From: an uncultured delta proteobacterium
GTDB lineage: Bacteria > Desulfobacterota > Desulfobacteria > Desulfobacterales > JAHEIW01
Direction of reading: 5' to 3'
Assembly (NCBI GenBank): GCA_963706575.1
Contig: CAVPNL010000006.1
Coordinates: 896,001 to 960,000 of the forward strand
DNA: 64,000 nucleotides
Shown here in pieces: positions 1 to 64,000 of the stretch. The translations under genes were made by a program, and so were the position numbers. Every line of letters begins with the position of its first letter. Positions within the stretch are counted from its first letter, which is position 1. The notes beneath the pieces are model-generated. The model made no database searches. It saw only the letters and a program-made list of their open reading frames with translations, and was not told the origin of the DNA.

Positions 1-1
1 C

Positions 2-2275
2 ATTCTGCGCGATTTTTCCCGCTGTATTCAATGTGGCCGATGCGTGCAGGCCTGCAACGAAGTGCAGGTCAACCAGGCCATTCATTTCGGCTATCGCGGG
101 GCCGCCACCAAAATTATTGCCGCCGGCGATCGACCCTATATCGACTCGGATTGTGTCTTTTGCGGAGAATGCGTCCAGGCTTGCCCGGTGGGCGCCCTGG
201 TTGAAAAGGATGCCCGCTACGAGGCCCGTCCCTGGAAGACACGTAAGGTGCGCACCACCTGTACCTATTGCGGGGTAGGCTGTCAGATCTATCTGCATGT
301 CAGGGACAACCGGGTGGTCAAAATTACCGGGGTGGAAGACGTGGCGCCCAATTACGGCAGCCTTTGCGTCAAGGGCCGCTTCGGATTCGACTTTATCCAT
401 TCACCCGACCGGGTGAAAACACCGCTGATCAAAGAAAACGGTTCTTTCCGCGAAGCCTCCTGGGATGAGGCCCTGGATCTGGTGGCCCGCAAGCTGGGAG
501 ACATCAAGGCCGAACACGGATCCGACAGCATCGGGATGCTGACGTCCGCAAGAATTACCAATGAGGAAAACTACATTGCCCAGAAGTTTGCCCGGGCGGT
601 GCTGGGGACCAACAATGTGGACCATTGCGCGCGTCTCTGACATTCCTCCACTGTGGCCGGTCTGGCCGCAGCATTCGGCAGCGGAGCAATGACCAATACC
701 ATTGCCGATATGCAAGAGGCGGATGTGTTTTTAATTACCGGATCCAATACCACTGAAAACCATCCGGTGATATCCAGTGGGGTCAAGCGGGCGGTAACCG
801 CTAAAGGAGCGAAGCTCATCGTGGTCGATCCGCGGCGTATCCGAATCACCCGATTTGCGGACAAATGGCTGCGGCAGAACCTGGGAACCGATGTGGCCTG
901 GATCAACGGCTTGATGCATGTGATCATTAAAGAAGGGTTGCATGCCAAAGAATTTATTGAAAAGCGCACCGAGGGCTTCGAAGAACTGCAAAACATCGTT
1001 GAAAAATTTACCCCTGATTATGTGGAGCAGATCAGCGGTATCCCGGCGCAGGAAATTATCGATGCCGCCCGGCTGTATGCTAATGCCGCGCGTGGCTGCA
1101 TTTTATATTGTATGGGCATTACCCAGCACACCACCGGAACCGATAACGTTAAATCTTTGGCCAACCTGGCGATGCTTTGCGGCAACATGGGCATCGCGGG
1201 CGGCGGTGTCAACCCGCTGCGCGGCCAGAACAACGTTCAGGGAGCCTGTGACATGGGCGGTCTGCCGGATGTGTATTCCGGCTATCAGAAAGTCATCGAT
1301 CCCGCAGCGCGCGAGCGCATGGCCGAGGCCTGGAATGTGGACGCGCTTTCCGACCAGCCCGGCATGAAGGCCACCCAGATGATACCGGCGGCCCACGACG
1401 GCACCCTTAAAGCGCTATATGTCATCGGTGAAAATCCGCTGGTTTCCGATCCGGATGTCAACCATGCTGAAAAAAGCTTGAATAACCTGGATTTTCTGGT
1501 GGTGCAGGACATCTTTTTAACCGAAACCGCTCAACTGGCCGATGTGATTTTACCCACGGCCTGCTATGCCGAAAAAGACGGCACCTTTGCCAACACCGAG
1601 CGCCGCGTGCAGCGGGTGCGCAAAGCGGTCGATCCCCCGGGGCAGGCATGGGATGATTGGAAAATTTGTTGTGAGATTGCCACGCGAATGGGCCATCCCA
1701 TGGCCTATGAAAACAGCCGGCAGATCATGGAGGAAATATCAGCGGTAACACCGTCTTACGCCGGCATCAGTTACGAGCGCATCGAACATGAAGGCATTCA
1801 CTGGCCCTGTCCGACGGCCGAACACCCCGGGACCCCGATTTTGCATGGTGAACAATTCACCCGCGGCAAGGGGCTGTTTCACGCCATTGATTACATTGAA
1901 CCGGCCGAGATGATCGATGATGAGTATCCGCTGTATCTCACCACCGGTCGTCTGCTTTACCAGTATCATACCGGCACCATGACCATGAGAACCGGCGGGC
2001 TCAATGAAATTGCGCCGGAGGCGTTTGTGGAAATCTCACCGCAGGATGCGCGCGAATTTGAACTGGAGGAAGGGGCGCTGGTTAATATTGCTTCACGCCG
2101 GGGGACCATTCAGGCACCCATTAAAATATCGCGCAAGGCGGTTAACGGAACCGTATTTATCCCCTTTCACTATGCAGCGGCTGCGGCCAATCGACTGACC
2201 AACGCAGCCCTGGATCCGATTTCGGGAATTCCTGAATACAAAGTCTGTGCGGTTAAAGTGTCGAAGGCAGCGTAG
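2..2275 (+). CDS. fdhF: Formate dehydrogenase alpha subunit (Mo/W-bisPGD, selenocysteine at TGA 638-640), with N-terminal 2x[4Fe-4S]; 5' end lies outside the window
   Basis: Frame is open from base 2 (ILRDFSRCIQCGRCVQAC) and contains CVFCGECVQACP and TCTYCGVGC. DHCARL-TGA-HSSTVAGL is in frame with ORF 653..2275. Later motifs are PLRGQNNVQGACDMG and LTTGR..YHTGTMT. Confidence 0.95.
651..671 (+). other. Putative bacterial SECIS hairpin for fdh
   Basis: ctgtggcc-ggtct-ggccgcag stem-loop starting 10 nt after the in-frame TGA. Confidence 0.75.
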
Positions 2276-2293
2276 CTGCCAGTTATTAGCTGA

Positions 2294-2348
2294 GTAGGGC
2301 CGGCCTCTGTGCCGGCCAGGGAATGGCGGCCGCAGAGGGCCGCCCTAC
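2294..2348. repeat. GTAG-type REP-like inverted pair
   Basis: gtagggccggcctctgtgccggcc...ggcggccgcagagggccgccctac, with related copies at 3971 and 5128. Confidence 0.7.
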
Positions 2349-2378
2349 TTCGAAATTCCTTGTTCTGCGGTTCAAAAT

Positions 2379-2411
2379 AAAAAACCCGGCCTTTTTCGAG
2401 GTCGGGTTTTT
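2379..2411. terminator. Bidirectional rho-independent terminator
   Basis: aaaaaacccggcct-tttcg-aggtcgggttttt between convergent genes, with A/T tails on both sides. Confidence 0.75.
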
Positions 2412-2443
2412 CTGTACCTAATGTTACGATCTTATCGGTTTGA

Positions 2444-3766
2444 TTATTCCTCCAGTTCCTTGGACGGCAGCACATCGACATCCGCCAGGTCCGGTCCCAG
2501 ATATTCGCGTTCATTTTCGCCCAGAATGCCCATGGACAAACAGATCAGGGTCCACAGATGCACCGAATGATAACCGCCTTCGAAATGCTCGCTGAGATCA
2601 TGAATCTGGGAATGACAGTTGTGGCACGGTGTAATGCAGTAAGGGGCACCGGTGGCCATAATCTGGTCAAATTTTACTTTGCCGAAGGCGCGGCGCTGAT
2701 CGGGGAGTCCATTCTGTAGAAAGCCCCCGCCTCCGCCGCAGCAATAGTTATTGGAGCGGTTGGGGGTCATGTCGATAAAATTTTCTTCGCCCACCACAGC
2801 TTTGACCACATAACGCATATCTTCCGCCACAGGATCGCCCAGCGTTTTACGAACCAATTGGCACGGGTCCTGGCAGGTAAACTTGATCTTGCGGTCCTTG
2901 TTCCATTCGGAGCTGACCTTCAGTTTGCCTTCCCGGATCCATTGGGCGTACAATCGAATGATGCTTTCAATTTCAAAGTTGTGCTCGATGTTGAATTTTT
3001 GCAGTCCGACCCGGACTGCGAACAGTTCGTGCCCTCACTCCGTGTTGAGCCAGACCTTGCAGCCCAGATCATCGACGGCTTTGGCTTTAGTGCGTACGAT
3101 TTTTTCCCAGTTTTCAAGGTCCGCCATAAACATGCAGTAGTTCTCGGCAGCCCAGCCTTTGGTGCCGTAAGTCCAATCCGCACCGGCGATGTGCAGGATT
3201 TTCCACAGGGGCACCATTTCATCCGGCTCGGTGACCGGCTCGCGGGAATTCTGATTTAAGAAATAATAGGCGCCTTCTTTGTTAATCGGTGCCTGCAGGT
3301 CCGCAAATCCTTCCTGGGTTTGTTGAACCTCTTCCAGCACGTCTTCGACCACAAACTGAAAATCTTCCTCGGTGGCCCCCATGGCGCTACAGGTATCGTT
3401 TCGAAGGGCCATGTCGCAGGAGCCTAAAATACCTTTGGGCCGCTCTTCCCGGGGCCGGCTTTTTCTGACGTTGAACACCAGCTGGGGGATGTCGATTTTC
3501 ATGGGACAGACATAGATGCAGCGCATGCACAGGGTGCAGCACCAGGCCCATTCGGAGCTTAAGATTTCCTCGTCCATCCCCAGTGCGGCCATGCGCAAAA
3601 ATTTTCTCGGATCCATGTCTTCCAGGCCCGTAGCCGGGCATCCGGAAGAGCAGGCGCCGCAAGTCAGGCACAGGTTTAGATTTCCGCCCTCCGGCAGAAG
3701 CTCTTTAACCTGGTCAATGAACTTGCTTTTTTTCTTTCCGCCAAGTTTGATTGCCTCTTGAGCCAT
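2444..3766 (-). CDS. HdrD/GlpC-like (Fe-S)-binding CCG-domain oxidoreductase with probable selenocysteine (TGA 3037-3035)
   Basis: N-terminal CLTCGACSSGCP and CTLCMRCIYVCP. NTE-TGA-GH sits at the Cys position of the ECGH motif and is in frame with ORF 2444..2953 (QDPC, CCGGGGG, TPCHNC). GGAGG RBS precedes ATG 3766. Confidence 0.88.
3001..3019 (-). other. Putative SECIS hairpin of the HdrD-like gene
   Basis: Perfect 8-bp stem gcagtccg-ggt-cggactgc (minus strand) starting 15 nt after the TGA. Confidence 0.75.
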
Positions 3767-3970
3767 GCTTTTAATTCCTCCGTGTGATTTTTGCTTGCGC
3801 AAAAATTAATTATTTCACTAATCCTTTAATTTTCAAGTTAAAAAATGAGATCCAAACCCTGAATAGCCAAAAATTTAAGAAAAAGTTAACCTGCCAGAAA
3901 ATTAAGGATCTGTCAAGTCATGATGTTGGGTTTTGTACCTCAATTCAACCCACGAAACCTCTGCTGCACA

Positions 3971-4025
3971 GTAGGGCGGGCCTCTGTGCCCGCCGTTCAG
4001 AGGTCGGCACGGAGGCCGACCCTAC
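3971..4025. repeat. GTAG-type REP-like inverted pair
   Basis: gtagggcgggcctctgtgcccgcc...ggtcggcacggaggccgaccctac. Confidence 0.7.
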
Positions 4026-4127
4026 TTAAATCCGCAATCCGCATTTCCCATTCCGAATTCAAAAGGATGTCTGTCAAGGGACTTGGCGGCTGAATTGCAT
4101 TTAGTTTTTTACAATCATTTTCAAAAT

Positions 4128-5105
4128 CTATGGTAATAAAATCGTGGAGCCCGTGGTTTTGCGTGCCTCCAGATCCTGATGGGCCCGGGCAACCTCCGAC
4201 AGCGGATAGGTCTGCCGGACCTCGATTTTGACCGCACCGCTCTGGACCACCTCAAACAGGTCCCGGGCGTGCGCCAGCAAAGCGTCGCGTTCGGCCGTAT
4301 AGGTCATCAAGGTGGGGCGGGTTAAAAATAAGGAGCCTTTGGCCGACAGGAGTCCGGGGTCAAATGCGGGCACCAGCCCCGAGGACTGGCCGAAGCTGGC
4401 CATCATGCCCATAGGCCGCAGGCAATCCAGGGATTTCATAAAAGTGGCCTGGCCGACCGAATCGTAAACCACATCCACCCCTTTGCCGTCGGTAATTTCC
4501 CGGGTGCGCTCGGCAAAATCCTCTTCCTCGTAAAGAATTGTGTGGTGGCAGCCATAGCCACGTGCCAATTCGGCTTTGGCTTCGGACCCGACCGTGCCGA
4601 TGACCGTTGCGCCTAAATGATGGGCCCACTGACACACAATCAGTCCCACCCCGCCGGCGGCCGCATGGATTAAAATGGTGTCGCCGGCTTTAACCTTATA
4701 GCAGCCGCGCAGCAGATACCGTGCGGTCATTCCCTGCAGCATCATGGCGGCGGCCTGCTGGAGGGGAATTGCATCCGGCACTTTAACCAGGCGATGGGCC
4801 GGAATCAGACGCGCTTCGGCATAAGCTCCGGGCGGTAACGCCGCATATGCCACCCGATCTCCCGCGGCGACCTCGGTTACGCCTTCACCGACCGCCTCCA
4901 CAATGCCGGCGCCCTCCATCCCCGGGATAGCCGGCAGGGAAGGCAACGGATACGTACCGGTACGGTGATAGACATCAATAAAATTCAGCCCCACGGCCTC
5001 ATGCCGCACCAGGGCTTCGCCTGTTGCCGGCTGGCCGGGATCATACTCCTCCCAGCGCATCACATCCGGCCCGCCGGTTTCATATATTCTGATTGCCTTT
5101 GTCAT
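4128..5105 (-). CDS. qor: NADPH:quinone oxidoreductase (zeta-crystallin/MDR family)
   Basis: GLNFIDVYHRTG, HAAAGGVG, DVVYDSVG, RKTTGS motifs. AGGAGG RBS precedes ATG 5105. Confidence 0.92.
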   Translation of the reverse strand: MTKAIRIYETGGPDVMRWEEYDPGQPATGEALVRHEAVGLNFIDVYHRTGTYPLPSLPAIPGMEGAGIVEAVGEGVTEVAAGDRVAYAALPPGAYAEARLIPAHRLVKVPDAIPLQQAAAMMLQGMTARYLLRGCYKVKAGDTILIHAAAGGVGLIVCQWAHHLGATVIGTVGSEAKAELARGYGCHHTILYEEEDFAERTREITDGKGVDVVYDSVGQATFMKSLDCLRPMGMMASFGQSSGLVPAFDPGLLSAKGSLFLTRPTLMTYTAERDALLAHARDLFEVVQSGAVKIEVRQTYPLSEVARAHQDLEARKTTGSTILLP

Positions 5106-5127
5106 AACGCACTCCTCCTTTCTTTTT

Positions 5128-5198
5128 GGCAGGCACGGTGGCCTGTTGGCAGGCACGGTGGCCTGCCCTACAACGTAGGGTCGGCCACTGTGCCGACC
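5128..5198. repeat. GTAG-type REP-like cluster
   Basis: ggcaggcacggtggcctg twice, then ccctac-aac-gtagggtcggccactgtgccgacc. Confidence 0.65.
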
Positions 5199-5588
5199 GC
5201 AAAGAATTTAATTTAATATTAATTTCTTGAAATTAAGGAGATACCGGATAGAAGTCAAGCAAGTCGTCTTTTAATCAAGATATACTTGACACACCACGCG
5301 CATTTTCCTATATGTATTGGATCTGATTCTCGTCTAGTATCTGATCTATGTTCGCTTTTTGAGCGGTAATTATTTCAGAACCTCTTTTTCATCCTGTGCG
5401 TTGCGACTCTTGCCTGAGCTACGCATATTGAAAGGTCATAACGCGATTCTTAACAAGTCTCTTTAATGTTAACATTCATCTTCAGGGGCGGTCTTTGTTT
5501 TGTCTTTCGAGAAAGGATGGGTAAATTGAACACTTTCCCTTAGCATAAGACCCGAAACAAAGACTACAATCCAAAAAAGGAGGTAGAC

Positions 5589-6800
5589 ATGAAAAAAATT
5601 ATTATTTTAGCCAGCGTTTTGATCCTATCACTTGCCTTCATTTCGGCTGCACCGGCAGGGGAAATCAGAGTCGGAACCCTTATGGCCCAAACCGGCCCAT
5701 TAAAGGAATATGGACCGCCCATTAAAGATGGTGCTGTCCTGGCGGGCAAGCAGATGGCGGCTGCCGGTTTTGAAATCGAGTGGTTCCATGAGGATAGCGA
5801 GACCAACCCGGCTCCGGCGACCAATGCGGCCAAGAAACTGGTTAACGTCAACAATGTCGTGGCCATCATTGGTGCGTTGTCAAGCGGGGTGACCCTGGCT
5901 GTGGCGGAATCTGTGACCCTTCCCAACAATGTGATCTTGATTTCACCGGCGTCCACCAATCCCTTGATGACGGTCTTGCCGGCGGATGAAGGCAAAGACT
6001 TCCTCTTCCGAACCTGCCCGTCAGACGCCTTGCAAGGTGTCGTGGCCGGTAAACTGGCCGCCAGTTATAATAAGACCGCTTCGATTCTATACGTCAACAA
6101 TGCGTATGGTCAGGGACTGGCGGAAGTATTCACAGAATCCTTTGCAAAATTCGGTGGCAAGGTACTCGCTGCAGTACCCCACGACGAGAAAGCCGCCGAA
6201 TCCTATACCGCAGAGCTGAAAAAAGCCCTGGCGGGGAATCCGGATCGATTGCTTGTCTATAGTTATCCGGAGCATGCCAAGGTCTATGTGAAAGAAGCCT
6301 TCGAGTTTTACAAATACGGAAGATTCCTGTTCTGTGATGGCACCAAATCACAGGATATCCTCGATGCCGTCGGAGCCAAACGTCTTGAGGGCCAGAAGGG
6401 TACGGCTCCCGGCACGGTCGGTGGGCAAGCATACGACAAGTTCAATGAGTACTACAAGGCCGAATATGGCATGCTTCCCCCCAAGCCCTTTATCACCAAT
6501 GCCTATGACGGGGCGGCCGTCATCGGATTGGCGGCTTATGCGGCCAAAGTCAAAGGACTTGAGTTGACCGCTGCAAATATCCGGGATCACATGCGGGCGG
6601 TGGCCAATCCTCCCGGGGAGGTTGTCATTCCCGGTGAGTTCGAGAAAGCATTTGGTTTGCTGAAAGCGGGCAAGGCCATTAACTATGAAGGCGCGGCCGG
6701 ATCGGTTGATTTCGACCAACACGGCGATGTCGTCACGCCGATTGAGATCTGGGAATACCGCGGCGGCAAACTTGTGACATTAAGTACCGAATCACCATAA
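5589..6800 (+). CDS. ABC transporter substrate-binding protein, branched-chain amino acid (Liv) type
   Basis: Signal peptide, GALSSGVT, ISPAST, FRTCPSD, YEGAAGSVDFD. Confidence 0.9.
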   Translation: MKKIIILASVLILSLAFISAAPAGEIRVGTLMAQTGPLKEYGPPIKDGAVLAGKQMAAAGFEIEWFHEDSETNPAPATNAAKKLVNVNNVVAIIGALSSGVTLAVAESVTLPNNVILISPASTNPLMTVLPADEGKDFLFRTCPSDALQGVVAGKLAASYNKTASILYVNNAYGQGLAEVFTESFAKFGGKVLAAVPHDEKAAESYTAELKKALAGNPDRLLVYSYPEHAKVYVKEAFEFYKYGRFLFCDGTKSQDILDAVGAKRLEGQKGTAPGTVGGQAYDKFNEYYKAEYGMLPPKPFITNAYDGAAVIGLAAYAAKVKGLELTAANIRDHMRAVANPPGEVVIPGEFEKAFGLLKAGKAINYEGAAGSVDFDQHGDVVTPIEIWEYRGGKLVTLSTESP

Positions 6801-6834
6801 TAACAGACAGGCGTTAATTTAGCTTACAACGCAT

Positions 6835-6868
6835 AGAGGGGTCTGCCAGAGCAGACCCCTCTTTTTTT
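6835..6868 (+). terminator. Rho-independent terminator
   Basis: agaggggtctgc-caga-gcagacccctct followed by a T run. Confidence 0.8.
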
Positions 6869-7661
6869 ATTTGCCTTTATAGACAGGATCGCGTTTCTCG
6901 ATAAAGGCACGTGCGCCCTCAAAAAAATCCTCGCTTGCATGGCAGGCGACCACACTGTCTTCCTCGAGCTTTAAGATCGATTCAAGGTCCATTTCATTGG
7001 TTTGCTGAAAGGCTTCTTTAGTGAGGCGAATGGAGCGGGGGGCATTTGCAGCAATGATATTGGACTTATCGAAAACAGATTGCATTAATTTGTCAGCCGG
7101 CAACACCGCCGTAACCAGGCCGGCCTCAAGTGCTTCCTGCGCCGAAATTTTTTCACCCGTTAAGAGCCAGTCCTTGGCCCGCCCCAATCCGACCAGTTTG
7201 GGAAGAAAGTACATAACACCGTTGGTGAAAAACAGCGCTCTTTTGACTTCGGGAAATCCAAAAAACGCTTGTTCTGAAGCCATCCGAATGTCGCATGCCA
7301 GCGCAAACTCCGCACCAATACCCACGGCCAGACCAGTGATGGCCGCAATGACGACTTTGGGAATTTGGGTGAGCTGTTTTGTGATCTTTGCCAGTAATTG
7401 TACTTCCTGACGAAGTTTGTCGCTTGCAGATGCCGCTTCGTACAAAAAAGCCAGATCCTTCAGGTCTCGCCCGGCTGAAAATGCGCGGCCCTTTCCCGTG
7501 AGTATCAGGACATGAAGGTTTTTATCCTGCTCAACATCCTCAAGGAGGTCCTGGAACTCGCGGAGCATTCCATTGCTAAAGGTATTTAAGGAATCAGGTC
7601 GATTGAAAGTAGCAACGGCAATACTGTCACGCTTTTCATAAAGAATGTCTTTAAATTTCAT
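6867..7661 (-). CDS. Enoyl-CoA hydratase/isomerase family protein
   Basis: RAFSAGRDL, PKVVIAAITGLAVGIGAEFALACDIR, FGFPEVK, EGARAFIEKR. Confidence 0.9.
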   Translation of the reverse strand: MKFKDILYEKRDSIAVATFNRPDSLNTFSNGMLREFQDLLEDVEQDKNLHVLILTGKGRAFSAGRDLKDLAFLYEAASASDKLRQEVQLLAKITKQLTQIPKVVIAAITGLAVGIGAEFALACDIRMASEQAFFGFPEVKRALFFTNGVMYFLPKLVGLGRAKDWLLTGEKISAQEALEAGLVTAVLPADKLMQSVFDKSNIIAANAPRSIRLTKEAFQQTNEMDLESILKLEEDSVVACHASEDFFEGARAFIEKRDPVYKGK

Positions 7662-9264
7662 CTTTCTCCATTCTCCATTTTTTTTCGGTCGCGTCATAGG
7701 CGCCTTGTCTTTGATCCTCTCTGTTTTCCAGCAAATCGCGTTTTATGATACGCTCCGAGGGTGTCATGTTGAAACGATCCACAAACTCAATAAACCGTGG
7801 CACTTTAAAAGCAGCGAGTTTGGAGCCGGCGAAATCAACAATATCCTGCGGGTGGGCTTTTTTGCCCGGCTGCAGCTGGATGAAGGCCATGACCTCTTCG
7901 CCGCGCAGTTCATCCGGGACCGGCACCACGGCAGCGGCACGCACCGCCGGATGCTCGCACAGCACCCCTTCGACCTCGGCGGCCGAAATGTTTTCGCCGC
8001 TGCGGCGTACCATGTCCTTCAGCCGGCCGACGATATAATAGTAGCCTTTTTCATTTTTTGTGAACAAATCGCCGGTATACAACCAGCCGTTACGGATTTT
8101 TGCTGCAGAGGCCTGTGGATTTTTGTAATACCCCAGCATGCGTGGCTCACCGTGGATGACGAGTTCGCCCTGCCCATCCACTGGAACTTCATTGCCGGCT
8201 TCATCCAAAATCTTAAAGGCTTTGCCCGCAAACGGAATTCCAACCGTTCCGCTGCCCACTGAATCCGTCTCTGCAATGGGCACGCCTAGATCGCCTCCCG
8301 ACTCCGTGGAGCCATATACCTCTCGCCAGGGGGCGCTCCAGCGTTTTTCGAAAGTCGCGTGCAGCTGTGGCACGATGCCCGAGCACATCACCAAACGCAC
8401 GGTGTGTTTTTTTTCGATTTCGGGATTTTCCGGCTGTTTGAGCAAATATACCGGCATGGTCGCTATCAGGTAGAAAAAGGTCACCTGATTGTCTTTAACG
8501 GATTTCCAGAAAGTCGATGCAGAAAACCGCGGCAGGATCACCAGCGGGATACCCGCTATCATGCAGAGCACCACGTTCCACTGCGGATCCATGTAATAAA
8601 AAGGTTGGGCCGTAAGGTCCACGTCTTGCGCGGTAACCCGGGCATAGTTGCACATATCCTGTCCAAGCTGAAGCCAATATTTGTGGCTAAGCATGCATGC
8701 TCTGGGGAAACCCGTGGTCCCGGAGGTGTACTGCAGATTGAGCAGGTCATCCTGCTGAATGGTGTCGATGCTGCAATCCGTAGAAGCCTTGTGCATTTCA
8801 GTGTATAGGTTCCGGGTTCCGGAAATCGTCGAATCTTTGGAAAAAAGGACAATTTCTCGCAAGAAAGGACATTGTGATTTTAGGTCCTTTAGGGCTTCAA
8901 TCTGTTGCTGGCCAGCAATCGCGAGATCAGCTTCTGCATTGTTGAGCACAAATTCTATTTCCGGGGCCTGGTATTGGATGTTGATAGGCACCATTAAGGC
9001 GCCCAGTTTGGCAATCGCCAGCCAGGTAATGGGGTATTCGAAGCCGTTTGGCATCATCACGGCGACCTTATTTTTTTTTTGGACACCCAGCGTGCGGAGC
9101 ACATTGGCCAGCTGGTTGGTCTGGTTTTCAACCTGGGCAAAGCTAAGGCTTTGACCCTCAAATCGCAAAAGCGTTTGATCGCCCATTCGGAGCGCTTGCG
9201 CGCGCAGTAGATGGGCTACGCTCTGCCATCTGGGGATCTTTGCATGCTGTTGGTCCGGTTTCAT
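7651..9264 (-). CDS. AMP-forming acyl-CoA ligase (CaiC-like)
   Basis: YTSGTTGFPR, EVYGSTE, GWLYTGDL, GRLKDMVRRSGENISAAEVE. Confidence 0.9.
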   Translation of the reverse strand: MKPDQQHAKIPRWQSVAHLLRAQALRMGDQTLLRFEGQSLSFAQVENQTNQLANVLRTLGVQKKNKVAVMMPNGFEYPITWLAIAKLGALMVPINIQYQAPEIEFVLNNAEADLAIAGQQQIEALKDLKSQCPFLREIVLFSKDSTISGTRNLYTEMHKASTDCSIDTIQQDDLLNLQYTSGTTGFPRACMLSHKYWLQLGQDMCNYARVTAQDVDLTAQPFYYMDPQWNVVLCMIAGIPLVILPRFSASTFWKSVKDNQVTFFYLIATMPVYLLKQPENPEIEKKHTVRLVMCSGIVPQLHATFEKRWSAPWREVYGSTESGGDLGVPIAETDSVGSGTVGIPFAGKAFKILDEAGNEVPVDGQGELVIHGEPRMLGYYKNPQASAAKIRNGWLYTGDLFTKNEKGYYYIVGRLKDMVRRSGENISAAEVEGVLCEHPAVRAAAVVPVPDELRGEEVMAFIQLQPGKKAHPQDIVDFAGSKLAAFKVPRFIEFVDRFNMTPSERIIKRDLLENREDQRQGAYDATEKKWRMEKDEI

Positions 9265-9422
9265 AAGTCGATTTTTATCTTTTTAGTTTATTTTAATTGA
9301 ATTGAATTGAATTGGGTGAAATTTGCGTCAGGGCTGACGCAGCTAATTCGGCCGATTCGATGAATTTGGCGATGCTGTCGAGACGTGTACAATTTTTGAA
9401 TATACAATCTCTAAGCAGACGC

Positions 9423-10391
9423 TTAATCCAGCATCGTGGAAACCTTTTTTTCTTCCCCCAAAAGCCCCTGGGGCCTGTAAATCAGGATAAGTTCCAGGAT
9501 GACCCCAATTACCAGAAATCGAATGTAAGGTGCTCTGGCCTTTAGGGTGTACGGCAGGTAGTCGGTCAAAAGCTGGGTTCCGATCCAGACGCCCCAAATT
9601 ACGTAGGCGCCCAGAATAGCGCCTTTGTTGTTGCCGCTGCCGCCGGCAATCAACATCACCCAGATGATAAATGTGCCGTACAATGGCGTAAAAATCTCAG
9701 GCGATATGGCCTTCAAACTGTGAGCCGACAGGGCACCGGCGACGCCCATCACCATGGCGCCGAAAACAAGCGACTGCATTTTAAAATTAAAAATATCCTT
9801 GCCGCTCATGGCAGCCGAAACTTCATCCTCCCGCACGGCTCTTAAGACCCTTCCCCATGGCGAGCGGATGGCGCGTTCAATCAATAGATAGATAACGACC
9901 AAAATGATAATGACGATGATCAAATAAATATAGTTATAATTCTTGGGATCAACCAATCCTTCAAAAGGCTGCGGCAGGCCGGTCAACCCTCTGGCGCCAT
10001 TGGCGAGCCACTTTTCATTATTGAAGATGAGTCGAATCGTTTCGGCAATACCGAGGGTGGAGATGGCCAGATAGTCTTCACCCAGCCGCAGGGTCGGAAT
10101 TCCAATCAGAAACGCGAGAATACCACAAACCAGAGCTGCGCCTAGCAATCCGAAGATAAAAGGCAGGTTAAAACCGAAAAGCTGATGCACATACTTGGCA
10201 TAAATACCCGTAGGCGCCGGCAGGGTGATCAGGGCGGATGTATAAGCACCGATACAAAAAAAACCGGCGATCCCGATGTTAAACAGTCCTGTGTAGCCCC
10301 ACTGAATGTTTAACCCCAGACAAAATACGGCATATATGCCGGCCGTGATTGCCAGTGCCACCAGATATGCTATGAGTCCACTAATTTCCAT
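9423..10391 (-). CDS. livM: Branched-chain amino acid ABC permease (LivM-like)
   Basis: LNIQWGYTGLFNIG, LRLGEDYLAISTLG, SPWGRVLRAVREDE. Confidence 0.88.
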   Translation of the reverse strand: MEISGLIAYLVALAITAGIYAVFCLGLNIQWGYTGLFNIGIAGFFCIGAYTSALITLPAPTGIYAKYVHQLFGFNLPFIFGLLGAALVCGILAFLIGIPTLRLGEDYLAISTLGIAETIRLIFNNEKWLANGARGLTGLPQPFEGLVDPKNYNYIYLIIVIIILVVIYLLIERAIRSPWGRVLRAVREDEVSAAMSGKDIFNFKMQSLVFGAMVMGVAGALSAHSLKAISPEIFTPLYGTFIIWVMLIAGGSGNNKGAILGAYVIWGVWIGTQLLTDYLPYTLKARAPYIRFLVIGVILELILIYRPQGLLGEEKKVSTMLD

Positions 10392-11305
10392 TATTCTTTT
10401 TTTCCTCCAAAAATTCCTTTTGGCCGGAACAGTAAAATTAAGATCATCAGCATGAAGGCCACCGCCGGTTTGTATGTGGGCAGCAAAAAGGCCGTAGAGA
10501 CCTGTTGGGCCACCCCGATAACCAATCCCCCTACCAGAGCGCCCCACATGTTGCCGATGGTGCCCAGAATCGTTGCAGCGAAAAGCGGTATCAAAAAGTT
10601 CCAACCCATATAGGCATGCACCTGGACATCAATCCCATAAAGGATGCCGCCGGCGGCAGCCAGGGCACCGCCGATTCCCCAGGTCAAAATTATAACCCTT
10701 TCGGTGTCAATTCCGGAGACCAGCGCCAGTTCCATATTATCCGCTGTGGCGCGCATGGCTTTGCCCATTTTTGTTTTTTGCATATAGAGATGAAGCAGCG
10801 TAACCAGGCCGAACACCAGAATGAGAATCAGGACCTGATCCGGCCGGATCTTGATTCCTAAGGGAAATTGAATCGCCGGACGCAGTAGCCCCGGCCGGTA
10901 AAACAGGGAGTCCGCTCCCCAGAAAATGAGAATCAGCATTCGAATAATAAATGCAACACCAAGAGAGGACATGGCCAGCATGACGGCCCCGCTTTTATTA
11001 TTGCGCAATTTGCGATACAAAATCCGGTCCGCTGCGATGGCCAGACATCCCACGATAAACATGGATACCGGAAATGCGATCAGCATGCGCCAGCCAAAAG
11101 ACAGCGACCCGAAGGTCGTATCCGGAACACCGATCCAGGACAGCACTCCGGTCACCATAAACAGGGCAAAATAAGCCCCGGAAGACATCAAATCACCATG
11201 GGCAAAATTGGCAAAGCGGATGATGCCGAACACAAGGGTAAGGCCGATGGCACCCAATGCAATGATACTCCCGAAAACAATCCCGTAAAAAACAAGTTCC
11301 AGCAT
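10391..11305 (-). CDS. livH: Branched-chain amino acid ABC permease (LivH-like)
   Basis: ALGAIGLTLVFGIIRFANFAHG, TKMGKAMRATADN. Confidence 0.88.
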   Translation of the reverse strand: MLELVFYGIVFGSIIALGAIGLTLVFGIIRFANFAHGDLMSSGAYFALFMVTGVLSWIGVPDTTFGSLSFGWRMLIAFPVSMFIVGCLAIAADRILYRKLRNNKSGAVMLAMSSLGVAFIIRMLILIFWGADSLFYRPGLLRPAIQFPLGIKIRPDQVLILILVFGLVTLLHLYMQKTKMGKAMRATADNMELALVSGIDTERVIILTWGIGGALAAAGGILYGIDVQVHAYMGWNFLIPLFAATILGTIGNMWGALVGGLVIGVAQQVSTAFLLPTYKPAVAFMLMILILLFRPKGIFGGKKE

Positions 11306-11307
11306 CT

Positions 11308-12015
11308 TTACCCTCCAAGATAAAGGCGCCCAACCTCCTTATTGGCCAATAGCGCATCTCCACTGTCATCCAGAACGTTGCGGCCCATTGCCAGCACATA
11401 TCCGTGGTCGGCCATCTTGAGGGCCTCTCTGGCGTTTTGTTCCACAATGATCATTGAAACACCGGTTTTGTTGATATCCATTATTTTTTCAAAAATCATG
11501 TCAACCAGCTTGGGGGATAAACCCGCCGATGGTTCATCGAGTAGCAGTACCTGCGGATCCAGCATCAGCGCGCGGCCCATGGCCACCATCTGACGTTGAC
11601 CGCCTGAAAGCTGACCGGCTTTTTGTTTTTTGCGTTCTCCCAGGATCGGAAAGAGTTCATAAATCTCGTTGAGCCGTGGGCTGTAATCATCCTCTCGAAT
11701 AAAGGCCCCCATCTCCAGGTTTTCCTGGATGGTTAATGACGGAAAGACGTTGTCCACCTGAGGGACGTAGCTGACACCCCTTTTGGCCACTTTGTCGGGC
11801 TTCAGGCCGGTGATATCCTCTTCTTTAAGCCTAATTTTTCCGTTGGTCGGCTTCAGAATTCCAAAAATAGTCTTCAACAGGGTGGATTTTCCGGCGCCGT
11901 TGGGGCCAATAACAGACACAATTTGCCCTGATTTCAAACGGAGACCGACATCATAGAGGATGTTCACCTCCGTGGTATATCCTGCGGTAATATTTTCGGC
12001 TTCTAAAATAATCAT
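11308..12015 (-). CDS. livF: ABC ATP-binding protein (LivF-like)
   Basis: GPNGAGKST, LSGGQRQM, LLLDEPSAGLSP, VEQN. Confidence 0.9.
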   Translation of the reverse strand: MIILEAENITAGYTTEVNILYDVGLRLKSGQIVSVIGPNGAGKSTLLKTIFGILKPTNGKIRLKEEDITGLKPDKVAKRGVSYVPQVDNVFPSLTIQENLEMGAFIREDDYSPRLNEIYELFPILGERKKQKAGQLSGGQRQMVAMGRALMLDPQVLLLDEPSAGLSPKLVDMIFEKIMDINKTGVSMIIVEQNAREALKMADHGYVLAMGRNVLDDSGDALLANKEVGRLYLGG

Positions 12016-12773
12016 CGGTATTGCCCGCCTAAATAGGCCTCTAAAACGCGTTCATCTTTTTTAATGTCCTCAGCCTTTCCTTCAGCTAATTTTGTGCCTT
12101 CACTCATCACAATCACCGGGTCACACAGGTTCATTACCAGGTCCATGTCATGCTCAATCAAAAAGAAAGTTATCCCTTTTTCATCCCGCAGCGTCTTAAT
12201 ATTGGCGATCAGTTTGCCCATCAAAGTCGGATTTACACCGGCACCCGGTTCGTCCAAAAGGACGATCATGGGATCGGCCATCATGCTGCGCGCGATTTCC
12301 AAAAGCTTTTTTTGACCGCCGGAAAGGGAGCCGGCATAGTCATCTTTAAGCTTGATCAGCTCGACAAACTCGAGGACCTCAAGGGCTTTATCTCTCAATT
12401 CTTTTTCCTGATGACGAACCAGTGACGGCCGAAACCAGGTGTTCCATATCTGCTCTCCGATCTGGTGCTCGGGCATGATCATCAGATTCTCCAGAACTGT
12501 CATCTGAGAAAATTCACGGGTGATCTGAAAGGTCCGATAAACTTTTTTCTTAAATATCTGATGAGGCGCCAGACCTTCGATCGGTTCACCCTGGAAAAAG
12601 ATTTTACCGCGATCCGGTTTATAGTAACCGGTAATGATATTAAATAAGGTTGTTTTACCGGCGCCGTTGGGTCCAATCAGCCCGGTGATAGACCCTTCGC
12701 GCACTTCCAGGGAACAATCATTAACGGCCTTCAGACCACCAAAGCTTTTTTCCACACCTTGTATTTCAAGCAT
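12012..12773 (-). CDS. livG: ABC ATP-binding protein (LivG-like)
   Basis: [39 protein letters not shown]. Confidence 0.9.
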
Positions 12774-13164
12774 AAAGCTACCTTCGGTTTAATTCATGTG
12801 TTTATGGAGCTCGCCGTTTAGGGTGTAGGGATAATAACGCTGCACTTCGCGGGCACAGGTCCGCAAGAATTTTTTCCGGTCTCCGGCCGGAAATCGAACG
12901 CATCCGCTGCTCAGGATTCGGCGTGTGGGTAACTTCTTTAAAAAAAAGAAATTCTGTCAAAGCGTATTAGCGAATAGTCTGTATGAATGTCAATTAAAAA
13001 ATGAATGGCAGTTAAATCTTTCTGATAGCCCTAATACAATATAAATATTTGATATAATGAGATTTTAATTAAATTCGGCGCACAAATCTGCTGGATAGTT
13101 ATCTAATCGGGTGACGATTTAATTCAAATTTTATATTAGCAGGATATTTTCACCGCAGGGTATG

Positions 13165-13581
<417 letters not shown>

Positions 13582-13594
13582 TTTTCCCCCTTCA

Positions 13595-13706
13595 TTTTTT
13601 GCCACGAATGACCACGAATATTTTTTGCCACGAATGACCACGAATATTTTTTGCCACGAATGACCACGAATATTTTTAGCCACGAATTGACACGAATTAT
13701 CACGGA
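13595..13706. repeat. Tandem 26-bp repeat x3 plus the left arm of an inverted repeat
   Basis: (ttttttgccacgaatgaccacgaata)x3, then ttttagccacgaattgacacgaattatcacg. Confidence 0.9.
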
Positions 13707-13816
13707 TAGATGAGCCAAAATGCGCTTTAAATTTTCCTCAAATAGATTTAATTTATTAGTGTAAATCCGTGGTCATTTGTGGCAGAAACATAAAATATCT
13801 ATGGATTCAGCAATCA

Positions 13817-14200
13817 TTATAATACCAGACGTTCGTACTCCAGCTTTTTCTTTGCAAAATTTAATATGATTGCCAAACGTTTTTGAGTTGCTTTTAAATA
13901 ATTTAATACCTGTGCTTTGTGAGCATTGGTTATTTTTTCAACAGATTTTAATTCCAAAATTATTTTTTCATCTATCAAAATGTCAGGCACATAATTTCCT
14001 ATAATCTCGCCTTCAAAGTGAACCTGAATTGGAAATTGCTGAACCGCTGGAATTTTTTCTCTTCTTAAAACCACCATCATCGCATTCTCATAAACTTTTT
14101 CCAGAAACCCGAATCCTAATTTGCCATGAACCTCCATTGCCAGGCCAATAATTTGATAGGATAAATCTTTATAAACAATTGAGTTTTTATTCGTGTGCAT
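13817..14200 (-). CDS. GxxExxY protein (PD-(D/E)xK nuclease-like)
   Basis: VHGKLGFGFLEKVYENA, PDILIDEKIILELKS, QVLNYLK, IILNF. AT-rich relative to neighbours. Confidence 0.9.
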   Translation of the reverse strand: MHTNKNSIVYKDLSYQIIGLAMEVHGKLGFGFLEKVYENAMMVVLRREKIPAVQQFPIQVHFEGEIIGNYVPDILIDEKIILELKSVEKITNAHKAQVLNYLKATQKRLAIILNFAKKKLEYERLVL

Positions 14201-14221
14201 TCGTATATTTGTATTTATTTT

Positions 14222-14253
14222 TCGTGATAATTCGTGTTAATTCGTGGCTAAAA
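14222..14253. repeat. Right inverted arm matching 13674-13705
   Basis: Reverse complement ttttagccacgaattaacacgaattatcacga is nearly identical to the left arm. Confidence 0.85.
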
Positions 14254-14308
14254 CATCAATGATAACAACCTTTATTCGATTGTAGGATTATTTTCAATCC
14301 TAATTCCA

Positions 14309-17300
14309 GTGTTTGCTCAAATGAAGCAGTTTGATAAAAAAATAAAACAAATCAGGTCGCTTTTACCGGATGTGATGATTGCCGACCGCATGGCGGCTGT
14401 TCGGGAAATCGAACTGCTGACCCGCAAAATGGCCAAACCGCTTCCGGCTGACAAACTGCGCCTAAGGCTTGAGCGGCTGGAAAAACGCCTCAAAGCATCT
14501 GAACGCAAACGCGTCGGGCGCCAGAAGAACATGCCGAAATTCAGCTACAATGATGATCTCCCGATAACCGCCAGAAAAAAGGATATCATCCGGGCGATTG
14601 AACGCCACCCGGTGGTCATTGTATCCGGTGAAACCGGCTCCGGCAAAACCACCCAGCTACCTAAATTTTGCCTGGCTGCGGGCCGAGGCATCGACGGCAT
14701 CATCGGTCACACCCAGCCCCGTAGAATTGCGGCCATGACCGTGGCGCGTCGCATTGCCGAGGAGTTCGGACAGGAAATCGGCCGGGCGGTCGGCTACAAA
14801 ATTCGCTTCAAAGACCGCACCGCAAAAAATGCCTATTTGAAGATTATGACCGACGGTATCCTGCTGGCCGAAACCCAAACCGATCGATATCTGAAAGCTT
14901 ATGATACGATTATTGTCGATGAAGCGCATGAGCGCAACCTCAACATCGATTTTATTCTGGGCATTTTACAAACCCTGCTGGATCGCAGGGACGATCTTAA
15001 GCTTGTGATCACCTCCGCCACCATCGATACCGAAAAATTTTCCAAAGCCTTTGGCGATGCCCCGGTAATTGAAGTGTCGGGGCGCATGTATCCGGTGGAT
15101 GTTCGCTATCAGCCGCCGGAACCCTCAAAAGAAGAAAACAATGATTTAACTCATGTTGAGCTGGCGGCTCAAGCTGTCAGCCGGCTCTTAAAAGAAAGCG
15201 CCCGGGGTGATATCCTGGTTTTTATGCCCACTGAGCAGGATATTAGAGATACCTGTGAATTGATTGAAGATTCCAGGCCTAAAAAATCGCGTATCCTGCC
15301 GCTTTACGCCCGGTTGACGGCCGCTGAGCAGGCGCGGGTTTTTGCGGGCTCATCTGAACGCAAGATCATTGTGGCCACCAATGTGGCCGAAACCTCCCTT
15401 ACCATTCCGGGGATCAAGTATGTGGTGGATTCCGGCCTGGCCCGAATTTTGCGATATTCACCGCGATCGCGCACCACTTCACTGCCGGTGATGCCGGTTT
15501 CCCGCAGCAGCGCCGACCAGCGCAAGGGGCGTTGCGGCCGGGTGCAAAACGGGATCTGCGTACGCCTGTTTACGGAAGATGATTATCTGAGCCGCCCTTT
15601 GTACACGCGACCTGAAATTTTACGGGCCAATCTGGCGGAAGTCATCCTGCGAATGATCGCCCTCGGGCTGGGCGATATCGTGGATTTTCCCTTTATTGAC
15701 CGGCCCGATTCAAAGAGCATTAAGGATGGTTTTGATCTGCTTTTTGAACTGGGGGCAATAAAAACCCGGCGCAAGGCACAAGGCGCAAGGCGCAAAGCCC
15801 GCAAAGATCCCGCGGAGATTAAATCAAACAAAACTGTCGAGCTTACGCAGAGGGGGCGCTTGATGGCCAAGATCCCCCTGGATCCCAGGCTTTCCAGAAT
15901 GCTGCTTGAAGCCAGGGATCGGCGCTGCATCGATCAAATTGCCGTGATTGCCGCTGCGCTCAGCATCCGGGATCCCCGCGAACGGCCGCTGGAAAAAACG
16001 GCTGAGGCCGATCGGATGCATGCGCAGTTTAACGATCCCTCATCTGATTTTACCACATTGCTAAACATCTGGAATCGCTACACCCACGTTTGGCAAACTC
16101 ATAAACGCGCCAATCAGCTCAAACGGTTTTGTCGGCAACACTTTTTGTCTTTCAACCGCATGCGAGAGTGGCGCGATATTTATCATCAGATCCGAGCCAT
16201 ACTGGAAGAATTCGGTCTGAGCGACCGGCGTCGTGCGGTTAAGGTGCAACCGCAGAATCTGAACCTGGACAGTGAAGACCCCTTGTATCAATCCATCCAC
16301 AAATCGATTCTCAGCGGTTTTCTTTCCAATATCGCCGAGAAAAAGGAAAAAAATTTTTTCCGGGCAACCCAGAACCGCGAGGTTATGGTTTTCCCGGGAT
16401 CGGGATTGTTTGACAGAGCCGGCCAATGGATGGTGGCGGCTGAAATGGTCGAAACCTCCAGATTGTTTGCCCGCACGGTCGCCAATATCGAAAGCGAATG
16501 GCTGGAGGAGCTGGCCGGGGATCTGTGCAAACGCATCTATCTGAATCCCCGTTGGAAAAGAAACCGGGGAAAGGTAATGGCCGACGAGCAGGTCAGCCTT
16601 TTTGGGTTGATCATCATTTCCCAACGATCCGTCCCCTATGGCCCGGTAAACCCGGATGAAGCCAGCGATATTTTTATTCGTGCGGCCATCATTAAAGGAG
16701 ACCTTAAAAAACCACTTGCTTTCATGGCACACAACCAGCGCTTGATCGCCGCTATCGAGGGCATCGAAAATCGCCTGCGGCGCCGCGATGTGCTAATCAG
16801 CGAAGAAGACCTTTTTGCTTTTTACAGGGAAAAGTTACCCGGCATACACAGTGTGCAAATGCTTTCAAACAAAATAAAAAAAAGAGGCGGTGACCGATTT
16901 CTACGTCTCAAAAAGCCGGATCTGATGAATTATGACCCGGATGCCGGCGAGCTCGCCCGCTATCCGCTGAGCACGAAGATTGACGGACATATGTTTGAGT
17001 ATCGCTATCACTTCGGCCCGGGCCAGGAAGATGACGGTGTGACCATTCAGGTGCCCGTTTCCATGGCGCCTGCGGTTTCCAGGGAAGCTTTTGACTGGCT
17101 GGTGCCGGGAATGTTTAAAGAAAAGATTGAAACCTTAATCAAAGGTCTTCCCAAAGTGTATCGCAAAAAACTGGTACCGGTTAACGAGACGGTTGAAATC
17201 ATCAGCCGGGAAATACCCCGTCAGAAAAACGCGATGTTTTCAGCGCTGGGCGAATTTATTTTACAGCGCTTTGGAGTCGATATCCCCGCTTCCGCCTGGC

Positions 17301-18352
17301 CGATTGAAACACTGCCGGATCATCTTAAGATGCGTATATCCGTGATCGCACCGGATGGGAAAGAACTCTGTTCTTCAAGGGAAACGGCGGTGCTCTCACA
17401 ACAAAAAATTAAAGCGACCCATACCGACGAATTCGAATCCTTTCGTCTAAAATGGGAAAAAAGCGGCATCACCCGTTGGGACTTCGGTGATCTGCCCGAG
17501 TTTATCAGCAGCCCTGAAACGGCTAAGAATAAATGGGTCGCTTATCCGGCTCTGGTAGCGGCTGACGATGACATAAAATCGGTGAGTTTGAAATTATACC
17601 GTCATCAGGACAAGGCGCTTGCAGTGCATCAGCAGGGTGTTGCCGGCCTTTATAAAATTCATTTCGCAAAAGATCTGAAAATTTTAAAAAAAGGATTGAA
17701 ATTGCCCAAAGCGCTGAGGGCAGCAGCGGTTTTTTTTAAGGGCCCGGCAAACATGGAGCAGCGGCTGCTGGACCGGATCATATCCGACCTGTTTTGCAAG
17801 AATATCCGGTCTGCGGATTCGTTTTACAGCCACGCCGAAGACGTATCTCCGATCCTTATTTCCCGTGGTCAGAATCTTTTGGATCGTTGTCTGCCTGTTT
17901 TAAAAGCCTATCACAACGTTCGCAAAGAATTCGATAAGCTTAAACGGGCAAACCTGAATAATCATGCCGTGCAAAATTTTTGCAAAGATTTAATCGCAGA
18001 TCTTGGGCGCCTGGTCCCGGAATCGTTCGTCAATCTTTACGAAATGGATCGGCTGACCCACCTGATTCGCTATATCAAATGTATGGAAATCAGGGCCCGG
18101 CGAGCCCTGTTGGATTTCGAAAAAGATCAGGCCAAGGCCAAGGATGTTAAAACCTTTAGCGATCGACTGGATAAAATGATAAAGACCCTTTCACCCAATG
18201 CGTCCAATGACAAGCGAGAGGCGCTTGAGGAATTTTTCTGGATGATCGAGGAATATAAAGTTTCCATTTTTGCCCAGGAGCTTAAAACCGCATTTCCGGT
18301 CTCTGAAAAGCGGCTGGAGAAGAAACTCGCTGAAATTAAGCGGATGATCTAA
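14309..18352 (+). CDS. hrpA: ATP-dependent RNA helicase HrpA
   Basis: GETGSGKTTQLPK, TQPRRIAA, DEAHER, TSAT, QRKGRCGR, C-terminal WMIEEYKVSIFAQEL. Confidence 0.95.
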   Translation: MFAQMKQFDKKIKQIRSLLPDVMIADRMAAVREIELLTRKMAKPLPADKLRLRLERLEKRLKASERKRVGRQKNMPKFSYNDDLPITARKKDIIRAIERHPVVIVSGETGSGKTTQLPKFCLAAGRGIDGIIGHTQPRRIAAMTVARRIAEEFGQEIGRAVGYKIRFKDRTAKNAYLKIMTDGILLAETQTDRYLKAYDTIIVDEAHERNLNIDFILGILQTLLDRRDDLKLVITSATIDTEKFSKAFGDAPVIEVSGRMYPVDVRYQPPEPSKEENNDLTHVELAAQAVSRLLKESARGDILVFMPTEQDIRDTCELIEDSRPKKSRILPLYARLTAAEQARVFAGSSERKIIVATNVAETSLTIPGIKYVVDSGLARILRYSPRSRTTSLPVMPVSRSSADQRKGRCGRVQNGICVRLFTEDDYLSRPLYTRPEILRANLAEVILRMIALGLGDIVDFPFIDRPDSKSIKDGFDLLFELGAIKTRRKAQGARRKARKDPAEIKSNKTVELTQRGRLMAKIPLDPRLSRMLLEARDRRCIDQIAVIAAALSIRDPRERPLEKTAEADRMHAQFNDPSSDFTTLLNIWNRYTHVWQTHKRANQLKRFCRQHFLSFNRMREWRDIYHQIRAILEEFGLSDRRRAVKVQPQNLNLDSEDPLYQSIHKSILSGFLSNIAEKKEKNFFRATQNREVMVFPGSGLFDRAGQWMVAAEMVETSRLFARTVANIESEWLEELAGDLCKRIYLNPRWKRNRGKVMADEQVSLFGLIIISQRSVPYGPVNPDEASDIFIRAAIIKGDLKKPLAFMAHNQRLIAAIEGIENRLRRRDVLISEEDLFAFYREKLPGIHSVQMLSNKIKKRGGDRFLRLKKPDLMNYDPDAGELARYPLSTKIDGHMFEYRYHFGPGQEDDGVTIQVPVSMAPAVSREAFDWLVPGMFKEKIETLIKGLPKVYRKKLVPVNETVEIISREIPRQKNAMFSALGEFILQRFGVDIPASAWPIETLPDHLKMRISVIAPDGKELCSSRETAVLSQQKIKATHTDEFESFRLKWEKSGITRWDFGDLPEFISSPETAKNKWVAYPALVAADDDIKSVSLKLYRHQDKALAVHQQGVAGLYKIHFAKDLKILKKGLKLPKALRAAAVFFKGPANMEQRLLDRIISDLFCKNIRSADSFYSHAEDVSPILISRGQNLLDRCLPVLKAYHNVRKEFDKLKRANLNNHAVQNFCKDLIADLGRLVPESFVNLYEMDRLTHLIRYIKCMEIRARRALLDFEKDQAKAKDVKTFSDRLDKMIKTLSPNASNDKREALEEFFWMIEEYKVSIFAQELKTAFPVSEKRLEKKLAEIKRMI

Positions 18353-18355
18353 ACT

Positions 18356-18446
18356 GATTGCGGATTGTAGATTTCGGATTTCGGATTTTAAAATGAGGTC
18401 GCTTCTTTTTTGGATAATCCGCAATCTGCATTCCGCAATCCGCAAT
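18356..18446. repeat. 7-nt-period inverted repeat cluster (TCCGCAA/TTCGGA type)
   Basis: gattgcggattgtagatttcggatttcggatt ... aatccgcaatctgcattccgcaatccgcaat, similar to 4028-4060 and 33755-33789. Confidence 0.7.
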
Positions 18447-18495
18447 AACGAAATTTAAAATTTTGGTTCCCAATTTTTAAAGTAGATAATTTTAT

Positions 18496-19332
18496 ATGGC
18501 TAAAAACCCAAAACACCCCCTAGTGAGCGTCATCATCCCAACCTACAATCGGGGCTGGGTCGTTCAGGAAGCCATTGATTCGGTTTTGGATCAGGACTTC
18601 AGTGATTATGAACTGATTGTGGTTGATGACGGATCGAACGATAACACCCGGGAAATTCTGGGAGCATACGGAAAGGCGATTACGGTTTTGCAACAGTCCA
18701 ACAGGGGCGTCAGTGCTGCAAGAAACAGGGGCATTGCTGAGGCGGCTGGACGATTGATTGCGTTTCTGGACTCAGATGATTTATGGCTGCCGCGCAAGCT
18801 TACAACCCAGGTGAAATTCTTTGAGGAAAATGCCGATGCGGTGATCAACCAGACCGAGGAAATCTGGATTCGAAGCGGCGTACGGGTAAACCCCAAAAAG
18901 AGACACCATAAGTTTTCAGGAATGATTTTTGAACGGTCCCTTGCGCTTTGCCTGGTGAGCCCCTCGGCCGTCATGATAAAAAAAAGCCTTTTTGACGCCG
19001 TAGGCGTCTTTGATGAACAGCTGCCGGCCTGTGAAGATTACGATCTGTGGCTGCGGGTCAGCTGCCGGTATCCGGTTCACCTTATGGATTCTCCTTTGAT
19101 CATCAAGCGCGGCGGTCATGATGATCAGCTTTCAAAAGCTGCCGGACTGGATAAATACCGAATTCAGTCTCTGATGAAAATAATCGATAGCGACCTGCTG
19201 ACACCGCAGCAATATGAGGCGGCAGTTATCACTTTAAAGGAAAAAAGTGAGGTTTATGCCGGCGGTTGCCGGAAGCGGGGCCGGGAAGAAGAGGCCGAAT
19301 ACTTTTCTGCACTGGCTGAAAAATACTCATGA
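18496..19332 (+). CDS. Glycosyltransferase family 2
   Basis: VSVIIPTYNR, VVDDGS, GVSAARNRG, FLDSDD, EDYDLWLR. Confidence 0.92.
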   Translation: MAKNPKHPLVSVIIPTYNRGWVVQEAIDSVLDQDFSDYELIVVDDGSNDNTREILGAYGKAITVLQQSNRGVSAARNRGIAEAAGRLIAFLDSDDLWLPRKLTTQVKFFEENADAVINQTEEIWIRSGVRVNPKKRHHKFSGMIFERSLALCLVSPSAVMIKKSLFDAVGVFDEQLPACEDYDLWLRVSCRYPVHLMDSPLIIKRGGHDDQLSKAAGLDKYRIQSLMKIIDSDLLTPQQYEAAVITLKEKSEVYAGGCRKRGREEEAEYFSALAEKYS

Positions 19333-19589
19333 AAGAAGATAAAATACAGAACACAGCCTGCAGCGGACAGAAAATAGGAAGTAGTTGAAACAGATATCGA
19401 TTATCAATTTCTGACAAAATTCTTGCATTCCCACCATCGATTTGATAGGGCTTGAGCACTTAACTTCTACGTGATTTATGGTAAATGCCTAATAATATTA
19501 TGAGATGGCAAAATTGAAAGAGGTTAAGAGAAAGCAGTCGGAAAAGGGTCAAACATAATCATAACTGGTTAACCAGCAAGGAGGTTAAG

Positions 19590-20609
19590 ATGAAAAAAGT
19601 ATTTATTTTTAGTTTAGCCGTAATCTTTGGTTTTGCCCTTGTTATGGGTTGTGCACCCGAAGAAAAGGCCAAAACTGAGGAAAAGGCCGCCGCCGAAGCG
19701 CCGGCGAAGACGACCTTTGTTACCATCGGCACCGGCGGGATTACCGGTGTTTATTATCCGACCGGTGGGGCTATTGCCAGAATCATGAACAAGAAAAAAG
19801 ACCAATACGGCATCCGCGCAACGGTTGAATCCACCGGTGGTTCGGTGTTTAACGTCAATGCCGTCATGGCCGGAGACCTGGAGTTTGGCGTCGTTCAATC
19901 CGACCGGCAGTTTCAGGCCATCAATGGCCTGGCTGAATGGGCGGATAAAGGCAAACAGGAAGATCTGCGCGCCGTTTTTACGATTCACCCTGAATCCATT
20001 ACCCTGGTAGCGGCGGTTGATGCCGGGATCGAAAGTATTCAGGATCTGAAAGGCAAACGGGTGAATATCGGCAACCCCGGCTCGGGTCAGCGTCAGAATT
20101 CGATTGACGCCCTTACGGCGGTGGGTATTGATTATACAACGGATATAACCGCAGAAAGTGTCAAGGCCGCCGAAGCACCCGGCCTGTTGCAGGACGGTAG
20201 AATCGATGCCTTTTTCTATACGGTCGGACATCCCGCCGGCAACATCAAGGAAGCGACCGCCGGTGCCAGAAAAGTGCGCATTGTCCCGATTACCGGCCCG
20301 GGGATCGATAAGCTCGTTGCCGATAATCCCTATTATGCCAAGGCGACGGTTCCCATTTCGTTTTATCCGGGTGCCGAGAATGATGCCGATGTCGAAACCT
20401 TTGGCGTCAAGGCGACCTTTGTCACCTCTGCCAAGGTACCGGAAAACGTCGTGTATGCCATTACCAAGGAAGTTTTTGATAATTTTGAAGATTTCAAAAA
20501 GCTTCATCCGGCCTATGTCGTTTTGACCAAAGCGAACATGCTCGAAGGTCAGTCCGCTCCGATTCATGCGGGTGCCGAAAAATATTATAAAGAAGCCGGA
20601 CTAAAGTAA
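19590..20609 (+). CDS. TAXI-family TRAP transporter solute-binding lipoprotein
   Basis: Lipobox-like VMGC, TIGTGGITGVYYPTGG, STGGSVFN, GNPGSG, PIHAGAEKYY. Confidence 0.92.
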   Translation: MKKVFIFSLAVIFGFALVMGCAPEEKAKTEEKAAAEAPAKTTFVTIGTGGITGVYYPTGGAIARIMNKKKDQYGIRATVESTGGSVFNVNAVMAGDLEFGVVQSDRQFQAINGLAEWADKGKQEDLRAVFTIHPESITLVAAVDAGIESIQDLKGKRVNIGNPGSGQRQNSIDALTAVGIDYTTDITAESVKAAEAPGLLQDGRIDAFFYTVGHPAGNIKEATAGARKVRIVPITGPGIDKLVADNPYYAKATVPISFYPGAENDADVETFGVKATFVTSAKVPENVVYAITKEVFDNFEDFKKLHPAYVVLTKANMLEGQSAPIHAGAEKYYKEAGLK

Positions 20610-20640
20610 GCGATACCGATATATTGTATAACCTGCCTGC

Positions 20641-20667
20641 GAGGCGGCGGCAGCCAGCCGCCGCCTC
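20641..20667 (+). terminator. GC-rich hairpin after the TAXI receptor gene (terminator or mRNA-stabilising)
   Basis: gaggcggcggc-agcca-gccgccgcctc with no clear U tail. Confidence 0.45.
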
Positions 20668-20858
20668 CAAATGTTCTCTAAGAATCTTTATCAGCAAAAT
20701 GGTTTTATCACGCTGTTTGCACACATTTTGTCTATACTAGCGCTGTGCTGAGCTGTATCCGATTTATGCTGCCGCCTCAACCTGCTGCCGTTTGTTATAT
20801 TGGGGTACCGGTCTGAAATACCGGGCGTTTTTGCCGTCAAACTCTCTTGACTGATTAG

Positions 20859-22943
20859 GTGATCATTATGAGTAACCATGAAATCCAGGAAAAGGATGAG
20901 GGCATTGAAATCGCAAGACGGATGGCCGAAGAAGAAGAGGGCGTTGGGCGAAGACCCCATGGCCTTGCAAAATATGTGGTTCCCACCATCGCCGTTGTCT
21001 GGTGTTTTTTTCAGTTGTCGATTGCCAGCTGGCTGATCCTCGATTCAACCTTCATCCGTGCCATCCATCTCGGTTTTGCCCTGTTAATTGTCTTTTTAAA
21101 TTATCCCCTTTTCAAGAAAACGCGCTTCGGCCTGAAGTATTTTTCTGCTAAAGGCAGAATTCCCATCCTTGATTATCTTATTGGAATCATTGCCGCTTTA
21201 GCGGCGATTTATATTGTCATCGACTATGCCGGGCTGACCACTCGCTACGGAGCCCCGATTACCCGGGACATCGTCATCGGGTTTATCCTGATTGTCTTGC
21301 TGCTAGAAGCCACACGCCGCGTTATCGGGCCGGCCCTTCCGGCCATTGCAACGCTGTTTCTGGTCTATTCGTTTTTAGGCCCCTACATGCCCGATTTAAT
21401 TGCCTTTAAAGGGACTTCGCTCAACCGGTTGATGGGACAGATGACCATGTCGACCGAAGGGATTTACGGCATTCCGCTGGATGTTTCGGCAACCATTGTG
21501 TTTCTTTTCGTCCTGTTCGGCTCCATGCTGGATAAGGCCGGTGCCGGCCAATATTTCATCAAACTGGCGCTGGCCCTGCTGGGGGGATTTAAAGGCGGTC
21601 CGGCCAAGGCCGCGGTCATGGGCAGCGGTCTGACCGGTCTGGTGTCCGGCTCCAGCATTGCCAATATCGTCACCACCGGCACCTTCACCATACCGCTGAT
21701 GAAAAAAGTCGGCTATCCGGCCACCAAAGCAGCCGCCGTGGAGGTGGCCGCCAGCACCGACGGCCAGTTGGCCCCGCCGATTATGGGGGCGGCGGCCTTT
21801 ATTATCGCCGAATACGTTAACGTACCTTACATCGATGTGATCAAAGCCGCAGCCATCCCGGCTTTTGCTTCCTACGCCGCGCTGTTTTTTATTACCCATA
21901 TTGAAGCATCCAAACTGGGACTCAGGGGCATGGCGCGGGCCGAGCTGCCGCCTTTTTTTAAAACGTTATTGAGTGGCGCCCATTTTCTCATACCGCTTCT
22001 GCTGCTTATGTATGAGCTGATTGTCGTGCGGCACTCCCCGGAGCTGGCTGCCTTTCATGCCATCTGGGCCATGGCGGCTGTAATGTTCTTGCAGAATCCG
22101 GTTAAGGCATACCTGAACAAGGAACCGCTGGGGCCGGCATTTAAAAAGAGTGTTATCGACATCTTTTCGGCTCTGGCGGCCGGCGGGCGCAACATGGTCT
22201 CGGTGGCCCTGGCCACGGCCGCCGCCGGGATTATTGTCGGAGTGGTGGCCCTGGGGCTGGGTCAGCTGATCACCCAGATTATCGATACGCTTTCAGGCGG
22301 CAACATTTTTCTGATGCTGGTCATTACGGCTGTGGCCAGTTTGGTTATCGGGATGGGGCTGCCCACCACGGCCACTTATATTGTGATGGCATCCCTGACA
22401 GCCCCGGCGATTGTCACCATCGGCGGGCTGCAGGGTTTTATCGTGCCGTTGATGGCCGCGCATCTTTTCTGCTTTTATTTCGGTATTCTGGCAGATGATA
22501 CGCCGCCGGTGGGGCTGGCGGCCTATGCGGCCGCGGCAATTGCCAAGTCACCGCCGATTCCGACCGGGCTGCAGGGATTTATGTATGACATTCGGACGGC
22601 CATCCTGCCGTTCATGTTCATTTTCAATTCCGACCTGATCCTGCACAACATCAGCAGCTGGCCCCAGGCGTTGCTAATTTTTGCAATGGCCTGTGTCGGA
22701 AACTTCGCTTTTGCTTCGGCAACCCAGGGATGGTTCGTGGCCAAAAACAGATTTTATGAAATTCCACTGTTTTTATGCGTCACGTTATCATTGATGCGCC
22801 CGGATTTAATTGCCCGCTGGATTGGGATTCCGCATGGCCAGCGGTATTGGACCTATTTGATCGGTTTGGGTATTTACGGCCTGCTTTACCTGATGCAGCG
22901 ACCGCGAACGCCTAAACCCGTTGCCGAACCGGTTACTACATAA
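20859..22943 (+). CDS. TRAP transporter fused 4TM/12TM permease
   Basis: GGPAKAAV, SGSSIANIVTTGTFTIP, PPIMGAAAF, GMGLPTTATY, DDTPPVGLAA. Confidence 0.92.
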   Translation: MIIMSNHEIQEKDEGIEIARRMAEEEEGVGRRPHGLAKYVVPTIAVVWCFFQLSIASWLILDSTFIRAIHLGFALLIVFLNYPLFKKTRFGLKYFSAKGRIPILDYLIGIIAALAAIYIVIDYAGLTTRYGAPITRDIVIGFILIVLLLEATRRVIGPALPAIATLFLVYSFLGPYMPDLIAFKGTSLNRLMGQMTMSTEGIYGIPLDVSATIVFLFVLFGSMLDKAGAGQYFIKLALALLGGFKGGPAKAAVMGSGLTGLVSGSSIANIVTTGTFTIPLMKKVGYPATKAAAVEVAASTDGQLAPPIMGAAAFIIAEYVNVPYIDVIKAAAIPAFASYAALFFITHIEASKLGLRGMARAELPPFFKTLLSGAHFLIPLLLLMYELIVVRHSPELAAFHAIWAMAAVMFLQNPVKAYLNKEPLGPAFKKSVIDIFSALAAGGRNMVSVALATAAAGIIVGVVALGLGQLITQIIDTLSGGNIFLMLVITAVASLVIGMGLPTTATYIVMASLTAPAIVTIGGLQGFIVPLMAAHLFCFYFGILADDTPPVGLAAYAAAAIAKSPPIPTGLQGFMYDIRTAILPFMFIFNSDLILHNISSWPQALLIFAMACVGNFAFASATQGWFVAKNRFYEIPLFLCVTLSLMRPDLIARWIGIPHGQRYWTYLIGLGIYGLLYLMQRPRTPKPVAEPVTT

Positions 22944-22999
22944 AACAGAGCTTTTTATATGAATAAGTCAAACCACTCGATCGGCAAAGCACAAAGGAA

Positions 23000-23500
23000 A
23001 TGATTATGGGTGCTGCAAAAAAAATTCTGGTGGCGGTTGGATCTAGCCAGTACAATGAAGACCTGCTAAAATATGCGGCAGGTATAGCTAAATCCATGAA
23101 CGCTGAATTAATCATTGCCAGCATTATCAATAAGCGAGATATTGATGCCGTGGCAACCATTGCGGCCATGGGTTATGAGGTCGACGGCGAAAATTATGTG
23201 GCGGGCTTAAAAGAAGAGCGGCAACAGGAACTCGATCTTATTCTAAAAAAAGTCGGGCAGTCGCCTGAAAAGATCAGGACGGTCTTTAAAACCGGCAACC
23301 CCAGCGATGAATTGCTGAAAATTGCCGTCAAAGAAAATGTCGATTTAATTATTATGGGCATAAAGGGCCGTACGGACCTGGAATATTTTTTTGTCGGATC
23401 TGTTGCGGAAAAAGTTTTCCGCCGCTCCCCGATTCCGATATTGTCTTACCGGGATGAAGCGACTGCTGAACGTCTGAAAAAACATATCGATTTGTCATAA
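23000..23500 (+). CDS. Universal stress protein (UspA)
   Basis: KILVAV, GNPSDELL, DLIIMG, GSVAEKVFRRSPIPIL. Commonly found next to TAXI-TRAP loci. Confidence 0.88.
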   Translation: MIMGAAKKILVAVGSSQYNEDLLKYAAGIAKSMNAELIIASIINKRDIDAVATIAAMGYEVDGENYVAGLKEERQQELDLILKKVGQSPEKIRTVFKTGNPSDELLKIAVKENVDLIIMGIKGRTDLEYFFVGSVAEKVFRRSPIPILSYRDEATAERLKKHIDLS

Positions 23501-23532
23501 TTTCGGGCCGCCACCCTGGAAGGAAGGAGGGC

Positions 23533-24027
23533 ATGATGTTCAGGTACCTTTCTGCAACACTCATTATCCTGGTCGCCGGGATCTTGATTGGTTTGGCCCC
23601 GGTAATGGCCGCTGATCGTTTTACGGATAATGGCGACGGAACCGTTACGGACCAAAAACTGGGTCTGATGTGGTCGCAAACGGACAATCAGGGCGATATC
23701 AACTGGATACAGGCCGAGAAGTGGGTGCTGTTTACGTTTCCCGACACGCTTACAAAGCGATATGAAGACTGGCGACTGCCCACCCTGGCGGAGCTTCAAA
23801 GTATACTCGTGGAAAACAAAAATGCGAAAGGATACGAAACGGACTGCGGCCAGTGGGTAAAGACGGTACCGCAAATACAATTGAGCTGCGGCTGGGTTTG
23901 GACCTCGGAGACCGACCCGATCGCCCCAACCGCGCGGATTTTTAATTTTGACAACGTTTATCACTATACCGTGCGCAAAGCGCATAAACGCGGTTACCGC
24001 GCACTGCCGGTCAGGAATTTAAAGTAG
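23533..24027 (+). CDS. Secreted DUF1566 (Lcl C-terminal-like) domain protein
   Basis: Signal peptide, RFTDNGDGTVTDQKLGLMW, DWRLPTLAEL, WVWTS. Confidence 0.82.
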   Translation: MMFRYLSATLIILVAGILIGLAPVMAADRFTDNGDGTVTDQKLGLMWSQTDNQGDINWIQAEKWVLFTFPDTLTKRYEDWRLPTLAELQSILVENKNAKGYETDCGQWVKTVPQIQLSCGWVWTSETDPIAPTARIFNFDNVYHYTVRKAHKRGYRALPVRNLK

Positions 24028-24125
24028 CATGGGGCAAGGGGCATGGCGCATAGGGTAGATCCTCAATCAATTATGGAATTTCCTGATCGTTTAGCGCTAT
24101 GCCCCATGCCCCATGCGCTATGCCA
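24027..24125. repeat. 7-nt-period inverted repeat between convergent genes
   Basis: gcatggggcaaggggcatggcgcatag ... gcgctatgccccatgccccatgcgctatgc. Confidence 0.7.
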
Positions 24126-24126
24126 T

Positions 24127-25887
24127 CTACTTTTGCGTGACGCGCAGTACCTCTTCAATCGTGGTCAGGCCGTTTAATACCTTCTGCATGCCGTCCTGCC
24201 GTAGCGTTCTCATTTTTTGCTGCACGGCTTCATTTTTTATGCGGTTTGAGTCAAACGTTTTGAGAATGAGGCTTTTTAAGTGCTCGGTCAGCACCATGAT
24301 TTCGAATATGCCTAACCGCCCTCTATATCCGGTGTTGAAACAATTTTCACATCCCACCGCTTTGTAGACCGTATGCTCCTTAAAACGATTCGGCGAAAAC
24401 CCGATGCTTTTGAGATAGATCGGGTTTGGGATATAGGCTTTTCTGCAAGCTTCACAAAGCACGCGCACCAGTCGCTGGGCCACCACCGCCAAAATAGATG
24501 ATGAAATTAAAAACGGCTCTACCCCCATATCCACCAGACGCGTAATTGCGCTGGCAGAATCGTTGGTATGAAGGGTGGAGAACACCAGATGACCGGTCAG
24601 GGCGGATTGAACGGCAATTTCGGCGGTTTCCTTGTCGCGAATTTCGCCGACCAGGATGACGTCCGGATCCTGACGGACAATCGATCTGAGGCCGCGGGCA
24701 AATGTCAGCTCGATTTTGGGATTCACCTGAATCTGACTGATGCCGTTGATTCGGTATTCGATGGGGTCTTCGATGGTAATAATGTTGATGTTGGGCTCGT
24801 TGATCGACGATAATATCGCATACAGTGTTGTAGTTTTGCCGCTGCCCGTAGGCCCGGTATTGAGGATAATCCCATTGGGGTTGGAAACCAGCCTTTTCAA
24901 CAATTTCAGTCTGGTGGGGGTCAGGCCCAGGTCCTGCAGCTCAAGCAGTGAGCCGGATTTATTGAGCAGCCGCAAAACCAGCCGTTCACCAAATGCCGTC
25001 GGGATGGTGGAAACTCTCACATCGATATCCTGATCGCCGATCTTAACCTCAAAGCGCCCGTCCTGGGGCAAACGTTTTTCAGCAATATTCATTTTTGCCA
25101 TGACTTTGACTCTGGAGATCAAAGCCGGTTGGATCCATTTCGGGGGTGTCAGCAGGTCATAGAGAATACCGTCCACCCGGTAACGGACCGTAAAGCTGTT
25201 CTGGTAGGGTTCAAAATGAATATCGCTGGCGCGCGCCTTGATGGACTGGGATATGATGTGATTGACCAATTTGATAATCGGGGCGTCGCTGGTGTCATCC
25301 AGCAAGTCGGCGGTTTCTTCTATTTCACTGATAATGTTGCTGCCGTTTTCTTCCATGTCCTGGACCAGCTGTTCGGCCGAATCCCGCCTTAAATCATATT
25401 GCAGGTTGATGGCTGAAACGATGGCTTCCCGGGTGGACAGTACCGTACGATAATTGTCGATGCCGATGGTCTTTACGAGATCATCCAGGGGCTGAAAGTT
25501 CAGCGGATCGTTTATGGCAATAATGCACCCCGGTGCAAATTGCGTTGTCTCAGTTTGAGGATCATTCTGGGGCGTCAGGCCGCAATCTTTGGCTGAGATC
25601 GGCTGGCTGTATTCCAGGGGGACGATATTATATTTTTTCAAAAACTGAATGGAGACTTTATCAGTGAAATCCGATTCGGTGTTGTCAAATGGCAGTTTTG
25701 GCCAGAAGGGCATTCCGTATTGGACGCTTAGCGCCTCCAACAATTGGTCTTCAGACAGGTTTTTTTGATCAATTAGAATTTGACCGATAGGGTTCCCGGT
25801 CTCGCTGCGCACGCGTTGGGCTTCGGCCAGATGGTCTTCGTTGAGACCGAATTTGTCTTTCAATATGTCTGTCAAACGATGAATCAT
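24127..25887 (-). CDS. gspE: Type II secretion ATPase GspE
   Basis: ASDIHFEP, EKRLPQDGR, GPTGSGKTTT, RQDPDVILVGEIRD, STLHTND, tetracysteine motif. Confidence 0.95.
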   Translation of the reverse strand: MIHRLTDILKDKFGLNEDHLAEAQRVRSETGNPIGQILIDQKNLSEDQLLEALSVQYGMPFWPKLPFDNTESDFTDKVSIQFLKKYNIVPLEYSQPISAKDCGLTPQNDPQTETTQFAPGCIIAINDPLNFQPLDDLVKTIGIDNYRTVLSTREAIVSAINLQYDLRRDSAEQLVQDMEENGSNIISEIEETADLLDDTSDAPIIKLVNHIISQSIKARASDIHFEPYQNSFTVRYRVDGILYDLLTPPKWIQPALISRVKVMAKMNIAEKRLPQDGRFEVKIGDQDIDVRVSTIPTAFGERLVLRLLNKSGSLLELQDLGLTPTRLKLLKRLVSNPNGIILNTGPTGSGKTTTLYAILSSINEPNINIITIEDPIEYRINGISQIQVNPKIELTFARGLRSIVRQDPDVILVGEIRDKETAEIAVQSALTGHLVFSTLHTNDSASAITRLVDMGVEPFLISSSILAVVAQRLVRVLCEACRKAYIPNPIYLKSIGFSPNRFKEHTVYKAVGCENCFNTGYRGRLGIFEIMVLTEHLKSLILKTFDSNRIKNEAVQQKMRTLRQDGMQKVLNGLTTIEEVLRVTQK

Positions 25888-25908
25888 AATGGGTAATTGA
25901 TAATGGAT

Positions 25909-27891
25909 TTAATCCGTCTGCGGTTCATCTTGTTTATATAGTTTTATTGCGCCTTCTTTGACGGTGCCCATCTGGCCTTGCTTATTTTTTAAAATTTCCT
26001 GGGCCTCCAGCGGGCTTTTGATGACGCGCGGGGTCAGGAAAATATAGAGATTGGTTTTTTGGTTGGTTTCGGTTCGTTTGCGAAACAGCCATCCCAATAC
26101 GGGAATGTCGCCCAGAACGGGAACTTTGGTGTCATTGCGCGTGCTGGAGTCATCAATCAGACCGCCGATCACCACTGTCTGGCTGTCTTTGACGATAACG
26201 GTGGTATCCACCGTGCGCTTCTGGGTTACCGGAAGGGTGGATGCGGTGGTCAGGGTCGAGGCCAGGTCGATGTTGGTCACCTCCAGGGAAATTTTCATGC
26301 GTATCAGGCGGCCTTCGGTCACGTGCGGGGTGATTTTTAAGATTTTACCGACATCCCGGTATTCAAAGGACTCAAATGTTCCTCCCGAAGTATCGGTGGT
26401 GGCTCGGGTCTGATAGGGCCGGTTTTCGCCCACTGTAATCCGGGCTTCCTCGTTATCGGTGGTTAAAATCTGGGGCGTGGATAAAATGCGAAATTCATCA
26501 TCGGTTTTGACGGCCTTTATGATCGCGGAGATGTTAGAAACCGTTATTCCGGCGATTTCGGTCGTGCCGTGGAGCAAGCCAGCCGCAAACCCCCCTGCAA
26601 ACGGATTTCTGGGAAGTCCGCTGCCCGGATCCAAACTCGGCTGGATGGAATCGCTAAAAGCTGCACCTACGTTTGTACCTCCTGTCTCCCCAAACGCCTG
26701 CCAGTCGATACCGATCTCCAGGCTGGTGTCCATGTTCACCTCCATGATAAGCGATTCGATAAAAACCATGGAGCGCGGGATATCCAGTTTTTTGATGACC
26801 TCTCGCAGGACGATGTAGTCTTCCTGATCGGCCATAATGATGAGGCTGTTGGTGGCTTTGTCAGCAGATATTTTAACCTTGCCGGAGACTGCCGCTGCAG
26901 CGGCTTTGCCCTTGGGGGCACCCGCCTGCTGGGTGGGCACTTCCTGCAGCACTTTGGCCAGTTCTTCGGCGGTTGCGTTTTCACAATAGTAAACATGGAT
27001 TTTCCCCTTGCCCCGGGGGGCTTCCTTGTCAATCATGGCAATCAGTTGCTTGATCCGGAGGGTGTCCACTTCATTTGCCAGCAGGACAATGATGTTGGTG
27101 CGCTCGTCAGCCACCATGGTGACTGCTTTTTCCGGGGCACCTTTAACCGGCTTTCTGGTCGGCTTAAATACCGTGCTTAACAGGCTCACCATTTTGGTAG
27201 AATCCGCATATTCGATCGGAATGACCGAAATTTCCTGGCCGATGCCGGGCACATCGATTTGTTTTAGGATCTTGAACAACCGCTGGATGTTGGAATACAC
27301 ATCGGTGATAATCATCATATTGGTTGGCTGGTAGGCCAAGATGACACTGCTTTTTGAAATCATGGGGGTAAACAGTCGTTTGATCTCAACCGGGTCGGCG
27401 TATTTTAACGGTATCAGCTGGGTGACGATTTTATCCTCGGGGTCGGCCGCTTCTTCACGCAGGCGGGTTTCAATGCTTTTTGAGCGCGCATCCGGTGAAG
27501 GCACAATTTTAACGATCTCGCCGGATTGCACCGTGGTGTAGCCGTGAACTTCCAGCACTGACTCAAATACTTTGTAGGCCTCTTTCAGCGATATTTTTGA
27601 GGGTGATATAATCGTCACTTTGCCTTTCACCCGCTGATCGACGACAAAATTGGTTGCGGTCAGTTCGCTCATAAACTTGATAAAAACATTGATATCCACA
27701 TTGTTGAAATCAATGGATACAAACTGGTCATTGCTTTCGGGCTTTTCGGGTGTTGATTTGGCCGTCTGAGCCATGCTGGAAGCGACCCAGAATGGATGAA
27801 TGCTGACCATAATTGCCAAAGCCGCGATAATCGGTATGAAAATTAATTTAAAATTTACTTTCATTTTTTCCCAGCCATTTTTTCTATTCAA
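25909..27891 (-). CDS. gspD: Type II secretion secretin GspD
   Basis: FVVDQRVKGKVTI, LSTPQILTTDNEEA, VVIGGLI, KVPVLGDIPVLGWLF. Confidence 0.95.
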   Translation of the reverse strand: MNRKNGWEKMKVNFKLIFIPIIAALAIMVSIHPFWVASSMAQTAKSTPEKPESNDQFVSIDFNNVDINVFIKFMSELTATNFVVDQRVKGKVTIISPSKISLKEAYKVFESVLEVHGYTTVQSGEIVKIVPSPDARSKSIETRLREEAADPEDKIVTQLIPLKYADPVEIKRLFTPMISKSSVILAYQPTNMMIITDVYSNIQRLFKILKQIDVPGIGQEISVIPIEYADSTKMVSLLSTVFKPTRKPVKGAPEKAVTMVADERTNIIVLLANEVDTLRIKQLIAMIDKEAPRGKGKIHVYYCENATAEELAKVLQEVPTQQAGAPKGKAAAAAVSGKVKISADKATNSLIIMADQEDYIVLREVIKKLDIPRSMVFIESLIMEVNMDTSLEIGIDWQAFGETGGTNVGAAFSDSIQPSLDPGSGLPRNPFAGGFAAGLLHGTTEIAGITVSNISAIIKAVKTDDEFRILSTPQILTTDNEEARITVGENRPYQTRATTDTSGGTFESFEYRDVGKILKITPHVTEGRLIRMKISLEVTNIDLASTLTTASTLPVTQKRTVDTTVIVKDSQTVVIGGLIDDSSTRNDTKVPVLGDIPVLGWLFRKRTETNQKTNLYIFLTPRVIKSPLEAQEILKNKQGQMGTVKEGAIKLYKQDEPQTD

Positions 27892-28768
27892 TTTTATAAT
27901 TCAGGACCCGTTTCCGGCCGCGGCGCTTTATCTCCAGTTGGACTTCGGGAGTCGATGACAGGTCGCCAAAAATTTGCATCGCATCCTCCACCGATTCGAT
28001 GGGGGTGCCGTTGACGCCGGTAATGATGTCTCCATTGCGCAAGCGCATTTTCCTAAACATGGTGTTGGGTTTGATTGCCGTGATGGAAATTCCGGACGGT
28101 TTACCGTCTTCGATGTGCGGCCGGATGTTGGCCTGTTCCATGAGTTGATCGAGATTCTCCAGCGCATTTTCGATCTGATCACTTTTCAACGTGAGTTGAC
28201 GGGGATTAGGGGAAACCGGCAACCTGGGCGGTGAGGCCTCTTTTCTGGCAACCCGCGGACTCGATCCGCCCCCTTTTGCGGTTCCGGCTTCTTCCATCCC
28301 CAATACTTCATCGCGATCGTTTACACTCAAAACCACCTTTTGTCTTAATATCAATTTTACAGTGGCATCCTGGACGCTATCCCCGACGCGATACAGATTC
28401 TGCTGTCTGGTCTTCGTGTCTTCGATAACGGCATACGCCCGGCGCCCCTTGCCTGTTACCGTTCCCCATAACCTTAGCTTCAGATCCGTTTCTTTAAGAT
28501 TATCGACATTAATGGTCTTGGCAGGCGCTGCTACAACATCCGGGCTCGTGTTAAACAGGTTCCGTTTCGTAATGGCGCCATAGCGCGACAGCGGCGGATG
28601 ATCGTTTTGCTGTTTAAGGGTCACCTTATCCGGAAGGACCTGCGGCATTTCAACGGGGCTTAGCCAGGTCTTGCTGATGGTATAAACGGCGCTGACGCCA
28701 AGATAGACACCTGCGGTAATCAGCAGCACATTGGCGATCATAAAATATTTTTTAGCCGTCATCATCAT
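27884..28768 (-). CDS. gspC: Type II secretion protein GspC (TM-HR-PDZ), canonical copy
   Basis: N-terminal TM, RNLFN, LRLWGTV..AVIED..QNLYRVGD, PDZ LRNGDIITGVNG. Confidence 0.9.
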   Translation of the reverse strand: MMMTAKKYFMIANVLLITAGVYLGVSAVYTISKTWLSPVEMPQVLPDKVTLKQQNDHPPLSRYGAITKRNLFNTSPDVVAAPAKTINVDNLKETDLKLRLWGTVTGKGRRAYAVIEDTKTRQQNLYRVGDSVQDATVKLILRQKVVLSVNDRDEVLGMEEAGTAKGGGSSPRVARKEASPPRLPVSPNPRQLTLKSDQIENALENLDQLMEQANIRPHIEDGKPSGISITAIKPNTMFRKMRLRNGDIITGVNGTPIESVEDAMQIFGDLSSTPEVQLEIKRRGRKRVLNYKIE

Positions 28769-28811
28769 AGATTTAATCCAAAGACTGAACCCTTCTCTTT
28801 TGAAATGGGTT

Positions 28812-29675
28812 CTAGTTAAATGAATATTCGGGTGAATCCATGGTGCCGGTAATCTTAAATGGAAACCCCTGCTTATCCGAATTGCCGCCAGCGAAAAGTT
28901 GCGGAAGATTCTTTCCCAGCTTGGCCAGCAGCGCCGCTTGTGGATTTACCGTTCCGGACAAGTCCAATATTTTTCTTGCTGAACGACCGCTAAACTTAAT
29001 CGAACCCGAGATAAGGGCACCCAGCTGATTGCCTTCGATCTGACAGTGGTGAATGATCAAAGAACGGTTATTGAGCGCCAATTCAGCCTCGATTGTGTTA
29101 AAGGACAGCATGTTTTGATTCAGTACCGGGGGTGAAAATTCAATTTCCCCGTCAGTTAGAATCAGATCCCCATTTAACCCCTGATGGGGTGCTTTGGTTT
29201 TAAATGTCAGTGTGCCATCCAAATTGCCGGAAATTTTGTGGGTTGTTATGGCGCTTAATGCGTGCAGCTGTTTCACCTGTATTCCGACCAGATCCGCATC
29301 TATCGTCATCTCTCTGTTCGCAGAATTTTTGCTGATGTCCATCTGGCCTACTAAAGTACCGCCATAACCTTTACCCTTGAACGATAGATGGGTCGTTGAC
29401 AAAAATAATGATAAAATATCCGGAGATATTTTTAAGTTTTCCATCTCGGCCAGGGTCTGACCAAGATGGTATACGCTAACGTCATAAAGCTTTAAACCCG
29501 GTGGAAAACCCGGTTTTACCCGACCGATTTCTACCGCAAGGCCCGGGTGAACCTGGCGGACCTGATCCGCCAGATATTCTTTTACCGTGCCGGACGGAAA
29601 AAGAATATAAAAAAAGAGCAGAGCCGCACAAATTATGTAAATGACCCAAAAGATCTTAGCTTTAAAAACTTGCAT
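28812..29675 (-). CDS. gspN: Type II secretion protein GspN
   Basis: N-terminal TM ending YILFP, beta-rich body, position between gspM and gspC. Confidence 0.75.
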   Translation of the reverse strand: MQVFKAKIFWVIYIICAALLFFYILFPSGTVKEYLADQVRQVHPGLAVEIGRVKPGFPPGLKLYDVSVYHLGQTLAEMENLKISPDILSLFLSTTHLSFKGKGYGGTLVGQMDISKNSANREMTIDADLVGIQVKQLHALSAITTHKISGNLDGTLTFKTKAPHQGLNGDLILTDGEIEFSPPVLNQNMLSFNTIEAELALNNRSLIIHHCQIEGNQLGALISGSIKFSGRSARKILDLSGTVNPQAALLAKLGKNLPQLFAGGNSDKQGFPFKITGTMDSPEYSFN

Positions 29676-30226
29676 CAGGTTTCCAGGGTTTCAACCTGCA
29701 AGATGACATTAACGAGACCCTCGTTTTTATCTTTTTTTGAGATCGAAAGCTTTTTTACGATGACCATGTTTTTTGATGTTTCGATACCGTACAGATAGCT
29801 GGTGAGCTGCTCCAGCGTGACGGCATCTATTTTCATTTCAACCCGTGAAAGCCTGTAGTTGCTGTTTTTCTGGACCGTATTTGAAGGCTTCATATAACTG
29901 ATGCGGTCCTTGATGCCGGCCTGACCGGCGAGCTGATCCATAAAGGAAAAAAGCGTAAATCCTTTTTCTCTTTTGCCGATGCTGATTTGTGACCGCTGCA
30001 ATTTTTCTTTCAGGGCACTGTGTTCTGCTTGAAGGCGGCGCATCTCTGCAAGCTCTGATTTTTTGGTCTGCAAGTTTCGCTGCATCTGGTTTTTATTTTC
30101 AACAAAAGGCGTGATGACAAACTGGACGATGATCAGTAATCCTAAGAGACAGCCAGCCCCGTAAATTATATATTTTTCGCGCCGATTGAGCTTTTTCAGA
30201 TTTAAATATTTTTTTATAAATTCCAT
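29675..30226 (-). CDS. gspM: Type II secretion protein GspM
   Basis: LNRREK before a TM, coiled coil, C-terminal ferredoxin-like segment, synteny. Confidence 0.8.
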   Translation of the reverse strand: MEFIKKYLNLKKLNRREKYIIYGAGCLLGLLIIVQFVITPFVENKNQMQRNLQTKKSELAEMRRLQAEHSALKEKLQRSQISIGKREKGFTLFSFMDQLAGQAGIKDRISYMKPSNTVQKNSNYRLSRVEMKIDAVTLEQLTSYLYGIETSKNMVIVKKLSISKKDKNEGLVNVILQVETLET

Positions 30227-30248
30227 ATTAAGTGTCTGTGCAAACGTA

Positions 30249-31700
30249 TTATAATTCCACCTTCAATATGAAACGCACCTCATTCCCCGAGCGATCGATG
30301 TTGGACGAGCTAATGGTGACTTTCTCAAATTGCGGGATCTGTTCCAGTCGACTTTTAATGCCGTCCACCGAGTTGTAGGTGTCGGTTGTACCGGAGATTA
30401 CCACATTATCCGGTTGAATGACCAGCCGGGTCAGGTTAACCGTGATGCTTTCAGGAATTTTCTCGCTGATGCTGTTTAAAATATCAATGCTGCGGATATG
30501 AGGCCCGGCTTCGGCTTCAAAGGTCGCAGTTTTTTTCGTTTCCCGGATCTTGGCCTGCATTTCCTGATATGGATATCGAATCGTCTTAACCGCCGGAAAT
30601 GTCGACTTAAACACTTGAGCCATCTGGCTGTTGATACGGCTGATGTGTTTATTTAATGTATACGATTCCATTATCAGGGTAAAAAAGAATAGCACCAGTA
30701 CAGCTGCTGCCAGGATGCCGGTTTTTATTAAGGGGCCTTTATGTTTGGATATAAATTTCTGGGCGGCAAACTGGCCCTTGTGGAAATTAAGGCCATCGTA
30801 ACCTTCGACTTCCATCAAGGCGAGCGCCAGGGCATTGTCCATTTTGGCCGGAATCCACGGGTTTTCCACCTTACTTTCCATTGGAATGTTCAGACGGTCT
30901 GCAATTGAGGCTGTCTTAACCGGGAGATCGAGTGCCCTGGATAGTTGCGGGATGATATCCGTTTCATCCAGCCCGATTCCATTGGCAAGCACTTCAATAG
31001 GTTCAAAATTCAATTCCGATGATTCCAAAAAGGCCGCCAGCGTTTGCTGGATTTGAGCGCAGAGCTGTGGCGCTTTAGAGGAGCCGGCGGGCGGTAATGG
31101 AAACGATCGTATCAGCTGCAGGCGGCCGCCCGCCAGGACAAAAAGGGTGCCGTAGGTATCATCAATTTCGATAAAAAGCTGGTCTTCTTCCGGATCGGCC
31201 TGGTTGGCCAGACACAGGGCAGTGGGCAACCCGCTGAGTGTCAGTTTTTCAGGGTCGGCTTGAATGGATGCCAGGGCATCCATATAGGGTGACAATTTGC
31301 TTTTTTCAATCGCCGCTGCGATGAGTTCAGTCTGCTCACCGGCCGTGGAGCTATCTAAGGTGTGAAAATCTATAACCAGATCTTCGGCGGCATAGGGCAG
31401 AGTGGTTTCGAGTTCAAAGGGCAGAACCATACGGATTTTTTTGGAATTGCTGAATGGGATCCGCAGGTTTCGGAAGATCGCCTGATTGGCGGGGATGGAA
31501 ACCACATAGTCACTACCGGTTAAGTCCATTTCTTCCGCCATGGTTTGCAGCGCGGACGACAGGCTTCTTTCCGGGTCTTCGGGACCGGAAAAGGGCAGGT
31601 GGATAAAATCTTCCACGCGGTGTTCCCGCAGGCTGCTGTGTAAAAGCACTGCCGTTACCGTTTCATTTCGGATATCGATGCCGAGGACTTTTCTACTCAT
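30249..31700 (-). CDS. gspL: Type II secretion protein GspL (PilM/PilN-like)
   Basis: VLGIDI actin-like start, LPFELE, TM, PilN-like C-terminus. Confidence 0.85.
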   Translation of the reverse strand: MSRKVLGIDIRNETVTAVLLHSSLREHRVEDFIHLPFSGPEDPERSLSSALQTMAEEMDLTGSDYVVSIPANQAIFRNLRIPFSNSKKIRMVLPFELETTLPYAAEDLVIDFHTLDSSTAGEQTELIAAAIEKSKLSPYMDALASIQADPEKLTLSGLPTALCLANQADPEEDQLFIEIDDTYGTLFVLAGGRLQLIRSFPLPPAGSSKAPQLCAQIQQTLAAFLESSELNFEPIEVLANGIGLDETDIIPQLSRALDLPVKTASIADRLNIPMESKVENPWIPAKMDNALALALMEVEGYDGLNFHKGQFAAQKFISKHKGPLIKTGILAAAVLVLFFFTLIMESYTLNKHISRINSQMAQVFKSTFPAVKTIRYPYQEMQAKIRETKKTATFEAEAGPHIRSIDILNSISEKIPESITVNLTRLVIQPDNVVISGTTDTYNSVDGIKSRLEQIPQFEKVTISSSNIDRSGNEVRFILKVEL

Positions 31701-31832
31701 TAGCCATCTATTTTTTAAGTTAAAAATTTATTAGATGAAACAGTGAATAAGTTCTACCACGAAAGCACGAAAATTCGAAAACACGAGATTGATAGTTTTC
31801 GTGCTTGTTTCTAGTTGCCTTGGTTCTGATTC

Positions 31833-32918
31833 TCACGAATCAGTTTGATAGCTTAAAATTTTGCAGGACCATTTGCCGGTTTTTTCATTTTTTAACCGTT
31901 GGACCACTGCGGTTGTGGTCAGCACGGAATCATTTACTTTTGCCGTCGAAATAATCCTGAAAATGTCACTTGCCGTGGTGATCAAATTTTTATCCAGATT
32001 CATTGCGCTAAATCCGGCAATGTTTTTATACCATGTTGGGTCCGATAAGTCAGGGGCATCTTTGCCGCTTGCGGCTTCCTGGCGCCATTCGAAAAAGCCC
32101 AGGGCCAAGTCCGCGTTTTCAGACGGCAGCATCGAGACGAGTACCGGAAGCGGTGCGGTGTTGATGTTTATCTTTCCGGTAAAGGTAAACGATGTGCCGG
32201 CCCCCGCTGTCATGCCGTATACGGTCAATGAGTCCGCTATTGCGGGCGTTTCCGTGCTGCCGTAAAATAATTCGGGCGTGATGCCCTTGACCAGCAACAA
32301 ATCATTGATGTCCGCTATCGGACCGTTGCGACTGCTGTAGGCGGGGCTCAAATCCTGATAATATGTGGATTCGGCACCGCTTAATCCCGTAATGGCTTCA
32401 TCATCGCCGGAATCAAGCCAGTCTTTCAGTGAATTGATAATTGCCGGTGGCTGACTGTCTTCCGGCGTTTCTTCACCGGCATCCTTAAAAATGTTAAAAT
32501 ACCGCTCCAGAAGCTGGCGCTGGGAATCGTTAAAATTCCGGCTGTCGGGAAACGCGACCAGGGCGTTTACCTGAATACGGCCCATTTCGTCGGAAATGGC
32601 GACCGAAAGCGTTCCGTCATCAAAAGGGATTTCGCTCAGCAACTCGTTTATTTTGTCTGGATTTGCCCAGTCCTCCTGTAAAGAGTCGATATTTGACTCT
32701 GCCCGGTCTTTTGCCAGCAGCGCCATGGCGGCATGAATACCGGAAGTTGCCATTTGAGAAAGGGTCAGGCGATCCCGTGCAGCGGCTGCCGAAAGAACCG
32801 CAAAACGTGCCCGACGATTGTATTCCAGTGCCGTAGCGACAAGAATGGTTGTTACGGAAATGACCAGCAAAAGGGCAATGCCGCGTTCATTACCGATCGT
32901 TTTGGTCATGTTTACCAT
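31833..32918 (-). CDS. gspK: Minor pseudopilin GspK
   Basis: NERGIALLLVI, DEMGRIQVNAL, DWLDSGDD, GAES, LLLVKGIT, KININTA. Confidence 0.9.
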   Translation of the reverse strand: MVNMTKTIGNERGIALLLVISVTTILVATALEYNRRARFAVLSAAAARDRLTLSQMATSGIHAAMALLAKDRAESNIDSLQEDWANPDKINELLSEIPFDDGTLSVAISDEMGRIQVNALVAFPDSRNFNDSQRQLLERYFNIFKDAGEETPEDSQPPAIINSLKDWLDSGDDEAITGLSGAESTYYQDLSPAYSSRNGPIADINDLLLVKGITPELFYGSTETPAIADSLTVYGMTAGAGTSFTFTGKININTAPLPVLVSMLPSENADLALGFFEWRQEAASGKDAPDLSDPTWYKNIAGFSAMNLDKNLITTASDIFRIISTAKVNDSVLTTTAVVQRLKNEKTGKWSCKILSYQTDS

Positions 32919-32921
32919 TTC

Positions 32922-33764
32922 TTAATCGATTTTCTCCCGGGATACGGGCAAAGACACCATGGTTTCAAAGGTTTGCGATACCTTTTTATTTGCCAATTCC
33001 AGTTTTATGGCAATTGCTTTCGGTGTCGCATAGCCGAATTCATCCGAGTCCGAATCCCAGACATCGAATTCGATCCCATCTTTGTCATAAAATTTAAATG
33101 ACAAGGATTTGACGTACTTACACAATGCCGGGTCACTGCCTTTTTCTTCAAATTCAGGATATGGGAAAAGGTTATCCGCCCGTTTCAGCGTCAGATGCCC
33201 GTCATCTCCGGCTTTAACGTAATATATGATTTCAGCAATTCCTTGTCTGATAATTTTCTCAAAACCAACATGGGCCCGGCTGGTGAATCTTAAATTTTGT
33301 GCAAATCCCGTGCCACCGGAATCAGCGACGGTGGCGACAAATCGATACGGATCCGGCGGCTGATCGAATTCAGGCGGCTTATAAATCGGTCGCTGGGCAA
33401 CGTGGATCGACTCCAGGTCAAGCGACATGCGTTTCAGGCAGTTTTTCGCCATTTCATATATATCCGCACTTTCGTCTAACACTTCTGTGGTTGAAAATAC
33501 GGAATTAAACGATGCCAGAACAGTCGTCACCACGATTGCCAGTATCGCGGTCGCCACCAGGATTTCCATCAAGGTGAAACCTGCAACTGGTTTCTGGCTA
33601 ATGGTTTCTGGCCTCTGGTAGCTGGCTTCTGGCGAATGGCTTCTGGCTTCTGGCTGCCGGTTGCTGTTCGCCAGAAATTTGAAGTCTAAAATGTGGAACT
33701 GAACCATAAATAACCCATAAATTGGATAATTTAAATCAGACGTTAATCTTATTAAATTCCGCAA
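32922..33764 (-). CDS. gspJ: Minor pseudopilin GspJ (start uncertain)
   Basis: GFTLMEILVA N-methylation motif and synteny. Confidence 0.8.
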   Translation of the reverse strand: MRNLIRLTSDLNYPIYGLFMVQFHILDFKFLANSNRQPEARSHSPEASYQRPETISQKPVAGFTLMEILVATAILAIVVTTVLASFNSVFSTTEVLDESADIYEMAKNCLKRMSLDLESIHVAQRPIYKPPEFDQPPDPYRFVATVADSGGTGFAQNLRFTSRAHVGFEKIIRQGIAEIIYYVKAGDDGHLTLKRADNLFPYPEFEEKGSDPALCKYVKSLSFKFYDKDGIEFDVWDSDSDEFGYATPKAIAIKLELANKKVSQTFETMVSLPVSREKID

Positions 33765-33793
33765 TGCGAATTCCGCAATCCGAATTCGAACAG

Positions 33794-34219
33794 CTATTCC
33801 CTTTGAAACCGATACGTTCTTAAACTGTGTGAAAATTGGTTGTTGTTATACGATATAGTGAGGTCGACTTGCTTTAAATCATTGGCAACTTCCCCCAGCA
33901 CCTCAGAGGATACATCGGCTACTGAAGTCCGCCAGCTATAGCCCGGGTATTGCTCGCCGAAGTCGCCTGAATCGTTCGGGAAACCGTCTGATGAAAGGGT
34001 TTCCAGTTCAGCCATCTTGTTTTGGGCCAACAGGGGAGCCAGGGTATAAAACCGGGCCGCGGTGTTCATGGTCAAACTCTGGGAGTGCATTCGGTACACG
34101 CTCACCAGAACGATTGACATAACCGCCAGGGCAATCATGACTTCAAGCAATGTAAAACCGAATGCGGTTGGTGAAAACCCGGGCAGGTCCTTGAGATATC
34201 GATGTTTGAATCCAGTCAT
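33794..34219 (-). CDS. gspI: Minor pseudopilin GspI
   Basis: GFTLLEVMIALAV, LLAQNKMAELE. Confidence 0.85.
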   Translation of the reverse strand: MTGFKHRYLKDLPGFSPTAFGFTLLEVMIALAVMSIVLVSVYRMHSQSLTMNTAARFYTLAPLLAQNKMAELETLSSDGFPNDSGDFGEQYPGYSWRTSVADVSSEVLGEVANDLKQVDLTISYNNNQFSHSLRTYRFQRE

Positions 34220-34403
34220 TGGGCGTATACTTTATTATACATCTTCAATCCACACTATTATACAAAATTTGACACCAAATATACAGTTTTATTTATAAAA
34301 AATATGGAGAAATTTTTGTGCTTGAGATTCCGGGCAAAATCGAAGTCGGCTAGTGGATAGAAAGATGGTTTCGGATTTTAGGTTATTCATTTAGACCGCT
34401 GAT

Positions 34404-34985
34404 TCAATTTTCAAAACTGGCATACATCTCGTAGCGAGTCACTTCAGAAATAAAAGGCTCGATCAGATAGGATACATATTTGTCTCCGTCTTGAATGTGG
34501 ATCAGGACCTTATCCGAGGTGCCGTTTTTATAAAACCAGATATCGGTCTGCCCCGAATTTATTTTGCCGCGAATGGGGTATTCGATATCAGCGATTTTAA
34601 GGCCGCTCGGGAGGGAACTGGCATTCAACGAAGCGTTTTCAAGTTCTTCAGCCGACATGGAGGCATCGGTTTCCCAGAACTGTTCCGTATCCAGGTTGAT
34701 ATGTAGCGAATATTGCTTTTGATTGCGGAGCGCCGCTTCTTTTAATGCCTGAATTTTGCCGATAATCCATCGCGAACCTGTTTTGGTTTTGTCCAGCAAC
34801 AAGGTTTCATGGAAACGGGGGACGGTAAAAATGAGCATGATACCCAACAACGACATGACCACAATCAGCTCCAGCAGCGTAAAACCGTTCCGGTGTCCGT
34901 TGTCAGTCGTCCGTGGTCCGTTGTTGAGAGCTATTTGGGTTTTACAATATTCTAATAGCATTTTGAAAAGGTTCAAATCTGACAA
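34404..34985 (-). CDS. gspH: Minor pseudopilin GspH
   Basis: GFTLLELIVVM and synteny. Confidence 0.8.
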   Translation of the reverse strand: MSDLNLFKMLLEYCKTQIALNNGPRTTDNGHRNGFTLLELIVVMSLLGIMLIFTVPRFHETLLLDKTKTGSRWIIGKIQALKEAALRNQKQYSLHINLDTEQFWETDASMSAEELENASLNASSLPSGLKIADIEYPIRGKINSGQTDIWFYKNGTSDKVLIHIQDGDKYVSYLIEPFISEVTRYEMYASFEN

Positions 34986-34991
34986 AATTCT

Positions 34992-35441
34992 TTATTCTAT
35001 TTCCCAATTGTTAATATCCTGATCATCCTCCCCTTCGCCGCCGGGTGCGCCATCTTTCCCGTAGGAAATTAAATCAAAGTCGCTATTTACACCCGGGGAA
35101 ATATATACAAATTCGTTTCCCCAGGGATCTTTCGGCACCTTGCGCTTTTCGAGATATCCGCCTTCGCGCCATTTTTTCGGTATTACTCCGGTCTCGGGTT
35201 TTTCAACCAGCGCCACAAGTCCCTGTTCAGTTGACGGGTATTCGCCATTGTCAAGTTTGTACATTTTTAGAGCGGTCTCAAAGGTGGTGATATCCATTTT
35301 GGCTTTTACGCGTTTTGCTTTATCGGGTTCCCCCATTATTTTGGGGCCGACGTAGAGTGCCAGGATGCCGAGTATGATCACAACAACCATTAATTCTATT
35401 AAAGTAAATCCACGGCTGTCATGTTTAATCCTTTGAAGCAT
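34992..35441 (-). CDS. gspG: Major pseudopilin GspG
   Basis: [45 protein letters not shown]. Confidence 0.95.
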
Positions 35442-35738
35442 ATTTAGTTTGCTCCTTTAAAATTTTAAATGATATGAATGGGTCGCTTAAACGGAAGCAT
35501 TGACCGCTTGCAATCAAGGAGTGCCTAAACTCCTAAAACACATATAAAGATTTTTCAACAATAGAATATCAGGTTTCAAAACGTATGTCATCCAATTATC
35601 TAACGATGTGTTTCGAGACATAAAAAATTTTGTTGATTGCTGAAAGGGAGTCTATTATATAGAATTAGCCAGGGGGGGTTTACCTGCACGCGCATCTGCA
35701 AACGATTCTTACCGCCAACCCTTAAAATACGTAGCGTC

Positions 35739-36647
35739 ATGACCCTTACAAAAACCGATATTATTGGGGCCGTGTCCGACCGTACGGGATTCAGCAAGAA
35801 AAAATCCCGCCTTTCCGTAAATAGCCTTATCGAAATCATCAAAAGTACGCTTGAATCCGATCAGAACATCAAAATCGGTCATTTTGGCAAATTCGATATC
35901 AAAGAAAAGAAAGCGCGCCCATGGCGCAGCCCCTTTACCGGCAAGATCATGATGCTTCCCCCCCGGCGGGTGGTGACGTTTAAGCCTTTTAAGCGGCTAA
36001 AAGATAAAATCAATACGCAGCCCATCAGCATTGAGCCCCAAGAACGTTCTCGCGCAAAAATTCGTCCGATCCGAACGGGTGCCTTAACAAAGGATGAATT
36101 AAAGAAAATTTTAACTGAGCACAGACGCTGGCTGGATTCCCAGGGTAAAAGCGGGGAAAAGGCCGTCCTGTCGCACGCGACGCTTTTCAGAGCCGATCTG
36201 TATGCAGCCAAACTTTCCTTTATCGACTTTCAAGGCGCTGATCTGCGGGAAGCCGTTTTATCAGAAGCCGATCTCTATGATGCCAATCTTCGGGACACCA
36301 ATCTGGCCGATGCTGTCCTTGATTGGGCTAGTCTTGATGGCGCCAAACTTCAGCGAGCTTCTCTCCAAGGGGCTGATCTTCGATGGGCCAATCTTGAAGG
36401 CGCCAATTTGTCAGGCTGCAACCTCCGATTCGCCAACCTGGAAGGTGCCAATCTCAAAGACGCGAAGTTAACTGAGGCGAATCTATATGGTGCGAACCTG
36501 ACAAATACAGATTTGAAGGGTGCCATACTGGCCAAGATCAAGCTGGATTATGAAACCCAGTTAAATCTGCCGCAATCCGTTTTCGACAAATACCGGCAAA
36601 CCTTTCGGATTCTGGAATGGTCACCGGCCCTATCACCGTCTTATTAA
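35739..36647 (+). CDS. IHF/HU-like DNA-binding domain fused to a pentapeptide-repeat domain
   Basis: MTLTKTDII..IKIGHFGKFDIKEKKARPWRSPFTG..RRVVTFKP, then ELKKILTEHRRWLDSQG and about 20 A(D/N)Lxx repeats. Confidence 0.85.
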   Translation: MTLTKTDIIGAVSDRTGFSKKKSRLSVNSLIEIIKSTLESDQNIKIGHFGKFDIKEKKARPWRSPFTGKIMMLPPRRVVTFKPFKRLKDKINTQPISIEPQERSRAKIRPIRTGALTKDELKKILTEHRRWLDSQGKSGEKAVLSHATLFRADLYAAKLSFIDFQGADLREAVLSEADLYDANLRDTNLADAVLDWASLDGAKLQRASLQGADLRWANLEGANLSGCNLRFANLEGANLKDAKLTEANLYGANLTNTDLKGAILAKIKLDYETQLNLPQSVFDKYRQTFRILEWSPALSPSY

Positions 36648-36719
36648 CTCCAGGTCGACTTTTATAATTCATTCACCTGATCTCGGTAAATATAGCTCAT
36701 AACTGCTGGCTTACCGGGT

Positions 36720-36792
36720 CCATGTACTGTCGTTTTCCGCCATGAGTTGTCCTCCTGGAGCCATGAGCTGTCGCTCTGCACCATGAGCTGGC
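36720..36792. repeat. Four phased 12-bp direct repeats (CCATGWRYTGKC), period 20/21/20 bp
   Basis: ccatgtactgtc 36720, ccatgagttgtc 36740, ccatgagctgtc 36761, ccatgagctggc 36781. Confidence 0.8.
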
Positions 36793-36959
36793 AAGGCTTT
36801 CTTTTTTTATTCACTAAGCGCTTGCGCCATTGCGGTGTATGGTATAAAATTGTTTTATAATCGCTCATCAAAAATACAGTCACCTGGCCTCTCAGCACAT
36901 GCCACGCCAGTGCAATTTCCATTTGTTGCTCTATCCCGATTGGCCGACTTATTAGCAAG

Positions 36960-39302
36960 ATGGCTTCAAAGCGCAAATCAAAAAAATCTGTCTCGAAGAT
37001 TCCGCCTAAAACGGCAGAGTATGTTGTCGCGGTGTCCCTGCAGCACCCCAAACTGGGTGCCCGGCGTCTAGTGCCGCTGCTGAAAAAGAAGCGCATACCC
37101 GTATCCGCCGCATCCATCCAGAGCATCCTGCGCCGCGAGGGCCTCCAGAACTGTGAAAAGCGGCTGGCGAAGCTCAAAATGCAGGCACAGAAACCCAAAT
37201 CGATCCCAAAGAAACCTTCCGCCAGGATCCCGGACAAAGTTGCCGGGCGTATCGTCGCGGTATCGCTGAAAAACCCTGAGATGGGTGCCCGACGCCTGGT
37301 GCCGTTGCTGAAAAAAAAGCGGATATCCGTATCCGCCGCAACCGTCCAGAGCGTCCTGCGCCGCGAAGGCCTTCAAAGCCGTGACAGGCGGCTGGCGCAG
37401 ATCAAGAGGCGCGCCCAAAAGGCCCAAAAACCCAAATCACCGCCAAAGAAGCCTGAAACCAAAATCACCGACGAGGTTACTGATCGTATCGTCGCGATCG
37501 CCCTGCAGAACCCCGATTTCGGCGCCCAACGGTTGCTGCCGATATTGAAAAAGGAAAAAATCCGAATTCCCGCTTCGACGGTCTATGCGGTATTGAAGCG
37601 TCATGGTCTGCAGTCCCGTGCTGCGAGAATGGCGAAACTGGAGGAGCGGAGCAAAGCGGCCCCCAAGCCCGAGTCGCCGCCTAAAAGGACTTTGCCCAGA
37701 ATCACCGATGAGGTTGCCGGGCACATTTGCGAGATATCTCTGCAAAACCCCGATTTGGGAGCCAAACGCCTGGCACCTCTGCTGAAAGAACACGGAATAT
37801 CTGTATCCGCATCGGCTGTCTATCGTATTCTAAAGCATTACCAACTGCAAACGCTTGCAAAACGGTACGCCAAAGTCGCGAAAATCACCTCGGAACCGGT
37901 GATCATTCCAAAGACATTTCCCGAAAAGATTCCGCCCGAGGTCGAAGACCGCATTTCCGAGATTTCTTTGCAAAATCCCGAATGTGGTTCCCGGCGCCTG
38001 ATACCGTTATTGCAGCAGGAGGAAATTTTTGTTTCGGCCTCTGCTGTTTATCGGATCCTGAAGCGCAACAATCTAGAAAATCTGCAAAAAAGGCTTTTGA
38101 AACGCGAAGCGCTGCAGGCCCCGGAGACCCCGCCTGAACCCGAAATAGAGGGGCCCCAAGCTATCGCTGAAGCGGCGGAAATAGAACCGACCGCGGCTGT
38201 GGACCAAGGGCCGGAGCCGGTTTTCGAGCCTGCGGTTACCGTCCCGATTCCGCCCGTGGATAAAGCGCCTGCTCCTGCGGAGGAGCCGGAGCCCACACTG
38301 GAACCTGCGGTGGCTGAAGCCGTTAAAGCCGCTGCACCTGCTAAATCCGAACGATCACCTGTTCGAAAAGCACCTGTAAAAACAATTAGAAAAAGGAGCC
38401 ACTGGGTTTTCTATCCGCTCTATCTTCTGCTGTTTCTTCTGATCGGATATCTGGGGTTGCACGCCGTACAGAGCATCCAATATGCCCGGCTGGATACCGA
38501 AGCCATGCAAATCGATGCTTCTGTTGCGGTCGGTGTCGCTGCAAAAACGGTGACCGCCGCGCAGCCTCTTGACGGTTACCGTCAAATCTGGGAGCGCAAC
38601 CTGTTTAATACCGGCAGTGTCAAGGAGCCCGATCCGGCGGAAAAAATTGCCCTCGCCAGGCTCGCGCCGGCTAAAAAGGGCCTGGGCCTCGAACTGGTGG
38701 GAACGGTGGTGGCTGACAACCCCAAAATGAGTCGCGCCATCATTGACAATCGCAGCATTCGAAAGCAGGAAGCCTACCGTGAAGGGGAAACGGCCGGAAA
38801 GGTCCGCATTAAAAGAATATTGCGCAACAACGTGGTCATTACCACCGATAAAGGCGACGAGCTGCTCACGGTCGAGATCAAAGAATCCGGCAGAAGCGCT
38901 CCTTCCACACAGACACAACAAATTGGCAGCCAGTCATCTTCAACCCAACAGGCAACCGGGACCCGGCAGCAAAGCGCCAGAACCAGTTCCATTAGACTCA
39001 AGCGCGACGAGGTCGCGGCTTCCCTTGCCGATATCGACGGATTAATGGAGAAGATGAAGATTGCGCCTCATAAAAGCGGAGATCAAGCGGCCGGCTTCAG
39101 GCTTGGCAGTATAACGCGTGACAGTGTTCTGCGACAAATGGGGCTGCGCAGCCGGGATGTGATTGTGGGCCTAGATGACGAAACAATCACCAGCCCGGAT
39201 CAGGCCCCGGACTTTTTCAAAAAGCTTGCTGACGGGGGTGAAGTTACCATCAAACTCAAACGCCGCCGCCGCACCCGCCAGATAAAACTCAACATCGAAT
39301 GA
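36960..39302 (+). CDS. GspC paralogue with five N-terminal IS481-like HTH repeats, Pro/Glu linker, TM, HR and PDZ domains
   Basis: Five repeats of 76-79 aa (I..ISLQNP..GARRL.PLL....I.VSAS.VY.IL.R..LQ...R), TM WVFYPLYLLLFLLIGYLGL, and a C-terminal region that aligns by eye with GspC 27884..28768. Confidence 0.85.
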   Translation: MASKRKSKKSVSKIPPKTAEYVVAVSLQHPKLGARRLVPLLKKKRIPVSAASIQSILRREGLQNCEKRLAKLKMQAQKPKSIPKKPSARIPDKVAGRIVAVSLKNPEMGARRLVPLLKKKRISVSAATVQSVLRREGLQSRDRRLAQIKRRAQKAQKPKSPPKKPETKITDEVTDRIVAIALQNPDFGAQRLLPILKKEKIRIPASTVYAVLKRHGLQSRAARMAKLEERSKAAPKPESPPKRTLPRITDEVAGHICEISLQNPDLGAKRLAPLLKEHGISVSASAVYRILKHYQLQTLAKRYAKVAKITSEPVIIPKTFPEKIPPEVEDRISEISLQNPECGSRRLIPLLQQEEIFVSASAVYRILKRNNLENLQKRLLKREALQAPETPPEPEIEGPQAIAEAAEIEPTAAVDQGPEPVFEPAVTVPIPPVDKAPAPAEEPEPTLEPAVAEAVKAAAPAKSERSPVRKAPVKTIRKRSHWVFYPLYLLLFLLIGYLGLHAVQSIQYARLDTEAMQIDASVAVGVAAKTVTAAQPLDGYRQIWERNLFNTGSVKEPDPAEKIALARLAPAKKGLGLELVGTVVADNPKMSRAIIDNRSIRKQEAYREGETAGKVRIKRILRNNVVITTDKGDELLTVEIKESGRSAPSTQTQQIGSQSSSTQQATGTRQQSARTSSIRLKRDEVAASLADIDGLMEKMKIAPHKSGDQAAGFRLGSITRDSVLRQMGLRSRDVIVGLDDETITSPDQAPDFFKKLADGGEVTIKLKRRRRTRQIKLNIE

Positions 39303-39389
39303 CCCGGGCAGTGATTTAACATTCTTTGATCGCAGAGATGGGTTCTGATTAGAAGTGGTTTCAAAACCACTTATAGGAAAGGTGCCCAA

Positions 39390-40616
39390 CTAACGGATCA
39401 GCTGATTCATTTCAAAGATGGGCAGGCAAATCGAAAGCACGATGAATCCGACTATGCAGCCCATTACCAGGATCATGACCGGTTCCAGGTAAGACGTCAG
39501 CCTCAGGATGCTGTTTTCGGCCTCTTTTTCAAAAATATCGGCAATTTTATTGAGCATGCCTTCCAATTCACCGCTTTGCTCTCCAACCTGAATCATCTGG
39601 ATGGACAACTGCGGAAAAACCTTGCTTTCGTTCAACGCCGCCCATAACGCCTGCCCTTTGCCGACCTCCTGGGCTGCTTTTTGCACGGCATTGGAAATCA
39701 ACACATTGCCGGCGATATTTTTGACGATATCCAGCGCAATTAACATGGAGACGCCGTTTTCAAGCAGAGAACCCAGTGTCCGGGTAAAGCGGGCGACCGC
39801 CAGTTTTTTTACCAAAACGCCAAAGACCGGCAACGAAAGCAGGGTTTTATCGTAAACGTAACGACCGTTTTCGGTTTTCTTGACGCGATGCAGGGTGATG
39901 CCGGCACCAATTACGATCATAAGGATAACCCACCAAAACGATTTAAAAAATTCACTTAAAAAAATGAGCAACCGCGTCGGAGTCGGCAGGACCTGGTTCA
40001 TGTCCATAAAAATAGCGGTGATACTGGGCACAATGTAGGTTAAAAGCACAAACAACACCAGGGTACCGATGATACACATGAAGAGGGGATATGCCAGGGC
40101 GGTTTGAATACGATTGCTTAAATCCTGCGCTTTTTCGGTAATGTCTGCCAGGCGTTCAAGCACAATTTCGAGTGTGCCGGAAGTCTCGCCGGCGCGGACC
40201 ATGTTGATAAACAGGGGGGGAAAAATTCCCGGATACTGCGATAAGGCCTGCGCAAAATTCTGGCCTTCAACAATGGCATCTTTAACCTGGGCCAGTACCG
40301 TTTTAAGGCGACGGGATTTGGTTTGGGGCACCAATGCATCGATTGCAGAGACCAGCGGGAAACCGGCGCTAATCAATGTTGCCAGCTGCCGGGTCATTAT
40401 GGAGGTTTCGGCGGGTTTGACCCGGGTCAGATAGCGCGACAGACCAAGGTTTCGGGACGCTTTTTTTACCGGCTCCTCCTGGGATTCTTTGATGGCAACC
40501 GGGAAGATACCGCTTGAGCGTAATTTCTGGCGTGCGGCACGTGCACCGTCGGCGTCGATAATACCGGAGGTTGTTTTTCCTTTGGCATCCAGTGCCGTAT
40601 ATTCATAGACGGGCAT
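39390..40616 (-). CDS. gspF: Type II secretion inner-membrane platform protein GspF
   Basis: MPVYEYTALD, TRQLATLISAG, MVRAGETSG, ALAYP, VGEQSGEL, LEPVMI. Confidence 0.95.
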   Translation of the reverse strand: MPVYEYTALDAKGKTTSGIIDADGARAARQKLRSSGIFPVAIKESQEEPVKKASRNLGLSRYLTRVKPAETSIMTRQLATLISAGFPLVSAIDALVPQTKSRRLKTVLAQVKDAIVEGQNFAQALSQYPGIFPPLFINMVRAGETSGTLEIVLERLADITEKAQDLSNRIQTALAYPLFMCIIGTLVLFVLLTYIVPSITAIFMDMNQVLPTPTRLLIFLSEFFKSFWWVILMIVIGAGITLHRVKKTENGRYVYDKTLLSLPVFGVLVKKLAVARFTRTLGSLLENGVSMLIALDIVKNIAGNVLISNAVQKAAQEVGKGQALWAALNESKVFPQLSIQMIQVGEQSGELEGMLNKIADIFEKEAENSILRLTSYLEPVMILVMGCIVGFIVLSICLPIFEMNQLIR

Positions 40617-40683
40617 TTTAAATTTGTCGTGTAATCTCGGTAATTTTTAATCGGTTCGGGTCATGCAATCCAAAATATAACAT

Positions 40684-40825
40684 GAACCTATCTCAAAAAT
40701 AGGATTTTGGTTCAAGATCGCGGCGGGGCCGAGCTTTAAACCGGAGGCATACTGTTGTATGTTGAGGATTTAAAGCGAGGCACCAACAAAGATATTGGAC
40801 CAAAAGACATTTTTGAGGTAGGTTC
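40684..40825. mobile_element. 142-bp MITE-like element, copy 1 (opposite orientation to copies 2 and 3)
   Basis: TIRs gaacctatctcaaaaat / atttttgaggtaggttc. The interior is the reverse complement of copies at 45881 and 61848. Confidence 0.85.
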
Positions 40826-40868
40826 ATGTTAAGAATATTACGGTATCGGTTAATTATCAACTGGAAAA

Positions 40869-41828
40869 TTATTTAGGGGATTTGCTGAATTCCAAATCAT
40901 ATTCGCGCATAGCTCTTTCCGGGGGATCCACGTGCACAATCACATCCAAAACTTCCTGAATGGCATCAATGATGCGTGCTTTGACATCATCGGCGATATC
41001 ATGGCCTTGCCGCACGGTTATCAATCCATCAACAACGATATGCAGATCCACCTGAATGCTGGAGCTGATATAGCGTGTTCGAATGTCATGAACCTGCAAA
41101 ACGCCTTCATTTTTGAGCGCAATGTCCTGAATCCTTCTGCGGGTTTCCGTCGGTGCGCCGACATCAATCAGCTCGCTGAGTCCAGGCCAGATGATTTTAA
41201 TCGAAGCGTGCAAGATGAATATAGAAACGACTACGGCTCCAAGGTGATCCAAAAACGACCAGGATGGAAAGACTCTGGCACCGGTCACCGCGATTAAGAC
41301 CGGAATCGAACTAAAGGCATCCGTGCGATGGTGCCATGCGTTGGCGGCCAGGGCAGCGCTTTTCACGCGTCGACCGGTGATGGCGGTCCAGCGGTAAATA
41401 CTTTCTTTGCACACAATTGAAGCCAACGCTGCAGCAACGGCAATCCAACCCGGGGGGGCTGCGTGTTTTTCCTGCAGCGCTGAAATGGCTTTCCATCCGA
41501 TGCCGATGCCAGCAGCGATCAACACGACACCGATAAAAACCGTCACCAGGGTTTCTAAGCGCCGGTGGCCATATGGGTGATTTTCATCCGGTGGACGGGA
41601 CCAGTAATGTGATCCTGCAATCACCGCAATATCCGTTGTCAGATCGGTAAGGCTGTGGATCGCATCCGCGACCAGAGCCTGACTTCTTCCATAAATGCCG
41701 GCAGTGAATTTAATGGCGGCCAGAAATAAATTTACCCAAAGCCCAACCCAGGTAACTTTGCGGACGATCTTTTCCCTATCAGCATCATGTGATGTTGAAG
41801 CTTGTTCACCATTTTCCTTCTGAATCAC
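40869..41828 (-). CDS. Cation diffusion facilitator (FieF-like)
   Basis: SQALVADAIHSLTD, HPYGH, ANAWHHRTDA, VIVHVDP. Confidence 0.92.
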   Translation of the reverse strand: MIQKENGEQASTSHDADREKIVRKVTWVGLWVNLFLAAIKFTAGIYGRSQALVADAIHSLTDLTTDIAVIAGSHYWSRPPDENHPYGHRRLETLVTVFIGVVLIAAGIGIGWKAISALQEKHAAPPGWIAVAAALASIVCKESIYRWTAITGRRVKSAALAANAWHHRTDAFSSIPVLIAVTGARVFPSWSFLDHLGAVVVSIFILHASIKIIWPGLSELIDVGAPTETRRRIQDIALKNEGVLQVHDIRTRYISSSIQVDLHIVVDGLITVRQGHDIADDVKARIIDAIQEVLDVIVHVDPPERAMREYDLEFSKSPK

Positions 41829-42126
41829 TCTATGCGCTCCTCAGTGCGACTCGCTGACGGTTCTAATGAATAGACAGAGTTGCCATTTACGGCATTTTGA
41901 CTTATAAAATAACACTACCTTGAAATTCAATTTAAATAAAGATTAAACCTTTGTTGAGTTAACCCGTTGGCCGGTTGAGCCCGTTGAGCCCTTAGAAAAA
42001 AGGAAAAATGCCTGTTTTTTTGTGTTACCGGCCAACGGGCTTAACCTTGTATCGCGTGACTTTTAGGTGCGGCAGGTGCCTGTGTGTCTGCAGTTAATAA
42101 AAAACTAGAAAAACGGAGGATTGGCG

Positions 42127-43281
42127 ATGAACCTCCTCAACAGTTTTAGTTTCGAATTACCGACGAAAATAGAATACGGCGTCGGCGTGGCCGGGAGACT
42201 GGCCGATGTGATTAAAAGCTTAAATGCCAGAAACATGCTCCTGATCACCGATAAAGGCGTTGTGCGTTCAGGCCTGCTGGAGCGGATTACCGGCCCACTG
42301 GAAGCCCATAAGCTGAAATGGGAGGTATTTGATCGCGTAGAACCCAATCCGAAAGATTATAACGTTCTTGAAGGCACTGAAATCGCGAGCCGGTTTGACC
42401 CGGATTGCCTGGTGGCAATTGGCGGCGGCAGTCCGATCGACTGTGCCAAAGCGATTGCAGTGGTGGCGCGTCAGGGGGGCGCAGTCCGCGACTATGAAGG
42501 ACCCCATAAAATTGGTGCCGATGTGCTGCCGTTGGTCGCCATACCGACCACCGCCGGGACCGGCAGTGAGGTGACCTTTAGCTCGGTGATCACCGATTCC
42601 AGCGAGAAATTTAAATTTAGCATTAAAGATCCCCGAATTGCGCCAAAGGTGGCGCTGCTGGATCCTGAGATGACCCTGACCATGCCCTCGGAACTAACCG
42701 CGTCAACCGGTATGGATGCTTTAACCCATGCCATCGAAGGGTTTACCGCCAATGCTGCGGAACCCATTGCGGATTCCGCGGCGCTTTATGCCATTGAATT
42801 AATTGCCACCTATCTCAGAACCGCCGTGGCTGACGGCAATAATCTGGAAGCAAGGGCGGCAATGTTGCTGGGCAGCGTACTGGCAGGAATTGCCTTTAGC
42901 CATTCCGATGTTGCCGCCGTCCATTGCGTGGCTGAAGCGCTCGGCGGAAAATATGATGCCCCCCATGGGGTTTGTAATGCTGTTGTCTTGCCGGCGGTGA
43001 TGGCATACAACATGGAATACTGCAAGGAGAGATATGCACGGATTGCCGCTGCAATGGGGCTGTCCGATGAAAATGTTGACCAGGCCGCCCGCCAGGCCGT
43101 CAAGGCTGTAGAAAAACTGGCTTGCGATGTTCATCTGCCCGAGTTCAATTCCCTGGGAGTTCAAAAAAACGACCTGGAAGAACTGGCAGTCAACTCGTTT
43201 AAGAACGGAAGCAATATCGATAATCCGCGACCCATGACCAAAGAGGATTATTTAAATCTGTTTCAACTTCTAACCAGCTAG
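42127..43281 (+). CDS. Iron-containing alcohol dehydrogenase
   Basis: GGGSPIDCAK, IPTTAGTGSEVT, GMDALTHAIE, H..AE..GG..HG. Confidence 0.93.
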   Translation: MNLLNSFSFELPTKIEYGVGVAGRLADVIKSLNARNMLLITDKGVVRSGLLERITGPLEAHKLKWEVFDRVEPNPKDYNVLEGTEIASRFDPDCLVAIGGGSPIDCAKAIAVVARQGGAVRDYEGPHKIGADVLPLVAIPTTAGTGSEVTFSSVITDSSEKFKFSIKDPRIAPKVALLDPEMTLTMPSELTASTGMDALTHAIEGFTANAAEPIADSAALYAIELIATYLRTAVADGNNLEARAAMLLGSVLAGIAFSHSDVAAVHCVAEALGGKYDAPHGVCNAVVLPAVMAYNMEYCKERYARIAAAMGLSDENVDQAARQAVKAVEKLACDVHLPEFNSLGVQKNDLEELAVNSFKNGSNIDNPRPMTKEDYLNLFQLLTS

Positions 43282-43581
43282 TACGGGATTCAAAGCCCGC
43301 ATCTTTTACCCGATCGGTTAATGAGTGTCTCGCAAATGCGAGACTTGATGAGCACTTCGCGTATAGCATACGCTCCGTTTGATGAGCGCTTCGCTTGAGG
43401 AAAATTGGAGCGTATTGAAAGGTTGCTTTAGACATCAAGGTCCGAAGGACCGCTCTTCGAGGCTCAAAGAGCCGGTCTTAAAGGCCTTAAGGCCGCTCCA
43501 TCGTCGCATGATGATAAAATAATGTTTTAAGCCATTTAAGACAAAATAAATTATTCACTATTTGTTAACGACAAACCGACG

Positions 43582-44046
43582 ATGAGAATCATCCGCGCGC
43601 AAACCAAAGATCATTATCGACGGGCACGCGAACTATTTCAGCAGTATGCGGACGCTTTGGGTTTTGATCTTGAATTTCAGGGATTCAGTCACGAGCTGGC
43701 GACGCTTTCCGGAGAGTATGCGCCGCCAAAAGGCTGTATTCTTCTGGCTGAAAGTGAAGAAGAAATTGTTGGGTGCGTGGCCCTGCGTCCCCTTGAAAAA
43801 ATGATTTGCGAAATGAAGCGGCTTTACGTCGTCCCCGGCTATCGCAACCGAAAAATTGGGCGGGCGCTGGCAGAGGCCGTCATTGACCAGGCGCGCACGA
43901 GTGGCTATGAGCGCATGCGTCTTGATACCATTGAATCCATGACAGCAGCTCAGGCGCTTTATCATTCACTGGGTTTTCGGTCGATAAAACCGTATCGCTA
44001 TAATCCCCTTAATAATCCGTCCTATTTTGAACTGAACTTGCGTTAA
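43582..44046 (+). CDS. GNAT acetyltransferase
   Basis: GCVALR, CEMKRLYV, RKIGRAL, RLDT, ALYHSLGF. Confidence 0.9.
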   Translation: MRIIRAQTKDHYRRARELFQQYADALGFDLEFQGFSHELATLSGEYAPPKGCILLAESEEEIVGCVALRPLEKMICEMKRLYVVPGYRNRKIGRALAEAVIDQARTSGYERMRLDTIESMTAAQALYHSLGFRSIKPYRYNPLNNPSYFELNLR

Positions 44047-44061
44047 TAAAAGGAGATACAA

Positions 44062-44808
44062 ATGGGTCACAAAAAACTGTCAGGTAAAATTGCGCTGGTG
44101 ACCGGATCATCCCGCGGAATCGGCCGTGCGATGGTTGAACGATTGAGCCGGGATGGTGCCTCAGTCGCCATCAATTATGTCAGCAATTCAGAAAAAGCTG
44201 AAGAAGTCGTTGCCGCGATTACGTCTGGCGGCGGCTCAGCCGTTGCTCTGCAGGCGGATGTTTCCAGGATCGAAGGCATCCAGCGGCTTTTTGAAAAGAC
44301 GCTTGAGCATTTCGGTCGGCTGGATATTCTGGTAAATAACGCCGGGATCCGCATCACCCAAACCGTTGCGGATATCCAGGAAGAAGAATTTGATCGACTG
44401 TTTGCCATCAATGTCAAGGGACCATTTTTTGCCTGTCAGCAAGCCGCTCATCGAATTTCCGACGGTGGAAGGATCATCAATGTTTCCTCTGCCGTCACGC
44501 GAATGATGCTGCCCGGCTATTCCATTTACGCGGCCAGCAAGGCGGCTGTTGATCAGCTCACCCGGGTGTTGGCTAAAGAGATGGGGGGGCGGCAGGTCAC
44601 GGTCAATGCAGTTTCTCCAGGGCCGGTGGACACTGCGCTTTTGCGAAAGGGCAAAACAGAAGAACAGATTCAACAGATGGCTCAAATGGCTGCATTTAAC
44701 CGCATTGGTAAAGTGGAAGATATAGCGGACGTTGTTGCCTTTCTGGCCAGCGACGACGCCAGATGGATTACCGGGCAGATCATCCATGCCAATGGTGGCT
44801 GCATTTAG
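44062..44808 (+). CDS. Short-chain dehydrogenase/reductase
   Basis: TGSSRGIG, NNAG, YAASK, VSPGP. Confidence 0.93.
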   Translation: MGHKKLSGKIALVTGSSRGIGRAMVERLSRDGASVAINYVSNSEKAEEVVAAITSGGGSAVALQADVSRIEGIQRLFEKTLEHFGRLDILVNNAGIRITQTVADIQEEEFDRLFAINVKGPFFACQQAAHRISDGGRIINVSSAVTRMMLPGYSIYAASKAAVDQLTRVLAKEMGGRQVTVNAVSPGPVDTALLRKGKTEEQIQQMAQMAAFNRIGKVEDIADVVAFLASDDARWITGQIIHANGGCI

Positions 44809-44897
44809 TTTCCATTTCAGAAATGGAAACTATAGCTTTTTATTTTTTTATGTTAACATTTTAATCTGAATAACAACGGCCATAGGAGTCGTCGGGC

Positions 44898-45383
44898 GTG
44901 AAAATATCATTAATTGCAGCGATGGCCAAGAATCGGGTGATTGGCAACCAAGGAGATATTCCCTGGAGAATCCCGGGGGAGCAGAAGATTTTTAAGAAAA
45001 TCACCCTGGGGCATGCGGTGATTATGGGAAGAAAAACCTTTGAATCTCTCGATCAACCCCTTCGTGGCAGAACCAATATCATCGTTACCCGGCAAAAGGA
45101 TTACCGTGCAAAAGGATGCCTGGTGGCCCATGATCTTGCAACAGCCATAAAATGCTGCCCGGTAGACGAGGAGGAAGCCTTTATTTGTGGCGGCGGTCAA
45201 CTCTATCACGAAGCGCTTCCCCTGGCTGATCGCATCTATTTAACGGTGATTCCCAGGGAAATACCTGGAGATACCTATTTCCCGGATATTTCGTTGACTG
45301 AATTTCAGGTGAGCCAATCAGAATCGATTCAGGTAGAGGGAGTCGAACCTTACGACTTTTTTATTTATGAAAGAATCACATGA
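44898..45383 (+). CDS. folA: Dihydrofolate reductase
   Basis: IAAMAKNRVIG..IPW, IMGRKTFES, RTNIIVTR, GGGQLY, GDTYFP. Confidence 0.92.
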   Translation: MKISLIAAMAKNRVIGNQGDIPWRIPGEQKIFKKITLGHAVIMGRKTFESLDQPLRGRTNIIVTRQKDYRAKGCLVAHDLATAIKCCPVDEEEAFICGGGQLYHEALPLADRIYLTVIPREIPGDTYFPDISLTEFQVSQSESIQVEGVEPYDFFIYERIT

Positions 45384-45853
45384 GTATGAAAACATTTAAT
45401 CCCGATTACATAAAGCGAATCAGTGAAATCGTTAGCACCAGCCCGTATTTTCAATTGCTGTCCATGAAGCTGGTGGATGTGGGCGTCGGCTGTTCTTCTC
45501 TTGAAATCGATCTGACCCAAAAGCATTTGCAGCCCTTCGGAAAGGTTCATGGCGGTGTGTTTTCTTCCATCATCGATGCAGCCGCGTTTTGGGCGGTTTA
45601 CCCCGGGATCGAAGATCAAACGGCCGGTCTGACCACTGTTGATCTGAAATTAAACTACCTGGCACCGGCGGCATCCGGCAAATTAATTGCCAGAGGCCGT
45701 CAGATTAAACTGGGCAGGACCCTTGGATACGCTGAAGCGGAGGTTCTCGATGAGACCGGAAAGATTCTGGCACATGGCACTTCGACCGTAATCATTATGC
45801 CCGGTAAGGCGCTAGAAGCCGACCCGCCGCTGCCCCCGAAATTTATCGACTAA
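45380..45853 (+). CDS. PaaI-family thioesterase
   Basis: VHGGVFSSIID, TTVDLKLNYLAP, GRTLG. Confidence 0.9.
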   Translation: MSMKTFNPDYIKRISEIVSTSPYFQLLSMKLVDVGVGCSSLEIDLTQKHLQPFGKVHGGVFSSIIDAAAFWAVYPGIEDQTAGLTTVDLKLNYLAPAASGKLIARGRQIKLGRTLGYAEAEVLDETGKILAHGTSTVIIMPGKALEADPPLPPKFID

Positions 45854-45880
45854 AAAACGCGTTTATGCGATTTTTAATTA

Positions 45881-46022
45881 GAACCCATCTCAAAAATGTC
45901 TTTTGGCCCAATATTTTTGTTGGTACCTCGCTTCAAATCCTCGACATACAACAGTATGCCTCCGGTATGAAGCTCGGCTCCGCCTCGATCTTGAACCAAA
46001 ATCCTATTTTTGAGATGGCTTC
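45881..46022. mobile_element. 142-bp MITE-like element, copy 2, flanked by TA
   Basis: ta-gaacccatctcaaaaat...atttttgagatggcttc-ta. Confidence 0.85.
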
Positions 46023-46049
46023 TATTTGAGAGGTCAGGGAGTTTTTTTC

Positions 46050-46120
46050 GTAATGCCCGCGTCGGCGGGCATCCAGTCATAAAATAAACAGTTCTGGATT
46101 CCCGCCTTCGCGGGAATGAC
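46050..46120. repeat. REP-like GTCATTCCCGCG..GCGGGAATCCAG inverted pair
   Basis: gtaatgcccgcgtcggcgggcatccag ... ctggattcccgccttcgcgggaatgac. Confidence 0.7.
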
Positions 46121-46190
46121 AAACTTGCAATGGAGAAAATTTCCGACCCCTGAATTATTTAATAGAATTCGGATTATAGAGGAGAGACCC

Positions 46191-46685
46191 ATGAGTGAGA
46201 CCCAAACCCAAAAATACGGATGGAATCCGGATATGTCCCCATCATTGCTGGATAAACTGAAAGGCGATCTGAAACAGTCCATGCTGAATAGGGACGTGGA
46301 GGCCCGCAGTGCCATCCGACAAATTATGGCTGAATTTCCCAAACTGACCGTGCCCATCACCCTGGAAAGCGGCAAAAAATCGACGCGACTTAAAACCAAT
46401 GAAGAGATTACCAATGATGACATTGTCGGCATCATCCAGGGGTTGGTAAAATCCGAACGGGTGGTGCTCGAGGCCAAGAATGAAGAATCTTCAGACTACC
46501 TCAACATCCTGCAACTGTATTTGCCCAAGATGGCCTCTCGTGCAGAGATCATTGCCTGGATCAGTGACAACATTGACTTTTCCGAATACAAGAACAAAAT
46601 GCAGGCCATGGGTTCAATAATGAAGCACTTCGGCAAACAGGCTGATGGCAAGATGGTGAATGAGATCTTGCAGGAATGGGAATAA
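46191..46685 (+). CDS. GatB/YqeY domain protein
   Basis: LKGDLKQSM, YLPKMAS, MGSIMKHFGKQADGK. GAGGAG RBS precedes ATG 46191. Confidence 0.8.
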   Translation: MSETQTQKYGWNPDMSPSLLDKLKGDLKQSMLNRDVEARSAIRQIMAEFPKLTVPITLESGKKSTRLKTNEEITNDDIVGIIQGLVKSERVVLEAKNEESSDYLNILQLYLPKMASRAEIIAWISDNIDFSEYKNKMQAMGSIMKHFGKQADGKMVNEILQEWE

Positions 46686-46689
46686 AACC

Positions 46690-46818
46690 AGAAGTGATTT
46701 CAAAACCCCATCTCCCCGCTTCAGAGGGGCTTTGATGCACACATTAATGTGTTAAAATCAAGACGTGTAATCCCGCGTTCAAGCGGGAAACCTAATCTGA
46801 GGTTTTGAAACCACTTCT
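46690..46818. mobile_element. 129-bp MITE-like element with 18-bp TIRs (second family)
   Basis: agaagtgatttcaaaacc ... ggttttgaaaccacttct. A collapsed relative agaagtggtttcaaaaccactt lies at 39351-39372. Confidence 0.65.
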
Positions 46819-46865
46819 AATGAAACTGCGCGTCGCGGAGGCGCCGGCGCCGGGAAGGAATCTGC

Positions 46866-47792
46866 ATGTTAAAGCGATGCCTTTTAAATATTAGATTAAA
46901 CTTTGTGTTGTTTGTTTTTTTTCTGCCGGCATTTTTGATTGCCACTTCATTGGGCTTGCAGGCAAAGACCGCAGCCGTTGAGCAGACCACCAAAAGCTGT
47001 CTATGGACGGTTGACACCGCTTCGAATAAAATTTACCTGCTGGGCTCCCTGCATCTTCTCAAGCCGAACGCATACCCCTTAGACGCTGCTATCGAAAAGG
47101 CCTATGCTGACAGCAGGGTCGTCATATTTGAAACCGATATTGCAGCTTTGCAGACGCCGGGCGTGCAGGCCAAGCTGCTGGAAATGGGCATCTATCCGAC
47201 CGAGCACAACCTGTTTCAGAATCTGGATGGAAACAGCCGACAGCAGCTCGAGAAGAAAATGAGCGAAATCGGCCTGCCGTTAGAACAATTCTCCCGGTTC
47301 AAGCCCTGGTTGGTGGCATTGACCCTGACAACATTAGAGCTTCAGCGGATGGGATATAATCCCGCTTATGGTATTGATGTTTACTTTTTTAATAAGGCCA
47401 GCGCCGATGGCAAAGAGATCGGTTTTCTGGAACCCGCGGAGTTTCAGATAAACCTGCTGGGCAACATGGTTGAACAGGATCAATACGATTTTTTAAGTCA
47501 GACCTTAAATGACCTGGAGGTCGTCAATGAGTTGGCCGGGGATCTGGTCAAGTCCTGGAAAGACGGGGATGCGGATAAACTGCATAAATTGTTGTCTAAG
47601 AGTTTCAAGGATTATCCGCACCTGCATGACCGCCTGCTGATTCAGCGAAATAAAAACTGGGTTGGGCAAATTGAAGGCGCGATGCGGAAAAATAAAAATG
47701 TTCTTTTTGTCGTGGGTGCCGGTCATCTAGTGGGTCCGGAAAGTGTGGTCGATTTGCTAAAGGAAAAAGGGTATCGGGTAAAACAGCAATGA
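46866..47792 (+). CDS. TraB/GumN (Tiki) family protein
   Basis: YLLGSLH, GID, LE..EFQ, RNKNW, VVGAGHL, signal peptide. Confidence 0.88.
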   Translation: MLKRCLLNIRLNFVLFVFFLPAFLIATSLGLQAKTAAVEQTTKSCLWTVDTASNKIYLLGSLHLLKPNAYPLDAAIEKAYADSRVVIFETDIAALQTPGVQAKLLEMGIYPTEHNLFQNLDGNSRQQLEKKMSEIGLPLEQFSRFKPWLVALTLTTLELQRMGYNPAYGIDVYFFNKASADGKEIGFLEPAEFQINLLGNMVEQDQYDFLSQTLNDLEVVNELAGDLVKSWKDGDADKLHKLLSKSFKDYPHLHDRLLIQRNKNWVGQIEGAMRKNKNVLFVVGAGHLVGPESVVDLLKEKGYRVKQQ

Positions 47793-48607
47793 AAGAAACG
47801 GGTGCAGGCAGCGCATGGCGGATGAAGCTTCACGAGGTCATCTTTGAAGCCGACACACCGGCCGGCAAATGGTTTGATGTTTTACTGATTTTGGCCATAT
47901 TGATCAGTGTTGTGATGGTCATGCTCGATAGTGTCGGCACGATCCAAAAGTCATACGGCCCTATTTTATTGGCCGGCGAGTGGTTTTTTACGATTTTATT
48001 TACCATCGAATACCTTTTGCGATTACTGAGTGTGGGGCGACCGCTTGCCTATGCCACCAGCTTTTTCGGTGTTGTCGACCTTTTGGCGATTTTGCCCACC
48101 TTCCTAAGTATACTCATTCCGGGAGCGCAGTATCTGCTGGTTATACGAATACTGCGGGTTCTGCGCATTTTCCGAATTCTTAAACTGGTGCAATATCTGG
48201 GTGAGGCCCGCATGCTTACCCAGGCCTTGCGTGCCAGTCGACGCAAAATCACCGTTTTTTTATTTGTGGTGTTGACGCTGGTAACCATTTTCGGTTCCTT
48301 GATCTATCTTATCGAAGATCCCAAAGACGGTTTCACCAGCATACCCAAAAGCATTTACTGGTCGATTGTTACGCTGACCACCGTCGGTTATGGTGACATG
48401 TCGCCCCAGACCGGCTTGGGTCAGTTGCTTTCGTCACTGATTATGATTATTGGTTATGGTATTATCGCCGTTCCGACGGGGATCGTAACGGTCGAATTGG
48501 CACAGGCCTTTAAACGCCAGATTTCCACCCAGGCCTGCCCGGAATGCAGCGCCGAGGGACATGACATTGATGCCAAACATTGTAAGTATTGCGGGTCCAG
48601 GCTATGA
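47789..48607 (+). CDS. Voltage-gated potassium channel / ion transporter
   Basis: S4 RILRVLRIFRILK, selectivity filter TTVGYGD, C-terminal CxxC..CxxC. Confidence 0.92.
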   Translation: MKETGAGSAWRMKLHEVIFEADTPAGKWFDVLLILAILISVVMVMLDSVGTIQKSYGPILLAGEWFFTILFTIEYLLRLLSVGRPLAYATSFFGVVDLLAILPTFLSILIPGAQYLLVIRILRVLRIFRILKLVQYLGEARMLTQALRASRRKITVFLFVVLTLVTIFGSLIYLIEDPKDGFTSIPKSIYWSIVTLTTVGYGDMSPQTGLGQLLSSLIMIIGYGIIAVPTGIVTVELAQAFKRQISTQACPECSAEGHDIDAKHCKYCGSRL

Positions 48608-48631
48608 GAAATGATGAAATATTGATTGTTT

Positions 48632-48727
48632 ACCACAGAGGGCACAGAGCACCCAGAGAAAAATCAAAAATGTGATAATTGCGTTAATAAAGTATCTAGT
48701 CTCTGTGCTCTCTGTGTTTTCTGTGGT
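48632..48727. repeat. 9-nt-period CCAC...GTGG inverted element
   Basis: accacagagggcacagagcacccagag ... ctctgtgctctctgtgttttctgtggt. Confidence 0.75.
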
Positions 48728-48765
48728 GAAAATATACATAATTAGGTATTGGTAATGGTATCCCT

Positions 48766-49821
48766 ATGTTCAATGTATTTTACGGATTTAGATTTATGAC
48801 GATATGTTTTATCTGCCTGTCGGCCTTAAACTGCGCGGCTCAAACCCCCTCGGCAGACAAACCCCACCACACCCATAGCGGGTTCAAGAATGTCCATTCA
48901 TACGAGGAAAATGATTTCTGGGATTTCTTAAAATGGCGTCGCGAAAGAGCAAAAATGGATATTCCGGGTCCGGAAAGCTATGATTTTCCATTAGCGAAAA
49001 ACGATCCGGACTTCTTAAAGCAAAATCGAGACAGGAACACCGTGACCTGGATCGGGCATGCCACCGTATTGCTACAGATGGCGGGTTACAATATCTTGAC
49101 GGATCCTCATTTTTCCAAACGGACTTCACCGGTCCAGTGGGCCGGTCCCGAACGGGTTGCGCCTCTGGGACTGGCGCTTGAAGATCTGCCGCCCATCGAC
49201 ATCGTTGTTATTTCACACGACCATTTTGATGCGCTGGATGAACAATCCATAAAGAAATTGCGCCAGAGACCCGGCGGAGAAAAAACGCGGTTTTATGTTC
49301 CGTTAGGGCTGAAGAACTGGTTGGCGATCCGGGGTGTCGATAATGTGTTTGCAATGGATTGGTGGGACCGTCACCAGGACGAACGTCTTGAAATTATTGC
49401 GGTCCCGGTCCAACACTGGAGCAAACGCAGTATGTTTTCGAGAAATAAAACCCTCTGGGCCGGCTGGGTGATCAACGCCGATGCCTTTCGGTTCATTTTC
49501 GTCGGCGATACCGGATACACACCGCATTTCAAAGAAATCGGCGAAAAACTGGGGCCATTTGATCTGGCGGCCATACCGATTGGCGCCTACGAACCGCGCT
49601 GGTTTATGGCCCGGCATCATGTAAATCCCATAGAATCGGTTCAAATCCACAAGGATATTGGATCCAAAAAATCAATGGCGATCCACTGGGGCACCTTTAT
49701 ATTAACCGATGAACCTTTGGATGAACCCCCAAAAAAACTGGCCGCCGCTTTGCAGGAAAATCAGATTCCCGCTGAAGATTTTTTAGTGCTGCAACACGGC
49801 CAAACCGTCATCCTGGAATAA
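48766..49821 (+). CDS. MBL-fold metallo-hydrolase (NAPE-PLD/RomA-like)
   Basis: WIGHAT, ILTDP, SHDHFDALD, QHWS, GDTGY, PIGAYEP, IHWGTF. Confidence 0.9.
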   Translation: MFNVFYGFRFMTICFICLSALNCAAQTPSADKPHHTHSGFKNVHSYEENDFWDFLKWRRERAKMDIPGPESYDFPLAKNDPDFLKQNRDRNTVTWIGHATVLLQMAGYNILTDPHFSKRTSPVQWAGPERVAPLGLALEDLPPIDIVVISHDHFDALDEQSIKKLRQRPGGEKTRFYVPLGLKNWLAIRGVDNVFAMDWWDRHQDERLEIIAVPVQHWSKRSMFSRNKTLWAGWVINADAFRFIFVGDTGYTPHFKEIGEKLGPFDLAAIPIGAYEPRWFMARHHVNPIESVQIHKDIGSKKSMAIHWGTFILTDEPLDEPPKKLAAALQENQIPAEDFLVLQHGQTVILE

Positions 49822-49834
49822 GCTCTAAAAGATT

Positions 49835-49914
49835 ACCACAGAGGTCACAGAGCCCACAGAGATTTAATACAGGCAAGACTATTTTAACTTTTTTTCTCTG
49901 TGCTCTCTATGGTG
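49835..49914. repeat. 9-nt-period CCAC...(G/A)TGG inverted element
   Basis: accacagaggtcacagagcccacagag ... ctctgtgctctctatggt. Confidence 0.7.
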
Positions 49915-49934
49915 AATCAATCTGAAAGGCTAAC

Positions 49935-50429
49935 ATGAAATTTTGCCCCAAATGCGGCCGGGATTTAAAGCCGGCTGAAATAGACGGCCGGACCCGGTTA
50001 GGTTGTTCATCCGAAATCTGTGATTATGTATTTTGGGACAATCCGACGCCTGTTGTGGCGGCTTTAGTGGAACGCGAAGGCATTGTGGTTCTGGTTCGTA
50101 ACAAAGAATGGCCGCAGAAGATTTACGGCCTGGTTAGCGGGTTTCTTGAGAAGAACGAGACGCCTGAATCCGGCATTTTAAGAGAAGTTAAAGAAGAGCT
50201 GGGCCTTATGGGTCAAATTGATGATTTTATCGGTTCTTATTCGTTTTTTGAAATGAATCAACTCATTTTAGCCTATCACGTTCAGGTAAAGGGTGAGATT
50301 GTTTTAGGAGAGGAACTGGCTGAATTTAAAATGGTGCCTCCTGAAAAATTGCGGCCCTGGGCATTCGGTACAGGCTATGCGGTTAAAGACTGGCTGGAAA
50401 AGAGAAAAACAAAGCTTGCCGAAGACTAA
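49935..50429 (+). CDS. NUDIX hydrolase with N-terminal zinc ribbon
   Basis: MKFCPKCG, WDNPTPVV, GFLEKNETPESGILREVKEELG. Confidence 0.9.
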   Translation: MKFCPKCGRDLKPAEIDGRTRLGCSSEICDYVFWDNPTPVVAALVEREGIVVLVRNKEWPQKIYGLVSGFLEKNETPESGILREVKEELGLMGQIDDFIGSYSFFEMNQLILAYHVQVKGEIVLGEELAEFKMVPPEKLRPWAFGTGYAVKDWLEKRKTKLAED

Positions 50430-50557
50430 AATTGCGTATCTCCAAAGCGCTGGACAAAACAGATCGAAGCGTCTAAGATGGTTTCCGGTCAGATGGAAAA
50501 GGCCGCTGGTTGAATCAGCGGCTTGGTATAAGTCGGTTATAAAACAAGAAAGGATAG

Positions 50558-50959
50558 ATGATGCTTTATATTGGTAAATTTCTGCATATGACCAATCAGC
50601 AGCGTACTGAAGAATCGGAAAGAAGGCACGGGGAATTTAACCTGATTGTTCAGGCCCAAAACAGTCAGGAGGCTATTGAATACTTTAAAGCGCGCATCAT
50701 CGATTCCAGGGAAAACAGTGATTTATTTGAAGGTGATTGCGCTATTTATTTTGCTCACCTTTTGGAGATGGAAGAATTTCCCAGTGATCGCGCCAGGATG
50801 CTATATTACAAATCAGTTGCCGGGGATCCGGTTATGCCCTATATTAGCTGCTCAGCCCCGAACGGCGAAACGGACGGATGCCGGATTTTAAACTGGATGA
50901 AGAACCGGCCGGAAATTGACGGCGAAGATGCGAACCTGTTCCTGGAATTTAAGAACTGA
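50558..50959 (+). CDS. Hypothetical protein
   Basis: 133-aa ORF with AAGGA RBS and normal composition; no family recognised. Confidence 0.65.
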   Translation: MMLYIGKFLHMTNQQRTEESERRHGEFNLIVQAQNSQEAIEYFKARIIDSRENSDLFEGDCAIYFAHLLEMEEFPSDRARMLYYKSVAGDPVMPYISCSAPNGETDGCRILNWMKNRPEIDGEDANLFLEFKN

Positions 50960-50972
50960 TACCCGCCTCTGG

Positions 50973-52364
50973 TTATTCCGCTAAATCGGAATTTAGATTG
51001 ATTCCGTATTTCTTTATGCGTTTCCATATGGTCACCCGGCTGACGCCCATCAATCTGGCGGCTTCGGATTGATTGCCGTTCACCTGGCGCAAGGCGTTTA
51101 ACAGGTGCTCTCTTTCAGTTTTCCATGAGCCGGCCCGGTTTCTGGGACCTGTAGGGGTCCTTTGAGCGAACCCGTTAACCTTAGGCGGCAGATGCTCTCT
51201 GTCGATCCACCCGCCGGGACATAGCACAAGGGCATACTCGATGGCGTTGCGAAGTTCACGGACGTTGCCGGGCCAATCATAGGCGAAAAATGTCTCCATC
51301 GCTTCTGGGGTAAGTCCCAGGATGGCCTTGTCTCCTCTATCCCCGTTCTGCTCAATGAAATTCTGAACGATAATAGGAATGTCTTCAGGGCGTTGCGCCA
51401 GTGACGGGCAATTCAGCGGAAATACATTAATACGAAACAATAGATCTTCACGGAACAATTCCCGGGCGACCAGATCGTCTAGATTTTTATTGGTGGCCGA
51501 AATGATGCGGACATCAACTGAAATCGGTCGATGATCGCCAACGCGTTCGATTTCTTTTTCCTCCAGGACTCGTAAAAGTTTCACCTGGGTCGTGAGCGGA
51601 ATATCACCGATTTCATCCAGAAAGATGGTTCCCCCGTGGGCCGCTTCGAAGCGGCCGATGCGTGTTCGATCTGCCCCCGTATAAGCCCCTTTTTCGTGTC
51701 CGAAAAGCTCACTTTCCAGCAGGTTTTCATTTAAAGCAGCACAGTTAACTTTGATAAAGGGTTTGTTGGAGCGCAAGCTGGTTTCGTGAATGGCACGCGC
51801 CACCAGTTCTTTGCCGGTACCGCTCTGGCCATAAATTAACACCGGCGCTTCAGTTTGGGACACATTTTCGATCAGTTCAAACAGCTGCTGCATGGCAGGC
51901 GACTCTCCCAGCATTCCATGAAAGCCCTCATCCAGGCGGCAGGATTTCCGTAATGATTCAATTTCCTGTTGCTGTTGAATCAGTTCGGATATATCGGTGA
52001 GCGTTTCAACCGATCCGATCATTTCCCCATCTGCATCATGCAGCACAGATGCGTTCTTGAGTACGTGAGCCGCCCTTAGATTCTTTTTGGTAATCAGGCA
52101 TTTTTTGGCTCGCACCTCACCTTTCTCAAACAGACTGCACCAGTCTTTGCCCGAACCGCGGCCATAAAGTGTGCAGCCGGTACAATTTAAGATACGGCAA
52201 TTGCTGCCAATCAGTTCATCGGCTGAATATCCGGTCAGCTTCTCCGCAGCCGGGTTGGCGGCCAGAATATTTCCCTGCACATCAATGACCATGAGCCCAT
52301 CCTGCAGCGTGTCAACGATGGTTTTCCAATATTTACCAATATCCACTTTTAAAATCTCCTTCAT
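50973..52364 (-). CDS. PAS-domain sigma54-dependent Fis-family transcriptional activator
   Basis: PAS with Cys cluster, [41 protein letters not shown]-terminal HTH. Confidence 0.93.
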
Positions 52365-52598
52365 ATTATGTTAATATGTTAACTTAACGAGTGTTAACTT
52401 AGCATTAACTGTTAACCTCTGCAAGGATGAATTTATCCTGTTATTTTGATTTCTTTCCAGTCGAAAAAAGCGCACGATATGGTAAAGGATAATCCATATA
52501 TCAATTTAAATGGCTGATATTATGGTATATATAATTTTCCCTGAAATTTATTTTTCATTTTAGAGAAAAAGCCGTTTGTATTTTTAAATATTTTCTAA

Positions 52599-52615
52599 TT
52601 GGTATAAATATTGCT
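52599..52615 (+). promoter_or_regulatory. Sigma54 (-24/-12) promoter
   Basis: TTGGTATAAATATTGCT has GG-N10-GC spacing, lies upstream of 52682 and is divergent from a sigma54 activator. Confidence 0.75.
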
Positions 52616-52681
52616 CAACATGTCTTTGATTCGTATCATTTTTATAAGGATTACGAAATTTCAGCAAAGGAGTTTATATTC

Positions 52682-53350
52682 ATGACTGCCGCAACCAATA
52701 ATTTAACCAATATTTACCTGTATACCCGCTATGAGCGATTCTGGCACTGGTTGCAAACCGTGCTGATTGTTTTATTGCTGATTAGCGGTTTTGAGACCAA
52801 GGGTCTTTATACCCTTATGGGATTTAAAACCGCAGTTGAAGTGCACAACTTCGCGGGAAACACCTGGCTGATTGCATTTTTGTTCTTTGCTTTCTGGATT
52901 GCGACCACCGGAGAATGGCGGCAATATATTCCGACGACCAAAAAAATGGTAAAGGTGGTTCGGTATTATCTTTATGGCATCTTTCGCGGTGAAGCGCACC
53001 CGGTGCCCAAGCGCAAAGATGCCAAACACAACCCGCTGCAGCGAATCACCTACCTGATTCTGGCGGCCATCCTGCTGCCGGTTCAAATGGTGACCGGGTT
53101 GTTGTACTGGGGCTACAACTCCTGGCCGCAATGGGGACTGGCGGGTCTGTCGCTCAAAGTGGTGGCGCTGATCCATACGGCTGGCGCCTTTGCCATCTTA
53201 TCCTTTGTGATCGTTCATATTTATATGATCACTACCGGCCATACCATCCTGGCACATACCCGTGCCATGATTTCCGGCTGGGAAGAAGTTAAACACCCTG
53301 AAAACGTCGAGGACTGGGAGATCAAAACCAAAGCAGCGAAATCGGCTTAA
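52682..53350 (+). CDS. Cytochrome b/b6 domain protein (PhsC/Ni-hydrogenase b-type)
   Basis: ERFWHWLQ, VEVHN, KHNPLQRITY, LIHT, VHIYM (heme-ligating His residues). Confidence 0.88.
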   Translation: MTAATNNLTNIYLYTRYERFWHWLQTVLIVLLLISGFETKGLYTLMGFKTAVEVHNFAGNTWLIAFLFFAFWIATTGEWRQYIPTTKKMVKVVRYYLYGIFRGEAHPVPKRKDAKHNPLQRITYLILAAILLPVQMVTGLLYWGYNSWPQWGLAGLSLKVVALIHTAGAFAILSFVIVHIYMITTGHTILAHTRAMISGWEEVKHPENVEDWEIKTKAAKSA

Positions 53351-53653
53351 GTTAATGTCAAGGCTTTCACCTCCGGCTCACAACGAAATGATTGCGGGTT
53401 AGAAACGAGGACGACGACGAGTACGATGCGAGGGAAGGTTGCCTATATTGTAATCGTCCTCGTTCTCGTGCTCGTCCTCGATATTGGCATTTTTGAGCTT
53501 CTATTATTACCATGACGTTGATATTCAATCGTTGAGAATTCGCCCTCCGTCGCACGCTCCACGTCCTATATCGCATCCTCAACCCATCACTTTCAAAATA
53601 ATTTGAATTTCGCAACAATTCAGGGTATAAGTTTTGTATGTTGAATTTTATTC

Positions 53654-53687
53654 TTGACACCGTATAAAGTTTGTTGTAACTAACTTT
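53654..53687 (+). promoter_or_regulatory. feo promoter (-35 TTGACA) overlapped by a 22-bp near-palindrome (candidate DtxR/MntR-family operator)
   Basis: TTGACA at 53654 and aaagtttgttgtaactaacttt at 53666-53687. Confidence 0.55.
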
Positions 53688-53736
53688 TTCGATCTTATTT
53701 TAATCACACCACCGATGTAGGGAGGATTGAATCCGA

Positions 53737-53967
53737 ATGCGAATCAACCTGCGCAATATGCACGATAATCAGGCAGGCACAATTGCCAGCGTTAAAGTGG
53801 CGGGCGAGCTGGGGCGGCGCCTCCGCGATATGGGACTTGTTCCGGGAACCGAAATTAAAATCCAGGGCCGCGCCCCGCTATATGACCCCGTGGCGTTAAG
53901 AGTCATGGGGGCGACGCTGACGCTGCGCAACAATGAAGCCGATTATATCGAAGTGGAGGTCGAATAA
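53737..53967 (+). CDS. feoA: Ferrous iron transport protein A
   Basis: RRLRDMGLVPGT, APLYDP, LRNNEA. Confidence 0.93.
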   Translation: MRINLRNMHDNQAGTIASVKVAGELGRRLRDMGLVPGTEIKIQGRAPLYDPVALRVMGATLTLRNNEADYIEVEVE

Positions 53968-53970
53968 CAT

Positions 53971-56198
53971 ATGGCACCAACAGTCGCCTTGGCCGGCAAC
54001 CCCAATTCCGGCAAAACCACCCTTTTTAACGAACTCACCGGGTCGCGGCAGCATGTGGGCAATTATCCCGGCGTGACGGTCGAAAAAAAGAGGGCACTTA
54101 TGTGCGGATCCATGACGGCTTCAGGCTGCATATCGTTGATCTTCCCGGCACCTATTCCCTCACGGCCTATTCCCTGGAAGAAGTGGTGACCCGTGATTTT
54201 CTGGTCAACCAGAAACCGGAAGTAGTCATCAACATCGTTGATGCCTCCAACCTGGAACGCAATCTATATCTGGCCATCCAGTTCCTTGAAATGGGTATTC
54301 CGATTTGCATCGCCCTCAACATGATCGATGTGGCCAAAAAACGGGGGATTAAAGTCAATGCCCAAAAACTTTCATCTCTGCTGGGCGTACCCGTCACCCC
54401 AACCGTTGCCCGCTCCGGCCGGGGCAAAAAGGAACTCATGGACAGCGCCTCTCAGATTGCCCGGGAACCTCATCAATTGACGTCGCTTAAAATTTCTTAC
54501 GGGGCGGATATCGACCCGGTGCTTTCTGAAATGGAAAAAGAAATAGCCGACCACCATTTTCTAACCGACACCTATCAGGCGCGCTGGATTGCCTTAAAAT
54601 ACTTAGAAAGCGATGAACAGATTATTGGTAAAGGCCAAAAGGTCAATCCGGACCTTTCCAGCCGCCTGAGGGAAATGGTGCGCAAGGTCTCTCACCACCT
54701 GCTAAATACCCTGGATACCTATCCGGAGGCCATGATTGCCGATCAGCGTTATGGGTATATCAAATCGATTCTGAAGCAAGGGGTCATCCACCACAAATAC
54801 GACCGCAACCGGCTGTACAGCTCGGATCGAATCGACAAAGTGGTGACCAATCGCTTTGTGGGCCCCTTAATCATGTTGGCGGTGATTGCCGGGCTGTATC
54901 ATTTTACCTTTACTTACAGTAAATTACCGGTAGGATGGCTGGAAAGTTTTTTTGGCTGGCTGGGGTCAACCCTGTCGACCGTCTTACCGGAGGGCATGCT
55001 GAAATCGCTGATCGTATCGGGAATCATTGATGGTGTCGGCGGCGTCCTGGGTTTTGTGCCCCTCATCATGTTTATGTTTTTCGGCATTGCCATACTGGAG
55101 GATTCCGGCTATCTGGCCCGGGTGGCCTTTATGCTGGACCGCGTATTTCGTATATTTGGTTTGCACGGCAGCTCGGTGATGGCGTTTATTGTATCCGGCG
55201 GTATTGCCGGGGGCTGTGCCGTGCCGGGGGTGATGGCAACCCGCACCCTCAAGTCACCGCGTGAACGCCTGGCCACCCTGTTGACCGTGCCTTTTATGAA
55301 CTGCGGTGCCAAATTGCCCGTATTTGCCCTGTTGATTGCGACGTTTTTTGCCAAATATGAGGCGGCCATTATGTTTTTGATTACGCTTGGTGCCTGGGCC
55401 GGTGCGCTGCTGGTTGCCAAGCTGTTGCGCGTCACGGTCATCAAAGGTGCGGCGACTCCCTTTGTGATGGAGCTTCCCCCCTACCGCATGCCGACCTTCA
55501 AAGGCCTGGCCATTCACACCTGGGAGCGCACCTGGCAATATATCAAAAAAGCCGGGACGGTGATTTTGGGGCTGTCGATCGTACTGTGGGCCATGATGAC
55601 CTTTCCCGGGCTGCCGGATTCGAAGATTCAGGAGTTTGAAACATTGCGCCAGGCGGAAATAAATCTTGTGCCGGCCGGAGTTGCCGCTGAACTGGAAGCT
55701 GCCCGGGAAGGTACTGAGCTCTCCGGACCGGCGAGCAGCCTTAAAGAACGGATCCAACGCATCCATGCAGCCGAGGCTGAAGCCGGATTGCGAAATTCGA
55801 TCGCCGGTCGTATTGGCGGCGCATTGGAGACCGTATCGAAATGGGCAGGTTTTGATTGGCGAACGAATATCGCGCTGGTGGGCGGATTTGCCGCCAAGGA
55901 AGTGGTGGTTTCAACTCTGGGTACGGCCTATTCTCTGGGAGAGTTGGATCTTGAAGAAACCGGCTCTTTGTCTGAAACCCTGGCCAGGGACCCAGGCTGG
56001 TCACCCTTGGTGGCGGTAGGTCTGATCGTTTTTACGATGTTCTATTCACCCTGTTTTGTCTCGGTCATCTGTATTTCAAGGGAATCGGGTTCCTGGAAAT
56101 GGGGCGTGTTTGCCATGGCATTTAATACCGTGCTGGCCTTTGTTTTAGCGGTGCTCATCTTTCAAATTGGATCCGCCTTCGGAATTTTGGTGAAATAA
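53971..56198 (+). pseudogene. feoB: Ferrous iron transport protein B, interrupted by a -1 frameshift in an A7 run at 54083-54089
   Basis: GNPNSGKT and [10 protein letters not shown] in the first frame; [13 protein letters not shown] and the membrane domain in the -1 frame. One extra A restores VEKKEG. Confidence 0.85.
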
Positions 56199-56199
56199 A

Positions 56200-56367
56200 A
56201 TGCAAACCCTTATCGTTATTTTAATCGTTGCGATTGCAGCGGCGTTTCTGATTCGGAATTTTTTAAAAAAATTTAAACAGGAAGATGCCTGCAGTTGTGG
56301 GTGTGCGTCCTGTCCCACGGACCCGGCTTCCTGTGAAGAAAATCCGGAAAATTCTCAGCTGCATTAA
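56200..56367 (+). CDS. FeoB-associated Cys-rich small membrane protein (55 aa, absent from the ORF track)
   Basis: MQTLIVILIVAIAAAFLIRNFLKKFKQEDACSCGCASCPTDPASC..., starting 1 nt after the feoB stop. Confidence 0.85.
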   Translation: MQTLIVILIVAIAAAFLIRNFLKKFKQEDACSCGCASCPTDPASCEENPENSQLH

Positions 56368-56397
56368 GATCACCGGAAATACGGAAGTGTTAAATAA

Positions 56398-56477
56398 ACC
56401 ACAATGACACGAAGATCGCAAAGAAAGATGCCTTAAAAGTCTTTGTGAACTTTGTGCGTTCTGTTCTTTTTGTGGTG
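56398..56477. repeat. 9-nt-period CCAC...GTGG inverted element
   Basis: accacaatgacacgaagatcgcaaag ... ctttgtgaactttgtgcgttctgttctttttgtggt. Confidence 0.6.
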
Positions 56478-56510
56478 AAAAATATCTTTCAACTTTAAGG
56501 GAAAAATAAA

Positions 56511-57053
56511 ATGGGCCGCAAAGAACCGTTAAGCTCCAATATGGAAGACTATCTTGAAGCCATTTTCCACATTTCTCAAGAAAAACAGGCTGCCAGGGCC
56601 AAAGATATTGCCGATCGAGTGCAGGTAAACAAATCTTCTGTGACCGGTGCCCTGCGTTCGCTTTCCGAGAAAGGACTGGTGAACTATGCACCCTACGATA
56701 TTATTACCCTGACGACGAAAGGCAAAAAGTTGGCGGTAGAAATCGTCAGAAGGCATGAAGCCCTTAAAGAATTTTTTATTAAAATCCTGTTAATCGATAA
56801 GGATGAGGCTGAAGAAACCTCCTGCAAGGTCGAGCACGCGGTCTCAAAAAACATTATCGATCGGCTCATTCATTTTGTGGAGTTTATGGAAATATGCCCC
56901 CGCGGTGGGAAAGAATGGCTAAAAGGGTTTCGACGCCACTGCGAAAATGGTGATACCGCAAACCGTTGCGGTGATTACATAGTGGAATGTCTCGAAGATT
57001 TGAAAAAACGGCAACGCCAAATCGCATCCTCACACAATACCCAGACTCGCTGA
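56511..57053 (+). CDS. DtxR/MntR-family metal-dependent transcriptional regulator
   Basis: MEDYLEAI, DIA..V..SSVTGAL, LTTKG, RRHE, CKVEH. Confidence 0.92.
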   Translation: MGRKEPLSSNMEDYLEAIFHISQEKQAARAKDIADRVQVNKSSVTGALRSLSEKGLVNYAPYDIITLTTKGKKLAVEIVRRHEALKEFFIKILLIDKDEAEETSCKVEHAVSKNIIDRLIHFVEFMEICPRGGKEWLKGFRRHCENGDTANRCGDYIVECLEDLKKRQRQIASSHNTQTR

Positions 57054-57108
57054 ACACACAGGACATATCAAGGGGCAGGTAAAAAGGATATCATCAGGTG
57101 GGCCTAGT

Positions 57109-57381
57109 TTATCCGGCAGGCGGGGTTTTTGGCATATTTTGAATGACTTCTTTTAATTTTTTTGAGAAGTCTTTGGGGACAGGCCTGTTTTCCGCCTGTT
57201 TACACAGGTCAACGGTTCGCTTAAGGGTCTGCAGGCAAACAAAGCAGGGGACGCAATCTTTGATGTGCTTCTCGATGTCTTTGCAGGACACCTCATCCAG
57301 TTCATTATCCAGATACTCGGAAAGTTTTTGAAACAACTCCAGGCAGTGTTTATGATCGTGCTCATCTTTATTCATTTTCAA
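57109..57381 (-). CDS. Zinc-finger (HxxxCxxC) anti-sigma factor
   Basis: LSEYLDNEL, HIKDCVPC; overlaps the end of the ECF sigma gene. Confidence 0.88.
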   Translation of the reverse strand: MKMNKDEHDHKHCLELFQKLSEYLDNELDEVSCKDIEKHIKDCVPCFVCLQTLKRTVDLCKQAENRPVPKDFSKKLKEVIQNMPKTPPAG

Positions 57382-57985
57382 AATACCCTTTCAATTTGTC
57401 CCTCAAAAATAAGCGTGCCCGGTGTAGCCTGACTTTCACATTCGCATCCGATAAATTCAAAATCTGTGCGGTTTCGGCCGTGCTGAACCCTTCAATGTCT
57501 CTTAATACAATCACCAGTCGGTATTTTTCGGGAAGCGTATAAATGGCTTCGTTGATCTTATCTAAAAGTTCATCGTTTAGCAGCTTATCCAGGGGCATCA
57601 GCGCCCATTTGGGAACCTGATCGGGAACTTCGGCTTCCTCCTGGGGGAAAAACTCATCCAGGGACAATTCCTGTTTCGGGGCGAATTTTGATTTTCGCCG
57701 CTTTTTAATGCACGTGCTGGCGGCCACCCGGTAGAGCCAGTTTTTAAATTTGGTTTCGTAGCGGAAATTCTTTAAATATCGAAAGACATTTAGAAAAGTT
57801 TCTTGAACCGTATCTTCGGCATCGGCCGTATTGCGACACATCCGCAGGCTGAAATTATACAGCTTTTGCTCGTACCGTTTGACAAGGTCCGAATAACGAT
57901 CGAATTGGCCTGAATTGATGGCCTGAATCAGCTCAAAATCTTTATCTTTTATCTTTTTGCGCTTCGCTGGCCTGGGTACTGTCAT
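57368..57985 (-). CDS. ECF RNA polymerase sigma factor
   Basis: DAEDTVQETF, FKNWLYRVA, LPEKYR, NVKVRLHRAR. Confidence 0.93.
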   Translation of the reverse strand: MTVPRPAKRKKIKDKDFELIQAINSGQFDRYSDLVKRYEQKLYNFSLRMCRNTADAEDTVQETFLNVFRYLKNFRYETKFKNWLYRVAASTCIKKRRKSKFAPKQELSLDEFFPQEEAEVPDQVPKWALMPLDKLLNDELLDKINEAIYTLPEKYRLVIVLRDIEGFSTAETAQILNLSDANVKVRLHRARLFLRDKLKGYFENE

Positions 57986-58134
57986 GGTTGCTTGTCACCT
58001 GACAAGAATTTTTCAGTCAGGTCGGAATGCCTAATTTTGGAAGAATATAGGCCTGCAGGAGAATCCAGATACCCGCAATGCCTAACATGATGATAAGCTC
58101 TTTCATAATCATACTCCTTGTAATTAATAAGATC

Positions 58135-58611
58135 TCAGCGGGCATTTGTCCACTGTTTTTTAAAAATCAGGCAGTAGGCGGTTACTATCAAGAATGTCAT
58201 CACCAGTCCCAGATGGGCTAAATCCAGGAAGATAATAAACCGCGGCCCGAACTGGTTTCCTGCCAGATTTCGGATCACCAGCAATATGCCCGATACCAGA
58301 ATGCCAGCCAGAATTGCGCCCCGGACGTAACCGGTGGCGGTCAGGCGAAGGTGTTTTTTTTGCAGAATCAGGTAGTCAATGGCCATGTAGGCCACCAGCG
58401 CCAGGATTAAAATTGCGGCCAGGTAATGAATATAATGGGTCACAAAAAATTGCGCCAGCCAGCCAAGACCGGGGATATCGGCAATGTAGTAGCGTTTAAA
58501 AATGGGCATTTGGCCGAAACCGGTGAGGGTTAATAAAAAGACTGTTAACAAATAAACATAGCGAACGGTACGGTTGGGTACCTTTGATATAGCGGTTTGT
58601 TGCACTTTCAT
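58135..58611 (-). CDS. Membrane protein, probable partner of the 4Fe-4S protein
   Basis: Four TM segments, TGFGQMPIFKRYYIADIPG, His residues in helices. Confidence 0.7.
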   Translation of the reverse strand: MKVQQTAISKVPNRTVRYVYLLTVFLLTLTGFGQMPIFKRYYIADIPGLGWLAQFFVTHYIHYLAAILILALVAYMAIDYLILQKKHLRLTATGYVRGAILAGILVSGILLVIRNLAGNQFGPRFIIFLDLAHLGLVMTFLIVTAYCLIFKKQWTNAR

Positions 58612-58631
58612 TTCTATAGGCTCCTTCGTTG

Positions 58632-59594
58632 CTATTCGCTGCTCTTTGTCAGTTTGACAAATTTTCCCACTGCTGCCGCAATTCCGGCCACCGGGGCAAG
58701 GATCATTGCAGTCGCCAGGTTGTTGGCCTGGGCCATGGTGTCTTTTACCGGTTTGAGGTGCGGCTTTCCTTTGCCCTTTTCAATGGCCTTATTCAGCTCT
58801 TCAAACGGCACCGGTGAAACATAAATGGTATTGGTTCCGCCATTTTCTTTCTCACCGTAAATATAGCCGTTGGTTTCTTTGGCCAGCGCCCGCGCTTTTT
58901 GGATGATTTCATCCCGCGGCCCGATAGTCTGCATATCCTCGGGGCAGGCTTCGATGCAGGCCGGCAATTGGCCGTCTGCGATTTGGTCGTAGCAGCGGTC
59001 GCACTTGTACATCACACCGTTGCCGGCAAAGGACGGCAGAATATCAAGATACAGGCCTGTTCCTGTCTGGCGCTGCGGGATATCCCAGGGGCACACCTTT
59101 TTACACTTGGAACCCCCGAGACAAATATCGGAATCGATCCTGGATATACCATTGTCAAGCTGCCGCGCAGCGCCCCAGGGGCAGAGTTTTACACACGGCG
59201 GATTGACACAGTGCATACAGCGTCGGGGCATTGTTATTTCCTGTTCTTCACCATTTAAATCAACAGTGGCATGTTGAATAAAAAGCCAGTTGTAGGGGGT
59301 TAGACGATCATCAACATCCTGCTTTTCCGACCAGTCTTCAACCGGCACCCGGTTGGGATACATTTTGGGAAATGGTTTAGGGGGATTGGGGTATTTATGA
59401 GCGTTGGTTTCATTACAGGCTTCCACACAGGCGCCGCAACCGATGCATTTACCGATGTCCAGCAAGGTCGCCAGCTGAGTTTTCCCCTGTGGTGCCGCTG
59501 CTGCGGAAGCACCCGGAATGCTGCCGGCAGCCAGGCCGGCTGCTGCTGCGATTCCGCTTCTTAAAAATGTTCTTCTTGAAATTTCCTGCCCCAA
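58632..59594 (-). CDS. Tat-exported 4Fe-4S dicluster (DmsB/HybA-like) protein
   Basis: SRRTFL Tat motif, CIGCGAC, CMHCVNPPCVKLCP, KCDRC, PACIEACP. TTG start after AAGGAG. Confidence 0.9.
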   Translation of the reverse strand: MGQEISRRTFLRSGIAAAAGLAAGSIPGASAAAAPQGKTQLATLLDIGKCIGCGACVEACNETNAHKYPNPPKPFPKMYPNRVPVEDWSEKQDVDDRLTPYNWLFIQHATVDLNGEEQEITMPRRCMHCVNPPCVKLCPWGAARQLDNGISRIDSDICLGGSKCKKVCPWDIPQRQTGTGLYLDILPSFAGNGVMYKCDRCYDQIADGQLPACIEACPEDMQTIGPRDEIIQKARALAKETNGYIYGEKENGGTNTIYVSPVPFEELNKAIEKGKGKPHLKPVKDTMAQANNLATAMILAPVAGIAAAVGKFVKLTKSSE

Positions 59595-59894
59595 TTGTGA
59601 TCTCCTTTCGGGTTAAAAGCATCCTAAGTACAGCATCGTTTTGAATCGTTTTCCTTAAAGAACCCGGTGTCTCAATTCGGTTACAAATTTCTTCTCATAT
59701 ATGGATATTTTTCTGATGAATAGGGTCTTTCGCAGGAATTAAAGCCAAGATGCATGCAACATAGCGGTAAAGCGGTCTCGCTTGCATTAAAGCGAACAAG
59801 AAGATGATATTTCAATGATCGACAGTAAGATTTGATTGACTTGAACACCACCCATTGTGGTATTTGTAATTTGGGCTAAACTAAGAGAATCAAA

Positions 59895-60090
59895 ATGAAA
59901 CGCGAATTAATCATAGCGACGTGTCAATTTCCGGTCAGTGGGGATATTAAAAGGAACGCGTCATACATTCTACGACGGATGGCAGAAGCAAAGGCAAAAG
60001 GGGCGGATGTATCTCATTTTCCTGAAAGCAGCCTCAGCGGATATGCCGGAACTGATTTTAAGCGTTACAAAAGTCAAGATGAGGACTTGT
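59895..60090 (+). pseudogene. 5' fragment of a carbon-nitrogen hydrolase (nitrilase family)
   Basis: IATCQFPV..DIKRN..AKAKGADVSHFPESSLSGY. Similarity is lost after about 65 codons, where it meets the opposite-strand gene. Confidence 0.75.
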
Positions 60091-60099
60091 GCCTGGGTT

Positions 60100-60756
60100 C
60101 TAATAATCACTGTCATGGTCGCGATTCGTTGCCGGAAGATCAACCTGAATCAACTTCGTCCCGGAAAAATCACACCGGTAAAACCGGGCGCCTGTCATAT
60201 TGCATAGGGCAATGGTCGCCTTGGAAAAATTACAAACTTCCAAATTAGCATCGTCGAATTCCGTGTGCCTGAAAACGGCCTGTTCAAATCGTGCCTCCTT
60301 CAAAAGAGCGGATGCAAAGCTGGCAAAGTGGAAACAGGCCCGGGCAAAATCGGTCCCGGTGCAAACGGACCGCCAGAACCACGTATTGTGCAAACAGGTA
60401 TTTTTAAAAACGGCTGATTCGAGGTTTGCTCCGGAGAAATTGGTGAATTGTAGATGGGCACCCGTTATGTTGGCCCCGGAAATGTTGGCGCCCGCAAGAT
60501 TGGCCCACTGAAGTCCTGCGTGCTCCAAGCAGCAACCCCCTAATTCGGCGCCAGTCAGATCGGCAGCACGCAACTGTATCCTGGTCATGTCTGCACCCCG
60601 CAAATGGGCTCTTTCAAGCCTGACTCCCTGAAGATCCAGATCCGATAAATCGATTCCGTTCAATACGGCCCGGTGCCCATGCGCGCCGTGTGATTCCAAC
60701 CACAGCCGATGGTCCTCGAAGCATTTTTTCAACTCAAATGGGATGGATTTCGGCAT
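60100..60756 (-). CDS. Pentapeptide repeat protein
   Basis: ELKKCFEDHRLWLESHG then A(N/D)(L/F)xx repeats. AGGAGG RBS precedes ATG 60756. Confidence 0.85.
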   Translation of the reverse strand: MPKSIPFELKKCFEDHRLWLESHGAHGHRAVLNGIDLSDLDLQGVRLERAHLRGADMTRIQLRAADLTGAELGGCCLEHAGLQWANLAGANISGANITGAHLQFTNFSGANLESAVFKNTCLHNTWFWRSVCTGTDFARACFHFASFASALLKEARFEQAVFRHTEFDDANLEVCNFSKATIALCNMTGARFYRCDFSGTKLIQVDLPATNRDHDSDY

Positions 60757-60804
60757 GCATGAACCTCCTTTCAAAGTTTCGTTGACTATCGTTCTTTGGG
60801 ATAT

Positions 60805-60830
60805 GACGGATAAACGAACAAAAAGGTTAC
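60805..60830 (-). promoter_or_regulatory. ECF-type promoter GTAACC-N16-CGTC (leftward)
   Basis: Minus strand gtaacctttttgttcgtttatccgtc. Confidence 0.7.
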
Positions 60831-60900
60831 ACTGTCTGAAGACCCCACGTATTAATAGATTGACAATTTTTCCCTCTAACATATAGATAATTACCTATGT

Positions 60901-60926
60901 GTAACCTTTAGGGCCAACCTTCCGTC
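60901..60926 (+). promoter_or_regulatory. ECF-type promoter GTAACC-N16-CGTC (rightward)
   Basis: gtaacctttagggccaaccttccgtc. Confidence 0.7.
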
Positions 60927-60962
60927 TTACATTCAAATTATTCCTAAAAGGAGGATCATTCT

Positions 60963-61259
60963 ATGGAGACATCAATGAATAAAACGGAAGAACAGGTTTT
61001 AGAGGACAAAATTGAGAATCTAATTGCAATTGGCGCTGCCACGGCAGCAAATTGTATTCCCTGCTTTGAACACCTTTATGAAAAAGCCATCAATTCTGGT
61101 ATCACATTAGCAGAGATTAAACGGGCTTCTGATATTGCCGGATTGGTTAAAAAAGGCGCTCATATTGCGCTTACAAACAGCGTTAATGAACTCATCGGAA
61201 TAGAAGAAACCGATAACATGCCGTGCGACCAGACAGCGAACAAATCTTGTTGCAGCTAA
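60963..61259 (+). CDS. AhpD/carboxymuconolactone decarboxylase-like CxxC protein
   Basis: LIAIGAATAANCIPCFEH, C-terminal CCS. Confidence 0.78.
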   Translation: METSMNKTEEQVLEDKIENLIAIGAATAANCIPCFEHLYEKAINSGITLAEIKRASDIAGLVKKGAHIALTNSVNELIGIEETDNMPCDQTANKSCCS

Positions 61260-61296
61260 TTACGAACCTTGTAGAATAAAAATAAAGAACAGAAAA

Positions 61297-61848
61297 ATGG
61301 ATTATTGGGATATATATCACAATTACTATGAACGCGTAAAAAGGTTCATTTTTACGCTTGTTAAAGATCAATGGGTGGCCGATGATTTAATCCAGGAGAC
61401 TTTCATCAAGGTACAAAAAAACCTGAACCAGTTGAAAGAAGAAGCCAAGCTTTCTTCTTGGATTTTTAAAATTGCCTACAACCTTTGTCAGGATCACTTT
61501 CGACAAGTCAGCCAATCATCTAAAAGAGAACGCGTTCCTAGCGAAGAAAGGCAATTTCTAACAGAACCGCTATTCCAAAAAGAATTTGAGCAACATCAAA
61601 TGGGAGAATGCGTCCAAGACAAAATCAGATTATTGCCGGAATCATATCAGACCGTGCTGGTTCTTTTTGATCTGATGGAATTCAGCCATCAGGAAATCGC
61701 CGAGATTCTCGATATATCTGTTGAGAATGTCAAGGTTAGATTACACCGCGCCCGCAAGAAATTAAAAATAATCCTGGAAAAAGAATGCAGATTCGAAGTC
61801 GACGAACGAAATGTCTTTATTTGCGATCCTGTCTCAAGCAAAAACTAG
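61297..61848 (+). CDS. ECF RNA polymerase sigma factor with Cys-containing C-terminal tail
   Basis: ADDLIQETFIK, WIFKIAYN, NVKVRLHRAR, ECRFEVDERNVFIC. Confidence 0.92.
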   Translation: MDYWDIYHNYYERVKRFIFTLVKDQWVADDLIQETFIKVQKNLNQLKEEAKLSSWIFKIAYNLCQDHFRQVSQSSKRERVPSEERQFLTEPLFQKEFEQHQMGECVQDKIRLLPESYQTVLVLFDLMEFSHQEIAEILDISVENVKVRLHRARKKLKIILEKECRFEVDERNVFICDPVSSKN

Positions 61849-61989
61849 AACCCATCTCAAAAATGTCTTTTGGCCCCATATCTTTGTTGGTGCCTGGCTT
61901 CAAATCCTCGACATACAACAGTATGCCTGCGGTTTTAAGCTCGGCCCCGCCGCGATCTTGAACAGAAATCCTATTTTTGAGATGGGTTC
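61848..61989. mobile_element. 142-bp MITE-like element, copy 3, flanked by TA
   Basis: ta-gaacccatctcaaaaat...atttttgagatgggttc-ta. Its left junction forms the sigma gene's TAG. Confidence 0.85.
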
Positions 61990-62067
61990 TAATATATTAT
62001 TTTATCGGGTAATTAGAAAGGGTCTTAACCCTCGCCCGTGAACTTATCTTGAGGAAGGAGTCTACAA

Positions 62068-62865
62068 ATGCACGACAAAGATTCACCGTTCCCAATTGCT
62101 GACTCACATGGCAGGCTTGAGTGTAAGGAACTCTGGGGAGGTATCCGCAATAGAGATTCAGAGGTCTCTGCCGGAAAAGTCATCGGTTCTATCTATTCTA
62201 CACCTTGTTGCGAGGGCGGAAAGGGTGGAGACATCTACTATTTTGGAGTTTGCAAAGGCGGCATCATAACTCGACTGGCTATAGCAGATGTTACCGGTCA
62301 CGGCGAGGCAGTCTCGGAAATAAGCCAGTATGTCTATGACACTTTAAAAGCGCACATTTGAGAGCCGGACAGTCGGGTCATTCTGGGCGAAGTTAACCAA
62401 CGAATAAGCAGCCGCAGCCTGGATGCCATGACTACCGCGGCAGTTGTCGCGTATTATCGAGAGGAGAGCGAAGCGAGAGTGTCTTATGCCGGTCACCCTC
62501 CTGTCCTATACCAGCGGGCCAACGACAGGGTCTGGTCCTACGCCAGACCGCCTGGTCGTAAAGGTCAAAGTGATGGCACTCCACTAAACATACCCCTTGC
62601 TATCGACTTGGATACACTTTACAGCCAGATTACGATTTCGATGACCCCCGGAGACCGTCTCTTTGCCTATACCGATGGAATCATTGACGCGCCCAATCCC
62701 GAGGGTGAAAGTTTTGGATTAGATCGCCTCAAAGATGCCCTTGATGCAAATACAGGAACCACCTTGGCTGAACTTAAATCGGCTGTCCTCAAAACATTGC
62801 ATGAATTTACTGAAGCAGAGCTAAACCATGATGACATTACTCTGATTGCCATGGAGATTTGTTAA
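62068..62865 (+). CDS. PP2C/SpoIIE (RsbU-like) serine phosphatase with in-frame TGA at 62359-62361 (Sec readthrough or nonsense mutation)
   Basis: GGDIY and IADVTGHG lie before the TGA; AGHPP, YTDGIID and DDITL lie after it in the same frame. Confidence 0.8.
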
Positions 62866-62888
62866 CGCTTTACCCATAATTCGTTATT

Positions 62889-63560
62889 ATGGAATCGATA
62901 AATTATTCTAAATACTTAATGCTTTCGGCACTTGTTATCGCATGGTGCGTCCTACACAGTGCAATGATATCGATTTCAGCAACAGGATATTTCAAAAGAC
63001 GCTTGGGATCCAAGTATCGTTTTTATCGTTTATTTTTCAACCTGATTGCCATTCTAACGCTAATACCGGTCGCTTTATTTGCATATTCGATACGAACTGA
63101 AGCACTATTCCATTGGAATGGATATATGCGCATCGGCCAGGTTCTATTACTTGTAATATCTTTTTTGTTGTTCTACCTTGGCGGGCGTCATTATGGTGTC
63201 CGTCAGGTTTTGGGAATTAAACAGATAAAAGAAGGAACCTCGAGCAAAGCGATTACCGATACAGGTGAGTTAGACACTTCAGGTGTCCTTGGAATAACCC
63301 GGCATCCATGGTATCTCGCAGTTATTCTACTTATCTGGGCACGCCAAATGGACGTATCTGTGATATTTGTAAATGTAATACTTACATCCTATTTGATTGT
63401 AGGAACTTATCTCGAAGAAAGAAAACTTATAAGGGAATTTGGAGAAAAATACCTGACCTATCAGCAGAAAGTGTCTATGCTCATACCATACAAGTGGCTT
63501 AAGTCTAAAATAATTATGAGGTATGGCGCGCCTAACCAAACAAATTCTTCCGACGCGTGA
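62889..63560 (+). CDS. Isoprenylcysteine carboxyl methyltransferase / NnrU-like membrane protein
   Basis: LHS, YRLFFN, ITRHPWY, EERKL..FG..Y..YQ..V. Confidence 0.8.
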   Translation: MESINYSKYLMLSALVIAWCVLHSAMISISATGYFKRRLGSKYRFYRLFFNLIAILTLIPVALFAYSIRTEALFHWNGYMRIGQVLLLVISFLLFYLGGRHYGVRQVLGIKQIKEGTSSKAITDTGELDTSGVLGITRHPWYLAVILLIWARQMDVSVIFVNVILTSYLIVGTYLEERKLIREFGEKYLTYQQKVSMLIPYKWLKSKIIMRYGAPNQTNSSDA

Positions 63561-63688
63561 ACCTTAGGATGATTCGACGCATTCCAGGAAAAATAAAAAT
63601 TATTTCTCAGTCTTATTTTTTTAATAATTGTTGTGGATTATAATTGAGTGGCGGTTTTATGATTGATTAGGGAGAAAGGAGTAAGGGA

Positions 63689-64000
63689 ATGGAAGAGAAA
63701 ATACCACGAACCGTAAGTCGGGATTTGACTTTTGAAAACGGTAAGGCAATCGGCATCAGTAACAGGTGGAATAAAGGACAGTATTGCGCGATCTTAACGG
63801 AGGCCGGCATCGTGGGGTGCGGGATCTACGATATCGCAACCGCAGCTGAATTTGACATGGCCCTGGCAATTGCCAAAGGTACTCCTGAGCACCCGCTCGT
63901 CGAACCGGAAGACCTTTTTAATGCAAAGATCGTCAATCTAACACCCAGGGCAAGAGATTTTGGTATTGAGATTGGAATGACAGGCAAACAGGCAGTTGAA
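63689..64000 (+). CDS. YunC/DUF1805-like protein, 3' end outside the window
   Basis: My translation gives MEEKIPR..GIVGCGIYD..AIAKG..EDLFNAKIV..GIEIGMTGKQAVE; purine-rich RBS. Confidence 0.7.
   Translation, partial: MEEKIPRTVSRDLTFENGKAIGISNRWNKGQYCAILTEAGIVGCGIYDIATAAEFDMALAIAKGTPEHPLVEPEDLFNAKIVNLTPRARDFGIEIGMTGKQAVE

Follow-up and report, generated by a model that had tools for sequence, protein, structure and literature searches.

A GspC paralogue with a transposase-derived helix-turn-helix array and an IHF-pentapeptide-repeat partner in type II secretion gene clusters of uncultured Desulfobacterales

A pair of genes inserted into the cluster of type II secretion system (T2SS) genes of an uncultured delta proteobacterium constitutes a conserved accessory T2SS module in a subset of uncultured Desulfobacterales, relatives of sulfate reducers from sediment. 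One gene encodes a paralogue of GspC with a cytoplasmic array of helix-turn-helix (HTH) units (HTH-GspC), and the other encodes an IHF-like domain and a pentapeptide-repeat beta-helix in a single fused chain (IHF-PRP). We tentatively propose, with a probability of roughly 0.45, that the two proteins form, at the secretion machine, a nucleoprotein link anchored in the membrane. No description of the HTH-GspC/IHF-PRP module was found in a literature search, in agreement with the preliminary description, which knew of no described T2SS with such components.

The window, the whole stretch of DNA analyzed, comprises 64,000 nucleotides. In it, the minus-strand gsp cluster is split between gspF and gspG by the plus-strand pair, with gene order and strands as first described. 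The bounds of the cassette, 35739 and 39302, are the ATG of the IHF-PRP gene and the stop codon of HTH-gspC, and the start codons of both genes are backed by homologue alignments. The features of the locus are as follows:

24127..35441, minus strand: gspG-H-I-J-K-L-M-N-C-D-E (Pfam; GspN by TIGR04411; GspC_delta)
24127-25887, minus strand: gspE (Pfam)
25909-27891, minus strand: gspD (Pfam)
27884-28768, minus strand: canonical gspC (T2SSC + PDZ, Pfam)
28812-29675, minus strand: gspN (TIGR04411)
29675-30226, minus strand: gspM (Pfam)
30249-31700, minus strand: gspL (Pfam)
31833-32918, minus strand: gspK (Pfam)
32922-33764, minus strand: gspJ (Pfam)
33794-34219, minus strand: gspI (Pfam)
34404-34985, minus strand: gspH (Pfam)
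34992-35441, minus strand: gspG (Pfam)
35442..35738, no strand: divergent promoter region, strongly conserved over nine loci
35591-35563, minus strand: predicted gspG promoter ATGACA-N17-TATTCT (promoter scan)
within 35442..35738, plus strand: predicted IHF-PRP promoter and leader
35739..36647, plus strand: IHF-PRP gene, 302 aa
36712..36796, plus strand: one copy of a dispersed element, with four CATGA-N3-GTC motifs spaced by 21 nt
36822..36850, plus strand: candidate HTH-gspC promoter TTGCGC-N17-TAAAAT, conserved by eye
36960..39302, plus strand: HTH-gspC, 780 aa
39390-40616, minus strand: gspF (T2SSF, E 2e-62), convergent with HTH-gspC

The canonical gspC scores 166.8 bits on GspC_delta (NF041515), above the cut-off of 150. 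Only two matches to the T2SSC family occur in the whole genome, both within the window, so HTH-GspC is the sole GspC paralogue of this genome. Its parts, all on the plus strand, are as follows:

36960..38135: five tandem HTH units of ~76-79 aa each
36960-37193, residues 1-78: HTH unit 1
37194-37430, residues 79-157: HTH unit 2
37431-37667, residues 158-236: HTH unit 3
37668-37904, residues 237-315: HTH unit 4
37905-38135, residues 316-392: HTH unit 5
38136..38399, residues 393-480: disordered acidic Pro/Ala/Glu-rich linker (pLDDT <50)
38409..38501, residues 484-514: single transmembrane (TM) helix (AF2 model)
38508..38861, residues 517-634: GspC homology region (HR), PF11356 (T2SSC) 30.9 bits, cut-off 27
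38982..39296, residues 675-779: PDZ domain (pLDDT ~92)

The second GspC of the preliminary description proved to be a true paralogue. Like OutC, PulC and EpsC, the GspC proteins through which the inner-membrane part of the T2SS touches the secretin, it has one TM helix, an HR and a C-terminal PDZ domain, it matches the structures of OutC, PulC, EpsC and LspC in sequence and fold, and its residues 487-780 are ~30% identical to the canonical GspC of the window. The HR aligns with that of OutC, its beta domain (residues 577-640) being modeled with pLDDT 75-83 (AF2), and the PDZ domain finds OutC (6hcg_e, 9e-8), the PulC PDZ (5hj1) and EpsC (2i4s) in the PDB by sequence, and 2i4s and 5hj1 by fold (Foldseek). 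The protein stays below the cut-offs of the Pfam PDZ models and of the NCBIfam GspC equivalogs (NF041515, 126.8 vs 150; TIGR01713, 60.6 vs 101.6). In contrast to GspC, which has a short cytoplasmic tail, it carries a 480-residue cytoplasmic extension; it is not encoded just 5′ of gspD, a position held here by 27884-28768; and it is accessory and patchy. HTH-GspC forms one monophyletic clade beside canonical GspC and, where present, is always additional to a canonical gspC. Its N-terminus is predicted to lie inside, since the sequence KTIRKRSHW just before the TM helix follows the positive-inside rule.

What might the cytoplasmic extension do? HTH_32, HTH_21 and HTH_Tnp_Tc3_2 each match it five times (Pfam), with DNA repeat periods of 228-237 nt, and each unit is modeled as four helices with pLDDT >90 (AF2). 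The units are connected by basic KPKSPPKK-type linkers, which we take to resemble SPKK minor-groove motifs. The net charge of the array (residues 1-390) is +53, with a gradient in which the outer repeats carry +18/+19 and the membrane side +1, and Tyr, Lys and Arg are conserved in helix 3. The acidic linker that follows has a net charge of -7 and varies in length in the alignment. In 4/4 pairs, dN/dS was 0.24-0.29 for the array and 0.25-0.33 for the periplasmic half, indicating that both halves are under purifying selection. The charge, the conserved helix 3 residues, the presumed SPKK-like linkers and the dN/dS values together make DNA binding by the array plausible. Among the homologues (179 cluster representatives) the HTH copy number ranges from 1 to 5, a spread that suits avidity more than an operator of fixed geometry. 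Two contigs from an RNA library fall inside HTH-gspC, a mere hint that the gene is transcribed.

The origin of the array can be read from its homologies. The N-terminus of the IS481 transposase (NF033577) matches all five repeats (E 1.4e-42, model positions ~36-116), and the RED subdomain of Sleeping Beauty (5unk) matches the units with E 6.9e-5. The five repeats are homologous to the N-terminal region of IS481/IS3 transposases (HTH_32, HTH_21; RED-type HTH of Tc1/mariner) and have an IS481-type transposase as their source. Unlike those transposases, HTH-GspC lacks the integrase core, has its HTH unit tandemly multiplied and is fused to a membrane protein. No match to the DDE catalytic core (rve) was found in the HTH-GspC of the window, and a diverged core was found only in two relatives, P0350 and P0341. 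These match IS481 model positions 52-284 of 284, followed by GspC_delta, and by this alignment they keep an entire degenerate transposase body fused to GspC. The window genome holds one IS481-like copy, which is broken. The array is an exaptation, not a mobile element.

The partner protein is likewise built from recognizable parts, as follows (plus strand):

35739-36014, residues 1-92: IHF/HU-like domain
residues 93-108: disordered linker
residues 118-133: helix
36156-36548, residues ~140-270: pentapeptide-repeat beta-helix (pLDDT >90)
residues 271-288: C-terminal helices

The Pfam matches are Bac_DNA_binding (PF00216, residues 3-92, 88 bits, E 4e-25) and Pentapeptide (PF00805, 117.5 bits, E 1.6e-34). 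With the five HTH units of HTH-GspC, this bears out the earlier claim that both genes carry DNA-binding-type domains. The AF2 model (pLDDT 81 overall) agrees with 1ihf at a TM-score (TMt) of 0.81 (Foldseek); the protein thus has the IHF fold and keeps the beta-arm proline, P65, which shows no variation in 45 sequences. It falls below the IHF equivalog cut-offs of NCBIfam (alpha, 89 bits vs 111; beta, 47.9 vs 115). Tandem A(D/N)LXX repeats forming a quadrilateral beta-helix, the defining trait of pentapeptide-repeat proteins, are present, and this right-handed helix, which is only mildly acidic (net charge -5), resembles Np275/276, HetL, MfpA and Qnr (Foldseek). Pentapeptide-repeat proteins such as MfpA and Qnr are regarded as DNA mimics. 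IHF-PRP differs from both IHF/HU and pentapeptide-repeat proteins in that the two parts share one chain, a fusion on which our literature search found no paper.

How widely is the module distributed? Among 25 genomes of the family, seven hold both genes, two HTH-GspC alone, one IHF-PRP alone (partial) and 15 neither. The two genes are adjacent in 7/7 of the genomes holding both, and the co-occurrence expected from the preliminary description was thus observed. HTH-GspC often occurs without IHF-PRP, and in a sister clade its neighbor is a GspA-like ATPase. In the genomes sampled, IHF-PRP is almost confined to the neighborhood of HTH-gspC, and no such fusion was found in 151 genomes of the order beyond the window's own. 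HTH-GspC is present in just 8/22 same-genus genomes and is therefore dispensable; it is missing from three genomes that are 90-97% complete, and in five same-genus genomes gspF is followed directly by gspG, with no insert. As to position, the order gspF, HTH-gspC, IHF-PRP, gspG recurs in two genera on many independent contigs, as the first account would have it, but the cassette is far from gsp genes in L003 and L005 as well as in G160 and G154. gspF and/or gspG adjoin 15/44 HTH-bearing loci, and the slot between gspF and gspG is occupied by gspA-like genes in related clusters (L069, L073, L077, L081, L086). The tie to the T2SS rests on this adjacency, on the order shared by two genera and on the gspA-like genes in the same slot. 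At 8/25 loci with both flanks available, HTH-gspC has neither IHF-PRP nor gsp genes nor an ATPase as its neighbor.

An outline of the proposed link is as follows. HTH-GspC would be seated in the inner membrane and, in the manner of GspC and the scaffold GspB/OutB, dock with its HR/PDZ end either on the secretin's periplasmic N0 ring or on the assembly platform. A disordered spacer of ~90 residues sets the HTH array apart from the membrane, and this multivalent basic array would reach and bind chromosomal DNA. The IHF-like partner would bind and bend the same DNA, its repeat domain offering a protein contact. The likeliest use would be to report the state of the secretion machine to nearby promoters, or to keep the machine close to certain DNA. 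DNA transport is an unlikely role: the uptake or export considered in the preliminary description is without support, as the HTH array is cytoplasmic. Against the DNA link as a whole speak the variable HTH copy number, the patchiness of HTH-GspC, the many loci unlinked to gsp genes, the GspC scores below the equivalog level and the ATPase neighbor in the sister clade.

That neighbor suggests another explanation, which we consider rather unlikely though the strongest of the rivals: HTH-GspC may be a GspB-like scaffold for secretin assembly with no DNA role, its HR anchoring or chaperoning the secretin and its HTH units re-used as a cytoplasmic handle for a GspA-like AAA_22-SPOR ATPase or for IHF-PRP. 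OutB has the HR fold of GspC and binds secretin N0 (PMC9239104), which gives both this reading and the DNA link a precedent for a second bitopic HR-domain protein in one T2SS. In the sister clade, a gene encoding an ATPase with AAA_22 and a peptidoglycan-type, cell-wall-binding domain (SPOR) lies directly 3′ of HTH-gspC at 8/44 HTH-bearing loci, never together with IHF-PRP, and also at L010, L012, L060 and L063, four loci whose HTH part is truncated; this pairing, which is not that of the window, recalls the secretin scaffold GspB/OutB with the peptidoglycan-binding ATPase GspA/ExeA. The ATPase matches the GspA/MshM-like TIGR03015 with 258.9 bits (cut-off 324.5), and the gspA-like genes in the gspF-gspG slot point the same way. 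The ExeA-ExeB complex of Aeromonas does not form without the cytoplasmic ATPase domain of ExeA (PMC4098917), and with this precedent the cytoplasmic HTH part could be a protein-binding handle. The window genome, however, already encodes a canonical GspA (AAA_22 + PG_binding_1) on another contig. HTH-GspC does not match T2SSB (PF16537; 11.9 bits, E 0.19, below the cut-off of 28.4), and unlike OutB it has a cytoplasmic HTH array and retains a PDZ domain, as GspC does, with IHF-PRP instead of an ATPase as its partner in the window's clade. Binding of a transcription factor by a pentapeptide-repeat protein is known from HetL and HetR, which would suit a handle for IHF-PRP, but the extremely positive charge of the array and its IHF-like partner favor DNA over a protein partner.

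In the activators ToxR, TcpP and CadC, a single TM helix joins a DNA-binding domain in the cytoplasm to a domain in the periplasm, and HTH-GspC shares this N-in three-part layout in the AF2 model. It is conceivable, at long odds, that HTH-GspC is a membrane-bound transcription factor of this kind and no structural part of the T2SS, its HR/PDZ region sensing, for example, unassembled secretin or the C-termini of exported proteins while the HTH array and the IHF-like bender control promoters. Many HTH-gspC loci are not linked to gsp, some unlinked copies lie near genes for secreted-type proteins (multicopper oxidase, L004 and L030; PKD proteins, L009, L045 and L048), and the PDZ fold is common to sensors of the DegS/DegP type. 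HTH-gspC also has a candidate promoter of its own, conserved by eye in the window, L001, L002, L004, L005 and L011 (its -35 matching 3/6, under the threshold of the consensus scan), with a conserved 5′ leader from there to 36959. The recurrent placement between gspF and gspG argues instead for a tie to the machine, and the compared loci yielded no operator-like motif that is conserved and peculiar to the module. The HTH class is transposase-type, not the OmpR-type winged helix, and the family further departs from known ToxR-type regulators in its 1-5 tandem units, its long disordered linker and a periplasmic part that stems from a component of the secretion machine.

Between the two genes lie direct repeats, CCATGWRYTG at 36720, 36740, 36761 and 36781. 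The phased array noticed earlier is real, but it is a copy of a genus-wide dispersed element, not a private operator: the window genome has 25 copies, and the element occurs in 21/21 same-genus genomes, cassette-less ones included, and hence is not a dedicated site of the cassette. No RNA fold signal was found at 36712..36796. A bolder and improbable extension of the DNA link is that the HTH array reads this element while the IHF-like partner bends the DNA, so that the machine, or the surrounding inner membrane, would be pinned to many defined chromosomal sites and HTH-GspC would control its own promoter via the upstream copy. The motifs, 21 bp apart, would present one helix face, at ~25 copies per genome. 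On the favorable side, 94 related loci, 605,758 bases in total, contain 13 element hits (10 loci), every one of them upstream of HTH-gspC and on its strand, and the median copy number in same-genus genomes is 12 with the cassette (n=8) vs 5 without (n=14), these genomes being kin and not independent. On the other side, cassette-less genomes can hold 23 (G156) or 17 (G172) copies, G151 has the cassette without the element, L001 and about half of the close loci have no copy upstream of HTH-gspC, and the four sites per element do not follow the 3-5 HTH units. If true, a transposase/repeat pair would here have been domesticated to tether the chromosome to the envelope.

An assembly chimera, or a dead fusion left by an IS481 insertion, would suit the transposase-derived units and the patchiness among close relatives but is close to refuted, as the layout is repeated in independent assemblies (L001, L002, L034, L035, L036, L039, L040, L043), the HTH-gspC/gspF junction and the intergenic spacer are both spanned by contigs of other runs, the reading frames are intact with dN/dS of ~0.25-0.3, the HTH units are confidently folded in the model, and homologues are numerous.

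The components of the T2SS are seen as a closed and well-charted set, to which the HTH-GspC family and its IHF-like partner would add a cytoplasmic arm facing nucleic acid. HTH-GspC offers a clean bacterial case of a transposase domesticated as a membrane protein, be it structural or regulatory. Its partner changes from IHF-PRP in the window's clade to the GspA-like AAA_22-SPOR ATPase in the sister clade, and this suggests that the secretin is surrounded by a modular accessory layer, one not known to have been studied outside Proteobacteria. The module hints at an unstudied link between secretion machine and chromosome and, if the binding holds, would provide a handle on the placement of envelope-spanning machines with respect to the nucleoid and on the signaling of their state to gene expression.

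The T2SS cluster in the window is complete and, as a preliminary description had correctly recognized, it is interrupted by an inverted two-gene cassette, with two plus-strand genes sitting between the minus-strand genes gspG and gspF:

24127-35441, minus strand: gspE, D, C, N, M, L, K, J, I, H and G (GspN by TIGR04411)
35739-36647, plus strand: IHF-PRP (gene one), 302 aa, with PF00216 and PF00805
36960-39302, plus strand: HTH-gspC (gene two), 780 aa, with HTH models, T2SSC and PDZ
39390-40616, minus strand: gspF

The spacer between the two genes of the cassette is 312 nt long and contains four CCATGWRYTG motifs at 20-21-nt spacing; in Rfam, the stretch 35300-37100 has just two matches, both at chance level (E 0.57 and 0.9). 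The order gspG (minus), IHF-PRP (plus), HTH-gspC (plus), gspF (minus) recurs in independent assemblies (related loci L001, L002, L034, L035, L036, L039, L040 and L043) and in part in further loci, and the HTH-gspC/gspF junction and the spacer are bridged by contigs from other sequencing runs (short Logan contigs from four runs, read within the parts covered). Selection acts on both parts of HTH-gspC: against four orthologues, the HTH array has a dN/dS of 0.24-0.29 and the TM-HR-PDZ part one of 0.25-0.33. Because of the independent assemblies, the bridging contigs and the dN/dS of both parts, a dead fusion or an assembly chimera, the latter having been a concern of the preliminary description, is very unlikely, and an artefact is scarcely credible. 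RNA evidence is limited to two contigs, which may reflect DNA carry-over. The back-to-back promoters of gspG and IHF-PRP, otherwise strongly conserved, are parted by an insertion of ~190 nt in four of nine aligned loci (L002, 2492-2978; L035 and L036, 6363-6861; L043, 3411-3897).

Elsewhere in the window, a molybdopterin oxidoreductase gene (44-2275, plus strand) is split by an in-frame TGA at 638-640, and the codons around it (positions 620-670) seem to resemble the active-site motif of selenocysteine-containing formate dehydrogenases. Since the ORFs at 44-640 and 653-2275 share one reading frame, the TGA is probably a selenocysteine codon and not a break.

Both genes of the cassette encode DNA-binding-type domains, and gene two does encode a second GspC-like protein, as had been proposed. 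HTH-GspC matches HTH_32, HTH_21 and HTH_Tnp_Tc3_2 in five stretches each (Pfam), T2SSC above its cut-off (30.9 against 27 bits) and then a PDZ domain. It scores below the NCBI GspC equivalog cut-offs and does not carry the T2SSB signature either, so on its sequence it is filed as a member of a GspC paralogue family, neither GspC nor GspB proper. A homology search with gene two yields 179 cluster representatives. Among the best 120, lengths range over 434-793 aa and most proteins belong to metagenome bins of Desulfobacterales; their labels say no more than "T2SS protein C/N" or "HTH domain protein". An AF2 model built on a 57-sequence alignment (mean pLDDT 72.9) predicts the HTH array as five separate four-helix units (pLDDT >90) with disordered basic linkers between them, followed by a disordered, acidic Pro/Ala/Glu spacer (residues 393-480), a single TM helix (484-514), a beta HR domain (577-640) and the PDZ domain (675-779). 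The array's net charge of +53 declines towards the membrane, the two outermost units carrying +18/+19 and the innermost +1. Using the whole 780-residue model, Foldseek returned matches to the PDZ/HR side only, which resembles OutC (6hcg), PulC (5hj1), EpsC (2i4s) and LspC (7oio); the HTH units were not ranked, and their kinship is thus judged from sequence comparison. A Protein Atlas search gave only HTH/transposase clusters and HTH-GspC's own cluster.

In IHF-PRP, residues 3-92 match the HU/IHF family (PF00216, E 4e-25), and the pentapeptide repeats are recognized by PF00805 (E 1.6e-34). The predicted structure resembles 1ihf in its IHF part (TM-score 0.81), after which come a flexible linker and a regular pentapeptide beta-helix flanked by helices. 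All of 45 homologues keep the beta-arm proline, and of the 120 gene-one matches listed the first 104 are this fusion. A complex prediction that used separate alignments for HTH repeats 3-5 (HTH-GspC residues 158-392) and for IHF-PRP residues 110-302, the pentapeptide part, gave an uncontrolled score of 0.00 against a mark of 0.32, which is uninformative on binding either way. A second, stand-alone pentapeptide-repeat protein of 260 aa is encoded at 60100-60882 (minus strand) of the window, flanked by genes for ECF-type sigma factors (57368-57985 and 61297-61848).

The HTH array is of transposase origin. All five repeats map to the N-terminal region of IS481-family transposases (NCBIfam, E 1.4e-42), and a PDB profile search pointed to the RED subdomain of Sleeping Beauty. 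When used alone as a query against the full library of 1.84 billion representatives, the array retrieved only 133 (E <= 0.001), 48 of which were covered by a Pfam scan: 26 are GspC-like (T2SSC in 22, PDZ alone in four) and usually have one to three HTH units, and the others comprise 12 pure multi-HTH proteins, three other fusions and seven without a family. Two GspC-like homologues, P0350 and P0341, retain IS481 model positions 52-284 of 284 ahead of GspC_delta, and their catalytic region is degenerate in the sequences inspected. In a quick IQ-TREE tree of the TM-HR-PDZ part (64 rows), the 50 HTH-bearing rows make up one side of a branch (SH-aLRT 82), a labelling that is in part built in, since the HTH itself was how many rows were retrieved; they are sister to a canonical delta-type GspC group that includes the window's gspC (98), and transposase-bearing and single-HTH forms lie near the base of the HTH side. 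The simplest reading would be one old fusion of an IS481-like transposase with a gspC duplicate, followed by loss of the catalytic core and tandem multiplication of the HTH. A search of the window's genome for an IS481 copy whose ends could match the spacer repeats (below) turned up a single, broken one close to a contig end. Another homologue, P0244 (559 aa), has two HTH units fused to a PBP2 transpeptidase half (model positions 236-591 of 593), lacks the PBP2 N-terminus and a TM segment, and is known from one 2,001-base contig; whether as another protein that took up the array or as a possible chimera of assembly, it was left out of the evidence.

Both genes of the cassette are patchily distributed. 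Among 25 genomes of the GTDB family, HTH-GspC is found in nine (two times alone), IHF-PRP in eight (once alone and partial), both in seven and neither in 15. Within the order, canonical GspC-like genes are common (a match in 104 of 151 sampled genomes); the HTH form is confined to the window's genome plus two genomes of one other family (G010 and G094), with a strong match to the C-terminal part alone in G065 of a third family, and the IHF-PRP fusion occurs in the window's genome only. Co-occurrence of the two genes was borne out in the family, where they are adjacent in all seven genomes holding both, and less so across the wider set: the HTH part is present in 44 of 94 loci examined (L006 tallied by hand, some near-duplicates included), and IHF-PRP adjoins HTH-gspC in 17 of these, upstream on the same strand in 15 and downstream on the opposite strand in L006 and L046. 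These two loci, from a sister genus and from a metagenome contig of the same layout, have the order F, HTH-gspC, IHF-PRP, G, with HTH-gspC co-directional with the operon. Linkage to gsp genes likewise recurs, with gspF and/or gspG adjacent in 15 of the 44 loci, but is not general, as eight of the 25 loci with both flanks available have none of IHF-PRP, gsp genes or an AAA_22-SPOR ATPase gene beside HTH-gspC. Copies without gsp linkage are often near genes for likely exported proteins, namely multicopper oxidases (L004, 7-1740; L030, 3150-5021) and PKD-domain proteins (L009, 56-1213; L045, 2147-4921; L048, 101-649).

In five genomes of the same genus, gspG comes straight after gspF, 50-62 bp away, and two of them have the cassette (G160) or only HTH-gspC (G154) on a different contig. 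A gspA-like AAA_22 gene occupies the F-G junction in the related canonical clusters L069, L073, L077, L081 and L086, which marks this junction as a place where accessory genes repeatedly settle. These T2SS clusters are ordered C-D-E-F, and their AAA_22 protein is 28-38% identical to the AAA_22-SPOR ATPase encoded beside HTH-gspC in a sister clade. Canonical GspA of the window's genome (AAA_22 and PG_binding_1, 575 aa) is encoded at a distance from the gsp cluster (G000:C17:24410-26997, L015), ahead of an unassigned 269-aa bitopic ORF that looks GspB-like solely by its N-terminal motif; a scan of 214 of its residues gave no Pfam or NCBIfam support for this.

The phased repeats noted earlier between the two genes are real, but they are no private operator: the array at 36712-36796 is one copy of a dispersed element of ~85 nt that is found throughout the genus (21 of 21 same-genus genomes, 1-25 copies each) and in none of three sister-genus genomes, including the cassette-bearing G151 (sequence-only model). 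In the window's genome, single-sequence nhmmer found 20 copies at E < 0.01 on 11 contigs, 17 of them outside every ORF of a greedy ORF set, and a profile search found 25 (for example G000:C1:46053-46138, C8:324346-324431 and C5:32412-32497). The motif consists of four CATGA-N3-GTC at 21-nt spacing with CAT...GTC cores invariant in the alignment, and many copies share a further conserved 3′ tail. In other strains, an insert of ~31-34 nt with a small GCTTC...GAAGC palindrome splits each 21-nt sub-repeat and widens the spacing to ~52 nt (site at 36749/36750 in the window; L002, 4004-4128; L011, 1132-1236). A reading as structured RNA or REP hairpin was dropped, as 15 copies folded on both strands gave mean z of 0.06 and -0.19 and no consensus structure. 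The number of sub-repeats (four or none) is unrelated to that of HTH units (3-5) across loci. The element stays of interest by its position and its copy number: in related loci totalling 605,758 bases, every one of the 13 hits (10 loci) is upstream of HTH-gspC and on its strand, which vertical inheritance of one old insertion can explain, and the median copy number is 12 in the eight same-genus genomes with the cassette and 5 in the 14 others (Mann-Whitney p 0.004, the genomes being kin and not independent).

GspC docks on the secretin or the platform, as does OutB/GspB, a second HR protein whose periplasmic domain has the GspC HR fold and binds the secretin N0 (PMC9239104), and by analogy the HR/PDZ end of HTH-GspC would do the same. 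As the main rival to DNA binding, HTH-GspC could be a GspB-like scaffold with the HTH units serving as a protein handle, which we consider rather unlikely. It draws on the GspA-like ATPase (AAA_22-SPOR) gene that lies directly downstream of HTH-gspC in eight of the 44 HTH-bearing loci, those of the sister clade, none of which has IHF-PRP as well, and on the need of the ExeA-ExeB complex for the cytoplasmic ATPase domain of ExeA (PMC4098917). That HTH-GspC acts as a free-standing ToxR-like regulator is still less probable, and a role in DNA uptake or export, entertained earlier, is unsupported because the array is cytoplasmic. In the literature searched, subscription journals being outside its scope, neither a GspC with HTH repeats nor an IHF-pentapeptide fusion is described, in line with the earlier statement that no T2SS with such components is known. 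We tentatively favor DNA binding, in which the basic, multivalent HTH array, held on its long spacer, would bind DNA jointly with the IHF-like partner, so that HTH-GspC and IHF-PRP may together serve as a DNA tether or relay at the secretion machine (probability roughly 0.45).

Follow-up and report, generated by a model that had tools for sequence, protein, structure and literature searches.

A GspC-family protein with five transposase-type helix-turn-helix modules in a type II secretion gene cluster of an uncultured Desulfobacterales bacterium

The secretion gene cluster and its two-gene insert

The window, a stretch of 64,000 nucleotides from the genome of an uncultured delta proteobacterium, contains a cluster of genes for a type II secretion system (T2SS). 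On the minus strand lie gspD (25909–27891), which encodes a secretin matched by the Pfam models Secretin, Secretin_N and GspD N0; a canonical gspC of 294 amino acids (27884–28768); gspG (34992–35441; Pfam T2SSG, 2.7e-42), the first gene of a gspG-to-gspE run; and gspF (39390–40616; Pfam T2SSF, 2.2e-62). Two genes on the plus strand are inserted between gspG and gspF. The second of these (36960–39302), convergent with gspF, encodes the protein of 780 amino acids that is the subject of this report and is here called HTH-GspC. The two genes form an insert at this position in this genus, and gspF adjoins gspG in relatives that do not carry it; in the window, the insert parts gspF from gspG, so that gspG acquires a new upstream region. 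No IS ends, terminal inverted repeats (TIRs) or target duplication are seen at the insert junctions when these are compared with insert-free relatives.

The first gene of the insert (35739–36647, plus strand; 302 aa) encodes an HU/IHF-like domain (Pfam Bac_DNA_binding, 5.1e-25) together with pentapeptide repeats (Pfam Pentapeptide, 2.5e-34), and its best NCBIfam match is IHF-alpha. The ATG at 35739 is taken as its start, in agreement with the 302 amino acids of its homologues, and the mechanically called reading frame begins at a TTG at 35637. A full-length orthologue is present in seven of the ten related genomes that bear the HTH-GspC fusion, always adjacent to it, and in none of the 31 others. 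A complex prediction for this partner and the HTH array (aa 1–390) gave a score of 0.00, which speaks neither for nor against binding. The pentapeptide domain was also considered as a DNA mimic; its net charge is only -4, so charge gives no support to that idea.

In the spacer upstream of the HTH-GspC gene, a 12-mer resembling CCATGAGCTGTC occurs as four direct repeats (36720–36792, plus strand) at 20/21/20-bp spacing. Similar repeats also lie upstream of HTH-GspC orthologues in G013, G014 and G015, and about a dozen more partial copies are dispersed over the genome of the window. In a survey of 41 genomes, the paired motif occurs in eight, all of the same genus, six of which are without HTH-GspC (G002, G003, G006, G007, G019 and G020); conversely, it was not found in eight carriers of HTH-GspC, including G005, G012, G013, G015 and G016. 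The array was therefore rejected as a dedicated autoregulatory operator: it belongs to a genus-specific dispersed repeat that does not track the HTH-GspC gene.

Five helix-turn-helix modules at the N-terminus

The reading frame at 36960–39302 is open and intact, and from N- to C-terminus its product comprises five transposase-type helix-turn-helix (HTH) modules, an acidic spacer, a transmembrane (TM) helix, a GspC homology region and a PDZ domain. Repeats 1 (aa 12–75, 36993–37184), 2 (aa 88–151, 37221–37412), 3 (aa 167–230, 37458–37649), 4 (aa 247–310, 37698–37889) and 5 (aa 322–385, 37923–38114) were delimited on the plus strand. All five were placed by a repeat HMM, an alignment and a repeat tree, which assign them to positional types A, A', B, C and D, A' being a duplicate of A; the membrane-proximal fifth repeat was also modelled alone (pLDDT 93.4). 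An earlier note on this DNA, made from the letters alone, had proposed five tandem repeats with anchor codons at 37035, 37263, 37500, 37737 and 37965. All five anchors prove to be in frame, at amino acids 26, 102, 181, 260 and 336, and the spacing of 76/79/79/76 amino acids is reproduced. The 52-residue cores of the repeats share 44–69% pairwise identity. In particular, repeats 1 and 2 are 69% identical as protein and 79% identical as DNA, compared with 54–63% in DNA for the remaining pairs, which bears out the same note's remark that these two are still alike at the DNA level.

The assignment of the repeats to transposases is consistent across model libraries. Pfam matches the array with HTH_32 (3.3e-31, four stretches), HTH_21 (1.2e-22) and HTH_Tnp_Tc3_2 (6.9e-18), and the NCBIfam model of IS481 transposases, NF033577, matches it in five stretches (1.4e-42) at profile positions from approx. 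36 or 58 to 116 of 284. Thus, the resemblance that the note had pointed out, to the HTH preceding the DDE core of IS481-family transposases, is recovered by the model, and HTH_32 is found as the note expected. The second-best transposase family is IS3, and matches in PHROGs to the HTH part are to transposase families only. The score of the whole protein against NF033577, 146.2 bits, is under the cut-off of 224, and no rve/DDE domain was found by Pfam in the HTH-GspC of the window; this agrees with the note, which saw neither a DDE core nor TIRs. A faint match to HTH_Cbp1 (E 0.006) scores 16.5 bits against a cut-off of 140.

The array is strongly basic, with a net charge of +54 over residues 1–386. 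This charge is graded along the array, from +11 and +14 in the membrane-distal repeats 1 and 2, through +6 and +4 in repeats 3 and 4, to +1 in the repeat beside the membrane. The same trend is seen among 106 homologues, in which the mean charge is +12.0 for the first, +6.1 for the middle and +0.9 for the last repeat. The linkers between the modules are also basic, of a KPKSPPKKP-type or SPKK-like composition. In the AlphaFold2 (AF2) model of the full-length protein, whose domains fold separately from one another, the five modules are predicted with a pLDDT of at least 90, repeat 1 as a four-helix module, and the linkers fall below 50. When the single-repeat model is compared with known structures by Foldseek, the top matches are the paired domains of Pax5/6/8 and the RED subdomain of Sleeping Beauty, all weak (E 0.4–3). 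VIA-align gives Z scores of approx. 6 for sigma-54 RpoN, residues 59–104 of Tc3 transposase, Myb and ArgR, a range to be read with the tool's own caveat that Z<8 is common. The model is closest to DNA-bound HTH domains; together with the basic charge and the HU/IHF-type partner, this suggests that the array may bind DNA.

Spacer, membrane segment and GspC-like half

The array is followed by an acidic, Pro/Glu-rich spacer (aa 387–468, 38118–38363, plus strand) with 19 prolines, 17 aspartates and glutamates and a net charge of -13; it is predicted to be disordered, with a pLDDT below 50 over residues 393–480. A juxta-membrane segment (aa 469–481, RKAPVKTIRKRSH), with a net charge of +6, immediately precedes a single TM helix (38403–38504, plus strand), which is supported by hydropathy, flanking charge and AF2; the helix extends over residues 482–515 in the AF2 model, with a hydrophobic core at 482–503. 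By the positive-inside rule, the +6 charge of RKAPVKTIRKRSH ahead of the helix, together with the topology of GspC, places the N-terminus inside. HTH-GspC is thus computed to have one TM segment and a cytoplasmic N-terminus, and the repeats are predicted to be cytoplasmic, as the earlier note had supposed.

Beyond the membrane, the GspC homology region (HR; Pfam T2SSC, aa 517–634, with a beta-domain at 577–637; 38508–38861, plus strand) is delimited by Pfam, NCBIfam, the strands of the AF2 model and an alignment with GspC; T2SSC (PF11356) scores 30.9 bits, above its cut-off of 27. The C-terminal PDZ domain (aa 675–779, 38982–39296, plus strand) is only weakly matched by Pfam, with PDZ_6 and PDZ_2 at 19.6 and 19.5 bits (aa 717–778) under a cut-off of 27. 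It is, however, matched by the sequences of solved structures, OutC (6hcg, E 3e-7) and PulC (5hj1, E 3e-6), and AF2 models the region as a confident alpha/beta domain with a pLDDT of about 90. The combination that the note had read from the letters, a Pro/Glu linker, one TM segment and HR plus PDZ regions like those of the window's own gspC, therefore holds, down to the T2SSC and PDZ matches that it expected.

BLASTP aligns HTH-GspC with the window's own GspC at 29% identity over 298 amino acids (E 6e-33), and the motifs RNLFNT, LxGTV, YRxG and xKRR are common to the two. The NCBIfam model GspC_delta (NF041515) spans profile positions 4–311 on HTH-GspC with 126.8 bits, under the equivalog cut-off of 150; the canonical GspC, which has both T2SSC and PDZ matches, exceeds that cut-off with 166.8 bits. 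Exactly two T2SSC matches are found in the genome. By sequence, the C-terminal half of HTH-GspC is a diverged paralogue of the GspC of the cluster, and the protein is an accessory, second GspC-family inner-membrane protein, added to GspC and not replacing it.

Distribution of the family and selection

Homologues of HTH-GspC fall into 179 clusters at E<=1e-3. Among 121 homologues examined, six have five repeats, 45 have four, 55 have three, 12 have two and three have one. Diversity is greatest in the one-repeat form, to which 43 of 58 new representatives belong. The ratio dN/dS is 0.18 and 0.26 for the HTH cores, 0.17 and 0.21 for HR, and 0.20 and 0.28 for PDZ. The family is therefore conserved and under purifying selection, and the possibility raised in the earlier note, that the fusion might be missing from relatives and free of such selection, is contradicted by these clusters and by ratios of approx. 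0.2. In an alignment and in the repeat tree, the repeats group by position and not by protein, which indicates that the array is old and differentiated; the one exception is repeat 2, which seems to have arisen later by duplication of repeat 1.

The gene is nevertheless accessory and patchy, being carried by 10 of 41 related genomes. Within the genus, a search of 21 other genomes failed to find it in 14, and it is thus dispensable for T2SS function. In the cultured relative Desulfosarcina, the only match was the canonical GspC. In the window the gene is encoded inside the T2SS cluster, between gspG and gspF; elsewhere in the family the loci are many and varied and have no neighbouring promoter in common, and the stretch fetched around HTH-GspC in G012, G013, G015, G016 and G034 showed no gsp genes. 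A six-frame search of the window's own genome with a five-repeat HMM revealed neither a further copy nor any close donor transposase; the same genome contains five secretin-family matches. Public annotation gives members of the family no other names than 'T2SS protein C/N' and 'HTH domain protein', and no description of the family was found in full-text literature searches.

Transposase origin

Three diverged relatives, P0356, P0323 and P0347, still have an IS481 DDE core, in degenerate form, located after the HTH and before the TM segment. They match the IS481 model from approx. position 50 to 272–284 of 284, and then most or all of GspC_delta. In all three, the second catalytic Asp is absent; the positions of the catalytic triad are those that we assume from the general rve pattern. 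Moreover, an NPC(F/L)RER segment is common to basal members of the family and free-standing relatives. In a tree of the GspC halves, 55 HTH-bearing C-terminal halves split from 15 canonical GspCs with a branch support of 97%; the three core-bearing proteins lie in an unresolved basal polytomy of the HTH-bearing group, and the array has expanded, not shrunk, in two clades. A metagenome scan for the contig of P0356 recovered only three short, distant loci.

With one to five repeats, purifying selection and members that have a degenerate core, the family represents a domesticated transposase joined to a secretion component. The earlier note had proposed that a transposase DNA-binding domain was amplified and fused to such a component. 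Amplification and fusion are both supported, and the order is refined: since three relatives at the base of the tree keep a degenerate core and the one-repeat forms are the most diverse, it is likely that a whole transposase body was fused, that its DDE core then decayed or was lost, and that the HTH was amplified afterwards.

Comparison with known systems

HTH-GspC resembles GspC in its single TM segment, its inside N-terminus, its periplasmic HR followed by PDZ, its 29% identity and its place in the T2SS cluster. On its cytoplasmic side, GspC is considered to have just a short tail, in place of which HTH-GspC has an extension of 481 residues. Further differences are that it scores under the GspC_delta cut-off, coexists with a canonical GspC and is accessory, and that several of its relatives are without gsp genes in the stretch fetched. 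It is also comparable with GspB/OutB/ExeB, which likewise are bitopic inner-membrane proteins that have a GspC-like HR and occur beside GspC. As excerpted text of PMC9239104 describes it, the GspB family is characterised by variable length and added domains, and its members sometimes occur with a GspA-type AAA+ ATPase bearing a peptidoglycan-binding domain; a gene with AAA_22 and SPOR domains adjoins the fusion in two related loci, L016/L046 and L048. Unlike GspB, HTH-GspC has no Pfam T2SSB match at E<=0.01, has a GspC-like PDZ and, in the window, has no gspA adjoining. None of the seven GspB archetypes is described with HTH modules in the same excerpts, and the only extra cytoplasmic domain named there is DUF3391 (PMC9239104).

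Each repeat corresponds to the HTH just before the catalytic core of IS481 transposases (NF033577; HTH_32/HTH_21 plus rve), from which the protein of the window differs in its missing DDE core, its score under the curated cut-off and the lack of TIRs at the insert junctions. Regulators of the ToxR type have a cytoplasmic N-terminal DNA-binding domain, one TM segment and a periplasmic domain. HTH-GspC shares this layout with ToxR and CadC; it differs in having tandem transposase-type HTHs and no OmpR/PhoB winged helix, and in that its periplasmic part is a secretion scaffold, not a sensor. Several homeodomain-like HTH units joined by basic linkers are also found in Cbp1-type and paired-domain (Pax/Tc1-mariner) proteins, and Pax paired domains, the RED of Sleeping Beauty and the second HTH of Tc3 are among the structures nearest to the repeat. 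With Cbp1, however, the model match is only faint; HTH-GspC is anchored in the membrane, and the presence of the upstream dispersed DNA repeat in the 41 genomes is not linked to that of the gene.

Possible functions

The best explanation, which we favour tentatively and at somewhat short of an even chance, is that HTH-GspC is a secretin-binding scaffold with a DNA-binding cytoplasmic arm, made of a domesticated transposase and a GspC paralogue. Its cytoplasmic N-terminus of 481 residues strings five four-helix HTH modules together like beads, and the acidic Pro/Glu spacer of some 80 residues keeps this array away from the membrane. Like GspC and GspB, the protein would use its HR/PDZ half to dock on the periplasmic N-domains of a secretin and would so become part of the ring that surrounds it. 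Portions of two reports describe binding of the HR domain of GspC and GspB to the secretin N0 domain (PMC9239104; PMC4098917), and by analogy secretin binding may be expected of HTH-GspC; the product of gspD in the window would then be the expected periplasmic partner. On the cytoplasmic side, the basic distal modules and their KPKSPPKKP-type linkers, helped by the IHF-like partner, would bind DNA avidly and with little sequence specificity. Secretin or T2SS assembly would thereby be tied to the nucleoid, which might serve to position it or to control DNA locally. The near-neutral membrane-proximal repeat and the four conserved positional types agree less well with purely non-specific binding than with specific partners, whether these are proteins or DNA sites. 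Moreover, given the score of the C-terminal half under the GspC_delta cut-off, the several loci without gsp genes in the stretch fetched and the five secretin-family matches of the genome, the product of gspD is no more than a candidate partner.

In a more far-reaching form, to which we give a low probability, HTH-GspC would provide a continuous link from the chromosome to the outer-membrane secretin: the basic distal HTH modules and the IHF-like partner would hold DNA, the spacer and TM helix would cross the membrane, and HR/PDZ would grip the secretin ring, so that the whole might act as a DNA-handling device. If true, such a link would serve nucleoid-guided placement of the secretion machine, DNA release, uptake or traffic of the filamentous-phage type. 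The device would have been built by transposase domestication, with the surviving DDE-bearing intermediates as a record of the path.

Two other roles for the array are each unlikely in our estimation. HTH-GspC might be a membrane-tethered, sequence-specific regulator similar to ToxR or CadC, in which HR/PDZ senses the status of the secretin or T2SS and the HTH types read half-sites of a composite operator, controlling genes for the T2SS or its substrates. The topology is that of the ToxR type, the one-repeat form is the most diverse, positional types kept across genomes are what separate sites for each type would lead one to expect, an IHF-like partner would fit the architecture of a promoter, and the insert supplies gspG with its new upstream region. 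However, a repeat number that varies from one to five among fairly close relatives is hard to square with a fixed operator. The gene also occupies many loci, which have no neighbouring promoter in common; the only candidate cis-element, the CCATGAG array, belongs to the dispersed repeat, whose distribution does not follow that of the gene. Binding without sequence specificity is what the extreme basic charge and the SPKK-like linkers suggest, and no OmpR-type winged helix is among the Pfam matches. It might instead be a protein-protein adaptor, a role that we judge improbable, in which HTHs without DNA binding recruit a GspA/ExeA-like AAA+ ATPase, cytoplasmic parts of the T2SS or the HU-pentapeptide beta-helix to a GspB-like scaffold. 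Such a role agrees with the near neutrality of the membrane-proximal repeat and with excerpts of PMC9239104, where GspB is an HR scaffold that usually occurs with GspA, varies widely in length and has an extra cytoplasmic domain in Alteromonas; according to part of PMC4098917, complex formation with ExeB needs the cytoplasmic ATPase domain of ExeA. In two of the 15 fusion-bearing loci L039–L053 (L048, and L046 of G034, which is also L016), the next gene on the same strand has the AAA_22 plus SPOR layout of GspA/ExeA. The AAA_22 domain of this neighbour matches the model of the TnsC transposition ATPase (1.2e-8), and it is conceivable that a transposase-derived module here meets a transposition-type ATPase. 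Nevertheless, GspA-like AAA_22 genes occur in 40 of the 41 relatives, with several paralogues in each, with or without the fusion, and give no co-occurrence signal; none adjoins the copy of the window, the distal repeats, with their high positive charge, look suited to a polyanion and not to a protein surface, and the mildly acidic pentapeptide domain is by charge a poor DNA mimic.

The array could also be a functionless evolutionary relic of a transposase that once inserted into a gspC paralogue and is now decaying, as its origin from a transposase with a decayed or lost catalytic core and its patchy presence as an accessory gene might suggest. Against this stand the dN/dS of the HTH cores, as low as that of HR and PDZ, an intact reading frame, conserved family members in the order of hundreds of clusters, positional types kept across genomes and the expansion of the array in two clades. 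With selection and conservation thus documented, a relic is very improbable and already largely refuted.

Significance

Members of this conserved family extend GspC by as many as some 480 cytoplasmic residues of DNA-binding-type modules, to which this lineage adds a dedicated nucleoid-protein partner. If the arm of the favoured scaffold does bind DNA, a T2SS component would be wired to the chromosome, an element not known from current T2SS models. Whatever its function, the family is an unusually clear case of bacterial transposase domestication, in which three states coexist: HTH with a dead DDE core and GspC, one HTH with GspC, and arrays of two to five differentiated HTHs. Its members also form a natural series in which the gain of valency by tandem HTH arrays can be studied. 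New here are the old, positionally differentiated array, the core-bearing relatives, the two-gene insert with its HU/IHF-pentapeptide gene and the charge gradient.

Additional observations

A reading as a defence system was also considered and rejected: PADLOC gave no match for HTH-GspC, P0356 or P0276, and for the partner only a marginal match of the IHF type. Upstream of the HTH-GspC gene, a conserved TTGCGC-17-TAAAAT element was not called by a consensus promoter scan. Pieces of the gene occur at 97–100% identity in contigs of two metatranscriptome runs, a weak hint that HTH-GspC is expressed.

Domain organization of HTH-GspC

The uninterrupted plus-strand ORF at 36960-39302 encodes a 780-aa product, HTH-GspC, in which five helix-turn-helix (HTH) repeats precede a GspC-like C-terminal half. 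The five anchors picked out in the earlier note lie in frame at residues 26, 102, 181, 260, and 336 (spacings of 76/79/79/76 aa). The 52-aa repeat cores share 44-69% pairwise protein identity; repeats 1 and 2 are indeed still alike at the DNA level (79% DNA and 69% protein identity, against 54-63% DNA identity for other pairs). Their assignment to the IS481-type HTH holds, as they are matched by both Pfam HTH_32 (3.3e-31, four stretches; followed by HTH_21, 1.2e-22, and HTH_Tnp_Tc3_2, 6.9e-18) and the NCBIfam IS481 transposase model (1.4e-42, five stretches). The latter matches span profile positions ~58-116 of 284, directly ahead of the catalytic core; the second-best NCBIfam model is IS3 (6e-32). 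Unlike a transposase, HTH-GspC possesses no catalytic core, as had been noted.

The repeats are followed by the expected Pro/Glu linker, an acidic spacer (aa 387-468, net -13), then by a basic juxta-membrane segment (+6) and a single hydrophobic segment (482-503), the predicted transmembrane (TM) helix. C-terminally, Pfam T2SSC, the GspC homology region (HR), matches residues 517-634 above its cut-off, and the PDZ region matches solved OutC and PulC chains. Over its last 299 aa, HTH-GspC aligns with the canonical GspC of the window (27884-28768, minus strand), to which it is 29% identical there (E 6e-33); the aligned region takes in the motifs that had led to the proposal of paralogy. Thus, the earlier observation as a whole was confirmed in every point.

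HTH-GspC has the TM segment, HR, PDZ domain, and T2SS-cluster location that define GspC structurally; however, it scores under the curated equivalog cut-off, and the part predicted to lie in the cytoplasm is very atypical. It resembles GspB in acting as a second HR scaffold but has neither a T2SSB match nor an adjoining gspA in the window. NCBIfam holds no dedicated model for HTH-GspC, the public names of its homologues are generic, and full-text literature searches found no description of it.

One repeat, modelled with a 30-unit alignment, forms a four-helix module (pLDDT 93.4). Its best Foldseek matches, with E of 0.4-3 and probabilities up to 0.9, are the DNA-bound paired domains of Pax8, Pax5, and Pax6, the Sleeping Beauty RED subdomain, FapR, ArgR, and Fur. 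An all-against-all aligner gave Z of about 6 for the sigma-54 RpoN domain on DNA, Tc3, Myb repeats, and ArgR (Tc3 transposase aligns through its second HTH, with Z 6.1 and an rmsd of 1.7 across 46 residues), values for which the aligner itself warns that Z below 8 is common. The predicted fold is therefore of a DNA-binding kind, which speaks to fold and not to function. The full-length model (pLDDT 72.6, pTM 0.24) resembles beads on a string: five confident modules are joined by linkers below pLDDT 50, and a disordered stretch (393-480) precedes the modelled TM helix (482-515), HR strands (577-637), and PDZ domain (675-779).

The net charge falls along the array, from +11 and +14 in repeats 1 and 2 to +6, +4, and +1 in repeats 3 to 5. 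The inter-repeat linkers, among which KPKS, PKKP, and PPKK motifs occur, carry +5, +4, +3, and 0. Residues 1-386 total +54, ahead of the acidic spacer. In homologues with three or more repeats, the mean charge is +12.0 for the first repeat (n=106), +6.1 for middle repeats (n=163), and +0.9 for the last (n=106).

Genomic context and distribution

The window contains a complete T2SS cluster on the minus strand, with gspE, D, C, an N-like gene, M, L, K, J, I, H, and G at 24127-35441 and gspF at 39390-40616. Between gspG and gspF lie two plus-strand genes, namely HTH-GspC and a gene for a 302-aa protein with an HU/IHF-like domain, pentapeptide repeats, and no TM segment (35739-36647 from its likely ATG). 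Three fusion-free genomes of the same genus (G004, G007, and G017) share the flanks found in the window: an Fe-ADH gene, a cation-efflux gene, gspF, and gspG on to gspE lie on a single strand, with gspF and gspG only 46-65 bp apart. The pair is thus a two-gene insert; its junctions showed neither IS ends nor a target duplication. The arrangement of the window recurs in two genomes of the genus (G014, G005). A sister-genus genome (G023) carries both genes at the gspF/gspG site, with HTH-GspC inverted onto the same strand after gspF. In G012 and G013, the pair lies elsewhere, beside radical-SAM, PK_C, SpoU, and ClpB genes, and three genomes (G015, G016, G034) carry HTH-GspC without the partner.

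A promoter-like element, TTGCGC-17-TAAA(A/C)T, lies at 36822-36850, about 110-140 bp upstream of the HTH-GspC start, and is conserved between the window and four or more orthologous loci (L019, L021, L017, L022); a consensus promoter scan did not report it. Ahead of this element, G013 and G016 have a hairpin and T-run 3' of the HU-pentapeptide gene; together, these features suggest separate transcription of the two genes. HTH-GspC and gspF converge across an 87-bp gap that contains a perfect inverted repeat of 9 bp (39353-39372; AAGTGGTTT..AAACCACTT). This repeat, which a terminator scan did not report, may form a shared terminator hairpin. A dispersed intergenic repeat, with units CCATGAG(C/T)TG(T/G)C at a period of about 20-21 bp and often 'cgttttccg' between them, occurs at 36720-36792, at C1:356250-356360 of the same genome, and at about a dozen other sites. 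Its paired CCATGAG motif is found in 8/22 genomes of the genus and 0/19 outside it (reversed-pattern control, 0). The repeat looks like a genus-specific REP-like element, and its presence does not follow that of HTH-GspC. The gspN position, between gspC and gspM, is occupied by a gene (28812-29675) that has weak YhdP/AsmA-like Pfam matches below cut-offs and is conserved among relatives (26-62% identity).

Within a set of 41 related genomes, the fusion was detected in 10. Besides the own genome, these comprise 7 of the 21 remaining members of the genus, 1 of 3 sister-genus genomes, and 1 of 16 genomes that belong to other families within the order. A canonical GspC (roughly 300 aa, about 30% identical to the C-half of the fusion) occurs in nearly all 41, including seven of the ten carriers, the other three being 68-84% complete; the fusion is therefore an addition to GspC and not a replacement. 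The own genome has exactly two T2SSC matches, canonical GspC and HTH-GspC. In a one-genome-per-species survey (185,579 species), nearly all fusion loci were in uncultured MAGs bearing the label Desulfobacterales, Deltaproteobacteria, or delta proteobacterium, and one short contig was labelled Gammaproteobacteria; cultured Desulfosarcina and Desulfosudis yielded only a canonical GspC match. Metagenomes contained 179 fusion clusters at E<=1e-3.

HTH-GspC is linked to its partner. Full-length HU-pentapeptide orthologues occur in 7/10 carriers and 0/31 non-carriers, always adjoining the fusion. In metagenomes, about 100 of the 120 partner matches listed represent full-length clusters, which are close to 302 aa in size and contain both domains, and in eight fusion/partner cluster pairs the longest contigs are exactly equal in size, a proxy for a shared contig. 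The HU part carries +14 and keeps the beta-arm proline; the pentapeptide part carries -4. The HU/IHF-pentapeptide fusion is an undescribed family in its own right, constant in size; the beta-helix has Trp/Asn/Leu positions that do not vary, and the C-terminal tail is conserved.

Metatranscriptome contigs from two runs of different studies match 38814-39041 (0 differences), 39090-39265 (3), 37425-37696 (2), and 39210-39351 (6); as RNA-library contigs may contain DNA, they give only a weak hint that HTH-GspC is expressed.

Origin and maintenance of the HTH array

The HTH array is old, DIFFERENTIATED, and selected. Among 121 proteins, some of them truncated, five repeats were counted in 6, four in 45, three in 55, two in 12, and one in 3. 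In the 30-unit alignment, and likewise in a tree built with 74 units of 21 proteins, repeats group by position and not by protein. The positional types are first (A), its duplicate A', B, C, and last (D), and the window array reads A, A', B, C, D. The dN/dS check proposed earlier bore out purifying selection, with HTH cores at 0.18 and 0.26 against two orthologues, compared with 0.17/0.21 for HR, 0.20/0.28 for PDZ, and 0.32/0.34 for the Pro/Glu spacer. Since the alignment paired a five-repeat protein with four-repeat ones, all of these figures are approximate. The family as a whole is conserved and under selection.

The array originated from a transposase. An exhaustive profile search with the repeat unit returned 1,315 proteins at E<=1e-3 (111 at E<=1e-10). 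Among the 150 matches listed, at least 58 new 50%-identity representatives also have the GspC half, with one repeat in 43, two in 14, and three in 1. In particular, three proteins, P0356 (617 aa), P0323 (653 aa, on two contigs), and P0347 (616 aa), match the IS481 model from ~50 to 272-284 of 284; their HTH and DDE core are followed by a TM segment and most or all of GspC_delta. An NPC(F/L)RER segment is common to these proteins and to free-standing relatives bearing the DDE core (rve). If the catalytic triad positions are, as we assume, those of the general rve pattern, an alignment at about 30% identity indicates that the second catalytic Asp is missing in all three, as are the first Asp and the Glu in P0323.

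A quick, midpoint-rooted maximum likelihood tree was computed for 70 GspC halves, after a canonical sequence containing a stop had been removed. In this tree, one branch with 97% SH-aLRT splits all 55 HTH-bearing proteins from 15 canonical GspCs. The three core-bearing proteins lie in the polytomy at the base of the HTH-bearing group, and forms with 3-5 repeats fall into two derived clades. The most parsimonious scenario is that a transposase body was fused once to a paralogue of GspC, that its core then decayed and was lost, and that the HTH was amplified last. Fusion and amplification, both proposed earlier, stand, with their likely order refined.

The same HTH recurs in 3-5 tandem copies in eight further proteins (P0269, P0270, P0298, P0303, P0309, P0317, P0329, P0330; 487-1091 aa). 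They are unrelated and soluble and have neither a GspC half nor a strong hydrophobic segment. Some of them have a high positive net charge (+40 to +54), and others are acidic. It therefore seems that this transposase-type HTH was amplified in tandem more than once.

Possible functions of HTH-GspC

We tentatively propose that HTH-GspC is a multivalent, low-specificity DNA anchor on a secretin-binding scaffold, a reading we hold at somewhat under even odds. The HR domains of GspC and GspB engage the secretin N-domain (PMC9239104, PMC4098917); by analogy, the HR/PDZ half would engage a secretin N-domain, while the basic distal HTH modules and linkers would bind DNA. We favor the anchor because charge is graded along the array, the partner is of a nucleoid-protein type, repeat number varies freely, and no neighboring promoter is conserved. 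The last two points weigh against a sequence-specific, ToxR-like regulator, which we consider unlikely even though the conserved positional repeat types would suit it. That the array is a functionless relic is contradicted by the selection data and hardly credible.

An equally improbable role as the regulator's is that of a protein adaptor for a GspA-like ATPase, which would draw on two related loci of distant lineages where an AAA_22+SPOR gene directly follows HTH-GspC (L016 7471-8853, in G034; L048 4894-6333) and on the match of its ATPase domain to the TnsC (type V-K CAST) model (1.2e-8). The encoded proteins are GspA/ExeA-like, with SPOR as a peptidoglycan-binding domain. The own genome has five secretin-family matches. 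Two adjacent secretin genes of about 945 aa (C6:389216-392518) and another beside a GspA-like AAA_22 gene (C11:68740-70862) encode further candidate partners for the HR domain.
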